Source: Alphaproteobacteria bacterium (GTDB taxonomy: Bacteria > Pseudomonadota > Alphaproteobacteria > Bin95). From it: 64,000 nt of DNA. The stretch spans positions 864,001 through 928,000 of the forward strand of contig CAXXWS020000003.1 of NCBI GenBank assembly GCA_963665325.3. Reading direction: 5' to 3'. How positions within the stretch are numbered: the stretch's first letter is position 1; each line of letters starts with the position of its first letter. Under the pieces are notes generated by a model. That model was given only the letters and a program-made list of their open reading frames with translations, was not told the origin of the DNA and ran no database searches. Shown here one piece after another: positions 1 to 64,000 of the stretch. Made by a program: the position numbers and the translations under genes.

Positions 1-2964
1 ACCGACCGCCTCTTTCGGAACCCGTCGGGACAGGACGAATTATTTGAGAAGTCCCATGAAGAGGAGCTTGAAGCTCGGCGCGGCCGGCCCATTGAGTGCC
101 TCGGCCTTGTCTTCGAGAACGACGAGGCTCGGCGGACCCATTTCCTCGGCAAGTTGAAGGAGGGGCTGGAGGAGTTGCATGCGGCCTTGGGCGGCGTGCC
201 TTACACCAATGCCGACGATACGGTGGCCCGCTTGGCGGCAATTGCGCACTGGCCGATGGGCGACGAAGTGCGGCTTCGCGAGCTTGCTGAGCGCATGCGC
301 CATGCCGACTCGTCCAAAGACCTGCTCCAGCGCTGGAAGGACGAGGTCGGTTTTCCCCACGGAGAGATCGACGACATCCTAAGACTGTCCGATCCGCCCC
401 GGCACACGGCGTGCCCGAATCCGTTCCTCGGCGCATTCGTGGAAACTTACGGCAGTGCTTACGATCCAGAGGAACCCTATCGCCGAAAGCCGTTCGCGGT
501 TGATGTAAGCGAAGGCAAGACTCATCCCGTCTATCGGGCGCACGGTTACCATACCAAGGTGCCGCATCTGGCGATCGTCCCGTCGATCCTCCACTACACC
601 GAGCCCGGCGACATCGTCTTGGACGGCTTCGCTGGCTCCGGCATGACCGGCGTCGCAGCGCAGTGGTGCGGGACGGCGCCGGAAAGCTATCGGAAATCGC
701 TCGAGGCCCTGTGGACAAAGGAAGGACTCGGCGCACCGAAATGGGGCCTTCGGCGCTCCATCCAGAACGATCTGTCGCCGCTCGCCAGCTTCATCGCCGC
801 CAACTATAGCCTGCCTTTCGATGTCAATGCCTTCACCGAGGCCGCGCGCGCGCTGCTCGACGAGGTGGCGGCGGGGTTCGGCTGGATGTACGAGACCCTG
901 CACACGGACGGCGAGACCCATGGGCGAATCGACTACACCGTCTGGAGTGAGGTGTTCAGCTGTCCAGACTGTGGCGGAGAAATTATCTTTGTCAAAGAAG
1001 CTCTAGATCAGGATACCAAGCGCATAAGTTCGCAAATTGACTGTCCCCATTGTGGAGCTACTCAGCGAAAAGAAGGTATGGACCTTACATTCGAAATCTA
1101 TCAAGATCCGGCTGATGGTGAAATTCGCCACCGCCCAAAACGGGAACCAACATTGATATTTTATCAGGTAGACGGAGTAAAGTTCAATAAAATACCAGAT
1201 GAGAACGATATTGAAACTCTTGATCGTGTCAGTTCTCTACCATTCCCAAATGACTTTCCAACTGTGGGGTTTCCTGATTGCCAAATGACTCGCGTTGGCA
1301 GGGTGGCAACCACACAAACCAGAGCAATTCATGACATGTTTCTTCTTCGACCCGTGCATGCCTTGGCGCTAATGTGGCGGCGCGCGAACAATCATCCCGT
1401 CAAGCGCGTCCGTCATATGCTGTTATATTTCGTCGAGCAGGCCATATGGACAATGTCAATACTCAATCGATACCGGCCTACAGGTTATTCTCAGGTCAAT
1501 CAATACCTTACAGGAGTCTACTACGTTCCCTCACAACACTCTGAGTGTAGCCCTTGGTATGTCTTGGACGGAAAGCTGAAGAGGCTTGCAAAAGTTTTTC
1601 ACGAGTTGCCAACTATCGACAACTTTGGATGTGTCGTGACAGCGAGTACTACGGCATCGCTCGGAATACCGGACAACTCGGTAGACTATGTCTTCACCGA
1701 TCCGCCTTTCGGTGAAAACATATACTATGCCGACCTCAACTTCTTGGTGGAGTCCTGGCATGGCGTGCTAACCAACGCTACTTCGGAGGCCATCGTGGAC
1801 CGGGTAAGGCGCAAAGGCCTTCCCGAGTATCAGCGCTTGATGCAGCGCTGCTTGGTGGAATACTGCCGTGTCCTCAAGCCCGGCCGTTGGATTACCATTG
1901 TCTTTCATAATTCCAAGAACGCAGTATGGACAGCGATCCAGGAGGCAATGCTCGCAGCCGGCTTCGTTGTCGCCGATGTGCGTACGTTAGACAAGCAACA
2001 GGGATCGTTCCAGCAGACCAATAGCACCAACGCTGTGAAGCAGGATCTGGTGATCTCTGCTTACAAGCCGAACGACGGTCTGGAAGAACGCTTCGCACTG
2101 ACAAAGGGAACCGAGGAGGGAGTCTGGGACTTCCTGCGCACCCATCTCGCCCAATTGCCGGTTTTCGTGGCCAAGGATGGCCGGGTCGAGATCGTCAATG
2201 AGCGCCAGGCGCATCTGTTGTTCGATCGCATGGTTGCCTTCCATGTCCTGCGCAACGTCACGGTTCCCTTGTCGGTCGGCGACTTTCTCGCCGGCCTTGT
2301 CCAGCGTTTTCCAGAACGCGACGGTATGGTCTTCCTGCCTGACCAGGTCATCGACTACGACAAGAGGCGCTTAGCGGCCGGGGAGGTAACCCAACTGGAG
2401 ATCTTTGTGGTTGACGAATCCTCCGCAATCCAATGGCTCCGGCGGCAGTTGGCTCGTAAGCCCCAGAGTTTCCAGGACATCCATCCGCAGTTTCTCCGCG
2501 AGATCGCCGGTTGGCAGAAACACGAGAAGCTGCCCGAGCTATCGGAAATGCTGGACCAGAACTTTTTGTGCTACGACGGCGTTGGCGAGCTGCCGAGCCA
2601 GATTCACGCTTACCTGTCCACCAACTTCAAGGAACTGCGCAACATGCCCAAGGACCATCTGGCCCTGCGCGCCAAGGCCAGGGACCGGTGGTATGTGCCC
2701 GATCCCAACAAGGTGCCGGACGTAGAGAAGCGCCGCACCCGCGCCCTCCTGCGCGAGTTCGAGGAATACCGTCAATCCTCCGCGCGACGCCTCAGGCTCT
2801 TCCGTCTCGAAGCTGTCCGCGCCGGCTTCTTCAAGGCCTACCAGGACCGGGATTACGCCACCATTATCGCGGTCGCCGAGAAGATCCCCGAAACCGTTCT
2901 CCAGGAGGACCAGAAGCTCATGCTCTGGTACGATCAGGCAGTAACACGCATGGAAACGGCCTGA
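1..2964 (+). CDS. pglX: BREX type 3 DNA methyltransferase PglXI (5' end lies before the window)
   Basis: Frame is open from base 1 (..IECLGLVFENDEARR..). Contains SAM-binding LDGFAGSGMTG, CPDC/CPHC zinc-ribbon, catalytic TDPPF and the C-terminal WYVPDPNK..EKRR typical of BREX-3 methylases. Lies directly upstream of pglZ. Confidence 0.85.
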   Translation, partial: TDRLFRNPSGQDELFEKSHEEELEARRGRPIECLGLVFENDEARRTHFLGKLKEGLEELHAALGGVPYTNADDTVARLAAIAHWPMGDEVRLRELAERMRHADSSKDLLQRWKDEVGFPHGEIDDILRLSDPPRHTACPNPFLGAFVETYGSAYDPEEPYRRKPFAVDVSEGKTHPVYRAHGYHTKVPHLAIVPSILHYTEPGDIVLDGFAGSGMTGVAAQWCGTAPESYRKSLEALWTKEGLGAPKWGLRRSIQNDLSPLASFIAANYSLPFDVNAFTEAARALLDEVAAGFGWMYETLHTDGETHGRIDYTVWSEVFSCPDCGGEIIFVKEALDQDTKRISSQIDCPHCGATQRKEGMDLTFEIYQDPADGEIRHRPKREPTLIFYQVDGVKFNKIPDENDIETLDRVSSLPFPNDFPTVGFPDCQMTRVGRVATTQTRAIHDMFLLRPVHALALMWRRANNHPVKRVRHMLLYFVEQAIWTMSILNRYRPTGYSQVNQYLTGVYYVPSQHSECSPWYVLDGKLKRLAKVFHELPTIDNFGCVVTASTTASLGIPDNSVDYVFTDPPFGENIYYADLNFLVESWHGVLTNATSEAIVDRVRRKGLPEYQRLMQRCLVEYCRVLKPGRWITIVFHNSKNAVWTAIQEAMLAAGFVVADVRTLDKQQGSFQQTNSTNAVKQDLVISAYKPNDGLEERFALTKGTEEGVWDFLRTHLAQLPVFVAKDGRVEIVNERQAHLLFDRMVAFHVLRNVTVPLSVGDFLAGLVQRFPERDGMVFLPDQVIDYDKRRLAAGEVTQLEIFVVDESSAIQWLRRQLARKPQSFQDIHPQFLREIAGWQKHEKLPELSEMLDQNFLCYDGVGELPSQIHAYLSTNFKELRNMPKDHLALRAKARDRWYVPDPNKVPDVEKRRTRALLREFEEYRQSSARRLRLFRLEAVRAGFFKAYQDRDYATIIAVAEKIPETVLQEDQKLMLWYDQAVTRMETA

Positions 2965-2981
2965 ACGGGCCTTGCCGGAAA

Positions 2982-4988
2982 ATGGAGGATTGGCGGGCCC
3001 GAATTCTGGAGAAATTCACGCCGAAGGCAGCACGTCTTACCCTGGCGGCTGATCCGGACGGGCTGTTGCTCGAAGGGACCCTCCTCGAAGCAATCCGAGA
3101 GAGGGGGTTCGAGTTCCTGGCCTTCGACGATGCCGTTGCTTTCCGCTTCGCATACGAATCCGGGTTCCGGTCCCGCTGGGACCGGGGCGAGCCCGTCGAT
3201 CTGGTGGTTGCCTTGCAGGCCGGAAAGCACGATTTCGCGGCTCTGCCTTGCGACCTCTTGCAGGCCGGCAGGCAGCTATCCTTCGGTCTGGAGGAACTGT
3301 TTCCCCGTCTCAGCTATCCCGTTGTCGCCTTGCTCGACCGAGGCGACCTCGACGCGCTCTACCAAGCGCAGGTGGGGCATGGTTCAAACGGGCTTGGCGA
3401 CGATGCAACGAAGGACTTCGCACTACTGCATGTCTTCGGGATCGCGCCCGCGCTCATCAGGCACGGTACGGAGCTGTTGCGCGTCCTGTTGCAGAAACAC
3501 TACCGACGTCAGCGGTTGCCGTGCCTATTGGAAGACCGCCTGATCCAACTGCTCCGACGAAGCGGAGTCTTCGATTCCTGGCCCCTTGAGACCATCGTCC
3601 CGGACCGGGATGCCTTCTTTTTGTTTCTTCAGGAGCGCTGGCCACTTTTTCTAGATCGCCTTTCGGGGGACACCGAGGAAGACCTTCAGGATGTGGGTGC
3701 GGCGTTCGACCTCGCGATCGAAGGGCCCGTGGATCTGCCTTTCGATCACGATGACGTTCGCATCTACATCGACAACCTGTTCGTCGAGGGCTTGCTTTCT
3801 CCCGTGTTTCACAGGTCAGGCGGTTCCCTCAGTGAAAAATGGACGACCGTCGGGGTTAGAACCGATCCCGATGCCGACAGATCGCGACGTCTCCGGAGCC
3901 TGATGGAGACTGTCACCGATGCGAACCCCGGTCCCGATGCGCGACACCGCGATTGGTCGACGTTCGCCTATCGCTGGGCTGAACTGAGTCTTCTCTGGTC
4001 AGAGACGACCGCCGCGGCGCGACCGGGCATGAATGAGCGCATTCTCGAGCTTCGGCGGGATGTAGACCGAACCTTTCTCGCTTGGGCCGAGCGCCGCTAT
4101 GCGGGACTTCACAATCAGCCGCCCGACCCACCGGCGATGGTCCATCATCTCCCGCGATATCTTGGACGGCGGCTTTCGGACGGTACCGGGGGCAAAGTTG
4201 CGCTTATCGTTGTTGACGGGCTCGCCCTCGATCAATGGATTGTGCTCCGGGACATTCTCGCAAGTCAGCAGCCGCGGCTCCGGTTTCGTGAAGACGCTGT
4301 CTTCGCCTGGGTGCCCACCGTCACCTCTGTCTCCCGACAGGCGATCTTCGCGGGAATGGCGCCGCTCTACTTTCCTTCGAGCATTTGGACCACTGACAGG
4401 GAACCATCGCTGTGGACCCGGTTCTGGAACGACCATGGTTTGACCGCACGCGAGGTGGCGTATGCGAAAGGATTGGGGGACGGCAGTCTTGACGATTTTC
4501 GCGAGCTCCTTTCACGGCCCGATGTCCGCGCCCTCGGTCTCGTGGTCGACAAGGTCGACAAGATCATGCACGGCATGGAGCTTGGCGCGGCCGGGATGCA
4601 CAACCAGGTTCGGCAGTGGGCCGATGAAGGGTTCATGACGCGGCTGCTGGACGCATTGCTCGATGCCGGTTTCGCCATCTTCCTGACCTCGGACCATGGG
4701 AACATTGAGGCGGAAGGCATCGGCCGGCCCTCCGAAGGTGCGATCGCCGACCTTCGGGGCGAACGCGCGCGAGTCTATTCCGATCCGGTCCTGCGGTCCC
4801 GTGTACACGAACGGTTCCCGGACGCGGTCGCGTGGCCCGCCTTGGGTCTTCCCGAAGACTGTCTGGCTCTGCTCGCCCCGAACAGGTCGGCGTTCGTGCG
4901 CAAGGGCGAACGCATCGTGGGGCACGGCGGCGCATCCCTCGAAGAGGTCGTTGTCCCGATGGTGGAAATCGAGCGGGTGGCGGCATGA
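2982..4988 (+). CDS. pglZ: BREX-3 PglZ alkaline-phosphatase-superfamily protein
   Basis: Motifs LIVVDGLALDQW, WVPTVTSVSRQAIF, TSDHGN and HGGASLEEVVVP. ATG at 2982 (MEDWRARIL) preferred over the 2511 ORF start, which overlaps pglX. Confidence 0.9.
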   Translation: MEDWRARILEKFTPKAARLTLAADPDGLLLEGTLLEAIRERGFEFLAFDDAVAFRFAYESGFRSRWDRGEPVDLVVALQAGKHDFAALPCDLLQAGRQLSFGLEELFPRLSYPVVALLDRGDLDALYQAQVGHGSNGLGDDATKDFALLHVFGIAPALIRHGTELLRVLLQKHYRRQRLPCLLEDRLIQLLRRSGVFDSWPLETIVPDRDAFFLFLQERWPLFLDRLSGDTEEDLQDVGAAFDLAIEGPVDLPFDHDDVRIYIDNLFVEGLLSPVFHRSGGSLSEKWTTVGVRTDPDADRSRRLRSLMETVTDANPGPDARHRDWSTFAYRWAELSLLWSETTAAARPGMNERILELRRDVDRTFLAWAERRYAGLHNQPPDPPAMVHHLPRYLGRRLSDGTGGKVALIVVDGLALDQWIVLRDILASQQPRLRFREDAVFAWVPTVTSVSRQAIFAGMAPLYFPSSIWTTDREPSLWTRFWNDHGLTAREVAYAKGLGDGSLDDFRELLSRPDVRALGLVVDKVDKIMHGMELGAAGMHNQVRQWADEGFMTRLLDALLDAGFAIFLTSDHGNIEAEGIGRPSEGAIADLRGERARVYSDPVLRSRVHERFPDAVAWPALGLPEDCLALLAPNRSAFVRKGERIVGHGGASLEEVVVPMVEIERVAA

Positions 4989-5734
4989 CGAGCTTCGAGC
5001 AGATCGGTTTTAGCCAACGTATTCGACTTGAATGGTTGGAATACACGGCGAACCTGCTGCTCGCCGGAAACCCGAGAGATGAGATCGTTGCGGCGCTAAG
5101 CGACAGGTTACGGGAGAAGCTGTCGGTCGGGAACGAACCGGCACGGGGGACACGGGACAAGGCAATCACGATCCTGACGAAGGTCTGGGTCACGGTCCCA
5201 AACGAACACAGAGCGCTCCGCGATCAAGGACTCGAATTGCTTCAGCGTCTGCCCGCTAGCGACAGGATGCTGGTGCATTGGTGCATGTGCATTGCGGCCT
5301 ACCCCTTCTTCGGCACGGTCGCTGATGCGACCGGACGGCTGCTTCGACTTCAGGGGACTGTCGGGGCGGCTCAAGTGCAACGCCGACTCCGTGAGCGATT
5401 TGGCGAACGCGAAACGGTGGCCCGTGCCGCACGGCGTATCCTGCGGGCATTCATCGACTGGGGCGCACTTCTTGAAACGGCGGGCAAAGGCGCCTATTGC
5501 ATCGCCCCCAAGAAGGTCATCGATGACCTCCCGCTCTCCATCTGGGTTATGTCGGCTATGCTCGCAGTCAACAATGCCAAGCCTCGGTCGGCTGCCTTTC
5601 TGCTTCGTGGACCTCACCTATTTCCATTTGATGTTGTCTTGCCCTCGACGATGGACCTGGAAGCCCACGGCGCATTCGAAATTGACCGATACGGGCCTGA
5701 TCAGGAAGTCTTGGTCAATCGGTCTGGAGGTTGA
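4985..5734 (+). CDS. brxA: BREX-3 BrxA-like protein
   Basis: ATGA overlap with the pglZ stop. Sequence IGFSQRIRLEWLE..KAITILTKVWV..HWCMCIAAYPFF resembles the type-3 BrxA family, and it occupies the canonical last position of the operon. Confidence 0.7.
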   Translation: MTSFEQIGFSQRIRLEWLEYTANLLLAGNPRDEIVAALSDRLREKLSVGNEPARGTRDKAITILTKVWVTVPNEHRALRDQGLELLQRLPASDRMLVHWCMCIAAYPFFGTVADATGRLLRLQGTVGAAQVQRRLRERFGERETVARAARRILRAFIDWGALLETAGKGAYCIAPKKVIDDLPLSIWVMSAMLAVNNAKPRSAAFLLRGPHLFPFDVVLPSTMDLEAHGAFEIDRYGPDQEVLVNRSGG

Positions 5735-6102
5735 GCGTCAGGCCGGGTTCGAGCAGCTCGGATGGCACGATGGTGGGACAAAGCGACATGACGCTACGAC
5801 CGGATTACGGAACCCGATTGAAGAACGACGGTTATGACAGTCCACACATGGAACATTTCTTCTACGCGTTGCCGATTTGGGGATTCGATGCCCTTGGCCG
5901 CCCTGGCCAATACTCGCTCACGGTTGACACGATGTATGCCGGTGAACGCCATTGTCTTTCCCTCGACTTCGGTCCAACACCCCTGGCAGCAATCCTGGCG
6001 GCGTTGCCTGCACCCATCCAGCAGAGTATCGAGACCGAGCTGCACAGAGACCCGAACACGCCCAAGCAATTCAGGTTTCCGAGCTTGTCGTGGGAGGCAT
6101 AG
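5731..6102 (+). CDS. hypothetical protein (possibly truncated)
   Basis: ORF overlapping the brxA stop; no recognisable motif. Confidence 0.3.
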   Translation: MSVRPGSSSSDGTMVGQSDMTLRPDYGTRLKNDGYDSPHMEHFFYALPIWGFDALGRPGQYSLTVDTMYAGERHCLSLDFGPTPLAAILAALPAPIQQSIETELHRDPNTPKQFRFPSLSWEA

Positions 6103-6180
6103 TCGATGTCGCGAATGGAACGCTTGCCGGTGCGGGCCTCAGGCAGGTTCCGGCATGGAATGAGGGAAGGAGCCTAATCC

Positions 6181-6336
6181 TTGCGCACTCATGCCCGGGC
6201 CGTGGTTGTCGGCGGCGGTTGGGTCGGCGTGTCGATCGCCTACTCCTTCCGCCCGAGCGCGGCGTCGCGCACGGCCTGTTCGGGGGCGCGGAACGGCGGC
6301 AGGTCCTCGGCGGAGCGTCTTGCGACGAAGCGGTGA
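6181..6336 (+). pseudogene. N-terminal fragment of a GcvT/dimethylglycine-dehydrogenase-like FAD oxidoreductase
   Basis: AAGGAG RBS, then TTG start and MRTHARAVVVGGGWVGVSIAY (GxGxxG Rossmann start). Similarity ends after about 21 codons. Confidence 0.5.
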
Positions 6337-6480
6337 GGTACCGATCAGCGCGGTAGAGGTATTGTGCGGGTGTTTCGATCCTTGCGCCGTTCCTTCCGAA
6401 TGTCGCATGTGGCGCGTTCCCTTTCCCGTTGATCCCTGGCTTCATTACGACTATCGTTGCGTTCCATATATTCATGGAGA

Positions 6481-6497
6481 GTTCCGAATAATGGAAC
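6481..6497. promoter_or_regulatory. candidate IclR operator
   Basis: Palindrome GTTCC-GAATAAT-GGAAC overlapping the ATG of the IclR gene. Confidence 0.4.
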
Positions 6498-7234
6498 AAA
6501 GCGCGGCTACAGTCGAAAAAGCACTAGACCTGTTGTTCCACCTCCACGACGAAGGCGGAGCGGTTGGCGTATCGGCACTGGGGCGGGCATTGGATATGCC
6601 CAAATCCAGTGTGCACCGTCTGTTGAGCGCGATGGTTCGCAAAGGCATCGTCGAGCGCGACGAACGGGCGCGTTATCGGCCAGGGACTGGTTTGCTCGCG
6701 CTCGGGCTCGGCGTTCTTGACCGCGAACCGGTGGTTGTATGTGCGCGGACCGTCTTGCCCGAATTCGTCGAAGAAATCGGCGAGACGATGTTCCTGGTGG
6801 GACAGCGGGGGCGGAAGCTCATTGTTTTGGACAAGTGCGAGGGCCGTGGTCTGCTTCGCGCGTCGCCGACGGTCGGGAGTGAAGTCCCCGTTCACTGCAC
6901 CGGCGCCGGAGCGCTGTTCATGGCGCACGCACCGGATGAGTTTTCGTCGGCAGCTGTCTCAGCAGAAACTCAAGGTGTCGCGGTCGATCCGGGGTACTTG
7001 CAATCCCGGGCAGCGGCTGCGCTCGTTCAGGGCTGGTCGGCCAATTTCGAACTTTGGCAGCCCGGCCTCGCGGTCCTTGCTGCGCCCGTCATCGTGCGCA
7101 GGCAGATCCGCGCTGTCGTCGCACTGGCCGCATCCGCTCCGCGCCTGGAAGAGCTTGGCGGCGAAGCGCTGGCGCCGCGTGTCGTTGCCGCCGCCGAGCA
7201 GATCGCCGCCCGGGCTGCAGGAGCGGTATCATGA
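6491..7234 (+). CDS. IclR family transcriptional regulator
   Basis: TVEKALDLL..LDMPKSSVHRLL HTH; C-terminal PVHCTGAG effector-domain motif. Confidence 0.9.
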   Translation: MEQSAATVEKALDLLFHLHDEGGAVGVSALGRALDMPKSSVHRLLSAMVRKGIVERDERARYRPGTGLLALGLGVLDREPVVVCARTVLPEFVEEIGETMFLVGQRGRKLIVLDKCEGRGLLRASPTVGSEVPVHCTGAGALFMAHAPDEFSSAAVSAETQGVAVDPGYLQSRAAAALVQGWSANFELWQPGLAVLAAPVIVRRQIRAVVALAASAPRLEELGGEALAPRVVAAAEQIAARAAGAVS

Positions 7235-8130
7235 AGGTCTGGCTGGACGGTCGTATCGTGGACGGCGAACAGGCTCGCCTGAACGTGAGAGACCACGGAT
7301 TGTTATACGGCGATGGCGTGTTCGAGGGCATCCGCATCTACCACGGCCGCGCGTTCCGCTTAGCCGATCACTTGCGGAGGCTCGCGTTTTCCTCTGCATA
7401 CATCGGGCTGGTCCTTCCCTGTTCGCTAGCGCGTATTGGGGCAATCGTCGAGGAGACGGCCGCGGCCTTCGGCGAGCGCGAAGCCTACGTGCGACTGCTC
7501 GTTACCCGAGGCGTTGGTGAGTTGGGCGTTGACCCCTTTTCCTGCGAGGCGCCGCAACTCGTCTGCATGGTGGGGCGCATAGCCCTGTACGATCAAGAAA
7601 GCGTTCGTGCCGGAATCGACATGGTTACCGCTTCGGTGCGTAAACCCCCTCCGGATGTCCTGAATCCGGAGGTCAAGAGCCTGAACTACCTGAACAGTGT
7701 CCTGGCCAGGCGCGAAGCGAGGCTCCGTGGCGCGCACGAAGCCCTTGTGCTCAACCTGCACGGCAAGGTTGCCGAGGCGTCGGTCGCCAATGTGTTCGCA
7801 TGGATAGACGGCGCCCTCGTCACGCCGCCGACCGTCGACGGCGCGTTGCCCGGAATCACGCGTGCGACGGTGATCGAGCTTGCCCGCGCGCTCGGCATAG
7901 AGACGCAAATGCGGTCCATCGGTCAAGCGGAGCTGATGCGTGCGGAGGAGGTGTTCCTGAGCGGGGCAGGCGCGGGTCTGGTGCCGGTCGGGTGTCTGGA
8001 TACGGTCACGATCGGATCAGGCAAAAGGCCGGTGTTCGAACGCATCGACGACGCGTTCCGTGAGTTCACGTTGCACTCCGGTGAGGTCAGCTCGAGCACA
8101 GGTCAGCCGCATTCGGCAGCATATGCATGA
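7231..8130 (+). CDS. ilvE: branched-chain amino acid aminotransferase (class IV PLP enzyme)
   Basis: DHGLLYGDGVFEGIR, KSLNY (PLP lysine), LPGITR; ATGA-coupled to the IclR gene. Confidence 0.88.
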   Translation: MKVWLDGRIVDGEQARLNVRDHGLLYGDGVFEGIRIYHGRAFRLADHLRRLAFSSAYIGLVLPCSLARIGAIVEETAAAFGEREAYVRLLVTRGVGELGVDPFSCEAPQLVCMVGRIALYDQESVRAGIDMVTASVRKPPPDVLNPEVKSLNYLNSVLARREARLRGAHEALVLNLHGKVAEASVANVFAWIDGALVTPPTVDGALPGITRATVIELARALGIETQMRSIGQAELMRAEEVFLSGAGAGLVPVGCLDTVTIGSGKRPVFERIDDAFREFTLHSGEVSSSTGQPHSAAYA

Positions 8131-8248
8131 CAATCGTAAGCCTCCGGCATAGGCCGTCTTCCGGGATTCGTGTGATCGCGTGAAGCTGTCCGATTGGGAG
8201 TGGACACCATTGAGGTGTCCACCAGGGACCAAATGGACACGATCACGC

Positions 8249-8632
8249 ATGTCGACTGGATTGGAGAAGATGGGGTCGGGGCAGGCGCGCCCGGCTCAGC
8301 CGCGCCGCCGCTGGAGCGAGGCTGAGAAGCGCCGGATCGTTTCGGAGACCTATCAGCCCGGGGTTTCGGTCTCGATCGTGGCGCGCCGCAACGACGTGAA
8401 CGCCAACCTGGTATTCACCTGGCGTCGTCAGTATCGCGAGCGGGGCGGTTTGGTGCCGGTGGTTGTCGAGCCGGATCGCATGCTTCCGCCGCCGACCGAT
8501 GCCGGCTCGGGCGCGGTACCGGCGCCGGGCCGGATGGAGATCGCGCTGGCGGACGGGTCTCGGGTGATTGTCGACCGTGAGGTGGACGGCAAGGCGCTGG
8601 GGCGGGTCCTTTCGGCCCTGGGGCGGCGATGA
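8249..8632 (+). CDS. tnpA: IS66 TnpA (HTH)
   Basis: RRRWSEAEKRRIVSET..VARRNDVNANLVFTWRR; start codon uncertain (ORF open from 8180). Confidence 0.85.
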   Translation: MSTGLEKMGSGQARPAQPRRRWSEAEKRRIVSETYQPGVSVSIVARRNDVNANLVFTWRRQYRERGGLVPVVVEPDRMLPPPTDAGSGAVPAPGRMEIALADGSRVIVDREVDGKALGRVLSALGRR

Positions 8633-8976
8633 TCCCGGTTCCGGGCGGCGTCCGCGTCTGGCTGGCGACGGGGGTGACGGACATGCGGCGCGGCATGAAC
8701 ACGCTGGCGCTTCAGGTCCAGGAGGATCTCGGGCACGACCCGCACGCGGGCGATCTCTATGTGTTCCGGGGACGCAGAGGCGACCTGATCAAGATTTTAT
8801 GGCATGACGGGGTTGGGATCTCGCTCTACGCGAAGCGCCTTGAGCGCGGCCGGTTCCAGTGGCCTGTGACGTCGGGGGGCGCGGTGTCGATCGGCGCGGC
8901 GCAGCTCGGCTACCTGCTGGAAGGGATCGACTGGCGGAACCCGGTCCATACTTGGCGACCGTCACGGGCGGGCTGA
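8629..8976 (+). CDS. tnpB: IS66 accessory TnpB
   Basis: TDMRRGM..YVFRGRRGDLIKILWHDG..KRLERGRF. Confidence 0.92.
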   Translation: MIPVPGGVRVWLATGVTDMRRGMNTLALQVQEDLGHDPHAGDLYVFRGRRGDLIKILWHDGVGISLYAKRLERGRFQWPVTSGGAVSIGAAQLGYLLEGIDWRNPVHTWRPSRAG

Positions 8977-9047
8977 TCGGCGGCGAAGCGGCTCGCCCGT
9001 GAAGATTGTTGTAGCGGCGAATCGGGTGCTGTGATTCGATCCCGTCG

Positions 9048-10733
9048 ATGCCCGACGGGACCAACATTGCAGCCCTGAAGACGGCGCTTGCGGCGGCCGA
9101 GAGCAAGGCTTCCGAGGCGCAGGCCAAGGCCACCAGGGCCGAGACGAAGGCGACCGAGGCCGAGACGAAGGCGACCGAGGCCGAGGCACGGGCTGCCGTG
9201 GCGGCGGCGAAGGTGTCGGACGCGGAAGCCGAGATCGTCTTCCTGAAGCTGACGATCAAGAAGCTCCAGCGGGAGCTCTTCGGCACGCGCTCGGAGCGCA
9301 AGCAGCGTCTGCTCGACCAGCTCGAACTCCAGCTCGACGAGCTTGAGGCGAGCGCGACCGAGGACGAGCTGGCGGCCGAGCAGGCGGCGGCGGAGACCAC
9401 GCAGGTTCAGGGGTTCACCCGCCGCAGGCCGGCCCGCAAGCCGTTCCCCGCGCACCTTCCGCGCGAGCGGAAGGTGGTTCCGCCGCCGACATCCTGCGCG
9501 TGCTGCGGCTCGGAGAAGCTGTCGAAGATCGGCGAGGACATCACCGAGACGCTGGAGGTGATCCCGCGCCGCTGGAAGGTGATCCAGACGGTGCGCGAGA
9601 AGTTCACCTGCCGGGCTTGCGAGAAGATCAGCCAGCCGCCGGCGCCGTTCCACCCGACGCCGCGGGGCTGGGCCGGCCAGCACCTGCTGGCGATGATCCT
9701 GTTCGAGAAGTACGGGCAACATCAGCCGTTGAACCGCCAGCGCGATCGCTACGAACGCGAAGGCGTCGATCTCAGCCTGTCGACGCTGGCCGACCAGGTG
9801 GGCGCCTGCGCGTTTGCGCTGAAGCCCCTGCACGACCTGATCGAAGCCCATGTCATGGCGGCGGAGCGCCTGCATGGCGACGACACCCCGGTGCCCGTAT
9901 TGGCCAAGGGCAAGTGCGCCACCGGCCGGGCCTGGGTCTATGTGCGCGACGACCGGCCGTTCGGCGGGCCGGATCCGCCGGCGGCGCTGTTCCGCTACTC
10001 GCGGGACCGGTCCGGCGATCACCCGGTCGAACACCTGGAGAAGTTCGCCGGCATCCTCCAGGCGGACATCTACGCCGGCTACAACGCTCTCTATGTCGCC
10101 GGCCGATCGCCGGGGCCGATCACCGAGGCTGCGTGTTGGTCGCATAGTCGGCGCAAGTTCTTCGAGCTTGCCGACATCGCGGCGAGCGCGCGACGGGGCA
10201 AGAACGCGCCGCCGATCTCGCGGCTGGCGCTGGAGGCGTTGAAGCGGATCGACGTGCTGTTCGACATCGAGCGCGGGATCGTCGGCAAGTCCGCCGAACA
10301 TCGTCTTGCCGTACGCAAGGAACTCAGCGCGCCGGTGCTGGCCGACCTCAAGGACTGGATGGAGACCGAGCGCAGGAAGCTGTCGAAACATGCCCCGGTG
10401 GCCAAGGCGATGGACTACATGCTCAGGCGCTGGGCGCTGTTCGCCCGCTTCCTCGACGACGGCCGCATCTGCCTGACGAATAATGCCGCCGAGAGGGCGC
10501 TCAGGGGTATTGCCCTGGGAAGAAAGTCATGGCTGTTCTGCGGCTCGGATCGTGGCGGCGTGCGGGCCGCGGCGATGTACACGCTGATCGGCACCGCCAA
10601 GCTCAACAATATCGATCCGCAAGCCTGGCTCGCCGATGTCCTGGGCCGGATCGCGGAGATCCCGCAGAGCCGGCTCGACGAACTCCTCCCCTGGAACTGG
10701 GTCCCCGAGCAGAAGCTCGATCGAGCCGCGTAA
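9048..10733 (+). CDS. tnpC: IS66 DDE transposase TnpC
   Basis: LFGTRSER, zinc finger, LHGDDTP, CWSHSRRKF, NNAAERALR, LLPWNW. Confidence 0.95.
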   Translation: MPDGTNIAALKTALAAAESKASEAQAKATRAETKATEAETKATEAEARAAVAAAKVSDAEAEIVFLKLTIKKLQRELFGTRSERKQRLLDQLELQLDELEASATEDELAAEQAAAETTQVQGFTRRRPARKPFPAHLPRERKVVPPPTSCACCGSEKLSKIGEDITETLEVIPRRWKVIQTVREKFTCRACEKISQPPAPFHPTPRGWAGQHLLAMILFEKYGQHQPLNRQRDRYEREGVDLSLSTLADQVGACAFALKPLHDLIEAHVMAAERLHGDDTPVPVLAKGKCATGRAWVYVRDDRPFGGPDPPAALFRYSRDRSGDHPVEHLEKFAGILQADIYAGYNALYVAGRSPGPITEAACWSHSRRKFFELADIAASARRGKNAPPISRLALEALKRIDVLFDIERGIVGKSAEHRLAVRKELSAPVLADLKDWMETERRKLSKHAPVAKAMDYMLRRWALFARFLDDGRICLTNNAAERALRGIALGRKSWLFCGSDRGGVRAAAMYTLIGTAKLNNIDPQAWLADVLGRIAEIPQSRLDELLPWNWVPEQKLDRAA

Positions 10734-11037
10734 GCCGGCTCCCGCGAAGGCGGCGGCCAGATCCCGCCCCGGAGCTTCATCGCCAGCATCACCCCGCCAC
10801 CAAACTCAGCCCGAAACACCCCGCGGTCTTCGGCGGATGCTTACTGACAATCACGGTTGGGTCGGAAAATCAGTTAGTCGAACAACGACATGGTGCCACT
10901 TAGCTTGATATTGGATGCAGACTTTCTTGCATTGCCACATCAATCTCAATCTTTTCAGTGTGATCGTTCAGCCGCGACCTGCACGCTAAGACGCTGCGGC
11001 GATAGCGGCGCAATATCCCGAGCCTGCGGAGACTACA

Positions 11038-11484
11038 ATGCTTACAGACGAGATGCACACCCTTATCAACCGGTTTTCCGCTGGCGCCGTCGCGACAGTG
11101 AACGCCGACGGCACGCCGACGGTCTCGCCCAAGGCCACGTTCGTGATTCTGGACGACCGCACGCTTGCCTTCGGTCACATCCGCTCGCCGGGAACGGTGG
11201 CAAACCTGCGCCGCAATCCTGCGATCGAGGTCTGCTTCACCGACGTCGTGACCCGCAGAGCGGTGCGGGTGACAGGCGTGGCCTCGATCGTTCGCCGGAG
11301 CGACGCCGATGCCGCGCTCGACCACGCCTTCAATGCCGCGTGGGGTCCGTACGTGCTCCACATGGGCGCCTACGTGCGGATCGCTGTCACGGCCGCCCAG
11401 ATGATCCTCTCGCCGGCCCACGATCTCGGCCTGACTGAGGACGAGCTGCGGAAGACCAACCTCGAAAAACTGAACACCTATTGA
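11038..11484 (+). CDS. pyridoxamine 5'-phosphate oxidase family (FMN-binding) protein
   Basis: VATVNADGTPTVSPK..SPGTVANLRRNP; GGAG RBS. Confidence 0.8.
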   Translation: MLTDEMHTLINRFSAGAVATVNADGTPTVSPKATFVILDDRTLAFGHIRSPGTVANLRRNPAIEVCFTDVVTRRAVRVTGVASIVRRSDADAALDHAFNAAWGPYVLHMGAYVRIAVTAAQMILSPAHDLGLTEDELRKTNLEKLNTY

Positions 11485-11830
11485 TGGAACTTTCGGATAC
11501 GCCGATACCCGGTGTTACGTTCCCGATGTTCGTGCGTTTGTACACGCAGTCCCCACCTGTCATGGCCTCGGCTGCGGAGTATCGGAACATGCCGATGCCA
11601 TGGACCTACCGCCATTCATCAAAGGAATGGCGAGCCATACTGGATGACTTGGAGGCGATGAGGAACGGGCTGGATCGCGTTCCGGCACAGCCTGAAGCTC
11701 ATCCACGTTTCGCCGGATGGCGCGGCCGGCACTGCCCCGGGTCCAGCGGTCGAACATCGCGGTCCGGAACCGCAGAAATTCCCTGCCATGCAACTGAAAC
11801 TGACCGGCGCGACCCTTCGTCGGGAATTTC

Positions 11831-12682
11831 CTAAACCCAATTCGCTTCGCGCAGTGCCCGGGCGTAGCGGCGGCTGACCGGCACTTCGGCGCCGTTCGCC
11901 AGATGGGCCTGGGTCCGACCGGCGCGCCGCGAAACTTTCTCCAGGGCCCCGCGTGCGATCCAGTGCGAGCGGTGGACCTGCATCCCTTCGGTTTCGCCCA
12001 GCTCTTTCAGCGCGTCGCCGAAGCGCATGAGCACGAGATCCGACCCGCGGTCGGTGTAAATCTCGACATAATGGTCGCGCATCTGAAGATGCAGCAGCCG
12101 GCCGCGGCGTTCGGCCGGCAGCCGCTGTAGCAGCGGCAGCGTTCCGGTCAACGCGGCCGAATCCCCGTCCGCCGCCGGCAACTCCGAGACGGGCGTGCCG
12201 CCCGCCTGCCGCATCGGCAACTCGATGGTTCCCCAGACGATCAGGCCCATCGCCAGGTGGATCAGGGCGACGGCCAGGAACAATTCGCCGGTCCGCAGCG
12301 TCTCCGGTACGGCGTGGGCGAACAGCAGTTCGATGACCACGATCAGCAGCGTTCCCGGCACGGCGGCGGTCAGGCCTCCGACCAGGACGCAGGCGATGGC
12401 CGGCAGGCGGGCGCTGAGCCGCGCCACCGCCGGCAGGATGCAGGCCAGCGCGATCAGCCAGTTGCCGGCCATTGCAAGGGTCCAATAGGCCATCCGTTCG
12501 CTGAGCGGCATTTGGACATAGGTGCCGAACGGGCCGAGATAACCCAAGACCAGACTCGCAACGGCGAGCGAGGCCAGATTCCAGCGCATCCGCCGCCAGG
12601 TGAACCATTCGCGAAGCGCGAACGGCGCTTCCCGCTCCGTTCGCGAAGTTTCCGGCCCGTTTGCGAAGCCGCCATTGGTCAT
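11831..12682 (-). CDS. membrane-anchored LytTR-domain regulator
   Basis: Four hydrophobic helices, then DHYVEIYT..QVHRSHW..VPVSRRY LytTR domain. Start taken at MTNGGFANG. Confidence 0.88.
   Translation of the reverse strand: MTNGGFANGPETSRTEREAPFALREWFTWRRMRWNLASLAVASLVLGYLGPFGTYVQMPLSERMAYWTLAMAGNWLIALACILPAVARLSARLPAIACVLVGGLTAAVPGTLLIVVIELLFAHAVPETLRTGELFLAVALIHLAMGLIVWGTIELPMRQAGGTPVSELPAADGDSAALTGTLPLLQRLPAERRGRLLHLQMRDHYVEIYTDRGSDLVLMRFGDALKELGETEGMQVHRSHWIARGALEKVSRRAGRTQAHLANGAEVPVSRRYARALREANWV
12605..12668. promoter_or_regulatory. three direct repeats CCRTTYGCGAAG, candidate LytTR sites
   Basis: Copies at 12605-12616, 12637-12648 and 12657-12668, upstream of the divergent DUF2141 operon. 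Confidence 0.55.
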
Positions 12683-12744
12683 TGCCGTCCGCCGTGTATC
12701 TACCTCGGGCGCAAGATACGCAACTCGAACCGGAGTACCCAAGG

Positions 12745-13200
12745 ATGAATCAAAAATCGCGCTTTGCCGTCGCGGCGACCATCGCCGCTTCTCTCACGCT
12801 CGCTGCGCCCGCAATGGGCGACGCGGCCCAGGCGGCCGAACTGACGATTGCGGTAAGCGGCGTCGAATCGGTCAAGGGCCGCGTCTACATTGCCCTCCAT
12901 CGCGCTGCCGCCGGCGTGAAGTTCCCCGATGCGAAAGGCGAGGTCGCCGGTGTCTGGCGGAAGGCACAAAAGGGCGGTTTCTCCGTCACCTTCGCCGGGC
13001 TCGCGCCGGGCCGATACGCCGTCAACGGATTTCACGACGCCAACGGCGACGGCGAGCTCGGCACCAACCTGCTGGGCATTCCCACCGAAGGCTACGGCTT
13101 CGGCAACGGCGCGGCCGGAAGCTTCGGGCCGCCGGATTTCGAGGCTGCCAGCATTGCCGTGCAAGGCAAGGCCAGCGTCGATCTGCCGATCGGCTATTGA
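12745..13200 (+). CDS. DUF2141 family secreted protein
   Basis: Signal peptide; GRYAVNGFHDANGDGELGTNLLGIPTEGYGFGN..FGPPDF signature. Confidence 0.88.
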   Translation: MNQKSRFAVAATIAASLTLAAPAMGDAAQAAELTIAVSGVESVKGRVYIALHRAAAGVKFPDAKGEVAGVWRKAQKGGFSVTFAGLAPGRYAVNGFHDANGDGELGTNLLGIPTEGYGFGNGAAGSFGPPDFEAASIAVQGKASVDLPIGY

Positions 13201-13233
13201 TTCCATCCGGCAGCCATAAAGGGACCCGATCCA

Positions 13234-14760
13234 ATGACCAACACGAACATTTCCCGACGCACGTTCCTCGCCGCCTCGGCGGCTTCGGGCCTGGCCGGTC
13301 TTGCGCCTTTCGCGCCGGCGCTTGCCGCGTCCGGCAGCAACTGGGGTGAAGCGTTCGCCGCCGCCTTGGAGCGGAACCCGATGCTGCTCGGCTGGAAAAC
13401 GTCGCCGGACCGGCTGGATAGCGCGTCGCTCGCCATAACGGGCACATGGCCCGCGGGGCTGAAAGGCCGCTTTTTCCGCAACGGGTCGTCGATCCACGAC
13501 CGGTTCGGCCGGCGCTACCGGCACTGGTTCGACGGTGACGGCATGATCCAGGAGTTCACCGTCGACGGCGGCCGGGGCCGGATCGCCCATCGCGGGCGCG
13601 TTGTCCGCACGCCGAAGCTCGAGCGGGAAGACGCGGCCGGCCGGCGACTCTACAACGGCTACGGCACCCATCTGCCGGACAGCGTGCCGCTGCGCGAGCC
13701 GGACGACATGAACGCCGCGAACATTTCCGTCCTCCACCACGGCGGGGAACTGCTGGCGCTGTGGGAAGGCGGCTCCGCGATGCGGCTGGAAGAGGCGACG
13801 CTGGCGGCGCGCGGCTTCAAGAGCTGGAGCCCGCAGCTGAGCGGCGTCCCCTTCTCGGCCCATCCGAAGGTCGATCCCGACGGCACCCTGTGGAACATCG
13901 GCTGCAGCCTGCTGCCGCGGCCGGCGCTCGTGCTCTATCATGTCGACCGCGCGGGCCGGCTGGTTAAGGCCGGACCGGTCGATGCCGGCCCGATCGGCCT
14001 GATCCACGATTTTGTCGTGACCCGGAAATCGCTGGTCATCCTGATCCAGCCCTTCCTGTTCGATCCCGAACGGGCGGAACGGGCCAGCGTGCTCGATGCC
14101 CATGTCTGGAACCCGCAGGCGGAAACCCGCGCCCTGGTGGTCGACAAGGCCGATTTCGGCAAGCGCCGCTGGCACGCTCTGCCGGCCTGTTTCGGTTTCC
14201 ACTACGGCAACGCCTGGGAAGAGGCCGACGGCACAATCCGGCTCGACCACTGCCTGGCAGACGATCCCGGTATCGTCACCGGGACGCTACGCTATGTGAT
14301 GAAAGGCGAGTTCCGACCCTGGGCGCCGCTGCGCTATGCGCAGATCGCTTTGCCGCCCAAAGGCGACGGCCGGATCGCCGGCCGCGGCGCGGAGGCGGAA
14401 TTTGCCAAGGTGGCGCCCGCCGTCGTCGGCCGGCGGCACCGCTATGTCTACATGCTGGGCGCTCCGGACAATCCGAGGGGCTGGCTCCGCATGGTGGTCA
14501 AGCGCGACCTGGAAGGCGGCAAGGCGGAGATTTTCGACTACGGCCCCGGCAAGATTCCGGAGGAGCATATCTTCGTTCCGAAACCGGGTGGCCAGCGCGA
14601 GGACGACGGCTGGCTGATCGGCACGGTGCTGGACTGGCAGAAGGGCGTGACCGGGCTGTCGGCGTTCGACGCGCGGGCGGTCTCGGCCGGCCCGGTCGCG
14701 CAGGCCTGGTTGCCGTATCCGCTGCCGCTGGGCTTCCACGGCACTTTCGTCAGGGGCTAG
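13234..14760 (+). CDS. carotenoid/lignostilbene cleavage oxygenase (RPE65 family) with Tat signal
   Basis: SRRTFL Tat motif, HWFDGDGM, AHPK, IHDF, FHYGNAWE, LGFHG (four Fe-binding His). Confidence 0.9.
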   Translation: MTNTNISRRTFLAASAASGLAGLAPFAPALAASGSNWGEAFAAALERNPMLLGWKTSPDRLDSASLAITGTWPAGLKGRFFRNGSSIHDRFGRRYRHWFDGDGMIQEFTVDGGRGRIAHRGRVVRTPKLEREDAAGRRLYNGYGTHLPDSVPLREPDDMNAANISVLHHGGELLALWEGGSAMRLEEATLAARGFKSWSPQLSGVPFSAHPKVDPDGTLWNIGCSLLPRPALVLYHVDRAGRLVKAGPVDAGPIGLIHDFVVTRKSLVILIQPFLFDPERAERASVLDAHVWNPQAETRALVVDKADFGKRRWHALPACFGFHYGNAWEEADGTIRLDHCLADDPGIVTGTLRYVMKGEFRPWAPLRYAQIALPPKGDGRIAGRGAEAEFAKVAPAVVGRRHRYVYMLGAPDNPRGWLRMVVKRDLEGGKAEIFDYGPGKIPEEHIFVPKPGGQREDDGWLIGTVLDWQKGVTGLSAFDARAVSAGPVAQAWLPYPLPLGFHGTFVRG

Positions 14761-14771
14761 GATCGGTCTTC

Positions 14772-15845
14772 ATGTATGGGCGGCAAGATAAATCGGGGAC
14801 CGGGCGCCGAATGCGTTTGACCGCGACGGACCGAAACACGCTTCGCACCCTCGCAATTGTCGTCGGGTGTTCGACGATCGGCGGCGCCGCATTCGGATCC
14901 GCCATGACCGGTTCGAATGTAATATTCGACCCCAGGCCGGCAATGATCGGATCGTATAACGGGTTTCTGATCAGCCTGATCATCGCCGGTTTCAAGTTGT
15001 ATTCGCGCAGCGGGGCGGCGCGATATTGGCTCAATCGCGCCCCGTTCCTCGTCAACGTCATTCTGTGGTCGGTATTCTATCTCGCGGTCTTTACGCTCGT
15101 GATTCAATCCAGCTTTCTTGTCGTGGGCGTCGAAATCGAAGGGTGGGGCTGGCAGGAGGCGAATTTCCTGATCGCCGTCGGGGCTTCGTTTGCCGCAAGT
15201 ATCGCCGGTAACGTCATTGTGCGATTCGGCCAGATGCTGGGGCGCGGTGTGCTCGTCAAGGTCCTCACCGGCTACTATTACCGCCCGCGCGAGGAAGAGC
15301 GGATTTTCCTGTTCATCGATCTCGTAGACTCGACGGCGACTGCCGAGCGAATCGGCCATGTCGCGTTCCACCGCCTGCTGAACGATGTCATTCTCGATGC
15401 CACCGAACCGATCCTCGCTTCGCAGGGCGAAATCCATAGCTATGTCGGCGACAAAATTATTGTGACATGGGCGCCTGAACGCGGCTTGAAGCAGGGAAAC
15501 TGCATGCACTGCGTCAACGATGTCCGTCGTGCGCTGGAAAGGCGAGGCGACGCTTACCGCAATACGTACGGCATCGCGCCGAAGTTCCGCGCTGCCCTTC
15601 ACATGGGACCGGTGGTGGCGGGCGAAATGGGGTTGGTGAAGCAAGCCATCGTATATCTCGGCGATACCGTGAATACGACAGCGCGCATCGAAGCTGCCTG
15701 CAAGGAGCTCGACGCGGACATTCTCATCTCCGCAGACGTTGCCGACCGCCTTGCCGGGGTCGCAGGATGCGATTTCGTCGACCTGGGACCGATCGAACTG
15801 CGCGGTCGATCCGAATCGGTAGGGCTCTATAGGCTGGCGGCGTAG
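14772..15845 (+). CDS. membrane class III adenylate/guanylate cyclase
   Basis: N-terminal TM helices; FLFIDLVDST, YVGD, GDTVNTTARIE. Start may be 14811. Confidence 0.88.
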   Translation: MYGRQDKSGTGRRMRLTATDRNTLRTLAIVVGCSTIGGAAFGSAMTGSNVIFDPRPAMIGSYNGFLISLIIAGFKLYSRSGAARYWLNRAPFLVNVILWSVFYLAVFTLVIQSSFLVVGVEIEGWGWQEANFLIAVGASFAASIAGNVIVRFGQMLGRGVLVKVLTGYYYRPREEERIFLFIDLVDSTATAERIGHVAFHRLLNDVILDATEPILASQGEIHSYVGDKIIVTWAPERGLKQGNCMHCVNDVRRALERRGDAYRNTYGIAPKFRAALHMGPVVAGEMGLVKQAIVYLGDTVNTTARIEAACKELDADILISADVADRLAGVAGCDFVDLGPIELRGRSESVGLYRLAA

Positions 15846-16008
15846 TGGGAGTGCGCCAGATGCCGTAATGGGGCGTGGCACCAACCGGCACCGTCGGAGC
15901 GTGTTGCGATAGTGGCGAATCAGTTGTCGTTGCCCTTACACGCTCAGCGTGTCCACGGGGTCTTGCCGAAAGGCGCGCCCCAAATCCTGGAGAGGAAAGG
16001 GCAACGAC

Positions 16009-17049
16009 ATGGATGTCTATATCGGGCTGGATGTATCGCTGGCAAGCACGGCGATCTGTGTTCTTGGCGAGAAAGGAACGATCATCACGGAGGCGCAGGT
16101 CGCCAGCGCCCCCGACACGCTGGTGTGCTTCATGCGCAAGCTGCCGTTCGGGATCGCCGCGATCGGTCTCGAGGCCGGTCCCCTGTCACACTGGTTGCAC
16201 AAGGGACTGTCGGATGCCGGCTTCGAGACCGTGCTGATGGAGACCCGACGGGTGAAGGCGGCGCTGAAGGCGATGCCGATCAAGACGGACCGCCGGGATG
16301 CCGAGGGTATCGCACGGCTTTTGCAGTTGGGCTGGTTCCGGCCGGTGCACTGCAAGTCGATATCGGCGCAGGAGATGCGGGCGCTGCTGACTTCGCGCAA
16401 GGCGGTGCTGAACGCGCTCAAGAATCTGGAGCTCTCACTGCGCGGCGTGTTGCGCAACTTCGGCTTGAAACTGGGCGTGGTCTCGAAGGGCCGCTACGAA
16501 GCCCGTATCAGGGAATTGACTGACGGCAATGAGATGCTGGAGGCTGCGGCCGAACCGATGCTGCGCGCGCGGACGGCTCTGCGGCGCGAACTGGCCGGCC
16601 TGGAGAAGAGGGTCCGCGATCTGGCTTGGCAAGACCGGACATGCCGTTTGCTGATGACCATGCCTGGCGTCGGTCACGTCATTGCTCTGACCTTCACCTC
16701 CGCGATCGACGATCCTGAGCGGTTCCGGAGATCGAAGGATATAGGTCCTTGGGTGGGGTTGACGCCGGGACGGGATCAATCCGGCGAACGGGATATTGTC
16801 GGCAGAATCACGAAGGCCGGAGATGCAGGTCTACGCACGGCGCTCTACCAGGCCGCGACGGTGATGTTGAATCGCGCGAGGCCAAACTGGCTGAAAGCCT
16901 GGGCACTACGGGTGGCGAGGTTCCGCGGCAAGAAGCGCGCAACAGTTGCTCTGGCCCGGCGCATCGGCATCGTGCTTCACCGGATGTGGCGGGACGGCAC
17001 CGAGTTCCGCTTCACGCGCAAGGAAGCAATGGAGCTTCGAGCGGCATAG
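16009..17049 (+). CDS. IS110 DEDD recombinase/transposase
   Basis: YIGLDVS, GLEAG, KTDRRDA, MPGVG and the QSG catalytic serine motif. Confidence 0.95.
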   Translation: MDVYIGLDVSLASTAICVLGEKGTIITEAQVASAPDTLVCFMRKLPFGIAAIGLEAGPLSHWLHKGLSDAGFETVLMETRRVKAALKAMPIKTDRRDAEGIARLLQLGWFRPVHCKSISAQEMRALLTSRKAVLNALKNLELSLRGVLRNFGLKLGVVSKGRYEARIRELTDGNEMLEAAAEPMLRARTALRRELAGLEKRVRDLAWQDRTCRLLMTMPGVGHVIALTFTSAIDDPERFRRSKDIGPWVGLTPGRDQSGERDIVGRITKAGDAGLRTALYQAATVMLNRARPNWLKAWALRVARFRGKKRATVALARRIGIVLHRMWRDGTEFRFTRKEAMELRAA

Positions 17050-17476
17050 GCGTGGCTGCTTGACACCGACAGTCTGCATCCAGAGGAGAAAAGAACCGCG
17101 CCCGTAGGCGGAAGGTCACCGGTGTCCCCTCGCCGGGACGCGGTTCCCGATGATGCACGTAGTTAGCCTCGTCTGCCGCATCGTCTCATCGCGGTCGAGC
17201 ACGCAAGTCAGATTGGCACTCGGGAACCGTACTGGACCAGGCATGAAGTTGGCGGCCGCCGCGCCGACCACGGACGGAAGCGAGAGCCTGGCGACGGACA
17301 CATCCGGGATCGTAAGCCCTTCCCAGGCGCCCAATCCTGAACCGGAAACATGGCGGGCTCATGTTGTCGACACTCCGGGACCACGGCTGAGCCCATGCCC
17401 CCTGCACGTAGTGAAGGCTCGCGAAAGGGATCCTGTCGCGACGATGGGTCGTGGGAAAATGGCGCTTGACGACAAC
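17050..17476 (+). ncRNA. putative IS1111 bridge/seek RNA region
   Basis: About 430-nt non-coding segment between the transposase stop and the right IR, containing hairpins. Position matches where IS1111 elements encode their guide RNA (family knowledge). Boundaries unknown. Confidence 0.5.
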
Positions 17477-17492
17477 CGCCCCATTACGGAAG

Positions 17493-17910
17493 TCGCTATT
17501 TTGCTCGGGCGGTCGAAGTTTATGTGGATCATACGCAAGATGCGGCGATATCCTATGCCAAGATGGGGAGGGTCGTTTTGTTCGGTTTTGTCGCGATGGA
17601 GTACCCACGTCGCTGGAAGGGTACGAAGTTGCACGTTCGACATGGACAATTTGGTCAACATGACATAGAGTTGCCGTCTGACGTTGGAGAATTCATCTTT
17701 GGACGTGCCCGATTGGCTGCGAAAAGTTACTCGCAGATTTCAGAACGACAACATGCAAGAATCCGGGAATCTTATGATCAGAATCTTGGTCGTGCATCTC
17801 AGAGTGAAACTCTCCGCGCCATGCATCACGATGTATCGATGTTTGGCAGGAATGCCTTTGAGGCTACGCAATCAGGCATTGATAGTCGCGCGGAGAAGGG
17901 GACACAGTAG
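17493..17910 (+). pseudogene. 5'-truncated hypothetical protein
   Basis: Protein-like open frame RYFARAVEVYVDH...DVSMFGRNAF begins exactly at the IS1111 right end. Confidence 0.4.
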
Positions 17911-18066
17911 GTCGGCCGAGGAGCATTCGTAACACGCTGTAGAAACACCGATGATCTCAATGGCTGCCCGAAACCGGCCACAATCTTCGAACGGCACGAT
18001 CACCGGAATTAACGACCGATAACATGCACCGATCCGCTCCGGGTGTGTCCCACCGCCCGATGGAGA

Positions 18067-19221
18067 CTACCCCACCATCTCGGCGATCCGGCTGGCAATA
18101 CGGTTGGCGGCGGACTTGACCGGGTCGTTGGCAAGATGGGCGTAGCGCGCCGTTGTCTGCACTTGCGTGTGGCCGAGCAGCTTCCCGATCATCGGAAGCC
18201 CTTCGCCGACCAGCAGTCCTCCACTGGCAAAGCTGTGTCGAAGGTCATGAATTCGCACATCGTCGAGCCCGGCCCGAGCCCGGATGCGCCGCCAGGGGTG
18301 TTGCAGGTCCGTCAGATGGCTGTCGGGCTTGCGCCCGGCGATCACCCACGGATTCCCCTCCTTCCGGTTGATTCCGCGCAGCACCGCGACGGCCGGATCG
18401 CCAAGATGCACCGTCTTGGCCCCCGACTTGCTGTCGGGTAGCCGCAATTCGCCCGCCTCCAGGTCGATATGCTCCCATCGCACCTTCTGGACCTCCGAGA
18501 GCCGGCAGCCCGTCAGCATCAGCAGCCGGATCGCCGCGATGGCGGCAGGCGTCTCCGAGCCGTCCCGGCCGATTTCCTTCAGGGTTTCTCCAAGGCGCCG
18601 GTACTCCTCGTCCGACAGGAACCGCTCCCGCTTCTCCTCGCGAAACCGCTTCACATGGCGGCACGGGTTCGATCCGTCCGGGCGCAGGCCCCAGACTTCG
18701 GCCATGTTGAACATCTTCGAGAGCACCCCGAGCGTCCGGTTGGCCTGGTAGGGGGTTTCCCGCATGCCGTGATGCAGCGCCGCAATGTCCTTGCGCTGAA
18801 TGTCGGGAACGCGGAGCTGGCCGATCCTGGGATCTATGAACAGTGTCACCGATCGGCGGTATTCCGCCGCCGTGCTCGGCTTGCAATGCGACGGCACATA
18901 TTCTTCCAGGAACCGCGTGCCCAGTTCCCGCATGGTCGGCGCGTTGGCATTGGCCCCGCCGCGCGCCGCCGGGTCCTTGCCCGCCCGTGCATCGGACATG
19001 ATCTCCGCCGCCCGGGTGCGCGCGTCGGCCGGCGTGACCGCGCCGTGGGGTCCGATAGTGACCTTGATCGCCCGTCCGCGGAAGCGCGTCTTGACGATAT
19101 AGACCTTGCGGCCGGAGGGATGGATGCGGATGCCGAAGCCCTTGAGATCGTCATCCCAGACAACGCGCTCGCGCTCCTGGGGATCGAGCGCGTCGACGGT
19201 TCTCTTGGTGATTTTGGCCAT
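18067..19221 (-). CDS. tyrosine integrase with N-terminal arm-binding domain
   Basis: KITKRTVDAL..VWDDDLKGFG; LTGCRLSE (R), HDLRHS, LLGH, TTARY. Adjacent to a tRNA fragment. Confidence 0.93.
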   Translation of the reverse strand: MAKITKRTVDALDPQERERVVWDDDLKGFGIRIHPSGRKVYIVKTRFRGRAIKVTIGPHGAVTPADARTRAAEIMSDARAGKDPAARGGANANAPTMRELGTRFLEEYVPSHCKPSTAAEYRRSVTLFIDPRIGQLRVPDIQRKDIAALHHGMRETPYQANRTLGVLSKMFNMAEVWGLRPDGSNPCRHVKRFREEKRERFLSDEEYRRLGETLKEIGRDGSETPAAIAAIRLLMLTGCRLSEVQKVRWEHIDLEAGELRLPDSKSGAKTVHLGDPAVAVLRGINRKEGNPWVIAGRKPDSHLTDLQHPWRRIRARAGLDDVRIHDLRHSFASGGLLVGEGLPMIGKLLGHTQVQTTARYAHLANDPVKSAANRIASRIAEMVG

Positions 19222-19389
19222 GGCGCAATCCTCTCTTGCAATTCCCGATCAGGCACCATATAGGTACTCAGAGAACGCAAATCAAGGCGCAGGATGGCGT
19301 AAGGGAGCGCAGAAATGGTACCAATAATCCTATGTTTCATAGCTACTTAGCGCAATTCAGCGCAATTCTGTCTTAGTATTCCTATCAAA

Positions 19390-19434
19390 CTCATAACCTG
19401 AAGGTCGTAGGTTCAAATCCTACCCCCGCTACCA
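19390..19434 (+). other. 3' half of tRNA-Met(CAT), att site (not an intact tRNA)
   Basis: CTCATAACCTGAAGGTCGTAGGTTCAAATCCTACCCCCGCTACCA = anticodon loop, T arm and acceptor 3' strand. The 5' half is absent upstream. Confidence 0.88.
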
Positions 19435-21079
19435 CCGAGACCGACATTCCGCCTCGCGGGGTGTCGGTTCCGGTCCCTTTCCTTCCCGTCCCGCTCCCGG
19501 CCCATTCGAGGATGGTGCCGAGGTCGCCATGCAGCGCGGCGTGCAGCTCGCCGCGCTTCTCGCCGGGGGTGAGCACGATGCGCTCGATCAGCCCCCTTAT
19601 GGCCTCCGCCGCCTCGTCGCGATCGCGCGGGTCGGCTAGCGCCTCGGCGAGCCGCTCCACCTTGCGCCGGTAGATGTCCGCGATCTTCGGGTGGATGTCG
19701 GGCATGTCGGCCGGGACGGTGGATAGCCGCTCCTCGATCTCGTCCTGGCGGGCCTCAAGCTCGCGCATGCGGTCCATCATGCCCCGCGCATAGCCGCCGT
19801 CCTCGATCACCGCGACCATGGCCTTGATCTTCTTCTCTATGTCCGCAAACTCCCTGCGGTCCGTCGCGCCCGATGCGCGGCGCTCGCGGTTGAGGCGGTT
19901 GGTCTCCTCGGCATACGCCTTCATCGCCTCGGCGGCGGCCTCGGGCGCCATCAGCTTCTCCCTGAGCCCCGCCATGACCCGCTCCTCGATCTCGACGCGC
20001 CGGATGCCCCTGCCGTTGGCGCAAGAACCCGTCATGACGTGGTTGGAGCAGCCGTAGCGGTCCTGGCCGCGCTTGGCGTAGGAACCGCCGCACACGCCGC
20101 ATTCGAGCAGGCCCGACAGCAGGTAGCGGGGCCGGTGGGTGCTGTTGAGCCGGTTGGCATGGGCCGCGCGCGTCGCCGCGATGACGGTGGCGTATTTCTC
20201 GGAGATTTCCCCCTGCCGGGCCTTCGCCGCCTGCCACAGCGCGTCGTCCACGATACGAAGCTCGGGAACCTCGGCGATGATCCATTCCTCCGGCGGGTTG
20301 AGCCGCGCGACCCGCTTGCCGGTGTCCGGGTTCTTCATGAAGCGCTGCCGGTTCCACACCAGCCGGCCGATATAGAGCTCGTTGTTGAGAAGCCCGGTTC
20401 CCCGCTTGGCATGACCGCGCAGGACGGAATCGCTCCACAGCTTCCCCTTGGGGCCGGGGATGCCGTCCTCGTTGAGACGCCGCGCGATCGCGCGCGGGCT
20501 GGTCCCCTGGGCGAACTCCCGGAAGATGCGCCGCACGATCTCCGCCTCGGCCTCGTCGATGCTGCGCTCGCCCCGGACCGGCTCGCCGGCGGCGTCGTGC
20601 AGCTTCACCACGTCGTAGCCGTAGCAGATGCCGCCGCCCGACTTGCCGGCCTCGACCCGGCCGCGAAGGCCCCGGTGTGTCTTGGCCGCGAGGTCCTTCA
20701 GGAACAGCGCGTTCATGGTGCCCTTGAGGCCGACGTGAAGCTCGTTGATCTCGCCTTCCGAGAGCGTGACGATCATCACCCCCGCGAACCGCAGATGCTT
20801 GTAGAGCACCGCCACGTCGGCCTGGTCGCGGCTCACCCTGTCGAGCGCCTCCGCGACCACGATCTCGAACGCACCCCGGCGCGCGTCCTCAAGCAGTGCC
20901 TGGACGCCGGGGCGCAGGATCACGCTCGCGCCCGAGACGGCGGAGTCCTTGTAGGTTCCCGTGAGCTTCCAGCCTTCGCGTTCGGCAAGCTCGCGGCAGA
21001 TACGGAACTGGTCCTCGATGGAGGCCGCCCGCTGCTGGTCGGACGAGTAACGGGCGTAGAGCGCGCAGCGCAGGGTCAT
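19391..21079 (-). CDS. large serine recombinase (integrase)
   Basis: CALYARYSS (catalytic Ser), EALDRVSRDQAD, recombinase domain, LLSGLLECGVCGG zinc ribbon, coiled coil. Confidence 0.95.
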   Translation of the reverse strand: MTLRCALYARYSSDQQRAASIEDQFRICRELAEREGWKLTGTYKDSAVSGASVILRPGVQALLEDARRGAFEIVVAEALDRVSRDQADVAVLYKHLRFAGVMIVTLSEGEINELHVGLKGTMNALFLKDLAAKTHRGLRGRVEAGKSGGGICYGYDVVKLHDAAGEPVRGERSIDEAEAEIVRRIFREFAQGTSPRAIARRLNEDGIPGPKGKLWSDSVLRGHAKRGTGLLNNELYIGRLVWNRQRFMKNPDTGKRVARLNPPEEWIIAEVPELRIVDDALWQAAKARQGEISEKYATVIAATRAAHANRLNSTHRPRYLLSGLLECGVCGGSYAKRGQDRYGCSNHVMTGSCANGRGIRRVEIEERVMAGLREKLMAPEAAAEAMKAYAEETNRLNRERRASGATDRREFADIEKKIKAMVAVIEDGGYARGMMDRMRELEARQDEIEERLSTVPADMPDIHPKIADIYRRKVERLAEALADPRDRDEAAEAIRGLIERIVLTPGEKRGELHAALHGDLGTILEWAGSGTGRKGTGTDTPRGGMSVSVVAGVGFEPTTFRL

Positions 21080-21092
21080 GGTCTCGGGTCTC

Positions 21093-21317
21093 CTATCGGT
21101 CGTGCGCCTCCTTCTCCGGCGCATTGTCGTTGGCGGCTTCCGGCCGGGCGAATTGCTCGCGCGCGATCTGGCGCCCGAGCAGCCGGGCGAGGCGCATCAC
21201 CGCGTCCTCGATCCGCGCTTCCGGCCCGCCGTTGTCGTTGGCGGCCGGGCCGTGCACTGGCGCCCGCTCTCGGCCGTTCCCGTCTCTTCGCATCGCCTCC
21301 GCCTTCCCGGATACCAT
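21093..21317 (-). CDS. small protein upstream of the recombinase (candidate directionality factor)
   Basis: AANDN..RLARLLGRQIAREQF..AANDN, ending just before the recombinase start. Function is inference. Confidence 0.45.
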   Translation of the reverse strand: MVSGKAEAMRRDGNGRERAPVHGPAANDNGGPEARIEDAVMRLARLLGRQIAREQFARPEAANDNAPEKEAHDR

Positions 21318-21465
21318 GACCCTGGAAGGGAGATTTGAACCTGCGGGCAAGCCTTGTCAAACGGCGCATTGGGGGATTTCCTGCATGGAATCAATGCCTT
21401 GTCCGCACAAGGCACGCCCTGGCACGCTGTGGCCGCGCGTGGCTACGATGAAAAAAATTTCGCAC

Positions 21466-21894
21466 TCATCGCGTTTCCGCGTAATCGGCCAGCGTCAGGA
21501 TGGACTCGCCGTGCTCGGTCAGCGTCACGGAATTCGCGAATCGACGGTCTGCCGTCAGCATGACCGCGCCGATGCGATGGGCGAGCGCGAGATACACGCA
21601 ATCGTAAATCGGACGGTCGAGCGCCAGCGCCAGACGCACGGCGTCGGCGGAGACCAGTTCATCGGCGCCCCAGCGCACCGGCATATCCGGCACGTCCGCC
21701 AAGAGGATGCCCGCAGCGCGGCGCTCTATCTCGCCCGTCCGGGCTTTGCGCCAGATTGCATTGGCGACCTCGGACGCCATCAGGCGCGGCGCGTGAAGGT
21801 CGTGGCCGCTCGTCGCCAGTTCCTCCGCAACATCCGTTTCTTCCTCGGCGACCAGCCACTTGACCGCCACGCTCGCATCGACCACGAAGCGCAT
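21466..21894 (-). CDS. vapC: PIN-domain VapC toxin
   Basis: MRFVVDASVAVKW..SEVANAIW..YDCVYLALA..LTADRRF. Confidence 0.9.
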   Translation of the reverse strand: MRFVVDASVAVKWLVAEEETDVAEELATSGHDLHAPRLMASEVANAIWRKARTGEIERRAAGILLADVPDMPVRWGADELVSADAVRLALALDRPIYDCVYLALAHRIGAVMLTADRRFANSVTLTEHGESILTLADYAETR

Positions 21895-22154
21895 CAGAAG
21901 TCGTCGCGATGGCCGTGGTCGCGGTCCTCGCGGATCAGCACTTCCGCCGGGGTCTGCTTGCGTCCTTCGGTCAGGGGACGCAGCCGCTTCATGGTTTCCC
22001 GGAACGCGGCGCGCTTCGCCGCCATGTCGTCGTCGGCCGCGCATTGCAGGATGTGGCGCGCTTCGCCCTCCAGGGAGCGGTTGTTCTGCGCTGCACGCTG
22101 CTTGAGGCGGTCCACCACGTCATCGTCGAGCCGCCGCACATTGATCGTCACCAT
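21894..22154 (-). CDS. FitA-like ribbon-helix-helix antitoxin
   Basis: INVRRLDDDVVDRLKQRAAQNNRSLEGEARHIL; TGATG coupling to vapC. Confidence 0.88.
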   Translation of the reverse strand: MVTINVRRLDDDVVDRLKQRAAQNNRSLEGEARHILQCAADDDMAAKRAAFRETMKRLRPLTEGRKQTPAEVLIREDRDHGHRDDF

Positions 22155-22277
22155 GGGTTCGCCTCCAACCGTCGGTTATCAAACTGTTATCAGGTTGTCG
22201 CGGGACATGCAAGCCCCGGCGGGTAGGACACTGGGCGACATTTGCGGCCACGGGCGGACAGCGGCGGACGCAGGTAT

Positions 22278-22292
22278 GTTCGTCCCTTGTTC
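22278..22292. promoter_or_regulatory. alphaproteobacterial LexA box candidate
   Basis: GTTC-GTCCCTT-GTTC (GTTC-N7-GTTC), 80 bp upstream of the relaxase ATG. Confidence 0.5.
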
Positions 22293-22371
22293 TGCGCTGT
22301 CGGAGCGCATATCTGGCAGGGATGGATCGGCAGGAATCCGCTCATTTCGAGTCCATCGCGAGGCTGCCGCG

Positions 22372-25300
22372 ATGGTAGCGTCCATCGGCAAGATCGCTTC
22401 GCCGTCGCAGGGCGTGGGCTATTTCGAGAAGGACGGCTACTACGCCAGGGACGACGGGGCGCACCGCGAGGCCAGCGCCTGGGCCGGTAAGGGCGCGGCG
22501 GCGCTGGGCCTCTCTGGGCCGGTCGATCCCGAGCGCTTCCGGTCGGTGCTCGAAGGCGAGGTTCCGGGCGGCCGCCGTCTCGGGCGCAGGGAGATCGACG
22601 GCGCCATCGCGCACCGGCCCGGCCGCGACGTGACCCTGAGCGCGCCCAAGTCGGTCTCGCTGATGGCGATGGTGGGCGGCGACGAGCGCATCGTCGAGGC
22701 GCACGACAAGGCGGTGACGGCGACGCTGGGCTGGATCGAGGCGAACGCCGTCGAGACCCGGATGCGCGACCCCGCGACCGGGGCGATGGTCCGCGCCGGA
22801 GGCCAGAAGACGGTCGCGGCAACCTTCCGCCATGACACTTCCAGGAACCTGGATCCCCAGCTCCACACGCATGCCGTCGTCGCCAACATGGTCCAGGGCG
22901 AGGACGGCAAGTGGCGGACGATGGTCGATGACGGCCTGTTCAAGGGCAAGATGGCCATCGGGGCGATCTACCGGGCGGAACTGGCGCAGGGGCTGAAGGG
23001 GCTCGGCTACGGCATCGAGAAGACCCATGCCGACGGGCGGTTCGAGATCGAGGGCGTCCCGCGCGAAGTCATCGACGCCTATTCCACGCGCCGCGCCGAG
23101 ATCGAGGCGGCGATGGCCGAGCGCGGCATGGGGGAGTCGAAGGACAATCCCCATCTGGCGGCGCGGGCGGCGCTGATGACGCGGGCGGCCAAGCGGGACA
23201 TCGACCGGGACGAGCTCGGCCGCTCATGGCAGCGCCAGGCGAAGGGGCTCGGGTTCTCCGCAAGCAAGGTCCGCGCCCAGGCCCGCAAGGCGGAGCGGGG
23301 CCTGCTCGGCCCGGACCTGTTCGCGGGTCCAGGCTATGCGGCGGGCGACGCGGCGGCCTGGGCGGTGGCGCACCTTGCCGAACGCCAGTCGGTGTTCGGC
23401 CATGCCGACCTGCTGGCGGCGACGCTCGCCCGCGAGCCGGGCGCGGTCACCGTCGATGCGGCGGAGCGCGCCATCGGGACCCTCGAACGCGACGGATCGC
23501 TCCACGCCGCGCGCGGCCTCGACCATGGCCGGCACTGGACGACGGACGCGGCGATGGCGCGGGAATCCGAGACCATCGCGCTGATGCGCGCGGGCCAGGG
23601 GGCGGAGAAGACCGTCATGCGACGCTGGGTGGCGGAGACGAAGCTGCACCGGGGCCGGCTCAACGAGGGCCAGAAAGAGGCGGTCAAGACGATCCTCGCC
23701 AGCACGGATCGCGTCGTCGCGGTCCAGGGCTATGCCGGCACGGGCAAGACGACGATGCTGAAGCGCCTGCGGGCGCTGGCCGCCAGCCAGGGCTACCGCA
23801 CAATCGGGCTCGCGCCCTCGGCCTCGGCGGCGAAGACGCTTCAGAATGAATCCGGCATTCAATCCGAGACCCTGCAACGCTACCTCGCGCGCCATGACGG
23901 GATTGCCCACGGGCGCGGCACGGCGGCGGGGTTGCGCAAGCTCCGCGCCGCCAACGCGAAGACGATGCTGGTGGTGGACGAGTCCTCGCTCGCCTCAAGC
24001 GAGCAAATGAAGAATCTCCTGCGCATTGCGACGACGCTGCGCCTGCCCCGCGTGGTGCTGGTCGGCGACGAGAAGCAGCTCGGCGCGGTCGAGGCCGGGA
24101 AGCCGTTTGAGCAACTGAAGGCCGCCGGGATGACCACGACGGTGATGGACGACATCGTTCGCCAGCGCGACGCCGAGCTGAAGGCGGCGGTCCGGGCGAG
24201 CCTGACCGGCGACGTGAAGACCGCGTTCAAGAAGCTCGGCGACAACATCCGGCAGGTCGAGTACGGCGATCTCGGCACCGAGACCGCGCGGCACTGGCTG
24301 AACCTGCCGCATGAACAGCGCGCGGCGACGGGGGTGATCGCCCCGACGCGGGCGCTGCGCGACGAAATCAACGCCACGATCCGGGAAGAGCTGATCGCCG
24401 AAGGCGCGATCTCCGGCCCCGCCCGGCAGGGCGAGAAGCTGGTGCCGCGCGACCTCACCCGCGCACAGATGGCCCGCGCGTCCAACTACACCATCGGCGA
24501 TACGGTGATATTCACCCGCCCCTACAAGACGCTCGGGGTGGACAAGGGCGACGAGCGGCGGGTCGCCGGCATCGATCGGCGCTGGGGCGTGCTGCGGCTT
24601 GAGGACGCGAAGGGCGACAGGACGCCGTGGCGGCCGGAACGCATCGCCGCCGCCAAGGGCGGGGTCGAGGTCTATCGCGGCGAGGCGATGGAGCTTCGCC
24701 GGGGCGACCGGGTGCGCTTCACGCGCAACGATCCCGCCTCCGGGCTCACCAACGGCGAGACCGCGACGGTGGAAGCCGTCGGCCGGGACGGGGTTCGCTT
24801 CCGTCTGGAAAACGGTTCGCTGGCCACGCTCCGGCAGCACGACCCGCAGCTCCGGCATATCGACCGCGCCTTCGCGGCGACGGTGCATGCGTTCCAGGGG
24901 CGCACGGTGGACCGGATCGTCGCGGCGATGCCCGTCGGCAACCCGAAGCTGACCGACCAGCGCGCCTTCTATGTCGCGATCTCGCGGGCGCGCGATGCCG
25001 CCCGGCTCGTCACGGACGATGCCCACAAGCTCGCCGACCAGCTCGAACGGGCGACCGGCGAGCGTCTCGCGGCGCTCGATGCGACGGCGAAACAGGCCGC
25101 CTGGGAGACCGTGTTCGGGCGGGACCGCGCCGATGAGCGGGGCGGCGATCATCTGACACGCGCTTCTGACGCGATGGATCGCGGGGCGGAAGTCGCCCGC
25201 GACGGGCAGGACGGGCATGGGCGCGAGCGGCAATTGGGTCGCGGAACGGGCCGCGAAGTCCGCCGCGCGCGCGAGCGCGACCATCGAATCGCGCGCGAAA

Positions 25301-25491
25301 CCGGCCGGGACCGCGACGGAAAATCGCCCGCGCGCTCCACGGATCGCGAGCGAAGCGGGAAGGAATCGGCCGGCAAGGCCCCCGGCATCGACCGTGGCGG
25401 CGATGGCCGGCAGGCTGTTCCCGGCGAATCCGAACTCGAAAAGGCCGCCGGCGCGAAGCAGAAATCGCGCGACTTCGACCTCGGCATGTAG
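22372..25491 (+). CDS. mobF: MobF (TrwC/TraI-type) relaxase-helicase
   Basis: N-terminal Y..DGYY, DVTLSAPKSVS, HDTSRNLDPQLHTH (HUH), GYAGTGKT, VVDES, HAFQGRT, YVAISR, and a ..DFDLGM tail. Confidence 0.93.
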   Translation: MVASIGKIASPSQGVGYFEKDGYYARDDGAHREASAWAGKGAAALGLSGPVDPERFRSVLEGEVPGGRRLGRREIDGAIAHRPGRDVTLSAPKSVSLMAMVGGDERIVEAHDKAVTATLGWIEANAVETRMRDPATGAMVRAGGQKTVAATFRHDTSRNLDPQLHTHAVVANMVQGEDGKWRTMVDDGLFKGKMAIGAIYRAELAQGLKGLGYGIEKTHADGRFEIEGVPREVIDAYSTRRAEIEAAMAERGMGESKDNPHLAARAALMTRAAKRDIDRDELGRSWQRQAKGLGFSASKVRAQARKAERGLLGPDLFAGPGYAAGDAAAWAVAHLAERQSVFGHADLLAATLAREPGAVTVDAAERAIGTLERDGSLHAARGLDHGRHWTTDAAMARESETIALMRAGQGAEKTVMRRWVAETKLHRGRLNEGQKEAVKTILASTDRVVAVQGYAGTGKTTMLKRLRALAASQGYRTIGLAPSASAAKTLQNESGIQSETLQRYLARHDGIAHGRGTAAGLRKLRAANAKTMLVVDESSLASSEQMKNLLRIATTLRLPRVVLVGDEKQLGAVEAGKPFEQLKAAGMTTTVMDDIVRQRDAELKAAVRASLTGDVKTAFKKLGDNIRQVEYGDLGTETARHWLNLPHEQRAATGVIAPTRALRDEINATIREELIAEGAISGPARQGEKLVPRDLTRAQMARASNYTIGDTVIFTRPYKTLGVDKGDERRVAGIDRRWGVLRLEDAKGDRTPWRPERIAAAKGGVEVYRGEAMELRRGDRVRFTRNDPASGLTNGETATVEAVGRDGVRFRLENGSLATLRQHDPQLRHIDRAFAATVHAFQGRTVDRIVAAMPVGNPKLTDQRAFYVAISRARDAARLVTDDAHKLADQLERATGERLAALDATAKQAAWETVFGRDRADERGGDHLTRASDAMDRGAEVARDGQDGHGRERQLGRGTGREVRRARERDHRIARETGRDRDGKSPARSTDRERSGKESAGKAPGIDRGGDGRQAVPGESELEKAAGAKQKSRDFDLGM

Positions 25492-26286
25492 CTGCCCCTC
25501 CCTCTTTCCGGCCAAATCAGCGCCCTGCGCAAAGGAAAAATCCGTCGCAGCGCGCGCCCATCATGGTCGCCGATTTGCCCGAAACCGGACAGCGGATGCC
25601 AGGAGCGGCCGCGCGGCGACGGGGCCGCGCTCCCCTGTCCTGGGGCGGCCAGCGAGCGCCTCGGCGGTCTTGGGAAAGTCTGTATGCTCCGGGCGCTACG
25701 GCGTGGATTGCTCCAGCACGCCGCCGGGGCCGTCGCGCGCCCAGGGTTCTCCGGAGAATTGCCCCGCTCGACCCTAAGCCCTTGAAATACTGCGATGTGT
25801 TTGAAGCGTGTTGCGACGCAATGCGCCCTGGCACAAATCGGGGCTCGCGCTTTTCCAAGGGGGTTTTCGGAGCATACATGGGGCCACAGGGGGACAGGGC
25901 GTAGCCCATCGTGGCCAAGCGTAGCCGGAACAGGACAGGCATCACCGATGCGGCAGGTGTGAGAACCTTAACGGGCGCCAGCCCGTCCATGCGGACTCGG
26001 CGTCCAGCCGCTATGTCGGGGAAGCTCGCAAGGGCGTTTTCCATGGTCAAGCCGCCGCGGCGCATGAGGGGTGCGGACCCACGTCATGAACGCATCGCGC
26101 GCCGGACAGGGCCTGCGCACGCTTACCGGCGGCGTCAATCGTGCCAGGCGGCACGGCACGGTCGATGACGGCGGCGCTGTCGATGTCGGCAGCCCCGACC
26201 GGGTCCGGCGTAAGTCAAGAACAGATGTCGAGAACGAATGTCGAGAACGAATTGACGCCTCACCCCGGGCAGTGCTTCAATACTCG

Positions 26287-26441
26287 TTGCAAACCTTCAG
26301 GCAGTCCCGCTGAGTCGGGTCTCCTGCTGAATAGAACAGCCTGATACGCGACGTGGGGTAGCTCCCTGCGTTTGGCGAATAGGCAGGGTCTCTCAATCTG
26401 TCTGAGGGTTTGCAAAGGCCCGGCACCAGTCCCGTGCCGGG
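26287..26441 (+). ncRNA. candidate structured leader RNA
   Basis: 18-bp closing helix (26287-26304 with 26398-26415, two G-U pairs) enclosing three hairpins, followed by an 8-bp hairpin at 26419-26441. Confidence 0.45.
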
Positions 26442-26468
26442 ATGCAATGCCAACCACGGGAGCGACAA

Positions 26469-27518
26469 ATGACATACTCGGATAGAGGATTGGCGCGAAC
26501 GGCGACTCTGGCCGTTGTCACCGCATTCGCTTTGCTCACCCTAGCTGCCTGTGGCGGCGGCGGTGGAGGTGGAGGCAGAGGCAGCCCCACCTCGATGATG
26601 CCACCCGGCGGTGGTGGCGGGGGGCAGATGACGGACGGCGGCACATCATCTGGCAGCAATGCGACCTACACCGTGAGCGCGGACAGCAGCACTTTCGGTT
26701 CGACCCCGGTCACGGTATCGCCCGACGCCATCACTATTGCGAATCAGACGATCAGGTTCAACTCTGCGTCGCAGGTAGGAGCCCAAGTCGGAATTTACCG
26801 CGCTTTTGATTCGCCGGGGACAACTAGTGGGCCGGCGACGGAGGTTCACTACTTCGGGCAGCACGATGGATACAGTTATATTCAGTTCGGCTCTTGGGCC
26901 AAGGGAGTCGTCAGTCCCAACCCAGGGTTCAGAATCGGAGACGACTTTGGTGCTTTTGTTGCTCCCTACGCAGACTCGGGATTGACCCCCGTCTCGAATT
27001 TGCCCGCAACTGGAACTGCTACTTGGCTAGGTCAATATACCGGCTATGTCGACAGGCAAGGGGTTGGAGTCTCGCACGTGGTCGGAAGAGCAGCAATGGT
27101 GGCGAATTTTGGCCACTCAGTATTCGGCGTTGACGACGGCAGCATGGCGGTTGAGCTCTTGCCACCCGATCCGCGTCGCTCATCCTTTGCCGCACCGCCA
27201 CCAGATCTTTGTGTATTCACTTGTGTTCCCACGGAGTACGGTGATCGCGTGTTGATGATTGGCCCAATCGACGGGAATACGTTTGAGAGCGATGTCACCG
27301 CCACACGCACCCTCGCGGGACAAACATTCCCGCGAGGCGATGCCATCTCAGTGGCCAACACGCAGTCGTTCAGCAGTCTATATTCACACGGCGGCGCAAA
27401 CAGCGGAGGATTCAACGGCGGATTCTACGGAAATCGAGGCGGTGAGGCTGGCGGAACCTATCAATTCACGATTGGAACTACGAAGGCCGCAGGCTCATTC
27501 GGCGGTAAACTTCAGTGA
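26469..27518 (+). CDS. surface lipoprotein with TbpB-like C-terminal beta-barrel
   Basis: Lipobox LAAC then a Gly linker; PATGTATWLGQYTG and GGFYGNRGGEAGG..GSFGGK barrel motifs. Confidence 0.75.
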   Translation: MTYSDRGLARTATLAVVTAFALLTLAACGGGGGGGGRGSPTSMMPPGGGGGGQMTDGGTSSGSNATYTVSADSSTFGSTPVTVSPDAITIANQTIRFNSASQVGAQVGIYRAFDSPGTTSGPATEVHYFGQHDGYSYIQFGSWAKGVVSPNPGFRIGDDFGAFVAPYADSGLTPVSNLPATGTATWLGQYTGYVDRQGVGVSHVVGRAAMVANFGHSVFGVDDGSMAVELLPPDPRRSSFAAPPPDLCVFTCVPTEYGDRVLMIGPIDGNTFESDVTATRTLAGQTFPRGDAISVANTQSFSSLYSHGGANSGGFNGGFYGNRGGEAGGTYQFTIGTTKAAGSFGGKLQ

Positions 27519-27707
27519 GCGGATGTGGCGAGAAATAGTGAGACGCTACATGCTACGGCGCGGTGTTCACGCGAGGTAGTATGAATCTATGAATCGGGGA
27601 TTGGTTCCCGAGAGTGCTGTCGGGGTGCCGCCTAACCGACATCCCGTTCAGCACCGCGCAGTTTGGCAGCACGGGACTACAGACAAATGGGTAATCCTAG
27701 ATTTTCA

Positions 27708-28038
27708 CTAACCGCGTTTGCGCGCGTCGTCGGCATCCCAGCGGCTGCGCCCCAGAAGCGCCTGCATACGCCACGGGCGCGACAGACCCGCCTGCTCCGC
27801 CATCATCCAGCCCGTCTTTCGCTCGATCCCCGACAGAAGACCGTCCAGAAACGCGCTCCCCGTCTCTCGAAGCTCACGGCGCCCAAACAAGGGACCCAGA
27901 CGCGACTTCCACAAACCCAACTCCCGCTCCCACTCCAGAAGCGAGCCCGACCAATCCGCTACACTCATCGTGCCTTCTCTCCGCTTTCACTTCGCGGAGT
28001 GAGTCACAAATTGCAACAAACCACAACTGTAGTACTAG
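27708..28038 (-). pseudogene. IS701 family left end with truncated transposase
   Basis: CTAGTACTACAGTTG end; FLDGLLSGIERKTGWMMAEQAG..MQALLGRSRWDAD; only 86 aa. Confidence 0.8.
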
Positions 28039-28049
28039 GGAGATCCCCT

Positions 28050-29822
28050 ATGCACGTTTGCCGACCGGCCGCGCTTTCCGCGTGCCTACTGCTGCTTCTC
28101 ACCGCCTGCGGAGGCGGAGGTGGTGCTGGGGGTTCGGCAGTTGGACCGGGGCCGGTTGAACCGTTGGCAGGTGTTTCTTTGCGCTTGCCCTCGGGCCACG
28201 GCCTGATGGCAGGCTCGGTCTCGGTCGCGCCGGGCGGCTCGGCCGAGCACGGCAACGTGGTCGTTTCGTGCCCGGCGAGCGGACAGGCGTGCGTGGTGAC
28301 CGTCGCGGCGGACGGCACGGCGAGTTACGACCGGACGGGCGGCATGCCCGGCGTCATGGCGGCGTATGGAGCATGGGCGCTGCCACCCGGCCACGGGCTT
28401 TCGGCGGGTGCGCTCCGGGTCGCGCCGGGCGGCTCGGCCGAGCACGGCAACGTGGTCGTTTCGTGCCCGGCGAGCGGACAGGCGTGCGTGGTGACCGTCG
28501 CGGCGGACGGCACGGCAAGCTACGACCGCACCGGCGGTGTCATGGTGGCGGAACCAGTGCTGCGTGAGCCGTTCGACACGGTCTCCGTGAGACTTGCCAA
28601 AGAGACGGGCAACCCGACATCGGCGGAGCTCTTGTCCTATTTGAGTACGCAGCTCGGTGGCGGTCCGTGGTACGCCGGTTCGCAATACATGTGGTCGGAT
28701 ATTCCCGGTTTGGGTCGGTATTCTTCGCCCCCAATGGTGCGTATTGTACAAGGAGCCTCTGCCCACGAACGCGCGATGGCCCACCACGCCGTCGCACTTA
28801 TCAACCGGGAACTTCCCAACCAGTGGCACATTCAAATTGGGAGTGACGCGCCGACGCTGGGAGCAGTCTCGGCTGTCCCTGACGGAGAATTATACGTCGG
28901 TTTCTTGGCCGTCGCCGAATATGAACTCAGTGGCGGAGGAAGACCGGAGTCTGAAGGATTAGCCTTTCCTGACCGTGTGTCCGAATGGGATGAACGACAG
29001 CAGCGCCATGAAGTTAAGGGGATGCGGGCTGCTCAGGTTTGGATGCGACCGGAAACTTGGTTTCGGTCCAATCAACGTTCAGAAGGCAACATGATGTGGG
29101 TACTGGTGCATGAATTGATTCATGCACTGGGATTAGACGGCCATGTTCCTGAAGGCGAGCACCCGGGCTCAATTATGAACGACTGCTGCCAACAATCGAG
29201 TATTGAGCGCATACCTGAGATTGACGGCACCGCCTTGCGCGCTATCTACACCCGCTACGAGAACGGCACGGGGTCGGAAGACCTGTCGCCGGAAAGTCTC
29301 GGGCCGTGGGAGACCAGCTCTCTTAATCTGTCAGGCGAGCTTGACACCCCCGGCGGCACGGTCTCATTTGGCGTGAAGCACCGTAACGGTATCAGCGTTC
29401 CTTGGACGAGTGGGCAGGAGCCGAGCTCCGCGTTGGCAGACAACCGTTCAATTACGGGAACGGCGACTTGGAGCGGCGGACTTCTGGGTTTCACGCCCCA
29501 CCAACTATCAGTGGGCGGTAATGCGGAGATCAATGTGAACATGGGCACGATGAACGGAAGTGCCGACTTTACTGACCTCCAGCGATGGCCTGCCGGGCAG
29601 GCGCCGGGCGCGCTGGGAACTGGTTCTCAGTGGGGTGAAGGAAGCCTTGGCTACACAATCTCCGTCAGCGGCAATTTCCTTCGGAGCACTGGCGGCGACG
29701 CCGGAGTGGTTGCTGGAAACTTCTACGGGAGCGGTCATGAAGGCGTTGCAGGCTCGCTGGAGCGCAGCGACCTAACGGCGGTTTTCGGCGCGAAGCATCA
29801 GTCGACATCCGACGCTCTGTAA
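28050..29822 (+). CDS. surface lipoprotein: duplicated Cys-containing module + metzincin-like protease + TbpB-like barrel
   Basis: Lipobox LTAC-GGGGG; two 65-aa repeats; HELIHALGLDGH with SIMN Met-turn; C-terminal GNFYGSGHEGVAG..VFGAK. Confidence 0.75.
   Translation: MHVCRPAALSACLLLLLTACGGGGGAGGSAVGPGPVEPLAGVSLRLPSGHGLMAGSVSVAPGGSAEHGNVVVSCPASGQACVVTVAADGTASYDRTGGMPGVMAAYGAWALPPGHGLSAGALRVAPGGSAEHGNVVVSCPASGQACVVTVAADGTASYDRTGGVMVAEPVLREPFDTVSVRLAKETGNPTSAELLSYLSTQLGGGPWYAGSQYMWSDIPGLGRYSSPPMVRIVQGASAHERAMAHHAVALINRELPNQWHIQIGSDAPTLGAVSAVPDGELYVGFLAVAEYELSGGGRPESEGLAFPDRVSEWDERQQRHEVKGMRAAQVWMRPETWFRSNQRSEGNMMWVLVHELIHALGLDGHVPEGEHPGSIMNDCCQQSSIERIPEIDGTALRAIYTRYENGTGSEDLSPESLGPWETSSLNLSGELDTPGGTVSFGVKHRNGISVPWTSGQEPSSALADNRSITGTATWSGGLLGFTPHQLSVGGNAEINVNMGTMNGSADFTDLQRWPAGQAPGALGTGSQWGEGSLGYTISVSGNFLRSTGGDAGVVAGNFYGSGHEGVAGSLERSDLTAVFGAKHQSTSDAL
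28194..28540 (+). repeat. 195-bp internal direct repeat (2 copies)
   Basis: GHGL..VAPGGSAEHGNVVVSCPASGQACVVTVAADGTASYDRTGG starting at 28194 and 28389; near-identical core. Confidence 0.9.
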
Positions 29823-30112
29823 CTCTGATGGTATTCGTCAATCCATCCTCGTCGGGGTTCGGCGGATCTTCGTCGTGGACGACGCCTGCAACGGCTTACA
29901 TGACCGGGCAGAATCAATCGAATTCCAAGGCGAACTGGTATACACGACCTACCACGCGTGTTGTGGCCCCCAAGGAAGGCGGATGGCTACCGTAAGCTGC
30001 TGCGAGGGTGTGGCACAAACGCGTTATACTGCGCCCTTGTGTGCAGAACTCAGACATTGACAACAAGTAAGTGTCGGTTTCGGCTGTAGCGAGCCCCCGC
30101 AACCAAAAGAAG

Positions 30113-30145
30113 CCCCTGAAAACATTGATGTTTTCAGGGGTTTTT
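30113..30145 (+). terminator. rho-independent terminator behind the tRNA 3' end
   Basis: CCCCTGAAAACAT-TG-ATGTTTTCAGGGG followed by TTTTT. Confidence 0.7.
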
Positions 30146-30326
30146 CATTTTCGGACAAGCACATTTGGCAGTTTGGCAAACTATTGGCAAACAACACTAG
30201 GTCGTGTACCCATAAGGTGTTTCATGATTTGCGAAGATGTGATTCAAGCTCCCAACCTCAGGGAGCTTGGAGATGGGCCGCTACGATCTGACGGACTGTA
30301 AGCGGTTCGAACGCGGCACGTGGATT

Positions 30327-31970
30327 TCAGCTTGACGAGCTGACGAAGTTCCACGGGAGCAAGTCGTCGATCCGGTCGTTGGGATGGCCGGCCGCGATGG
30401 CTTCGAGGGTGGCCTTGAGCCAGGCGTAGGGCTCGACCCCGTTCAACTTGGCGGTCTGGGTGAGTGAAGCGATCCGGCCCCAGGCGACCGCGCCTTCGTC
30501 GTGACCCGCGAAGAGTGCGTTTTTCCTTGTAAGGGCAATCGGCCGGGCGAGATTCTCGACGGCATTGCTGTCCATCTCGACACGGCCGTCGGCAAGGAAG
30601 AGCCGGAGACCGTCCCAGTGGCGGGCGATATAGGCGAGCTTCTCGCCGAGCCGGGACTTGGGCGAGACGCGGGCGCGCTGCTGCTTCAGCCAGTCGCCGA
30701 AGGCCTCGACCAGCGGCGCGGCGCGCGTTTGTCGTTCGCTCAGACGCCGTTCGGGCGGGCTACCGCGGATGTCCGCCTCGATGGCGTAGAGTTCGGCGAT
30801 GCGGCGCAGGCCCTCGGCCGCGATCTCGGAGCCGCTGCTGTCGTAGATTTCGCGGAGCCGGCGCCTGGCATGGCTCCAGCAATATGCCAGCCGCAGCGGC
30901 GCGCCGCCCTTGCGGCCCCGGCCGGTCAGCCGGTTGTATCCGGCATAGCCGTCGACCTGCAGGATGCCGTCGAAGCCGTCGAGGAACTTTTCAGCATATT
31001 CGCCGCCGCGCCCGGGGGCATAGAAGTACACCACGCCCGGCGGATCGGGTCCGCCCCAGGCGCGGTCATCGCGGGCCAGCGCCCATAGCCAGCCGGTCTT
31101 CGTCCTGCCGCGGCCCGGATCGAGCACCGGCGCGCGGGTCTCGTCCATGAAGAGTTTGGAAGAGCGTTTCAGGTGCCAGGCCAACCGGTCGGCCACTGGC
31201 TTCAGATGGAACGAGGCCCTGCCGACCCAGCCGGCCAGCGTCGAGCGGTCCAGATCGAGCCCCGAGCGGGCGTAGATCTGCACCTGCCGATGCAGCGGGC
31301 AATGATCCAGGTATTTCGAGACGAGCACATGGGTGATCGTGCCTTCGGTCGGCAGCGCGCCCTCGATCGGCCAAGCTGGCGCCGGCGCCTGGGTGACGCC
31401 TTGCTCGCAAGCCCGGCAGGCGTATTTCGGCCGCACCGTGACGATCACCCGAAGCTGCGCCGGCACGATGTCCAGGCGCTCGCTCCGATCCTCGCCGATC
31501 TGCACCATCTCCCCGCAGCCGCAGGGACAGAGCGTGCTCTCCGGCTCGATCACCTGCTCGACCCGCTCCAGATGCTCCGGCAGATGGCCGATATTGCGCT
31601 CGGCACGAGGCCGCTTCGACGAGCGCGGCGACGACGGATCGCCAGCCGCAGCCTCCGCTTCCACCTCCGCAGACGCCCCCTCAAGGTCCTCGAAAGCCAG
31701 TTGGCGCTCGTCCGCCGTCAACCTCTCCGACCTCTTGCCATACAGAAGGCGGATCAGTTCCAGGTTCAGGTGTTCGAGACGGCGGATACGCTCCGCCTGC
31801 GTCCCGTTGCGGTCTGTCAGAACCTCGTTCTCGCCTGCAAGGCAGGCCTTCTCTTCCGCCAGCGTCTCGTTCTCGGCGCGAAGCGTCTCCAGCGCCGCGA
31901 TCGCCTGCACCGCGGCGTTACGCTGTTCGGGCGTCAGCGTTCCGAGGTCGATCTCCGCAAGGGCCGGCAT
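30327..31970 (-). CDS. tnpC: IS66 TnpC transposase
   Basis: LYGKRSER, CPCGCG, FMDET, CWSHARR, LLPWN. Confidence 0.92.
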   Translation of the reverse strand: MPALAEIDLGTLTPEQRNAAVQAIAALETLRAENETLAEEKACLAGENEVLTDRNGTQAERIRRLEHLNLELIRLLYGKRSERLTADERQLAFEDLEGASAEVEAEAAAGDPSSPRSSKRPRAERNIGHLPEHLERVEQVIEPESTLCPCGCGEMVQIGEDRSERLDIVPAQLRVIVTVRPKYACRACEQGVTQAPAPAWPIEGALPTEGTITHVLVSKYLDHCPLHRQVQIYARSGLDLDRSTLAGWVGRASFHLKPVADRLAWHLKRSSKLFMDETRAPVLDPGRGRTKTGWLWALARDDRAWGGPDPPGVVYFYAPGRGGEYAEKFLDGFDGILQVDGYAGYNRLTGRGRKGGAPLRLAYCWSHARRRLREIYDSSGSEIAAEGLRRIAELYAIEADIRGSPPERRLSERQTRAAPLVEAFGDWLKQQRARVSPKSRLGEKLAYIARHWDGLRLFLADGRVEMDSNAVENLARPIALTRKNALFAGHDEGAVAWGRIASLTQTAKLNGVEPYAWLKATLEAIAAGHPNDRIDDLLPWNFVSSSS

Positions 31971-32192
31971 GGCCAGTCTGGTAGCACAGTGTCGGGATAC
32001 AGCACGCCCCGGTCCGCCCGGTGAGTCATTCGGCCTCAGCCGGGCGACGCGCCGACAGCGCCCGCACACGCCGCCAGTCCAGCCCGGCGAACAGCGCCTC
32101 GAACTGCGCATGGCTCAGCGACATCACCCCGTCGCGGATCGCTGGCCACACAAAGCCCTGGTCTTCCAGGCGCTTGTAGACCATCACCAGCC

Positions 32193-33714
32193 CTTTCAAT
32201 TACCCACATCTTGATGTTTACGCGGGAAGTTCTTGCGTCGAGGGAATCGGCCGTGATTCCTTGTCGTGCACCGAATCGGGAGCGAACAGGTGCGCAATCA
32301 GGATGAGCGATGGTTTGAAGAAGAGCTTGCAGGCTGCCAGCTTGGTGACGGGCGACTGGACCGTCGGCTTCGCCAACTGGTTGAGCGGATGGAAGCCGGG
32401 TTCGGAGAAAGCATCCCGCTTGCCTGCCAGGACTGGGCCGGGACAAAGGCGGCATATCGCTTCTTCTCCAACGAGCGGGTGAGCGAAGAGGAAATTCTTC
32501 GAGGCCATTTCAACGCAACGCGGCGCCGATTTGGCGCCAGCTGCGGCCCAATCCTCGTTCTTCACGACACGACGGAGTTTTCCTGGAAGCGTAAGCGTCC
32601 CGAAGCAGTGGGCTTCACCACGAAGGTGGGCGGCGGCAAAGACATGCTCGGTCGCGAGAGAATGCACACGCTCTGTGGGTTACTGATGCATTCGAGCTTG
32701 GCGGTGTCGACGGACGGGCTGCCGCTGGGAATGGCTGCGGTCAAGTTCTGGACCAGGAAGAAGTTCAAGGATAAGGCAGCACTCAAGAGGAAGGTCAATT
32801 CAACGCGCGTGCCGATCGAAGGCAAGGAGAGCATGCGTTGGCTGGAGACCCTGCGCCACTCCACTGAATTGTTGGACGACCCTGCGCGCTGTATTCACAT
32901 TTGCGACCGCGAAGGCGATATCTGGGAGTTGTTCTGCCTCGCTCGGGAACTCGATACCCACTTTCTCATCAGGCGCTTTTCCGACAGATATGCCGAGGAC
33001 GGCTCCCGTACAGTGGCGTCGGTCATGGCGGAGGCGAAGGTTCGCGGGCTGCACCGGATCGCGGTTCGTGACGACAAGGGCAGGCTGGGCTCCACTCAGG
33101 TCGAACTTTACTACCAGCACATGACCATCCGGCCGCCGCTCGGCAAACGAAAGCGCTATCCGTCGCTCACGCTTACGGTGTTGCACGCCCGAGAGCCGGA
33201 AGAGCCGGTCGGACGACCCCGCATCGACTGGAAGCTGATCACCGACCTGCCGGTCGACAGCCACGACGACGCGGTGGAGAAGCTCCGCTGGTATGCCATG
33301 CGCTGGAAGATCGAGGTCTTCCACAAGATCCTGAAATCGGGCTGCCGCGCCGAACAGGCTCGCCTGCGGACCGCCGAGAGGCTCGTCAGGCTGATCGCGG
33401 TCTTCTGCATTTTGAGCTGGCGCGTCTTCTGGTTGACGATGCTCAACCGGACCGAACCGGACCTTGAACCGGGCCTCGTGCTCACCGAAATCGAAATCAA
33501 GCTGCTCGATCACCTGATCCCTGACCGGGGTCCCGGCCCATCGACGCCGAAAACCCTGTCCGACTACCTCACGAAGATCGCGCGGCTCGGCGGCTATCTC
33601 GCCCGAACCAAGGACCCGCCGCCTGGAAACATCGTCTTGTGGCGCGGCCTCGCCCGCCTCAATGACATTACCCTCGGCGCAACTGCGCAAATCGACGTTG
33701 TGGGTAATTGAAAG
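32193..33714 (+). mobile_element. complete IS4 family (IS50-like) element
   Basis: IRs CTTTCAATTACCCACA / TGTGGGTAATTGAAAG. 9-bp TSD TCACCAGCC at 32184-32192 and 33715-33723. Confidence 0.95.
32266..33711 (+). CDS. IS4/Tn5-like transposase
   Basis: LGDGRLDRR, KAAYRFFSN, HDTT, CDREGD, YAMRWKIE (YREK), ARLGG..PPG. Confidence 0.93.
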   Translation: MHRIGSEQVRNQDERWFEEELAGCQLGDGRLDRRLRQLVERMEAGFGESIPLACQDWAGTKAAYRFFSNERVSEEEILRGHFNATRRRFGASCGPILVLHDTTEFSWKRKRPEAVGFTTKVGGGKDMLGRERMHTLCGLLMHSSLAVSTDGLPLGMAAVKFWTRKKFKDKAALKRKVNSTRVPIEGKESMRWLETLRHSTELLDDPARCIHICDREGDIWELFCLARELDTHFLIRRFSDRYAEDGSRTVASVMAEAKVRGLHRIAVRDDKGRLGSTQVELYYQHMTIRPPLGKRKRYPSLTLTVLHAREPEEPVGRPRIDWKLITDLPVDSHDDAVEKLRWYAMRWKIEVFHKILKSGCRAEQARLRTAERLVRLIAVFCILSWRVFWLTMLNRTEPDLEPGLVLTEIEIKLLDHLIPDRGPGPSTPKTLSDYLTKIARLGGYLARTKDPPPGNIVLWRGLARLNDITLGATAQIDVVGN

Positions 33715-33906
33715 TCACCAGCCCGGTTCCGTCCCAGTAAACCAGCTTCAGCCTGTCAGCTCGTTTCGCACGGAACGCACAGACCGTTCCCGTGAACGGG
33801 TCCTTGCGCAATACGCTCTTCACATGCGCTACAAGGCCATCGTGTTGGCGGCGGAAGTCCACGGGCTTGGTCGCAACCATGATCCGAACCCGGTTCGACG
33901 GGAAGA

Positions 33907-34308
33907 TCATGCCGAGGCGTTCAACGCAGAGACGATCTCCGCGATCCGGCAAGCCGGCGTCGCCGCGTCCAGACGAAGCGTCACCCGGTCCTGGATCACT
34001 TCCAGGCGCTCGCCGCCCGACGCCGGAACCCGACCCTCGTCCTGACGCAAGACCACCGGAGCAAAGTCCATCTCGTCCCCGAGCGCCGGCAAGACCAGAA
34101 GGCCCTTCCGGGCCTGGCGGCGCCATTCCGACAGCTGGTTCGAGTTGAGCTCGTAACGACGTGCTACCCCTGCGACCGTCGCCCCTTCCTCCAAAGTCTC
34201 GGCAACAATCCGCGCTTTCACCGAAGCCGGCCAGCGACGGCGAAAGCCGCTACGTGCCGGCAACACTTCAACCTTAGCGTTGGTGAGAATCTCTGCTGAG
34301 GGCTCCAA
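33907..34308 (-). CDS. tnpA: IS66 TnpA
   Basis: RRRWPASVKARIVAETL..VARRYELNSNQLSEWRR. Confidence 0.85.
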   Translation of the reverse strand: MEPSAEILTNAKVEVLPARSGFRRRWPASVKARIVAETLEEGATVAGVARRYELNSNQLSEWRRQARKGLLVLPALGDEMDFAPVVLRQDEGRVPASGGERLEVIQDRVTLRLDAATPACRIAEIVSALNASA

Positions 34309-35138
34309 TGAGAAATTCCCTTCGTCTCATTCGAAACCCTAACTCCCACATCGCCAGACTCGCATGAAGGTGGGGCACTCGCACCGCATACGACGGACTT
34401 CGAATGGCGTGTGATTGAGCCGCTGCTGCCGAACAAGCCCCGCGGCGTCCCTCGGGTGGACGATCGCCGAGTGTTGAACGGCATTCTGTGGGTGCTTCGC
34501 ACGGGGGCGCCGTGGCGTGACCTCCCGGAGCGCTACGGGCCTTATACGACCTGCTACAACCGGTTCAACCGCTGGCGCAAGAAGGGCGTCTGGGATCAGT
34601 TGATGGATGCGGTGGTGGAGGCTTACGACAGCAACGTGCAGATGATCGACAGTTCGAGCGTCCGGGTTCACCAGCACGCGGCGGGTGCAAAAAGGGGGGT
34701 CCGGATCGTTGCATGGGTCGTTCCCGTGGTGGACTGACCACGAAGATCCACGCCGTGGCGGACGTTACCGGTCTGCCGATCCGCTACGACCTCAGCCCCG
34801 GCCAGGCACACGACAGCACGACCGCCGGCGCCATGCTGGCGAACCTGCCGCCCGACAGTTTCCTGATCGCCGACAAGGCCTATGACGCCAAATGGATCCG
34901 TGAGCTGATCGAGCAACGCGATGCCGTCGCGATCATCCCCGACCGAGAAGGCGCGAAGACCAGGCACGCCTTCAGCAAACTGTTGTATCGATTGCGAAAT
35001 CGTATCGAACGCGCCTTCAACAAGCTCAAGCAGTTCCGACGCATCGCCACCCGCTACGAAAAGCTCGCGGCCAACTTCCTGGCCATGATCAAGATCGCAA
35101 CTATCAGGCTCTGGCTGCGCGCTTATGAGTCCACGACC

Positions 35139-35540
35139 TAGTGTCCGGTTGAGGCGGAGGAGTTTTGAGTAAAGGTGTTTGGTTTGAGGCTGTTATGGAT
35201 GATTTCGGGTGGTGTCGATTCTTGCCGGTCCGGCGGCTGCGTCCGGGGGCATTCGGACTGTGAGTTCCGGGACATGGTCCATGGTGGTCGTTTCCTGCGG
35301 ACGATGGATTTCCTGCCCTGGACCACATTCGAGCGGATTGTGGTCCGTTATCGGGGGAACCACCGTGTTCGAACCTTGCGGTGTGCGGAGCAGTATCGGC
35401 CATGGCGTTTGCACAACTGACCTGGCGGGAGAGCCTGCGCGACATCGAGACCTGTCTCGAGGCGCAAGCGGGCAAGCTCTACCACAGCGGGTCCCGAGGC
35501 CCGGTTCGGCGCTCGACCCTGGCGGACGCCAACGAACGCC
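35139..35540 (+). pseudogene. IS4 family (DUF4372-type) transposase 5' fragment, frameshifted
   Basis: MDFLPWTTFERIVVRY / MAFAQLTWRESLRDIETCL..RSTLADANE. Confidence 0.75.
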
Positions 35541-35778
35541 GGCACAGCGCAGCAATGCTGTCCTCGCCACGCAGCCCTTCCAGCACGATACGGATCTTTT
35601 CCTCCGCCGAATACTGCTTGCGCGTCCGGCGGCGAATGTCACGGCCCGTCTTCTCGGCAGGCTCTTTGGGGCAAGTGGATTTCTGTCTCATCTTCGTTCC
35701 CTTCGGTCACTGCGATGAGCCGGAAATCCTCCCCTATAAAAGTGCCTCAGCCTGTCCCATAGGCGCTGACGTTAGACA
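35537..35778 (-). pseudogene. IS3 family left end and orfA fragment
   Basis: TGTCTAACGTCAGCGCC end; RKQYSAEEKIRIVLEGLRGEDSIAALCRR. Confidence 0.8.
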
Positions 35779-35808
35779 CACGCCACAGGGGAATGGGCTC
35801 GATCACCG

Positions 35809-36825
35809 CTACTCGGCAGCCTTGAGGTAAATTCCCGAGCCCACGACGACCTTCTCTTCCGACTTGGGCGCATTGAAACTCACGGCATATCCGAACTTGG
35901 GGGAACCTGTGTCTTCGTCCCCCGAGATTTCCGGATCGTCGTAGTAGTAGCGAAGGAACTTCCGGCCCTCCCGCAGGGCGCCCCCTATAAGCAGCTTGGG
36001 AAAGGGAAGGCCATTCGAGTCGACCCGCTCCATATCCGTCGGCTTGCCTTCCCGGAACTGCTCGGTGGCGTGAAAGAGGGTGATGCCTTCGCTGCCCACA
36101 AGCCAGAGATAGATCGAGCCGGCCCTCCAGTGTCCGCCCTTCTCGCGGAAGGCGTTTCTGACGGCTATGATGTCCCCTTGGTTGTTGGATTCGTAGGCGC
36201 GCCTATACACGGCTGCCGCCGCCTCGACAAAGGCGACCAGCGTCTCCTTGTCCACCACCTCGCCGGCCGTGACGGCGGGCGTCGGAATGTCCATCGCCGC
36301 CAGCGGGGCGGAGGACAGATCCTCTGAATATCCGCCGATCAGATAGGCGGATATGTTGCCTGCCCCGGTCAGGATCTTCGTGGCATAGCTCGTCTTGAGC
36401 TTTCCGTCGACATAATCGACAAACCCGCCGTTATTGTCGGCGGCCTCCATCATTTTCCTAACAACTTCCTCGCCCCGATCGTCGCGCATGTCCAGGATGT
36501 TCCTGCCCTCGGCTGCCCGGTCCCCGGCATGGAGCCCGACGGATCCATCGGCCAGCACGAACATGAGGTAGATATCGCCGGCAACCCATGTCGGTCGCTC
36601 CCGAAGGGTTTCGCGAAGTGCGATCACATCGTTGTAGTCCGTGAGGCTTTCGATATGCCGCTTGGCGTCGACAACGAACGCCTTGAGGCTTTCCTTGTCG
36701 TTTACCTTGTCGGCGGTCACCTTCGCCGCTACCGCGGTAGGTGCAGCGGCAAGTAGAAGCGCCAGCAGAGCGGCAAACAGGCTTCGCCGTTCCTTGCGGG
36801 AGTTCTTTCGGATGTTGGCCGTCAT
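35809..36825 (-). CDS. secreted tandem Cache-domain protein
   Basis: GGAGG RBS and signal peptide; two units (DKESLKAFV..GDIYL..GGFVDY; DKETLVAFV..GSIYLW..VVVGSGIY); no TM or output domain. Confidence 0.7.
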   Translation of the reverse strand: MTANIRKNSRKERRSLFAALLALLLAAAPTAVAAKVTADKVNDKESLKAFVVDAKRHIESLTDYNDVIALRETLRERPTWVAGDIYLMFVLADGSVGLHAGDRAAEGRNILDMRDDRGEEVVRKMMEAADNNGGFVDYVDGKLKTSYATKILTGAGNISAYLIGGYSEDLSSAPLAAMDIPTPAVTAGEVVDKETLVAFVEAAAAVYRRAYESNNQGDIIAVRNAFREKGGHWRAGSIYLWLVGSEGITLFHATEQFREGKPTDMERVDSNGLPFPKLLIGGALREGRKFLRYYYDDPEISGDEDTGSPKFGYAVSFNAPKSEEKVVVGSGIYLKAAE

Positions 36826-37077
36826 TGGGCCTCCTTCTGGATATCTGGGGTGATAGGCCCCCGCCCCCGCCTGGGTCCCGGTGGCCGGGTCTGTCTTTGC
36901 TCTCATCGGTCTTTACCGCTACTCCCGGCTCTGATTCTGGAGGGTGCCGGTGTCATGGGCGTCGGAGTCGGTCAGGCGCAGCCGGAAATCGCTGCCCTCA
37001 TCGCCCGTCCCTTCGACCATCACCATGTAGTCCCGTCGAACGTCGCGCCTCCCGGCGCGGCGTCCACCGGGTTGTAT

Positions 37078-37247
37078 GGCCCGGCGCGCGGTTCTTCTTC
37101 CGGCCTGGAATCGAACAAGACAAGATGTCCCGGATTCCTCATACGCCCTCCGTAACAGCGGATGCCGTTCACTCGACAGGGATGGAATCTATGCCGTTTC
37201 CGAATACCGGCGCGCCTCCCAGACGGGAGGGAAACGAGGATTAAATT
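37078..37247 (-). repeat. ~170-bp promoter/leader module, copy C (box at 37215-37230)
   Basis: Reverse complement aligns by eye with 38757-38930 and 45276-45446. Confidence 0.85.
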
Positions 37248-37378
37248 TCACTGTCATGGCCCCGGTTTCGGCATGAGCCGGCCGGTCATCGAGGAGAAGG
37301 CGGAGAGTTGACGGCGCATGTGGGGTCGTCTCCGGCCGGCACTCACCGCAGGCGCCGGGCGCGTGTCGAATGACGGCG

Positions 37379-38530
37379 TCAGCTTCGCTGCTCGGAGATG
37401 TCCGACAATGACAGCACGAGCCGCACCAGTTCCGTCTGTCCCGAGATGTGGCGCTTGCGGAAGATCTGCTTGGTGTGCCAGCGGATCGTGCCCTCGCCCC
37501 GTTCCGTCCTGGCGGCGATGTCGGCGATGCTGTAGCCCTGCGCCAGCAATACGGCGACACGGCTTTCCGCCGGCGTGAGGCCGAGCATGGCGCCGACCGT
37601 TCCCGGATCGATCCGTTCCCGGCTCGCCGGGTCGATCGCCAGCACGAGCGCGGCGGTCCGGCTGGTGCGCGCATCGACCCTTCCGCCGCTCACCGGGTGT
37701 ATGTGCAGCACGAGCCGGGGCGAGACGCGGGCGCGCTTCACCGTCATCGAGCCGCTCTCGCCCTGGCCCCCGAAGCGCGGCAGCGCACGGGCCAGCAACC
37801 TCTGGAGGGCGGTATCGTCCTCCTCTGAAGCAGCTTCCAGAAGACCGTCCCGGTCTGCCAGCGCGTCGCCCTTGCGCAGCAGATCGCGGGCCCGGTCGTT
37901 CGCCGCCACGATCCGTCCGCGCCGGTCCAGATGGATGACCCCGCAACGGGTGTTCTCGAGCAGCGCGGTCGCGGACGATCCCAGCGCCTGCGCATCGACC
38001 AGCGCCTGCCTGAGGCGCACGAACTGGCGCAGGTGGGGCAGGAAACGCCGGACCATCCGGACCCGGGCGCTCGACCAGCCGTCTCCGTCGACGGGGTCGG
38101 CGACGACCCACACGATGCGCGAGCCGCGCGGCCCGTCGAGCCGCACATTGAGGCTGTCCCGCGTGTGGGCGAGGGCCAATGCCTCATTGTAAACGGGCGA
38201 AGTCTTCCTCTCCTCGTCGCTAAAGAGGGAGCCAACATGCACCACTTGGCTGTCGGGCAGTTTCTGGATGCGCGGGAGACGTTCGTCGAGAGCGTGGTAG
38301 GTTCCGAAATACAGTTGCTCCAGATCCTCGCGGCGCTGCCCGCGAAAGCAGAACTGCGCGAAGAAGACTTCGATGTCGTCGCGGGAAACGCCGTCCCCGA
38401 ACACCAGGAAACTGCCCTTGGATGCGCAGGCTTCGTCGATCAGGCGCGATGTCTCCGGCCACAGCGTGTCGTCGAGCACGGCTTCGTGCAGCGCCCCCAG
38501 AATGCGTTCGAACAACTCCTGCCGGCTCAT
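37379..38530 (-). CDS. LuxR-type HTH regulator with GAF/PAS-like domains
   Basis: C-terminal GLTPAESRVAVLLAQG..TIRWHTKQIFRK..QTELVRL; PAS-like VIHLDRRGRIVAANDRA. Start at MSRQELFER. Confidence 0.88.
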   Translation of the reverse strand: MSRQELFERILGALHEAVLDDTLWPETSRLIDEACASKGSFLVFGDGVSRDDIEVFFAQFCFRGQRREDLEQLYFGTYHALDERLPRIQKLPDSQVVHVGSLFSDEERKTSPVYNEALALAHTRDSLNVRLDGPRGSRIVWVVADPVDGDGWSSARVRMVRRFLPHLRQFVRLRQALVDAQALGSSATALLENTRCGVIHLDRRGRIVAANDRARDLLRKGDALADRDGLLEAASEEDDTALQRLLARALPRFGGQGESGSMTVKRARVSPRLVLHIHPVSGGRVDARTSRTAALVLAIDPASRERIDPGTVGAMLGLTPAESRVAVLLAQGYSIADIAARTERGEGTIRWHTKQIFRKRHISGQTELVRLVLSLSDISEQRS

Positions 38531-38593
38531 CGAGGATTTGTCCCGGGCCGCAAGCCGCAGGACATGGCGCGTTCTTCGGATTGCTTCATGCGA

Positions 38594-38641
38594 ACAATTA
38601 TAATTGTCTATGCACCGGGTTTCTGCCTCCCAATTGGGAGG
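38594..38641 (-). promoter_or_regulatory. regulator's own promoter: CCTCCCAATTGGGAGG box + TATAAT
   Basis: Box at 38626-38641; perfect palindrome ACAATTATAATTGT at 38594-38607 containing TATAAT. Confidence 0.55.
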
Positions 38642-38756
38642 GAAGTCCGTATTTTCTAGAGCGGGCGGGATTGCGTTTGCGATCCGGTCGGGGGCGGCGT
38701 CGGGCGAAGCCCGGCCGGCGCTCACAATTCCGGACAAGCCCGCTGCCCGCCCGGTT

Positions 38757-38930
38757 TTCGACAAATTAATTTTCGTTTCCCTCCCGTCTGGGAGGCGCGC
38801 AGACATTTAAAAACGGCATAGGTTCCGCCCCTGTCGAGTGAACGGTATTCGCCGGTACGGGGGGTCGTATGAGGGGTCCGGGACGCTTTGTATTTTTCAA
38901 TTCCACGCCAGAACGGGAACCGGGAGCCGG
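38757..38930 (+). repeat. ~170-bp promoter/leader module, copy A (box at 38780-38795)
   Basis: CCTCCCGTCTGGGAGG..GGCATAGGTTCC..CTGTCGAGTGAACGG..GTATGAGGGGTCCGG. Confidence 0.88.
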
Positions 38931-40482
38931 GCGCTCCGTAACCCGGCGGTGGGTCCGGGCGTTTGCGGCCCCGGTCCTGGCGGCCGGGCTGTCGATGGCG
39001 TTGGCAGCGTTCTTCGCCACCGCTGCCCAAGCGCAGACGGTTGTAACGCTGGTCTCGAACACCGGCAAACAGAACCACGCGAACCACGGCCGGATGGAGC
39101 CGCTCGCGCAGCGTTTCGACACCGGGGCGGCACCCCTTGGGTACCTGCTCGAGTCGGTGGTGGCCCAGTACATAAACAGTGAGACCGGCAGCGTTTCGGC
39201 GAAGGTGTGTACGGTCACCGGCTCCGACCAGCCGACGTCCACATGCACGGACTTCACCGCGCCGTCGGCGCCTCAGGGCGGGAACAGAACCTTCACGGCC
39301 CCGGGGGACGGCATGGTTCTGGCGCCAAACACCAAATACACGGTGGTGCTGACGCCCGACGAGACCAACACGGACATCTATTACAGAGCGACCAAAGATA
39401 ATGGAGAGGATTTCGGAGGCCTTCCCGGTTGGAACATCGCGGGCGAATACCGTCTCTACAACGGGACCTCGTGGGTAAGTGACGACGATTCGCACGCACT
39501 CAAGATTCGTCTCAGGGGCAGCATTCGCATGATCAGCGTCGGCCCCAACGCCAACGCCACGGGGGCCCCGGCAATCACGGGCCCGGCGCAGGTGGGGCGC
39601 ACGCTGATGGCCGGCAAGGGCACGATCGACGACCCGGACGGGCTGACCGCGACCTTTCCGGGCGGCTACTTCTTCCAGTGGATCCGGGTGGACAGCTCGA
39701 ACAATGAGACGGACATCGCGGGGGCGACGTCGGACACCTACACGCCGGTCACGACCGACCTCAGCCACACGCTCAAGGTGAAGGTGCTCTTCTTCGATGA
39801 CGGCGACGAGGGGGAGGCGCGGACCAGCGCCGCGACCAATCCAGTGGTGCCGGACGCTGTGCCCTGCCCGGCGGTGTCGGTGTGGTGCACGGTGCTGACG
39901 TCGGGCACCCTTGCCGCGCTTGGCGGCGACCCCCCAACAGTCGGCTTCCGCGGAGGCGGCGCGTTCGGCGGTCTCGTCGACGACACCTTCACCTTCGGCG
40001 GGACGACCTACTCGGTCACCGAACTCACCAGTAACGGCGCTTCTGCCATCAATCTGAATACCGCCCCGCTCCTGCCCGCCGACGGCGGCGGGCTGACGCT
40101 GCACGTCCAGAAGTTCACGGGCACGCTCGATCTGGCGCTGGCCGATGCTTTCGGTTCGCCCCACACAGGAGCCAGTTGGAACTGGAACGGGGTGGTCGGC
40201 ACCGGCCCCGGCAACCCGGTGCTGCTGCGCATGTTCCGCCGGATCAACGAGCGCTACCAGGAGGGAACCGACCCCGGCACCCGCGTCACGGTGTGGCTGA
40301 GCGGGCAGCCGGGGGTGAGCTTCGAGGCGCCGGACTACTCGGCGTATGAGGCCGGCGAGGGAGCGGAGGTGACGGTGACGCTGACCCCCCCGCCGACCTC
40401 GCCGATGACGATCCGGATCACGGCGACCGGCCAGGACGGGGCGATGGCGGGGGACTGGACCATCAGCCAGTCGTGTTGTTAA
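38869..40482 (+). pseudogene. secreted adhesin-like protein truncated by IS21
   Basis: Long signal peptide (..AAQA/QT), LVSNTG domain, ATGAPAITG..FQWIRVD Ig-like domain, start of a Calx-beta domain. The stop codon is supplied by the IS21 end. Confidence 0.75.
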
Positions 40483-40588
40483 GCGTGGAAGATTGACCCC
40501 CTGTTGGGGGTTATCGGCGTCCAAAATTGACCCCCCATGGATTGTGTCCATGAACACGCCCTGTCGTTGGACGGACGGGGTGGGGGAG

Positions 40589-42103
40589 ATGCTGGTTGTG
40601 GAGACGATAGCGCGGATCCGTCGGGATCATCTGGTGAAGGGCGTTCCGATCAAGAAGCTGGCGCGGGATTTGAGGGTTTCGAAGAACACGATACGCAAGG
40701 TGGTTCGGGGCGATACGACCTCGCACAGCTATGAGCGCAAGATCCAGCCGATGCCGAAGCTTGGGCCTTGGGTGGCAGAGCTTGAGCGCCAGCTGGAGGC
40801 CAACGAGAAGAAGAAGCGCCGGGATCGCCTGTCCCTGCTGCAGATCCATGAGGACCTTGGCGAGCTGGGCTACAAGGGCGGCTATGACGCGGTCCGGCGC
40901 TACGCCAGGGCGTGGCGGCGCCGACGCCGTCTGTTATCGCCGTCGCAGGCCTATGTGCCGCTGATCTTCGATCCGGGCGAGGCCTACCAGTTCGACTGGA
41001 GCCACGAGTATGCGCGTCTGGCGGGAGCGACGACCAAGGTGAAGGCGGCGCACATGCGGCTGTGCCACAGCCGCATGTATCTGGTGCAGATCTTTCCCCG
41101 CGAGAGCCAGGAGATGGTCTTTGAGGCGCACGAGCGTGCCTTCCGCTTCTTCGGCGGGGTCTGCCGACGGGGCATCTACGACAACATGAAGACGGCGGTG
41201 AACACGATCTTCGTCGGCAAGGAGCGTGCCTACAACCGCCGCTTCCAGGAGATGTGCTCGCACCATCTGGTGGAGCCAGTGGCGTGCACGCCAGGGGCGG
41301 GCTGGGAGAAGGGGCAGGTTGAGAAGCAGGTGGGAGACCTTCGCGGGCGTCTGTTCGCGCGCAGCCCGCGGGGCCGCTCCTACACCGAGATCAACGAGTG
41401 GCTGATGGATCGGTGCATCGAGGAGGCCAGGAAGCAGCCGCATCCGACGATCGAGGGCAAGACGGTGTGGCAGGTATTCGAGGAGGAGCGGCCCTTCCTG
41501 ATGGCATACCGCGGTCCCTTCGACGGCTTCCATGCCAGCGAGGTGTCAGTCTCGAAGACCTGCCTGGTGCGCTTCGACAACAACCAGTACAGCGTCTCTG
41601 CCCGCGCGGTGGGACGGCCGGTGGACGTGCGGGCCTATGCCGAGCGGATCGTCATCCGCCAGGACGGCGAGATCGTCGCCGAGCATCCCCGGAGCTTCGG
41701 GCGCGGTCGGTTCGTCTACGATCCGTGGCATTACGTGCCGATCCTGACGAGGAAGCCCGGCGCACTGAGGAACGGCGCACCCTTCAAGGACTGGCAGTTG
41801 CCCAACGCGCTGGGCCGCCTGCGAACCCGGCTCGCCGGCCACGACGACGGCGACCGGCAGTTCGTCAAGATCCTCGCGGCGGTGCTGGAGGACGGGCTGG
41901 AGGCGGTCGAGGCGGCCTGCGCCGAGGCGCTCGCCTGCGGCGCCTGCAGCGCCGACGTCGTGCTCAACATCCTCGCCCGGCAGCGCCAGCCGGCACCGCC
42001 GGCAATCATCCCGACGCCCGAGGGCCTGAAGCTCCGCCACCAGCCGGTGGCCGACTGTCAGCGCTACGACAGCCTGAGGGAGGCCGGTCATGGAGCGTCA
42101 TGA
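40589..42103 (+). CDS. istA: IS21 transposase
   Basis: [26 protein letters not shown]. Confidence 0.95.
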
Positions 42104-42818
42104 TGTGCTGGAGATGATGACCCAGCTGAAGCTCGCAGGCATGCGAGCCGCCTATGACGACATCCTCGCCGACGGGCTCAAGCGCCGTCATCCGGTGCAG
42201 CAGATCATCGGTACGCTGCTGCAGGTCGAGATCGCCGACAAGAGGGCACGCTCGATCAAGTACCAGATGGCGTCCGCCAAGCTGCCCACGGCCAAGGAAC
42301 TGGCCGACTTCGACTTCGCCGGCTCGCCGGTCAACGAGCCCCTGATCCAGGAGCTCGCCGGCGGCGGCTTCCTCGAGGGCCAGCGCAACATCGTCCTGGT
42401 CGGCGGCACCGGCACCGGCAAGACCCATCTCGCCGTCGCCGTCGCGCGCTCCTGCATCCGCAAGGGCGCCCGTGGCCGCTGCTACAACGTCGTCGACCTG
42501 GTGAACCACCTCGAGGCCGAACTCCGTGCCGGGCGCCAGGGCCGCACCGCAGACCAGCTCGTCCGACGCGACTTCGTCATCCTCGACGAACTCGGCTACC
42601 TGCCCTTCGCCCAAGCCGGCGGACAGCTCCTCTTCCACCTCATGAGCCGGCTCTACGAGCGAACCTCGATCGTCATCACCACCAACCTCGCCTTCGGCGA
42701 GTGGCCGTCCGTCTTCGGCGATCCCAAGATGACCACGGCGTTGCTCGATCGTCTCACCCACCATTGCGAGATCATCGAGACCGGCAACGAGAGCTGGCGC
42801 TTCAAGAACCGCTCCTGA
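42090..42818 (+). CDS. istB: IS21 AAA+ helper ATPase
   Basis: [26 protein letters not shown]. Confidence 0.95.
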
Positions 42819-43216
42819 CCCGCCGCCGGCCTCCCCTGCGGCCCGGTTGCCCCGGTGGGTCAACAGGGACCCCCCACGCGGCTTCGCTCCGCGTAGCGTG
42901 AGACGCTACACGAAGCCGCGCGGGTCCCCCCTATTGACTACCGGGACAACCTCCACCGTGCCTCTCAGGGGGTCAATTTTGCACGCCGATAGGGGGTCAT
43001 TATTGAAAGCCGATTGACATACGAGCACCGGAAAGCCTCCGGGTGCACGGAAAAGACCCGGAAATTCGAGGGGCGACAGCACCGGTTATCAGGCATCGGC
43101 TCAAGAAGTCGGCGACGGGAATTCCCCGGTTCGGGCGACGGGCGGGGTCGATGCCCGGGCTCACAACGGAATGACCGGGAGCGGCGGCGTTGCGGTGGAC
43201 AGAGGAGAGACTCGTG

Positions 43217-44788
43217 ATGAAGCTTTTGCTAGCGCTGGCTTGTACAGCGGTTCTGACAACGGCGGCCGCGGCGGCCGAGGAACCCAGGCGGGGCGGCACG
43301 CTGACATTCTCTTCCCGGATCATGGCCGGCCATTTCAATCCGACGATCGCCTCCGGCACCGCCACCGGCATCCCCGGCACGCAGCTGTTCGCGGCGCTGC
43401 TCCGGTTCGATGATGAGTGGAACCCCAAGCCCTATCTGGCGGAAAGCTGGGAGATCTCCGACGGCGGCCTCAAGGTGACCGTCAAGCTGCGCGACAATGC
43501 CCGCTTTCACGATGGCAAGCAGATCACGTCGGAGGATGTGAAATTCTCGATCGAGATCTACAGGCAATACCATCCCTTCAAGCCGATGTATGCGCCGGTG
43601 GAATCCATCGACACGCCGGACCCGCTGACCGCGGTGTTCAATCTGAGCGACCCGCACCCGGCGATCCTGCTGGCGTTCTCCTCGCAACTAGGCGTGGTCA
43701 TCCCCAAGCATGTGTACGGAAACACCGACAATATCCGCCAGCATCCGCAAAACAGCCAGAACGTGGTCGGCTCCGGCCCCTTCAAGCTGAAGGAGTTCAA
43801 GCCCGGCGAATACATCATCATGGAGCGCAACGAGGACTACTTCCTCGAGGGCAAGCCCTATATCGACCGGATCGTCTACAAGAAGATCTTCGAGACCACG
43901 AGCCGCGTAATCGCGCTTGAGAAGGGCGATGTCGATCTGACCGCCTTCGAGTCCGACGCGCCGTTCCTCGACCGCCTGAAGAAGAACGACCACCTGACGC
44001 TTACGCCGGACGGCTATTCGGCCATCGGCCCGCTGGAGTGGCTGGCCTTCAACACCAAGCGCAAGCCGTTCGACGACAAGCGCGTGCGCCAGGCCATCGC
44101 CTACGCCGTCGACAAGGAGTTCATCGTCAAGGTGCTTTACAGCGGCTATGCACAGCGCTCGCTCGGTCCGATCCATCCGGGCAGCGTGTTCGCGCCGAAG
44201 GACGTGAACCCGTATAGCTACGATGTCGACAAAGCCAAGGCGCTGCTCGACGAGGCCGGCTACAAGCCGGATGGAGACGGCATCCGCATCCGGACCACGC
44301 TGAATTACATTCCGGCCGGCGGCACCTGGAAACGCACTACCGAGTTCGTCAAGGCGCAACTCAAGAAGGTCGGCATCGACGTGACGATCAAGGCGTCGGC
44401 GGACTTCCGGGCTTGGATCAAGACGGTGTCCAACCACGAGTTCGACATGACGATGGACTCGGTCTTCAACTGGGGCGACCCGGTGATCGGCGTCCACCGC
44501 ACCTACCAGTCCACGAACATCCGCCCGGGCGTGCCGTGGCACAACACCCAGCAGTTCCAGAACGCCGAGGTCGATGCGGTCATGGAGAAGGCCGGCAAGG
44601 AACTGGACCGGGACAAGCGCGCGGCGCTCTACCAGGAGATGCAGAAGCTGGTCGTCGATGAGGCGCCCATCGCCTATCTGCACACCTCGCCCTACCACAC
44701 GGTCTTCAATCACGACCGCGTGGGCAACCCGCCCGTGGATTCCATCTGGGGCGTGTGCTCGCCTTGGGACGAGGTCTACATCAAGTAG
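43217..44788 (+). CDS. ABC transporter family-5 (peptide/nickel) substrate-binding protein, orphan
   Basis: Signal peptide; PYLAESW, LRDNARFHDG, VGSGPF, PFDDKRVRQA. No permease or ATPase genes nearby. Confidence 0.92.
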   Translation: MKLLLALACTAVLTTAAAAAEEPRRGGTLTFSSRIMAGHFNPTIASGTATGIPGTQLFAALLRFDDEWNPKPYLAESWEISDGGLKVTVKLRDNARFHDGKQITSEDVKFSIEIYRQYHPFKPMYAPVESIDTPDPLTAVFNLSDPHPAILLAFSSQLGVVIPKHVYGNTDNIRQHPQNSQNVVGSGPFKLKEFKPGEYIIMERNEDYFLEGKPYIDRIVYKKIFETTSRVIALEKGDVDLTAFESDAPFLDRLKKNDHLTLTPDGYSAIGPLEWLAFNTKRKPFDDKRVRQAIAYAVDKEFIVKVLYSGYAQRSLGPIHPGSVFAPKDVNPYSYDVDKAKALLDEAGYKPDGDGIRIRTTLNYIPAGGTWKRTTEFVKAQLKKVGIDVTIKASADFRAWIKTVSNHEFDMTMDSVFNWGDPVIGVHRTYQSTNIRPGVPWHNTQQFQNAEVDAVMEKAGKELDRDKRAALYQEMQKLVVDEAPIAYLHTSPYHTVFNHDRVGNPPVDSIWGVCSPWDEVYIK

Positions 44789-44899
44789 TGCAACCGGACG
44801 TTCGGCGTGAGCATGTGCCGAAGGTGATCCTGCGGATCGCCGAATGCGCGCCCGCCGGAAAGGACCTCATGACCCGGCTGATCGTCAACCTGCTGGCCG

Positions 44900-45149
44900 G
44901 GTATTCGCGATGATGCGGCGGGACTGGCGAGGATGGGCGGGGCTTGCGTTCGGGCTGGATGTGGAGGCGGCGCGGCGCGAGCCGATGACGGGCAATGCGG
45001 CGCCGGAGCACCGGCTCGGGTTCGGGCTCGGCTGGCGGCGCGAGGACGCCACGTTCGAGTTCCGTCTGAAAGGCTCGCGTCTGCAGCCGGTCAGCGGCAA
45101 CCGGGCGCCCGAGCGCCGCATCGGCCTCACCCTGACCGCGCGGTCGTGA
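44900..45149 (+). pseudogene. remnant C-terminus of an autotransporter-like beta-barrel
   Basis: Amphipathic strands FGLDVEAARRE..PEHRLGFGLGWR..PERRIGLTLTARS-stop; no credible start. Confidence 0.5.
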
Positions 45150-45275
45150 CCGGGCGGCGGCGGCCATAGCGGTTGTCGCGGGCGGCGCGGACCGCCGGCC
45201 GGATCGCCGGAACGAAGCGCCCGTCTGCCAGTGCAAACGCGCTCCGGGCGTACAAAAGTCCGCTACCAGCCCAAA

Positions 45276-45446
45276 TTCGACAAATTTATTTTCATTTCCC
45301 TCCCGTCTGGGAGGCGCGCCGGTATTCAAGAATGGCATAGGTTCCGCCCCTGTCGAGTGAACGGTATTCGCCGATACGGGGGGTCGTATGAGGGGTCCGG
45401 GGCGCTTCGCCTTATTTCATGCCGGGACGAAAACCGGAAGCCGGGC
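45276..45446 (+). repeat. ~170-bp promoter/leader module, copy B (box at 45299-45314)
   Basis: Highly similar to copy A. Confidence 0.88.
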
Positions 45447-45735
45447 CAGGCAGCCCGGTGAGCGCCGCGGTCGCGGCGGCCGGTCCGACGGTCCGGGCAG
45501 TTCGGCTTCGAACCGGCTTCCCGAAGTCTAGAAGGCCGACAGCAGCAATATCGCGGGTTGTTACCCGACATTCGAGACTATGGAAACAGCCCGCGTTTAC
45601 CAAATTCTAACGACACGAAACCTGACCTGAATTCAGGAAATAGCCAACTAACATCGGCACATAGACGTGCTTCCTACCTCCATATCGACAACGGTAAACA
45701 GGCAAATTCGAAGTGCATGTCATGCAAAGTAAAAC

Positions 45736-48700
45736 ATGAACAAAGCTCCTTCATATTTCCAACTATATCGCTTCGCAACGGGACTTTTGTGTCTTCTCGT
45801 TGCCATGCTCGCGTCGCCTGCAAATGCGCAAACCGAAGTGCCCAGCAACTGGCCGCTCAAGCCTTCCGGCCTGAATACGGGCGATCAGTTCCGGCTGCTG
45901 CTCGTGGTGGAGGAAACGAAGGACGCCACCGCAACCGACATCGCAACCTACGACAGCTTCGTCCAGACGGAAATCGACCAGAACGGCCACGTGTCCATTC
46001 GGGACTATTCCGGCGTTTTTAAGGTGCTGGGTTCGACGGCGACCGTCAACGCCAGGGATCACACGGGCACCAACACCTCGGGCGGCGTGCCCATCTACTG
46101 GCTGAATGGTTCCAAGATCGCCGACGACTACGACGACTTCTACGACGGCACCTGGACCAACAAGCCCTCGGCCAGATACGAGGACGGCAGTGCGGTCAAC
46201 CCAGCCAATTCCTTCCGAATCTGGACCGGATCGAACAACGACGGCACGACCTTTTTCCAGAACCCCAATAGCCCCAATACCTCCCGTGGCCTGGGAGGAG
46301 ACGGCAACAACGGGAAGACCCGAACGGCACGACCCACTGCGAATACCAACACCCTTAGCAGCGGCCAGCTAGACGCCATCTAGGAACACCCTCTCTTCGC
46401 CCTGTCCGGCGTCTTCGAAGTCGGCAGCGCCACCTCCGCCACCGTATCCAATATCGAGATCACATCCACCAATGGCGGCGACGGCGAATACGTGGCTGGC
46501 GACGTACTGGAATTCACCGTCACCTTCAGCGAAGCCGTCACCGTCACCGGCTCGCCGCAACTGGCGTTCGTCATTAACGACACGGGAGGATCGGACCCGG
46601 AAACGAGGCAGGCCGCGTACGACTCCGGCGCCAGCACCGGCACGGACCTGGTGTTCAGCTACACGATAACGAGCGGGGATTTCGACGAGGACGGCGTCGA
46701 GTTGCCGTCCGGCCCGATCGATCTCAACGGCGGAACCATTGTCTCGCAGGCATCGAGCGATAACGCGGACCTGGCGTTCGCGGGCTTCTCCGACCAGGCG
46801 GCGCACAAGATCCACGTTAAGCCAAAGCTCGTACCCTCGAGCGTCAGCGTGGTTTCCGACCCTGCGTCGGCGGCAAACGGGTATGCGACCGGCGAAACCA
46901 TCCGCATCGCCGTGACCTGGGACAAGAAGGTCCGGGCGGCAACCAATCCGGTGGGCACGAGCAGCGACCCGAACTACCTGCCCGGCGGCGCTTCGCAAGT
47001 CGAACTTAAGTTCGATTCCGACGACGACGGCCTTGCCGCCTACTCCGAGGCGAGCGACGACTATACGCTGCACTTCGACTATGTCGTCCAGCCCGGCGAC
47101 TGGGACGACGAGGGATTGGTGACCGACGACTACCTCATCCGCAACGGCGGCGCGATCACGCGCAAGGAAGTGGCCGACGGCGTCGCAAGATTCGTGCGGG
47201 CTGCCGAGACCGGCCTGGCCCTGCCGCAACAAACCGCGCACAAGGTCAACGTAAACCGGCCCAAATTCAGCAGCCTCGCCGTCACCTCCTCGCCGGCGGC
47301 GGGAGACACCTACGAGACCGGAGAAACCATCAAGGTTGACCTCACCTTCGACCAGACGGTGACCGTGGACGAAACCGGCGGCACGCCTCGGGTCAAGCTG
47401 GAATTGCAATCCGAGGGCGTTGGCGCCCCGGTCGAGCACTATTTCGATTATGCCAGCGGCAGCGGCACGGCGACGCTGGTGTTCGAATACGTGGTCCAGG
47501 CCGGGGACTCCGATGACAACGGCATCACGATCCCTGCTAAGGCGCTGAAACTCAACGGCGGCACGATACGCTCTGCCAACGGCACCGACCTGCATTTAGA
47601 GGGTGGCGTGCCGGACGGCGGCACCGATTACTCCGGCCACAAGGTCGACGGTGGCACCGTGGTCGCAGTGACCGTCTCCTTCGACGCCGCCACCTACACC
47701 GCCAGCGAGGAAGGCGCGGACGCCACCGTGACCGTGAACCTGAGCGCCGACCCGGAACGCGACGTCGTCATTCCCATCGTCGCGGAGGGTGCAAACGGCG
47801 GCAGGGCGAGTGACTTCTCGCTCACCTCCCAGAGCGTCACCATCGCCAGCGGTTCGACCTCCGGCACCTTCAGGGTCAGGGCGACCGACGACCAGATCGA
47901 CGACGACGGCGAGACCGTCGCGCTCAGCTTCGGCGGGTTGCCGGACGGCGTTACCGCCGGCACCCAGGCCACCGCAAGCGTCTCGATCACGGACGAGGAC
48001 ACACGCGGCGTGATCTACAGCAGCCAGTCCGTCCGCGTCCCCGAAGGGACTATTACGACTGCCGACGTGTTCACGATCAAGTTGGCCACGCAGCCGAGCA
48101 ACGACGTTCGCGTGACTTTCGCCGAGGACCCCGATCAACAACTCGACATACCCTCCCGCCTGAATTTCACTCCGAGCAACTGGGGCACGCCGCAGCCTGT
48201 AAGCGTAGTGTGGGCCGCCAACGCCAGCCCGGACGCGAATATCGTGATCACGCTCACGCCCGAGTTCCAAGGAAGCGATTACCGCAACCTGGTGACTCCG
48301 GCAACCGTGACGCTCACCATCTTCGATCGGAGCCGACCAAGCCTGGAGAGCGCGACGGTTAACGAAACCAGCCTCGTACTGACCTGGAACCAGGACCTCG
48401 ACGACACGTCCGTCCCCGCGCAGGGCGACTTCGAGGTGACGGTGGATGGCGCGGATGTCTCGGTCAGCAGCGTCTCGATCGGCGGCGCAAAGGTTACCCT
48501 GACGCTGGCGACCGCGGCGGTGATGGGGGATGAGGTCGAGGTTTCCTACACGGTCCCAACCACCAATCCCATCCAGGACGAGGACGAGAACAAGGCCAGG
48601 GCGCTGACCGACCGGGCCGTGACCAACAACTCGCCCGACACCACCGCGCCGAGCCTCAGTTCGGCGACCATCAACGGCGATATGCTGGTCCTCACGTACG

Positions 48701-51700
48701 ATGAAGACCTGGACACGGGGTCCACGCCTGGGAACGGCGCCTTCGATGTCACGGTGGGTGGCGCGGATGTCTCGGTCAGTAACGTCTCGATCGGCGGCGC
48801 AAAGGTTACCCTGACGCTGGCGACCGCGGCGGAGACGGGGGATGCGGTCGTGGTTTCCTACACGGTCCCGGCCAACAATCCCATCCGGGACGAGGCGGAA
48901 AACATGGCTGCGGCGTTCAGCAACGAGTCGGTGACCAACAACACCGGGGAAGATTCGGACGCCACGCTCAGCGCCCTCACCCTCACAGAGACGGACGGCA
49001 CGGCCATATCGCTGAACCGGACCTTCGCCTCCGGCACAACGAGCTACACGGCCTCGGTCGCGGCCGATATCGACCAGGTCACCATCGCCGCAACCGCCAG
49101 CAACGGCAGCGCCACGGTCGCCTACACGCCGTCAACCGACGCAGACACGACCGAAGACGACCACCAGGTCAATCTGGCCTTCGGCGACAAGACCCTGCGG
49201 GCGACCGTCACCGCGGCGGACGGCATCACGACCGAGACCTACAGCATCACGGTGACGCGCGCACGGGCCGCGGTCGCGTACCACGCCTCGTCAATGAACC
49301 AACAGGTCCCCGAGGACAACACCTCGATCACGTTCACGGTGACGCTCACCCCCGCGATGAGCGAGAGCGTGGTCGTGAACTACGCGACCGAGGACTACCC
49401 GACCCCGGGGGATCAAAATCACGGATATGCCGGCCACGACTACACCGCGGCTTCCGGCAGCCTCACCTTCGCCGCCAACGAGACGTCGAAGACGTTCCAG
49501 GTGCCGATCCTGGAGGACTCCCTCGACGAGGATGACGAGCGGCTCTTCGTGACCCTCTCGTTACCCGCAAACACGAATAACGCGGAGCTGTCGGGCTCGC
49601 CCACGGCCCTACCCTTGATACTCGACGACGATCCCGAGCCGTCGATCGGCATTGCCGCTGCAAGCGCGGACGAGGGAGACCCGGTCACCTTTACCGTGAG
49701 CCTGTCGGAAGTGAGCGGCAGAGACGTGACGGTGGACTATGCGACCTCGGTCAGAAACGGCGACAGCGCCACCTCGGGCGTCGATTTCACGGCGGCAGCC
49801 GCCGAAACCGTGACGATACCTGCCGGCGCCGCGTCGGCCACATTTTCCATCGCCACGGCAGAGGACAGCCACTACGAAGACGGTGAGACCTTCACCGTCA
49901 CCCTGAGTTCGCCGGCTGCCGGGACACTGTCATCGGACCCACTGCGGGCCACCGGCACCATCGACAATGACGACGTTCTCGAACAGGTCACCGGCGTCAC
50001 GACCGCCCCGGGCGACGGGACGCTCACGATAGGCTGGACCGCCGTGGCCGGCGCCGGGGGCTACAAGCTGCAATGGAAATCCGGAACCCAGGACTACAGC
50101 GCCACCATAAGCGACAATCGCCAGGCGACGGTCTCATCCGGAACCGCCACGTCCCATGAACTCACGGGATTGACCAACGACACCGAGTACACGGTCCGGG
50201 TCGCCGCCACTCACAGCGACGCCGACGACGGCGCATGGTCGGTCGAAAAAACGGGAACCCCGATACCGCCGAATACGCCCGCGTCGGGCGCCCCGACGAT
50301 TTCGGGCGAGGCGTCGGTGGGCGAGGAGTTGACCGCCGATACCGGCGGAATCGCCGATGCGAACGGCATGACCACAGCGGTCTACGCCTATCAATGGATC
50401 CGGGTGGACAGCGACGGCGCCAGCAATGCGACCGACATCGCCAACGCAACCAGCCGCAAGTACACCCTGGTCGACGACGACGAAGGCAAGAAAATCAAGG
50501 TCAAGGTGGATTTCACCGATGATCGGGGATTTGCGGAGACGAGCACGAGCGCGGCCTATCCCGGCGCCGGCACGGTCGGTCCGCGCAAGAGCAGCGACGC
50601 CACGCTCAGCGCCCTCGCCCTCGAAGAGACGGACGGCACGTCCATATCGCTGAGCCCGGGGTTCGCCGCCGGCACAACGAGCTACACGGCCGAGGTCGAA
50701 GCCGACGTCGCCCGGATCACGATCGCCGCGACCGCCACCCATTCGGCCGCGGGCGTCGCCTACACGCCCGCCACCGATGCGGATACCGTCGAAGACGGCC
50801 ACCAGGTCAATCTGTCCATTGGCGATAATACGCTCACGGTCGTGGTGACCGCCGAGGACGAAAGCACGCAAACCTACACGGTCACGGTCACGCGCAAGAG
50901 CGACGACGCCACGCTCAGCGCCCTCGCCCTGGAAGAGACGGACGGCACGTCCATATCGCTGAGCCCGGGGTTTGCCTCCGGCAGAACGAGCTACACGGCC
51001 GAGGTCGAAGCCGACGTCAGCCGGATCGCGATCGCCGCGACCGCCACCCATTCGGCCGCGAGCGTCGCCTACACGCCCGCCACCGATGCGGATACCGTCG
51101 AAGACGGCCACCAGGTCAACCTGTCCATTGGCGAGAATACGCTCACGGTCGTCGTGACCGCCGAGGACGAGAGCACGCAAACCTACACGGTCACGGTCAC
51201 GCGCAAGAGCAGTGACGCCACGCTCAGCGCCCTCGTCCTCGAAGAGACGGACGGCACGTCCATATCGCTGAACCGGACTTTCGCCTCCGGCACAACGAGC
51301 TATACCGCCGAGGTCGAAGCGGACGTCGCCCGGATCACGATCGCCGCGACCGCCACCCATTCGGCCGCGAGCCTCGCCTACACGCCCGCCACCGATGCGG
51401 ATACCGTCGAAGACGGCCACCAGGTCAACCTGTCCATTGGCGAGAATACGCTCACGGTCGTCGCGACCGCCGAGGACGAAAGCACCCAAAGCTACACGGT
51501 CAAGGTCACGCGCAATCCGCCGAAAGCCGCAATCGCCGCAGGACACCAGGTCACCGAAGACAACACGACCCTCACGTTCACAGTGACCCTCACCCCGGCG
51601 GTCGATGAGACCGTGGTGGTGGACTACGACACCTATTCGACGGGTGTAGGCGACTTCGCGGTGGCAGGCGAGGACTACACCGCGGTCTCGGGCAGTCTCA

Positions 51701-54700
51701 CCTTCGCGGCAAACGAAACCTCCAGGACTTTCGACGTGAACATTCTGGAGGATGCGGCCGACGAAAACGACGAGGACTTCTACGTAAGGCTCCTCCTGCC
51801 CAGGGGCGCAACGAATGTGGCGCTCGGCTTCCCGTTCCAGACGATCCTCATATTCGACGACGACGACCCCCCCACCATCGGCATCGCCGATGCCAGCGGA
51901 GACGAAGGGGATCCGGTCTCATTCACGGTGAGCCTGTCGGAGGCGAGCGGCAAGGACGTTTCCTTCCGCTACACGACCTCCATCGAAAGTGACGACACGG
52001 CGACGTCGGGCACCGATTTCACGGCGGTGACCAATCGGACCGTTACCATCGCACCCGGAAACGCGTCCACCACGCTGACCGTCGACACGATCGAAGACAG
52101 CGCCTTCGAGGACGACGAGACCTTCACCGTCACCTTGAGCGGGCCACCCTCGGGCACGGAGTTGAACGCGACCCTGCCCTCGGGCACCGCCGCGACCGGG
52201 ACCATCGTCGACGACGAAAAACTCACCAAGGTCTCCGGAGTCACGGCGACCGCCGGCGACGGCATGCTCACCGTCGAGTGGACCGCGGTGACCAGCGCCC
52301 AGGGCTACAAGCTGCAGTGGAAGTCGGAAGAGGACGACGACTACAGCGCCTTGAGCACCGACAACCGCGAGGCGGTCATCCCGTCGGGGACGACGACCTC
52401 CCATGCGCTTCCCGGACTCACCAACGGGCTCGAATACACGGTGCGCGTCGCGGCGACCCACACTCTCGTCGGTGACGGCGCATGGTCCAGCGAAGCGTCC
52501 GGGACGCCGTCACTGCCCGCCACCTCCGGACCGGACCTGAGCAGCGCCACGGTCAGCGGCACGACGCTGGTGCTCACCTACGATGAGGATCTCGACCCGG
52601 ATTCGGCGCCGGCGGCGGGCGATTTCGCGGTGACGGTAGCCGGATCGTCGGTCGCCGTGAGCACGGTCGAGGTGAGCGGCAAGACGATTACGCTGACACT
52701 CGCCACCGCCGCCGGGCATGGCGACACCGTGAGACTGAGCTACACGGTCCCGGTCAGCAACCCCGTCCAGGACGGGGACGGGAATGAAGCCGTGGCGCTT
52801 ACCGGTCAGGCCGTGACCAACAGCACGCCCGACACCACCGCGCCGGCCCTGAGCACGGCGACGGTCGACGGCACTTCGCTGACGCTGGCTTACGACGAGA
52901 ACCTGGACGCCTCCTCCACGCCGGCAGCGGGCGATTTCGCGGTGACGGTGGCCGGGTCGTCCATCACCGTGAGCACGGTCGAAGTGAGCGGCAAGACGGT
53001 CACGCTGACACTCGCCACCAGCGCCGCATACGGCGATGCCGTGAGCCTCAGCTACACGGTGCCGGCCAACAACCCCATTCAGGACGAGGCCGGGAACGGT
53101 GCGGCGGCCCTGGCCGGCCAGGCCGTGACCAACGCCACGGCGTCGACCGTCGTAGCGCTGTCGCTGAGCCCGAGTTCAATGGCCGAGGACGCCGGTGCGA
53201 CATCGGTGACGGTGACGGGGACGCTCGATGGCGCACCGCGCTCGGCGGACACCACGGTGACGGTGGCGGTGGGAGACACCGGGGACGCTGCCACGGAGGG
53301 AACGGACTACGCGACCGTCGACGATCTCACGCTGACCATCGATGCGGGCGAGACATCCGGGACGGCGACCTTCTCGATGACGCCGACCGACGACGACATC
53401 GACGAGGCGGACGAGGCGGTCTCGGTCGCGGGGTCCACCGCTGCGGCGGGTCTCGACGTGACGCCGGCGACTGTGACCATCCAAGATGACGACACCCGGG
53501 GCGTCGAGGTGTCGACGACGGCGCTGGGCATGTCGGAAGGCGGCAGCGCGACCTACACGGTGGTCCTGACCTCGCAGCCGACGGACACGGTGACGGTGAC
53601 GCCGTCGGTGAGCGGCGATTCGGACGTGACGGTGAGTCCGACTTCCCTCGACTTCACGACCTCGGCTTGGAGTACCGCGCTGACGGTCACCGTTGCCGCG
53701 GCGCAGGATACCGACTCCGACGACGACGAGGCAACGGTGGCGCACGCGGTGTCCGGCGGCGACTATGCCGGCGAGACCGCGGGCGGCGTGACGGTGTCCG
53801 TGCTTGACGACGAAGCCGCCCCGGCGATCGTCGCCGGGGGCGTGGAGGTCACCTCCTTCCCGCGGGCGACCTACAACACCTATGGCGTGGACGAGACCGT
53901 CGCGGTCAGCGTGACGTTCGACACGGACGTGGAGGTGAACACGGCCGGCGGCACGCCCTACATCGAGGTGGAGTTCAAGAACGCCGCTGCCAACGCCACC
54001 GAAAAGCACTTCAGCTACGCGAGCGGTTCCGGCAGCGCCACGCTGGTGTTCGAGTACGAGGTGCAGGCCGCCGACAGGGACGATGACGGGATCAGGATCG
54101 GGAGCAACGCGCTGGTGCTGAACGGTGGCACCATCCGGGATACCGACGGCCGGGACGCCCGACCCGCGCATGCCGGCGCCGGCCGGCAGGACGGGCACCG
54201 GGTCGACGGGAGGGAGGCGGTCGGGCCGGCGGAGCTGTTGGGGTTCAATATCAGGTCGATAGACGGCTTTTTTGCCCTGCCGTCCAGCCCGGCTTTCGAT
54301 CCGGAGACCACGGCATACACGGCCTCGGTCCCTTACGATACCAGGTTGATCAGAGTGCGGGCATTCCCGGAGGAGGGTGGCGACGCGACCATCCTGCCGG
54401 CCGACATCGGGCTCCATGCTTCGTTCCACGCAGTTGCCCTGGGCGTGGGTCCGAACGAAATCACGGTCACGGCGTCACGAACCGGCGTCCCCGACCGGAT
54501 CTACACCATGACCGTGACGCGGGCGAAGCCGACCGTCACCATCGCCGCGGCCGAATCCTCCTTGACCTACCGTCTCGAAGACCTGTCCTTCACGGTGACC
54601 CGGAACCTCGCTATCGACGAAGCGCTGGACGTGAGCGTCGCGTTCGAGCAGGACCAGGACTTCCTTCCCGCATCCGGGCTGGCGCACGCCGTGAGCATCC

Positions 54701-57700
54701 CGGCCAATGAGACTTCGGCAACGCTGACCCTCGAAGCCGGCGACTTCACCGGCGGCGCCACCGCGGACGGCGCCCTCACCGCGGCCATCGCCGAGAGCGA
54801 CGGCTACAATAACGGCGCCCCCGATTCCGCAAGCGTGGACTTCGTCGTGGCGGACCCGGCGGTTACGGTACGCTTCGATCGCTCCGCCTACACGTTCCTC
54901 GAGGATGCCGGCGCCGTCACGCTCGACATCGTTGCAGAGACGGCGCCAGGCGTGGTGCTGTCGGATGCATTCTCCCTGTCCGTCGTGACGCTCGGCGACC
55001 AGGACTCCGCGGTCAGCGGAAGCGACTACATCCTGGGCTCCGGGGGCGTGGCCTTCCGGGCGGCCGACTTCGCCGCATCGAACGGCGCTCTGGCGGCAAC
55101 CGCGTCGATCGACCTGACGCTGCTCGATGACAATGCCACAGAAGGAGAGGAATCGTTCACCATCCAGCTCCTCGCGAACGGTTTTCCCCCGGCGGCTACC
55201 CTGGTTCAGGGCGATGGAACCGCTTGCCCCGGCGATGGTTGCCGTTCGAAGGTGACGATCGTCGACGACGAGAGCCCGCCTCCCCAGGTCACCGGAGTGG
55301 AGGTCACGGCGGGGGTCGGTTCGCTGATCGTGGACTGGACCGCCGTTGCCGGCGCGACCGGTTACAAGGTGCAGTGGAAGTCCGGGACGGAAACATTCTC
55401 GGATGCGGCCACCGACGACCGGGAGGCGACCGTGTCGTCCGGGTCGACCACCAGCCATACCATCTCGGGGCTCACCGACGGCACCGCTTACACGGTGCGG
55501 GTGATCGCCACGAGGACCGGCGGGACTGGCGACGGCCCGGCCTCCGCCGAGACAACCGGCACGCCGGGACTGCCGACACTGACGATTGCGGACGCGTCGG
55601 CGACGGAGGGGAGTGCGGTCGAGTTCACGGTGAGCTTGAGCCCGGCGGCGGACCAGGCGGTGACGGTCTTGTACGCGGCGAGCGACGGCACGGCGACGGC
55701 GGACGGGGCGCATGAGGACGGGGCGGACTACACCGCGCCGGCGAGCGACGCGGCGCTGATCTTCGATGCGGGCGAGACGAGCGCGACGATCACCGTCGCG
55801 ACCGGCGACGACACGGTGGACGAGGACGACGAGAGCTTCACCGTGACCTTGTCGGACCCGTCTTCGAACGCGTTGCTGGGCGCCGCGAAGACGGCGACCG
55901 GAACGATCGTCGACGACGACACCGACCCGGCCGAGGTCACCGGCGTCGCGTTCGAGAACGCGCCTGCGAGCGGCGAGTACGCCCTGGGCGACGCGATCGA
56001 GGTGAGCGTGACCTTCGACACGGCGGTGGAGGTGACGGGCGCGCCGCGGGTTCGGCTGGCGATGCCGGGCACGGCGGCGAGCGCGAGCTACGCACTCTAC
56101 GACGCGAGTGCGAGCACCGAGACGGTGCTGGCGTTTCGCCGCACGGTGACGGGGGATGACGACGACGCGGACGCGATCTCCGTGGCCGCGGACGGCCTGG
56201 AGCTGAACGGCGGCAGCATCGTGAACAAGGGGACGACGGTGGCCGCGGTGCTGGGTCACGACGCCGTGCAGGGCGAAGACATCCGCACGCGCTCGGTCGA
56301 GGGGATCGCGGTCACGTCGGAGCCCGAGGTGGAGGCGCCGGAGGGGATCTACGGCCCCGGCGAGGAGGTCTCGTTCACGGTGACGTTCGCCGAGGCGGTC
56401 ACGGTGGATGACAGCGGCGGGGACCCCGGTCTGGTGTTCGTCGCGAGCGACGGCGCCCGGCAGGAGGCGGCCTATGCGAGCGGCTCGGGCACCGCGTCTC
56501 TGGTGTTCGCGTGGACGGTGCCATCGGAGGTGCCGGGCGCGGAAGGGGCGATCGAGGTACCGGCGAACACGACCGGCGGCGGCACGCTGCTCACCGACGG
56601 CGGCTTGGTCCTCAATGGCGCGACGATCGAGGACGCGCAGGGCCGGGACGTGAACATCCGCCACGGGGCGTATGAGACCGGGTCGGAGGTGGACACGACG
56701 GCGCCGGTGGTGGCGAGCGGTGCGGGCGGTGCGACGGTCGCTGGAACGGTGCTGGTGCTGGCGTTCGAGGGGGCGCCCGGCGTCGCGGACCATCTGGACG
56801 CGGGCTCGGTGCCGGCGGCGGCGGACTTCGCGGTCGTCGTGGCGGGGAGTGCGCGCACGGTGTCCGGCGTGGCGGTGGATGGCGCGACGGTGACGCTCAC
56901 CCTGGCTTCGGCGGTGGGTCACGCGCAGGCGGTGACGGTGAACTACAGCCCTGGCACGAACCCGATCCGGGATCTGTGGGGCAATGCGGCGGCGAGCTTC
57001 GCGGGCCGTTCGGTGCGCAACGACAGCCCGGAGCCGTCGCTTTCGATTGCTGACGTGACGGTGGCGGAGGACGCCGGCAAGGCCACGTTCACGGTGACGC
57101 TGGACGTTGTGAGCGGCGAGGCGGTGACGGTGGACTACGCCACGTCGGACGACACGGCGGAGGCGGGTTCGGACTATGACGACACGAGCGGCACGCTGAC
57201 GATCGCGGCGGGTGCGGCGAGCGCCACGTTCGAGGTGCCGGTGACGGACGACAGCGTGGGCGAGGCTGACGAAGCTTTGACGGTGACGCTATCCGGCGCG
57301 GTGAATGCGACCATCGCCAGGGCGGCGGCCACGGGCACGATCACCGACGACGAGACCCCGACACTGACGATTGCGGATGCGTCTGCGGCGGAGGGGGATG
57401 CGGTCGAGTTCACGGTGACGCTGAGCCCGGCGGCGGACCAGGCGGTGACGGTGGCGTATGCGACGAGCGACGGCACGGCGACGGCGGACGGGGCGCATGA
57501 GGACGGGGCGGACTACACCGCGCCGGCGAGCGACGCGGCGCTGATCTTCGCTGTGGGCGAGACGAGCGCGACGATCGCCATCGCGACCGGCGACGACACG
57601 GTGGACGAGAACGACGAGAGCTTCACGGTGACCTTGTCGGACCCGTCTTCGAACGCGTTGCTGGGCGCCGCGAAGACGGCGACTGGAACGATCGTCGACG

Positions 57701-60700
57701 ACGACACCGACCCTGCCGAGGTCACCGGCGTCGCGTTCGAGAACGCGCCTGCGAGCGGCGAGTACGCCCTGGGCGACGCGATCGAGGTGAGCGTGACCTT
57801 CGACACGGCGGTGGAGGTGACGGGCGCGCCGCGGGTTCGGCTGGCGATGTCGGGCACGGCGGCGAGCGCGCGCTACGCACTCTACGAGGCGAGCGCGAGC
57901 ACCGAGACGGTGCTGGCGTTTCGCCGCACGGTGACGGGGGATGACGACGACGCGGACGCGATCTCCGTGGCCGCGAACGGTCTGGAGCTGAACGGCGGCA
58001 GCATCGTGAACAAGGGGACGGTGGTGGCCGCGGTGCTGGGTCACGACGCTGTGCAGGGCGAAGACATCCGCACGCGCTCGGTCGAGAGCATCGCGGTCAC
58101 GTCCGAGCCCGAGGTGGGGGCGCCGGAGGGCATCTACGGTCCCGGCGAGGAAGTTGCGTTCACGGTGACGTTCGCCGAGGCGGTCACGGTGGACGACAGC
58201 GGCGGGGACCCCGAACTGGTGTTCATCGCGAGCGACGGCGCCCGGCAGGAGGCCGCCTATGCGAGCGGTTCGGGCACCGCGTCTCTGGTGTTCGCGTGGA
58301 CGGTGCCATCGGAGGTGCCGGGCGCGGAAGGGGCGATCGAGGTTCCGGCGAACACGACCGGCGGCGGCACGCTGCTCACCGACGGCGGTCTGGTGCTGAA
58401 CGGCGGGACCATCGAGGACGCGAACGGCCGGGACGTGAACATCCGCCACGGAGCGTATGAGACCGGGTCGGAGGTCGACACGACGGCGCCGGTGGTGGCG
58501 AGCGGTGCGGGCGGCGCGACGGTGGCTGGAACGACCCTTGTTCTGGCGTTCGAGGGGGCGGGCGGCGCCGCGGAGCACCTGGACGCAGGCTCGGTGCCGG
58601 CGGCGGCGGACTTCGCGGTCATGGTGGCGGGGAGTGCGCGGACGGTGTCCGGCGTGGCGGTGGATGGCGCGACGGTGACGCTCACCTTGGCTTCGGCTGT
58701 GGGTCACGCGCAGGCGGTGACGGTGAACTACAGCCCTGGCACGAACCCGATCCGCGATCTGTGGGGCAACGAGGTGGTCGCGTTCAATGGTCGTTCGGTG
58801 CGCAACGACAGCTCGGAGCCGGCGCTTTCGATTGCTGACGTGACGGTGGCGGAGGACGCCGGCAAGGCCACGTTCACGGTGACGCTGGACGTTGTGAGCG
58901 GCGAGGCGGTGACGGTGGACTACGCCACGTCGGACGACACGGCGGAGGCGGGTTCGGACTACACGGCGGCGAGCGGCTCGGTGTCGATCGCGGCGGGTGC
59001 GGCGAGCGACACGTTCGAGGTGCCGGTGACGGACGACAGCGTGGGCGAGGCTGACGAAGCATTCACGGTGACGCTGTCCGACGCGGTGAACGCGGCCATC
59101 GCCAGGGCGGCGGCCACGGGCACGATCACCGACGACGAGACGCCGACACTGACGATTGCGGACGCATCTGCGACGGAGGGGGATGCGGTCGAGTTCACGG
59201 TGACACTGAGCCCGGCGGCGGACCAGGCGGTGACGGTCTTGTACGCGACGAGCGACGGCACGGCGACGGCGGACGGGGCGCATGAGGACGGGGCGGACTA
59301 CACCGCGCCGGCGAGCGACGCGGCGCTGACGATCGCGGCCGGGCAGACGAGCGCGACGATCACCGTCGCGACCGGGAGCGACGCGGTATTCGAGGGCGAC
59401 GAGTCCTTCACGGTGACGCTGTCGGACCCGTCGTCAAATGCAGTGCTCGGCAGCGCGAAGACGGCGACCGGCACCATCGAGAACAACGACGACGCGTCGA
59501 CCGATGCGGCACTGAAGGCGTTGACGTTGAAGGTCGGTGGAAGCGGTGTGGACCTGACCCCTGTCTTCGCGGCCACCACATACAGCTATGAGGTCGACGT
59601 TGCGAACACGGCCGCGACTGTGAACGTGGTAGCCGAACCGAACCACGGCAAGGCGACCGTCGCGATTGGCGGCGATGACGACACGACCTCCCCCGGCGAA
59701 GCGGCGTTGTCCATGGCGTTCGGGGAGAACACCGTCACCGTCACGGTGACGGCGGAGGACGGGAACGCAACGCAGGACTACACCGTGAAGGTGACCCGGG
59801 CCCCGCCCGAGCTGGCGTGGGACCACACCGTCTACTATGTCGGCGAGGATGCAGGCGAGTTGACGCTGACCGTCACGCTCACGCCTGCGAGCACCGACGA
59901 GGTGACGGTCGACTATGCGACGCCGACCGTCGGCTCCGCCGCCGCCGGCGAGGACTTCATCGCAACCAGCGGAACGCTGACCTTCGCGGCGGGCGAGACC
60001 GAGAAAACGGTCAAGGTCACCATCCTGGACGACACTCTCTACGAGCCCGACGGTGCAGGCAACGTCTTCGTGGAGTTGAGCAACCCCACCGGCGCCGCAG
60101 TGCTGGGCGAGGGCCTGTCGGGCACGGTGCTGTTCATGGTAAATGGCGACAACGATGTTCCGCCGACCGCGACGATGGAGAACGTCACGGTCGATGAGGG
60201 TGCGGGGACGATGGAGTTCACGCTCTCGCTCAGCCACGGCGTGGAAACGGACGGGCTGCAGTTCTTCCTCGCATCGAGCGGGGTCGGTGGCACCGCCACT
60301 GCGGGGTCCGACTACGAGTCGTTTATCTCCGGCGCCAGCGCAACCCTCGCTATCCCTTCGCGTGCAACCTCGGCGACGTTCAGCGTGTCCATTCTCGACG
60401 ACGACCTCGACGAGGATGACGAGACGATCACCATGCAGTGGAAGCACTCCAACGTGTATGTGGCGGAAGAGTCGAAATCCATCGACGTCACCGGCACGAT
60501 CACCGACGACGACGAGCGCGGCGTGGCGGTGTCGGCGGCGACGCTGACGGTGCCCGAGGGCAACACCGCCACCTACACGGTGGTGCTGACGTCCGAGCCG
60601 ACAGACACGGTGACGGTGACGCCGTCCCTGGCCACCGGGTCCAGCTCGGACGTGACGTTCAGCCCGACCTCGCTGACCTTCGGGACCGAGGACTGGGATA

Positions 60701-63700
60701 CCGCGCAGACGGTGACGGTCTTGGCCGGCCACGACGACGATGCGGTCGCGGACGCCGCGACGATCGAGCATGCCGCGGCGGGCGGGGACTACGCCTCCGC
60801 GCCAACCGGTGAGGTATCGGTCACCGTGACCGACGACGAGCAGGCATCGACGGCGGTGGCGCTGTCGGTGGACGTGATGTCGGTGGACGAGGATGCGGGG
60901 GCGACCGAGATCACGGTGACCGGCTCGCTCAACGGTGGGACCATCGCGACGGCGACCGACGTGACGGTGTCGGTCGGCGCCGGCACTGCCGCGGCATCCG
61001 ACTTCGCGGCGGTTGCTGACTTCACGCTGACGATCGATGCGGGCGAGACCACGGGCACGGCGACGTTCGCGCTGACGCCGACGGACGACGACGTGGACGA
61101 GGATGACGAGACGCTGTCGGTGACGGGCACGACGACCGCGACGGGTCTGACGGTGACGGGGACGACGGCGACCATCGTAGACGACGACACCCGCGGCGTG
61201 GCGATCTCGGCACCCACGCTGACGGTGCCTGAGGGCAGCACGGCCACCTACACGGTGGTGCTGACCTCGCAGCCGACGGCGACGGTCACGGTGACGCCGG
61301 CGCGGTCCTCGGGTTCAGGCGATGTGACGTTCAGCCCGGCCTCTCTGAGCTTCGGGACCGGGGACTGGAACACGGCGAAGACGGTGACGGTGAGCGCGGC
61401 CGAGGATGACGATGCCGAGGCCGACGAGGCGGTGCTTTCGCATGCGGTCTCGGGCGGCGACTACGGCGCCAACAGCGTGACGGCATCGAGCGTCGATGTG
61501 ACGGTCGGCGACGACGAGACGGCCTCGACGACAGTCGCGCTGAGTGTGAACCCGACATCGGTGGACGAGGACGCCGGCACCACATCGGTAACGGTGACGG
61601 GGACGCTGGACGGGGCGCCGCGAACCGCGGACACGGTGGTGACGGTGTCGGTTGGCGCCACCGGCGATGGTGCTGCGGAGGGGACGGACTACGGGACGGT
61701 TGCCGATCTGACGCTGACGGTCGATGCGGGCGAGACCACGGGCACGGCGATGTTCACGCTGACGCCGACGGACGACGACGTGGATGAGAGTGACGAGACG
61801 CTGTCGGTGACGGGCACGGCGACGGGTCTGACGGTGACGGGGACGACGGCGACCATCGTGGACGACGACGAGCGCGGCGTGACGGTCTCGGCACCCACGC
61901 TGACGGTGCCTGAGGGCAGCACGGCGACCTACACGGTGGTACTGACCTCGCAGCCGACGGCGACGGTGACGGTGACGCCGTCCCGGTCCTCGGGTTCCGG
62001 CGATGTGACGTTCAGCCCGGCCTCTCTGAGCTTCGGTACCGGGGACTGGAACACGGCGAAGACGGTGACGGTGTCGGCGGCCGAGGATGACGATGCCGAG
62101 GCCGACGAAGCGGTGCTTTCGCATGCGGTCTCGGGCGGCGATTACGGCGCCAACAGCGTGACGGCATCGAGCGTCGATGTGACGGTCGGCGACGACGAGA
62201 CGGCCTCGACGACAGTCGCGCTGAGTGTGAACCCGGCGTCGGTCGCTGAAGACGCGGGCGGCACCACCGTGACGGTAACGGGGACGCTGGACGGTGCGCC
62301 CCGGACTGTGGACACGGTGGTGACGGTGTCGGTTGGCGCCACCGGGGACGGCGCCACGGAGGGGACGGACTACGGGACGGTTGCCGACCTGACGCTGACG
62401 GTCGATGCGGGCGAGACCACGGGCACGGCGACGTTCACACTGACGCCGACGGACGACGACGTGGACGAGGGTGACGAGACGCTGTCGGTCGAGGGTGGGC
62501 ACAAGACAATCGACGTCGATGTCGATCACGACAACCTTGAGGAATTGTCGGTGACGGGGACGACGGCGACGATCGTGGACGACGACACCCGCGGCGTGAC
62601 GGTCTCGCCAATCGTGCTGGCGGTGCCTGAGGGCAGCACGGCGACCTACACGGTGGTTCTGACCTCGCAGCCGACGGCGACGGTGACGGTGACGCCGTCC
62701 CGGTCCTCGGGCTCCGGCGATGTGACGTTCAGCCCGGCCTCTCTGAGCTTCGGTACCGGGGACTGGAGCACGGCGAAGACGGTGACGGTGTCGGCGGCCC
62801 AGGATGACGATGCCGAGGCCGACGAGGCGGTGCTTTCGCATGCGGTCTCGGGCGGCGACTACGGCGCCAACAGCGTGACGGCATCGAGCGTCGATGTGAC
62901 GGTCGGCGACAACGAGACGGCGTCGACGACAGTCGCGCTGAGTGTGAACCCGGCGTCGGTCGCTGAAGACGCGGGCGGCACCACCGTGACGGTGACGGGG
63001 ACGCTGGACGGGGCGCCCCGGACCGCGGACACGGTGGTGACGGTGTCGGTTGGCGCCACCGGGACGGCGCCGCGGAGGGGACGGACTACGGGACGGTCGC
63101 CGACCTGACGCTGACCGTCGATGCGGGCGAGACCACGGGCACGGCGACGTTCACGCTGACGCCGACGGACGACGATGTGGACGAGGGTGACGAGACGCTG
63201 TCGGTCGCAGGCACGACGACCGCGACGGGTCTGACGGTGACGGAGACGATGGCAACCATCGTGGACGACGACACCCGCGGTGTGGCGATCTCGGCACCCA
63301 CGCTGACGGTGTCTGAGGGCAGCACGGCGACCTACACGGTGGTTCTGACCTCGCAGCCGACGGCGACGGTGACGGTGACGCCGTCGCGGTCCTCGGGTTC
63401 CGGCGATGTGACGTTCAGCCCGGCCTCCCTGAGCTTCGGTACCGGGGACTGGAGCACGGCGAAGACGGTGACGGTGTCGGCGGCCGAGGATGACGATGCC
63501 GAGGCCGACGAAGCGGTGCTTTCGCACGCGGTCTCGGGCGGCGACTATAGCGCCAACAGCGTGACAGCCTCCGGCGTGGCGGTGACCGTGGACGACGACG
63601 AGACGGCCTCGACGGTCCCGGGTCCGGTGACGGAACTGAGCGCCGAGGGCGTGGCGACGGGTGTCAGTTTGAGTTGGACGGCTCCAGCCGGTCCGATTCG

Positions 63701-64000
63701 GGGCTACCTCATCGAGGTCTCCTTCAACGAAGGCGACTCATGGGCGGCGATCGGGGACGACACGCCCCCAGAGGCTACCGGATATTTCCATCTCCTGGAC
63801 ATGGAGGCCGGCGAAACACGCCTGTACAGGGTGTCGACCATCGCCAACGACGGCATGACAAGCGCCTCAGCGCCGGTGGAGGCGACCGCGACGACCGAGG
63901 CCGCCGGACTGACGGCCACGGGTATCGCCGTCCAGGATGCGCCCGACGGAATGCCGGCGATCGATGTGTGCTGGACACCGGGAAACCCGTCGGTGACCTT
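45736..64000 (+). CDS. giant repetitive adhesin (>6000 codons): lectin-like N-domain, Calx-beta, cadherin-like, SwmB-like and FN3 repeats; in-frame TAG at 46381-46383, -1 frameshift at about 63061, continues past the window
   Basis: ORFs 45736-46383 and 46492-63108 share a frame separated only by one TAG. After 63061 the repeats continue in another frame into an FN3 domain. Signal peptide ..SPANA/QT. Confidence 0.85.
50584..51510 (+). repeat. 3 x 309-bp tandem cadherin-like repeats (related copy near 48955-49260)
   Basis: CGCAAGAGC..GACGCCACGCTCAGC at 50584, 50893 and 51202. Confidence 0.92.
55573..59480 (+). repeat. 1785-bp tandem repeat (2 full + 1 partial copy)
   Basis: CCGACACTGACGATTGCGG at 55573, 57358 and 59143. 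Confidence 0.92.
60500..63610 (+). repeat. ~680-720-bp two-domain tandem repeats
   Basis: DDD(T/E)RGV..TATYTVVLTS units near 60505, 61181, 61861, 62578 and 63264. Confidence 0.85.

Follow-up and report, generated by a model that had tools for sequence, protein, structure and literature searches.

A probable integrative mobilizable element at a tRNA-Met gene, with attP inside its serine integrase gene

Gene content, ends and target

Within the window (the whole 64-kb stretch of DNA analysed), a mobile element of ~10.7 kb spans positions 19423-30100 and is situated among IS debris. The element and its surroundings hold the following features.

18067-19221, minus strand: tyrosine integrase of a neighbouring island, outside the element (Pfam Phage_integrase and Arm-DNA-bind_3)
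19390-19434, plus strand: initiator tRNA-Met, 3' half only, from the anticodon loop onwards (agrees with this half of ARAGORN tRNA-Met(CAT) genes)
19391-21079, minus strand: large serine integrase, 562 aa (Pfam), its integrated form ending in VVAGVGFEPTTFRL
19423-19447, plus strand: left junction (central CC, 7-bp repeat and element-side arm), entirely within the integrase coding sequence
21093-21293, minus strand: small conserved ORF, 66-74 aa, with an AANDN motif and one helix-like core (118 family representatives)
21320-21365, minus strand: promoter-like conserved stretch with TTGACA (alignment of 13 loci)
21466-21894, minus strand: VapC-type PIN toxin (Pfam PIN)
21894-22154, minus strand: FitA-like RHH antitoxin (Pfam FitA-like_RHH)
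22372-25491, plus strand: MobF (TrwC-type) relaxase-helicase, 1039 aa, catalytic motifs intact (NCBIfam)
25939-25961, plus strand: candidate F-like oriT, a 5-bp hairpin followed by TGCGGCAGGTGT^G, predicted nick between 25960 and 25961
26305-26440, plus strand: conserved structured leader before lipoprotein 1
26469-27518, plus strand: lipoprotein 1, 349 aa, with LAAC lipobox, Gly linker and TbpB_B_D barrel
27708-27968, minus strand: IS701-family transposase remnant (NCBIfam, E 1.9e-16)
28050-29822, plus strand: lipoprotein 2, 590 aa, with LTAC lipobox, two 65-aa repeats, a metzincin domain with HELIHALGLDGH and an NHBA/TbpB-type barrel
30050-30094, minus strand: silent coding segment, predicted to supply the integrase C-terminal tail (14 residues and stop) in the excised circle
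30069-30105, plus strand: right junction (element-side arm, central CC, 7-bp repeat and displaced tRNA end AACCA)

The 7-bp repeat CCCCCGC lies at both junctions (19423-19429 and 30094-30100), where the first-pass annotation had placed it, and the match ends exactly at 7 bp; by itself this 7-mer is weak evidence (13 copies in the window, both strands counted). The element-side arms described there as imperfect inverted repeats (30071-30091 and 19427-19447) are correctly placed and agree at 17 of 21 positions; they are not among the 25 longest inverted pairs given by the repeat finder. When the ends are joined, the resulting attP is symmetric at 19 of 25 positions around the central CC (19423-24 / 30094-95), a score equalled by 1 of 200,000 random joins of window sequence. 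The proposed backbone of serine integrase, small ORF, FitA/VapC and MobF was borne out by Pfam and NCBIfam domains (Resolvase, Recombinase and Zn ribbon; FitA RHH; PIN; TrwC and AAA_30). Coupling protein, T4SS and Rep, reported as missing, were indeed not found in a scan of 12 ORFs of the element; no gene-free gap of the element reaches 1 kb. The ORFs at 25517-26065, 25563-25904, 26071-26313 and 29875-30060 were rejected as non-genes; Pfam gave no match.

The element targets an initiator tRNA-Met 3' half that is itself the end of a tyrosine-integrase island, so that the att of this neighbouring island is now occupied by the element. In locus L009 the same tyrosine integrase gene is again separated from the serine integrase by 170 bp. 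Neither a whole tRNA nor an Rfam RNA was found in the 64-kb window; the ARAGORN tRNA-Met(CAT) genes used for the match come from L079-L081, where they overlap with related integrases. In all three plasmid loci scanned, a related integrase overlaps a whole tRNA-Met gene of an rRNA operon, and 83 of the 120 best integrase homologues terminate at an anticodon-derived stop. TACCA at 19430-19434 is a tRNA end supplied by the element, which substitutes for the displaced AACCA. We propose that the integrase recombines attP with the T-arm/acceptor end of tRNA-Met(CAT) genes, with the crossover at the central CC. Insertion would rebuild the tRNA end as ..CCCCGC-TACCA, and excision would restore the original site. 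The tRNA-Met target, the position of attP, oriT and the structured leader (26305-26440) had not featured in the first-pass annotation.

The integrase shows the three domains, the short attP and the inverted arms around a central dinucleotide that characterize large serine integrases, and its PDB profile matches are the TP901-1 and SPbeta integrases. In the integrated form, its stop is the antisense of the tRNA anticodon loop. Because attP lies within the integrase gene, the integrated and circular forms differ in their C-terminal tail: 10 terminal residues are exchanged for 14, and all integrase domains are retained, every Pfam domain being located before the crossover. The predicted circle tail is equally long at all four right junctions. 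Insertion would give an integrase with a tRNA-derived tail, and excision one with a second, element-encoded tail. The C-terminus of the phage Mx8 integrase also changes on integration. In the structure model of the integrase, pLDDT was 60.6, falling below 50 in the tail. Of 8,000 candidates scored for the integrase family, 7,976 passed, which makes it a large family. Our literature search, which left the regulated-gene-integrity literature uncovered, found no paper describing such a tail swap; 'tRNA' is absent from the main text of PMC10083194, and the accessible parts of PMC4853378 and PMC12884075 contain nothing specific bearing on the element.

The small ORF is present in all nine loci holding the integrase, and its position makes it a candidate recombination directionality factor (RDF). 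Excision by large serine integrases depends on a cognate RDF bound to the integrase. It belongs to no Pfam or NCBIfam family, its ESM Atlas matches are unnamed clusters only (score <=0.90), and four of its motifs are absent from one supplement of PMC12286644. The adjacent promoter-like stretch, which a sigma-70 scan did not detect, holds a 12/14 copy of the tRNA-side att arm, the sole other 12/14 match in the window. The toxin-antitoxin pair may guard against loss of the element; in relatives, the same slot holds other pairs (HigBA, BrnTA, Gp49/HTH and Phd/PIN in L001, L009 and L065).

Relaxase, oriT and candidate helpers

The relaxase scored 282 bits against NCBIfam MobF (cut-off 100) and 276 bits against relax_trwC (cut-off 145.5), and combines the TrwC domain, catalytic Tyr, HUH motif and fused SF1 helicase of the MOBF family. 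In a relaxase tree built by a quick method, a coupling protein was found in none of the 29 loci of the element's clade with enough upstream DNA, compared with 29 of 42 in the sister clade. Genomes with this coupling-protein-free lineage carry the labels Alphaproteobacteria, Binatia, Acidobacteria and Thermodesulfobacteriota. The integrase described here is present in only 9 of 78 relaxase loci, which indicates that the modules recombine freely.

The candidate oriT lies 439-646 nt behind mobF in 21 of the 26 clade loci with enough DNA, and its pattern had no match in 2.95 Mb of resampled sequence. The hairpin covaries (19 cells changed on both sides), a count that arises partly by construction, as matches were pre-filtered for a hairpin; before filtering, only one clade match near mobF (L075) was without it. 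An oriT upstream of mobF was rejected: only short promoter-like conservation is found there (33 sequences), and the downstream site fits better. After excision, MobF would nick oriT behind its own gene, and a MobF ICE in the same cell would lend its coupling protein and F-type T4SS for the export of the nicked strand, cargo first.

No helper conjugation system was found within the 64-kb window. On chromosome OZ220710.1, a locus with coupling protein and F-type T4SS (L073) occurs together with clade members L003 and L014, and on OZ241976.1 a second such locus (L055) occurs together with L013, L015 and L019. We regard L073 and L055 as candidate helpers; in both cases the co-resident clade members are without serine integrase, and the L055 relaxase is split. 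In Sphingobium RAC03, the same integrase family stands beside an F-type T4SS. A search for the right ends of the Sphingobium and Paracoccus elements found nothing convincing within 50 kb.

Relatives, cargo and competing explanations

A search for the same backbone with different cargo elsewhere returned L001 (15,067 bp) and L023 (13,367 bp), both bounded by the same two junctions. The attP arms are symmetric at 19 of 24 positions in the element, L001 and L023, the attB arms at 6-9 of 24. A related genome (L048) has an empty site identical to our reconstruction at 47 of 47 nt; it also carries a stray right junction that diverges directly after CCC and so brackets the crossover. At the right end of L001 and L048 lies a DUF2285 (FseA-like) regulator, which is missing from this element.

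The cargo had been described as only surface lipoproteins. This did not hold: an IS701 remnant is also present, and lipoprotein 2 is a metzincin protease domain protein too. Lipoprotein 1 has 40 homologues and scored 28.1 bits against Pfam TbpB_B_D (cut-off 26). The model of lipoprotein 2 (pLDDT 81) aligned with the NHBA barrel (Z 15.7, rmsd 2.2, 139 aligned) and with serralysin (Z 11.5, rmsd 3.2, 159 aligned; serralysin/MMP Z about 11); the Pfam Peptidase_M10 match (E 2.4e-4) was below cut-off. Its zinc motif (H335, E336, H339, G342, H346) is at least 90% conserved in 62 sequences and has one additional residue before the third His compared with HExxHxxGxxH. With this motif and the modelled fold, lipoprotein 2 is a predicted metzincin protease. 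Both proteins have the lipobox and C-terminal TbpB-type barrel of Slam/T11SS cargo, with lipoprotein 2 reaching only 23 bits against NCBIfam slam_lipo (cut-off 80). They would be outer-surface lipoproteins, one of them a zinc protease, and would need a Slam/T11SS exporter of the host; no DUF560 exporter matched among 56 window ORFs scanned.

The leader before lipoprotein 1 has five further full copies, in L010 (3), L016 and L039. It matched no Rfam family and nothing in the plasmid or phage collections, the literature search returned no matching paper, and its covariance model retrieved only its six training copies. An IS1595 end was ruled out, as the leader points into passenger genes and the window contains no IS1595.

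Like an integrative mobilizable element (IME), the element combines an integration module of its own and att at both ends with a candidate oriT and a relaxase, has no complete conjugation apparatus, and is without the coupling protein and T4SS of an ICE. The earlier reading as a minimal IME that would depend on a helper T4SS is well supported by comparison, through the clade without coupling protein, the oriT, the ends of the relatives and the empty site. Taken together, an IME with a tRNA-Met target, attP within the integrase gene, helper-dependent transfer and variable cargo is probably the best explanation of the locus.

Several other explanations were weighed against this. The element might be a stranded copy that arrived as proposed and has since lost excision or transfer ability. 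The missing DUF2285 regulator, the IS701 remnant and decayed neighbours would fit, as would the frequent damage in relatives (integrase lost in L021 and frameshifted in L023, L048 truncated), but all five backbone ORFs, both att arms and oriT are intact, and lipoprotein 2 falls in a 99%-identical cluster of five members, known from proteins without genomic context; we consider a stranded copy unlikely. The first-pass annotation saw a vehicle specialized for surface-display rather than resistance genes. This stands for the closest relatives: L001, L007 and L021 have Calx-beta adhesins, so that, with the window, four of the seven integrase/small-ORF loci with cargo in view carry surface proteins. 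L010 has a homologue of lipoprotein 2 close to a clade relaxase, and the available part of PMC8163846 reports lateral transfer of cadherin and fibronectin-III genes among sponge symbionts. Against it, the cargo between the mapped ends of L023 is restriction-modification-like. Clade-wide the claim is overstated because, beside related relaxases, defence genes outnumber adhesins: a PADLOC defence-family match occurs <=6 kb downstream of mobF in 11 of 25 loci and a Calx-beta adhesin in 4 of 25, both counts being rough because most element ends are unmapped and low-GC3 genes escape the ORF caller, by which lipoprotein 1 was truncated. Specialization for surface display is accordingly improbable.

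A larger tandem array could instead be the mobile unit, the element lending oriT and relaxase to flanking tyrosine-integrase islands. In all four metagenome-type cases of the integrase at tRNA-Met (window, L001, L009 and L023), all that exists of the tRNA is a displaced 3' half; in three of them (window, L009 and L023) a related tyrosine integrase is the neighbour, and the accessible text of PMC5704250 describes composite IME arrays with several modes of excision. The element nevertheless has a complete att pair of its own, cargo and gene order vary between the same ends, and an empty site exists, all of which is still compatible with occasional co-transfer; we think it quite unlikely that the array is the unit. 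A role of MobF and oriT in site-specific recombination or in rolling-circle maintenance of the circle, with spread by other means such as transduction, would agree with the lack of a coupling protein or accessory relaxosome gene. Sister-clade relaxases, however, stand directly behind coupling proteins and F-type T4SS genes, the same nic motif is found on the same strand in 18 of 44 sister-clade loci, and an acidic-hydrophobic C-terminal end is common to both relaxase clades, which makes this role very unlikely.

Beyond the preferred IME reading, we tentatively raise a joint one, possible rather than likely. The serine integrase may switch itself between two selected C-termini (the tRNA-antisense tail when integrated, the element-encoded tail when circular), tuning stability or direction, on a coupling-protein-free MobF lineage that serves as a vehicle for adhesin, surface-protease and defence genes among sponge-type symbionts. 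If so, the integrase would report its own integration state, the TGA of the integrated tail being available from any CAT anticodon loop, and the lateral spread of such genes would have a concrete vehicle. Unless the tail swap has a function, the element adds a well-resolved case to a type already in the literature.

The mapping of IMEs in uncultured symbionts is poor so far. Here the ends are precise, and an empty site, an oriT and candidate helpers come with them, which makes a vehicle of the reported sponge-symbiont gene flow testable, and the large integrase family with its conserved, restored tRNA-Met end is a candidate integration tool for Alphaproteobacteria. The annotated integrase is the integrated form, different from the form performing integration; directionality could be studied in a simple system by means of the tail swap and the orphan small ORF.

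Comparison with known systems

The element type is already published, and the present case is a variant whose insertion also exchanges the last residues of its own integrase. The available text of PMC8627217 describes Mesorhizobium MOBF IMEs of 5.8 kb and up with a serine integrase at tRNA-Met(b), no coupling protein and no resistance genes, as well as an adhesin-bearing IME, IMEMlR88B. Common to these and the element are the MOBF relaxase, the lack of a coupling protein and a serine recombinase at the tRNA-Met 3' end. The att core matches Table S7 of that paper at 11 of 13 nt, and this match, rather than a protein comparison, suggests that the integrases form one family. In the Mesorhizobium IMEs, a Ti-like traACD set with divergent traC/traD has its oriT placed between traA and traC, and the RDF gene follows traA, whereas the element has a lone TrwC-type MobF (TraA_Ti 182 bits, cut-off 590) with FitA upstream, oriT behind mobF, a different small ORF and a toxin-antitoxin slot.

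Islander-type islands, as covered in the accessible part of PMC4383910, have an attP that carries and restores the tRNA end, displaced fragments that mark their ends, and tandem arrays; the element shares the carried and restored tRNA end, the displaced fragment and the tandem setting. According to this 2014 paper, no serine integrase was known to use a tRNA gene as target; one such site is given in the later Mesorhizobium paper (PMC8627217). Integrase genes reaching across attP are given for Mx8 and SSV (PMC4383910), and the suicidal integrases of SSV1/pTN3 have the recombination site within the integrase gene, as here (PMC8371274, in part). In SSV1/pTN3, Mx8 and the element, integration therefore alters the protein. 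The SSV1/pTN3 and Mx8 enzymes belong to the tyrosine recombinases, and those of the SSV type come apart into inactive halves on integration, whereas the serine enzyme of the element keeps all its domains.

With the F/R388 MOBF systems, as far as described in the accessible text of PMC2504302, the element shares a relaxase-helicase with Y..YY and HUH motifs and a hairpin followed by nic. Its nic (TGCG....GTGT^G) is identical to the F nic given there, TTTGCGTGGGGTGT^GGT, at 10 of 13 positions. It differs in having no coupling protein or accessory gene, and its best plasmid relatives are <=40% identical. Its lipoproteins resemble the Slam/T11SS cargo proteins TbpB, NHBA and fHbp (PMC8406197, in part) in lipobox, linker and C-terminal eight-stranded barrel; they differ in that lipoprotein 2 has a metzincin domain ahead of the barrel, and no Slam gene was seen in the element.

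Boundaries, gene content and tRNA target

The first-pass annotation had delimited the element (19423-30100) by a 7-bp repeat and two attachment-site arms, all of which are present in the window sequence. CCCCCGC lies at 19423-19429 and 30094-30100, and the element-side arms, once joined, are symmetrical at 19 of 25 positions around a central CC, a value reached by 1 of 200,000 random joins. The element contains a large serine integrase (562 aa), a small ORF (21093-21293, minus strand; a candidate recombination directionality factor), a VapC/FitA pair, a MobF relaxase-helicase (1039 aa, motifs intact), genes for lipoproteins 1 (26469-27518) and 2 (28050-29822), and an IS701 remnant. The GC content is 0.70 in the backbone and 0.61 in the cargo. 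We scanned 56 window ORFs, picked out of 168 gene-like ORFs, with Pfam and found no coupling protein, T4SS or Rep; for the 12 of these ORFs within the element, this bears out what had been annotated.

A species-genome scan with MobF yielded 124 relatives; the 80 best were retained, giving 78 loci, all in metagenome-assembled genomes. Several of the names (Spongia_Bin9, Poriferihabitaceae) point, as names, to sponge symbionts. The window integrase was present in nine of the 78 loci, each with the small ORF, which occurs in 12 of the 78 overall. The first-pass annotation had set as checks the same backbone with different cargo and an empty site elsewhere, and both were found. In loci L001 (15.1 kb) and L023 (13.4 kb), the two junctions fall at the same tRNA position while the cargo differs, as does the gene order in L023; L048, from another genome, matches the reconstructed empty site at 47 of 47 nt. 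The element is real and well delimited. The toxin-antitoxin slot differs between relatives. At the right end of some relatives (L001, 20713-21440, two ORFs; L048, 11327-12055; L060) there is a DUF2285 (RovC_DNA-bd) regulator, which we take to resemble ICE excision activators; none was found in the window element.

An initiator tRNA-Met supplies the target: the empty site consists of its 3' half, running from the anticodon loop at 19390 to the ACCA at 30105. A tRNA scan detected no whole tRNA in the 64-kb window. In Sphingobium, Haematobacter and Paracoccus replicons, the genes of related integrases overlap complete tRNA-Met(CAT) genes (3/3 loci scanned); these follow rRNA-operon tRNAs and have a 3' half nearly identical to the window fragment. 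TACCA from the element stands where AACCA was, so insertion into a whole tRNA gene would rebuild the tRNA in full and preserve the initiator 1:72 mismatch. A tRNA fragment starting at the anticodon loop marks a tyrosine-integrase island (PMC4383910, in excerpt), and a tyrosine integrase adjoins the element at 18067-19221. Thus, the element is one member of a tandem array, an arrangement described together with the IME definition in the accessible part of PMC5704250.

By Pfam, the left side has defence genes (154-4988: DNA methylase and PglZ, a BREX-like cargo carried by the left-hand island), and the right side has IS debris (30327-35830: IS66 broken by an IS4/Tn5-like transposase, then IS5 and other IS remnants). 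A hairpin and TTGGCA repeats past the tRNA end (30107-30200), common to L001 and L048, are probably the start of another, decayed tyrosine-integrase island. Further on, 46492-63108 encodes an adhesin of 5,538 aa whose repeats are of the Calx-beta, cadherin-like, SWM and FN3 types.

The integrase tail in the integrated and predicted circular forms

The integrase ORF crosses the left junction and so takes its final ten residues from tRNA antisense sequence; its stop codon is the anticodon loop read in reverse. Among the 120 best homologues (72-93% identical), 83 stop at this position, four have tRNA-like tails running on, and 33 have different tails, which would be consistent with off-target or attP-type junctions. 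In the circular form, the tail would be read off 30050-30094 instead. All four available right junctions (window, L001, L023, L048) encode 14 residues with the stop at the same codon. Their nucleotide identity is 0.88 within the arm, 0.69 from arm to stop and 0.40 past the stop; pairwise codon differences are 6 synonymous versus 16 non-synonymous before the stop and 1 versus 35 past it. In these four sequences, three of them close kin, the pattern suggests that selection may act on a tail existing only in the circle. The same conservation could instead be due to a DNA-binding site. Non-tRNA, attP-like tails occur in two plasmid copies (L085, L086), and the integrase structure model left the tail unresolved. 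We regard a functional switch between the two tails as a tentative, rather unlikely reading.

The tails of homologues P0075, P0041, P0044 and P0025 read on in frame into neighbouring coding sequence of other genes, in P0075 into a DUF87 domain, which suggests that off-target integration may make gene fusions. A 12/14 copy of the tRNA-side arm (21331-21344, minus strand) lies in the putative promoter that the small ORF shares with the integrase; this copy is kept in most of 13 aligned loci and is possibly an autoregulatory site.

Relaxase lineage, candidate oriT and likely helpers

In a quick maximum-likelihood tree built from 77 relaxase domains, with L077 and L078 omitted as too short, a clade made up of the window relaxase and 32 loci stood apart from the other 44 (support 99). 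Where at least 2.2 kb of upstream DNA was available, a coupling protein was present in 0/29 clade loci versus 29/42 sister-group loci; Pfam confirmation covered one representative of the coupling-protein cluster and one of each F-type T4SS cluster. These sequence comparisons argue that the absence is a lineage trait rather than recent decay. A second MobF group without coupling protein (L032, L035-L039, L041, L046, L047, L049, L071, L077) has an HTH_17 gene and a gene for an uncharacterized 260-aa protein upstream of mobF.

The motif TGCGGCAGGTGT^G at 25949-25961, the only copy in the window (chance 0.04), matches the F plasmid nick site (PMC2504302, in excerpt) at 10 of 13 positions. Lying 3' of a 5-bp hairpin, it forms a candidate oriT. 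Of the 26 clade loci with sufficient sequence, 21 have this site, 439-646 nt downstream of mobF; among the five without it, four have broken relaxases. The hairpin pairs fully in 22 distinct copies with 19 two-sided changes, the copies having been chosen for the hairpin; a single nearby clade match lacks it. A second conserved motif (AGCC..GGCG..TGAG; 26050-26070) lies in the leading region, ~90 nt downstream of the predicted nick, and is possibly a single-strand initiation signal.

Two chromosomes carry clade members, none of them in the serine-integrase subgroup, together with a coupling protein and F-type T4SS. Because of this co-residence, MobF ICEs are likely helpers; the 64-kb window contains none. 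We consider it quite probable that the element is a helper-dependent IME.

Cargo and comparison with known elements

Both lipoproteins have a lipobox and a glycine linker. Lipoprotein 1 contains a TbpB_B_D barrel (Pfam), and the model of lipoprotein 2 (pLDDT 81) combines a metzincin domain (Z 11.5 against serralysin and 11.4 against MMP-2), whose zinc motif is kept across 62 sequences, with an NHBA-type barrel (NHBA, Z 15.7). Barrels of the TbpB/NHBA type mark Slam/T11SS cargo (PMC8406197, in excerpt), so surface display is plausible and would require a host exporter. Two 157-nt direct repeats (28186-28537, 89%) encode a 65-aa repeat that contains cysteine and is also present in many further lipoproteins on the homologue list.

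A conserved structured leader of ~135 nt, containing two GAATA loops, lies at 26305-26440; no Rfam family matched it. Two-sided changes affect 12 of 35 predicted pairs (six sequences), and the leader mostly precedes genes for secreted or lipid-anchored proteins. Copies in L010 and L039 have an IS1595 transposase within ~2 kb.

Leader copies in related loci
L010: 3712-3851, 8307-8447 and 19873-20010
L016: 5329-5469
L039: 20344-20473

The element had been proposed to specialize in surface genes. In 25 clade loci (ORFs of at least 130 aa within 6 kb behind mobF; PADLOC at E ≤1e-10), most with unmapped ends, 11 had a PADLOC match versus four with a Calx-beta adhesin; single PADLOC matches do not amount to whole defence systems. 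Within the integrase subgroup, surface proteins are the commonest cargo (window, L001, L007, L021), defence occurs in L023 only, and L009 and L048 have neither. The proposal is therefore only partly supported, holding for the subgroup and not across the clade. Adhesin and restriction genes have been reported to move laterally among sponge symbionts, with the vehicle unnamed in the accessible text (PMC8163846).

The literature covered, which does not take in the TIGER work most relevant to this question, describes no such tail swap for this serine integrase family. An att site within the integrase gene is already described for SSV and Mx8 (excerpts of PMC8371274 and PMC4383910), where the integrase is a tyrosine recombinase, in contrast to the serine integrase of the window. 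The element type itself is already published: the available part of PMC8627217 describes Mesorhizobium MOBF IMEs with a serine integrase at tRNA-Met. Unlike those IMEs, the window element shows no traACD, and its oriT position and small ORF are different.
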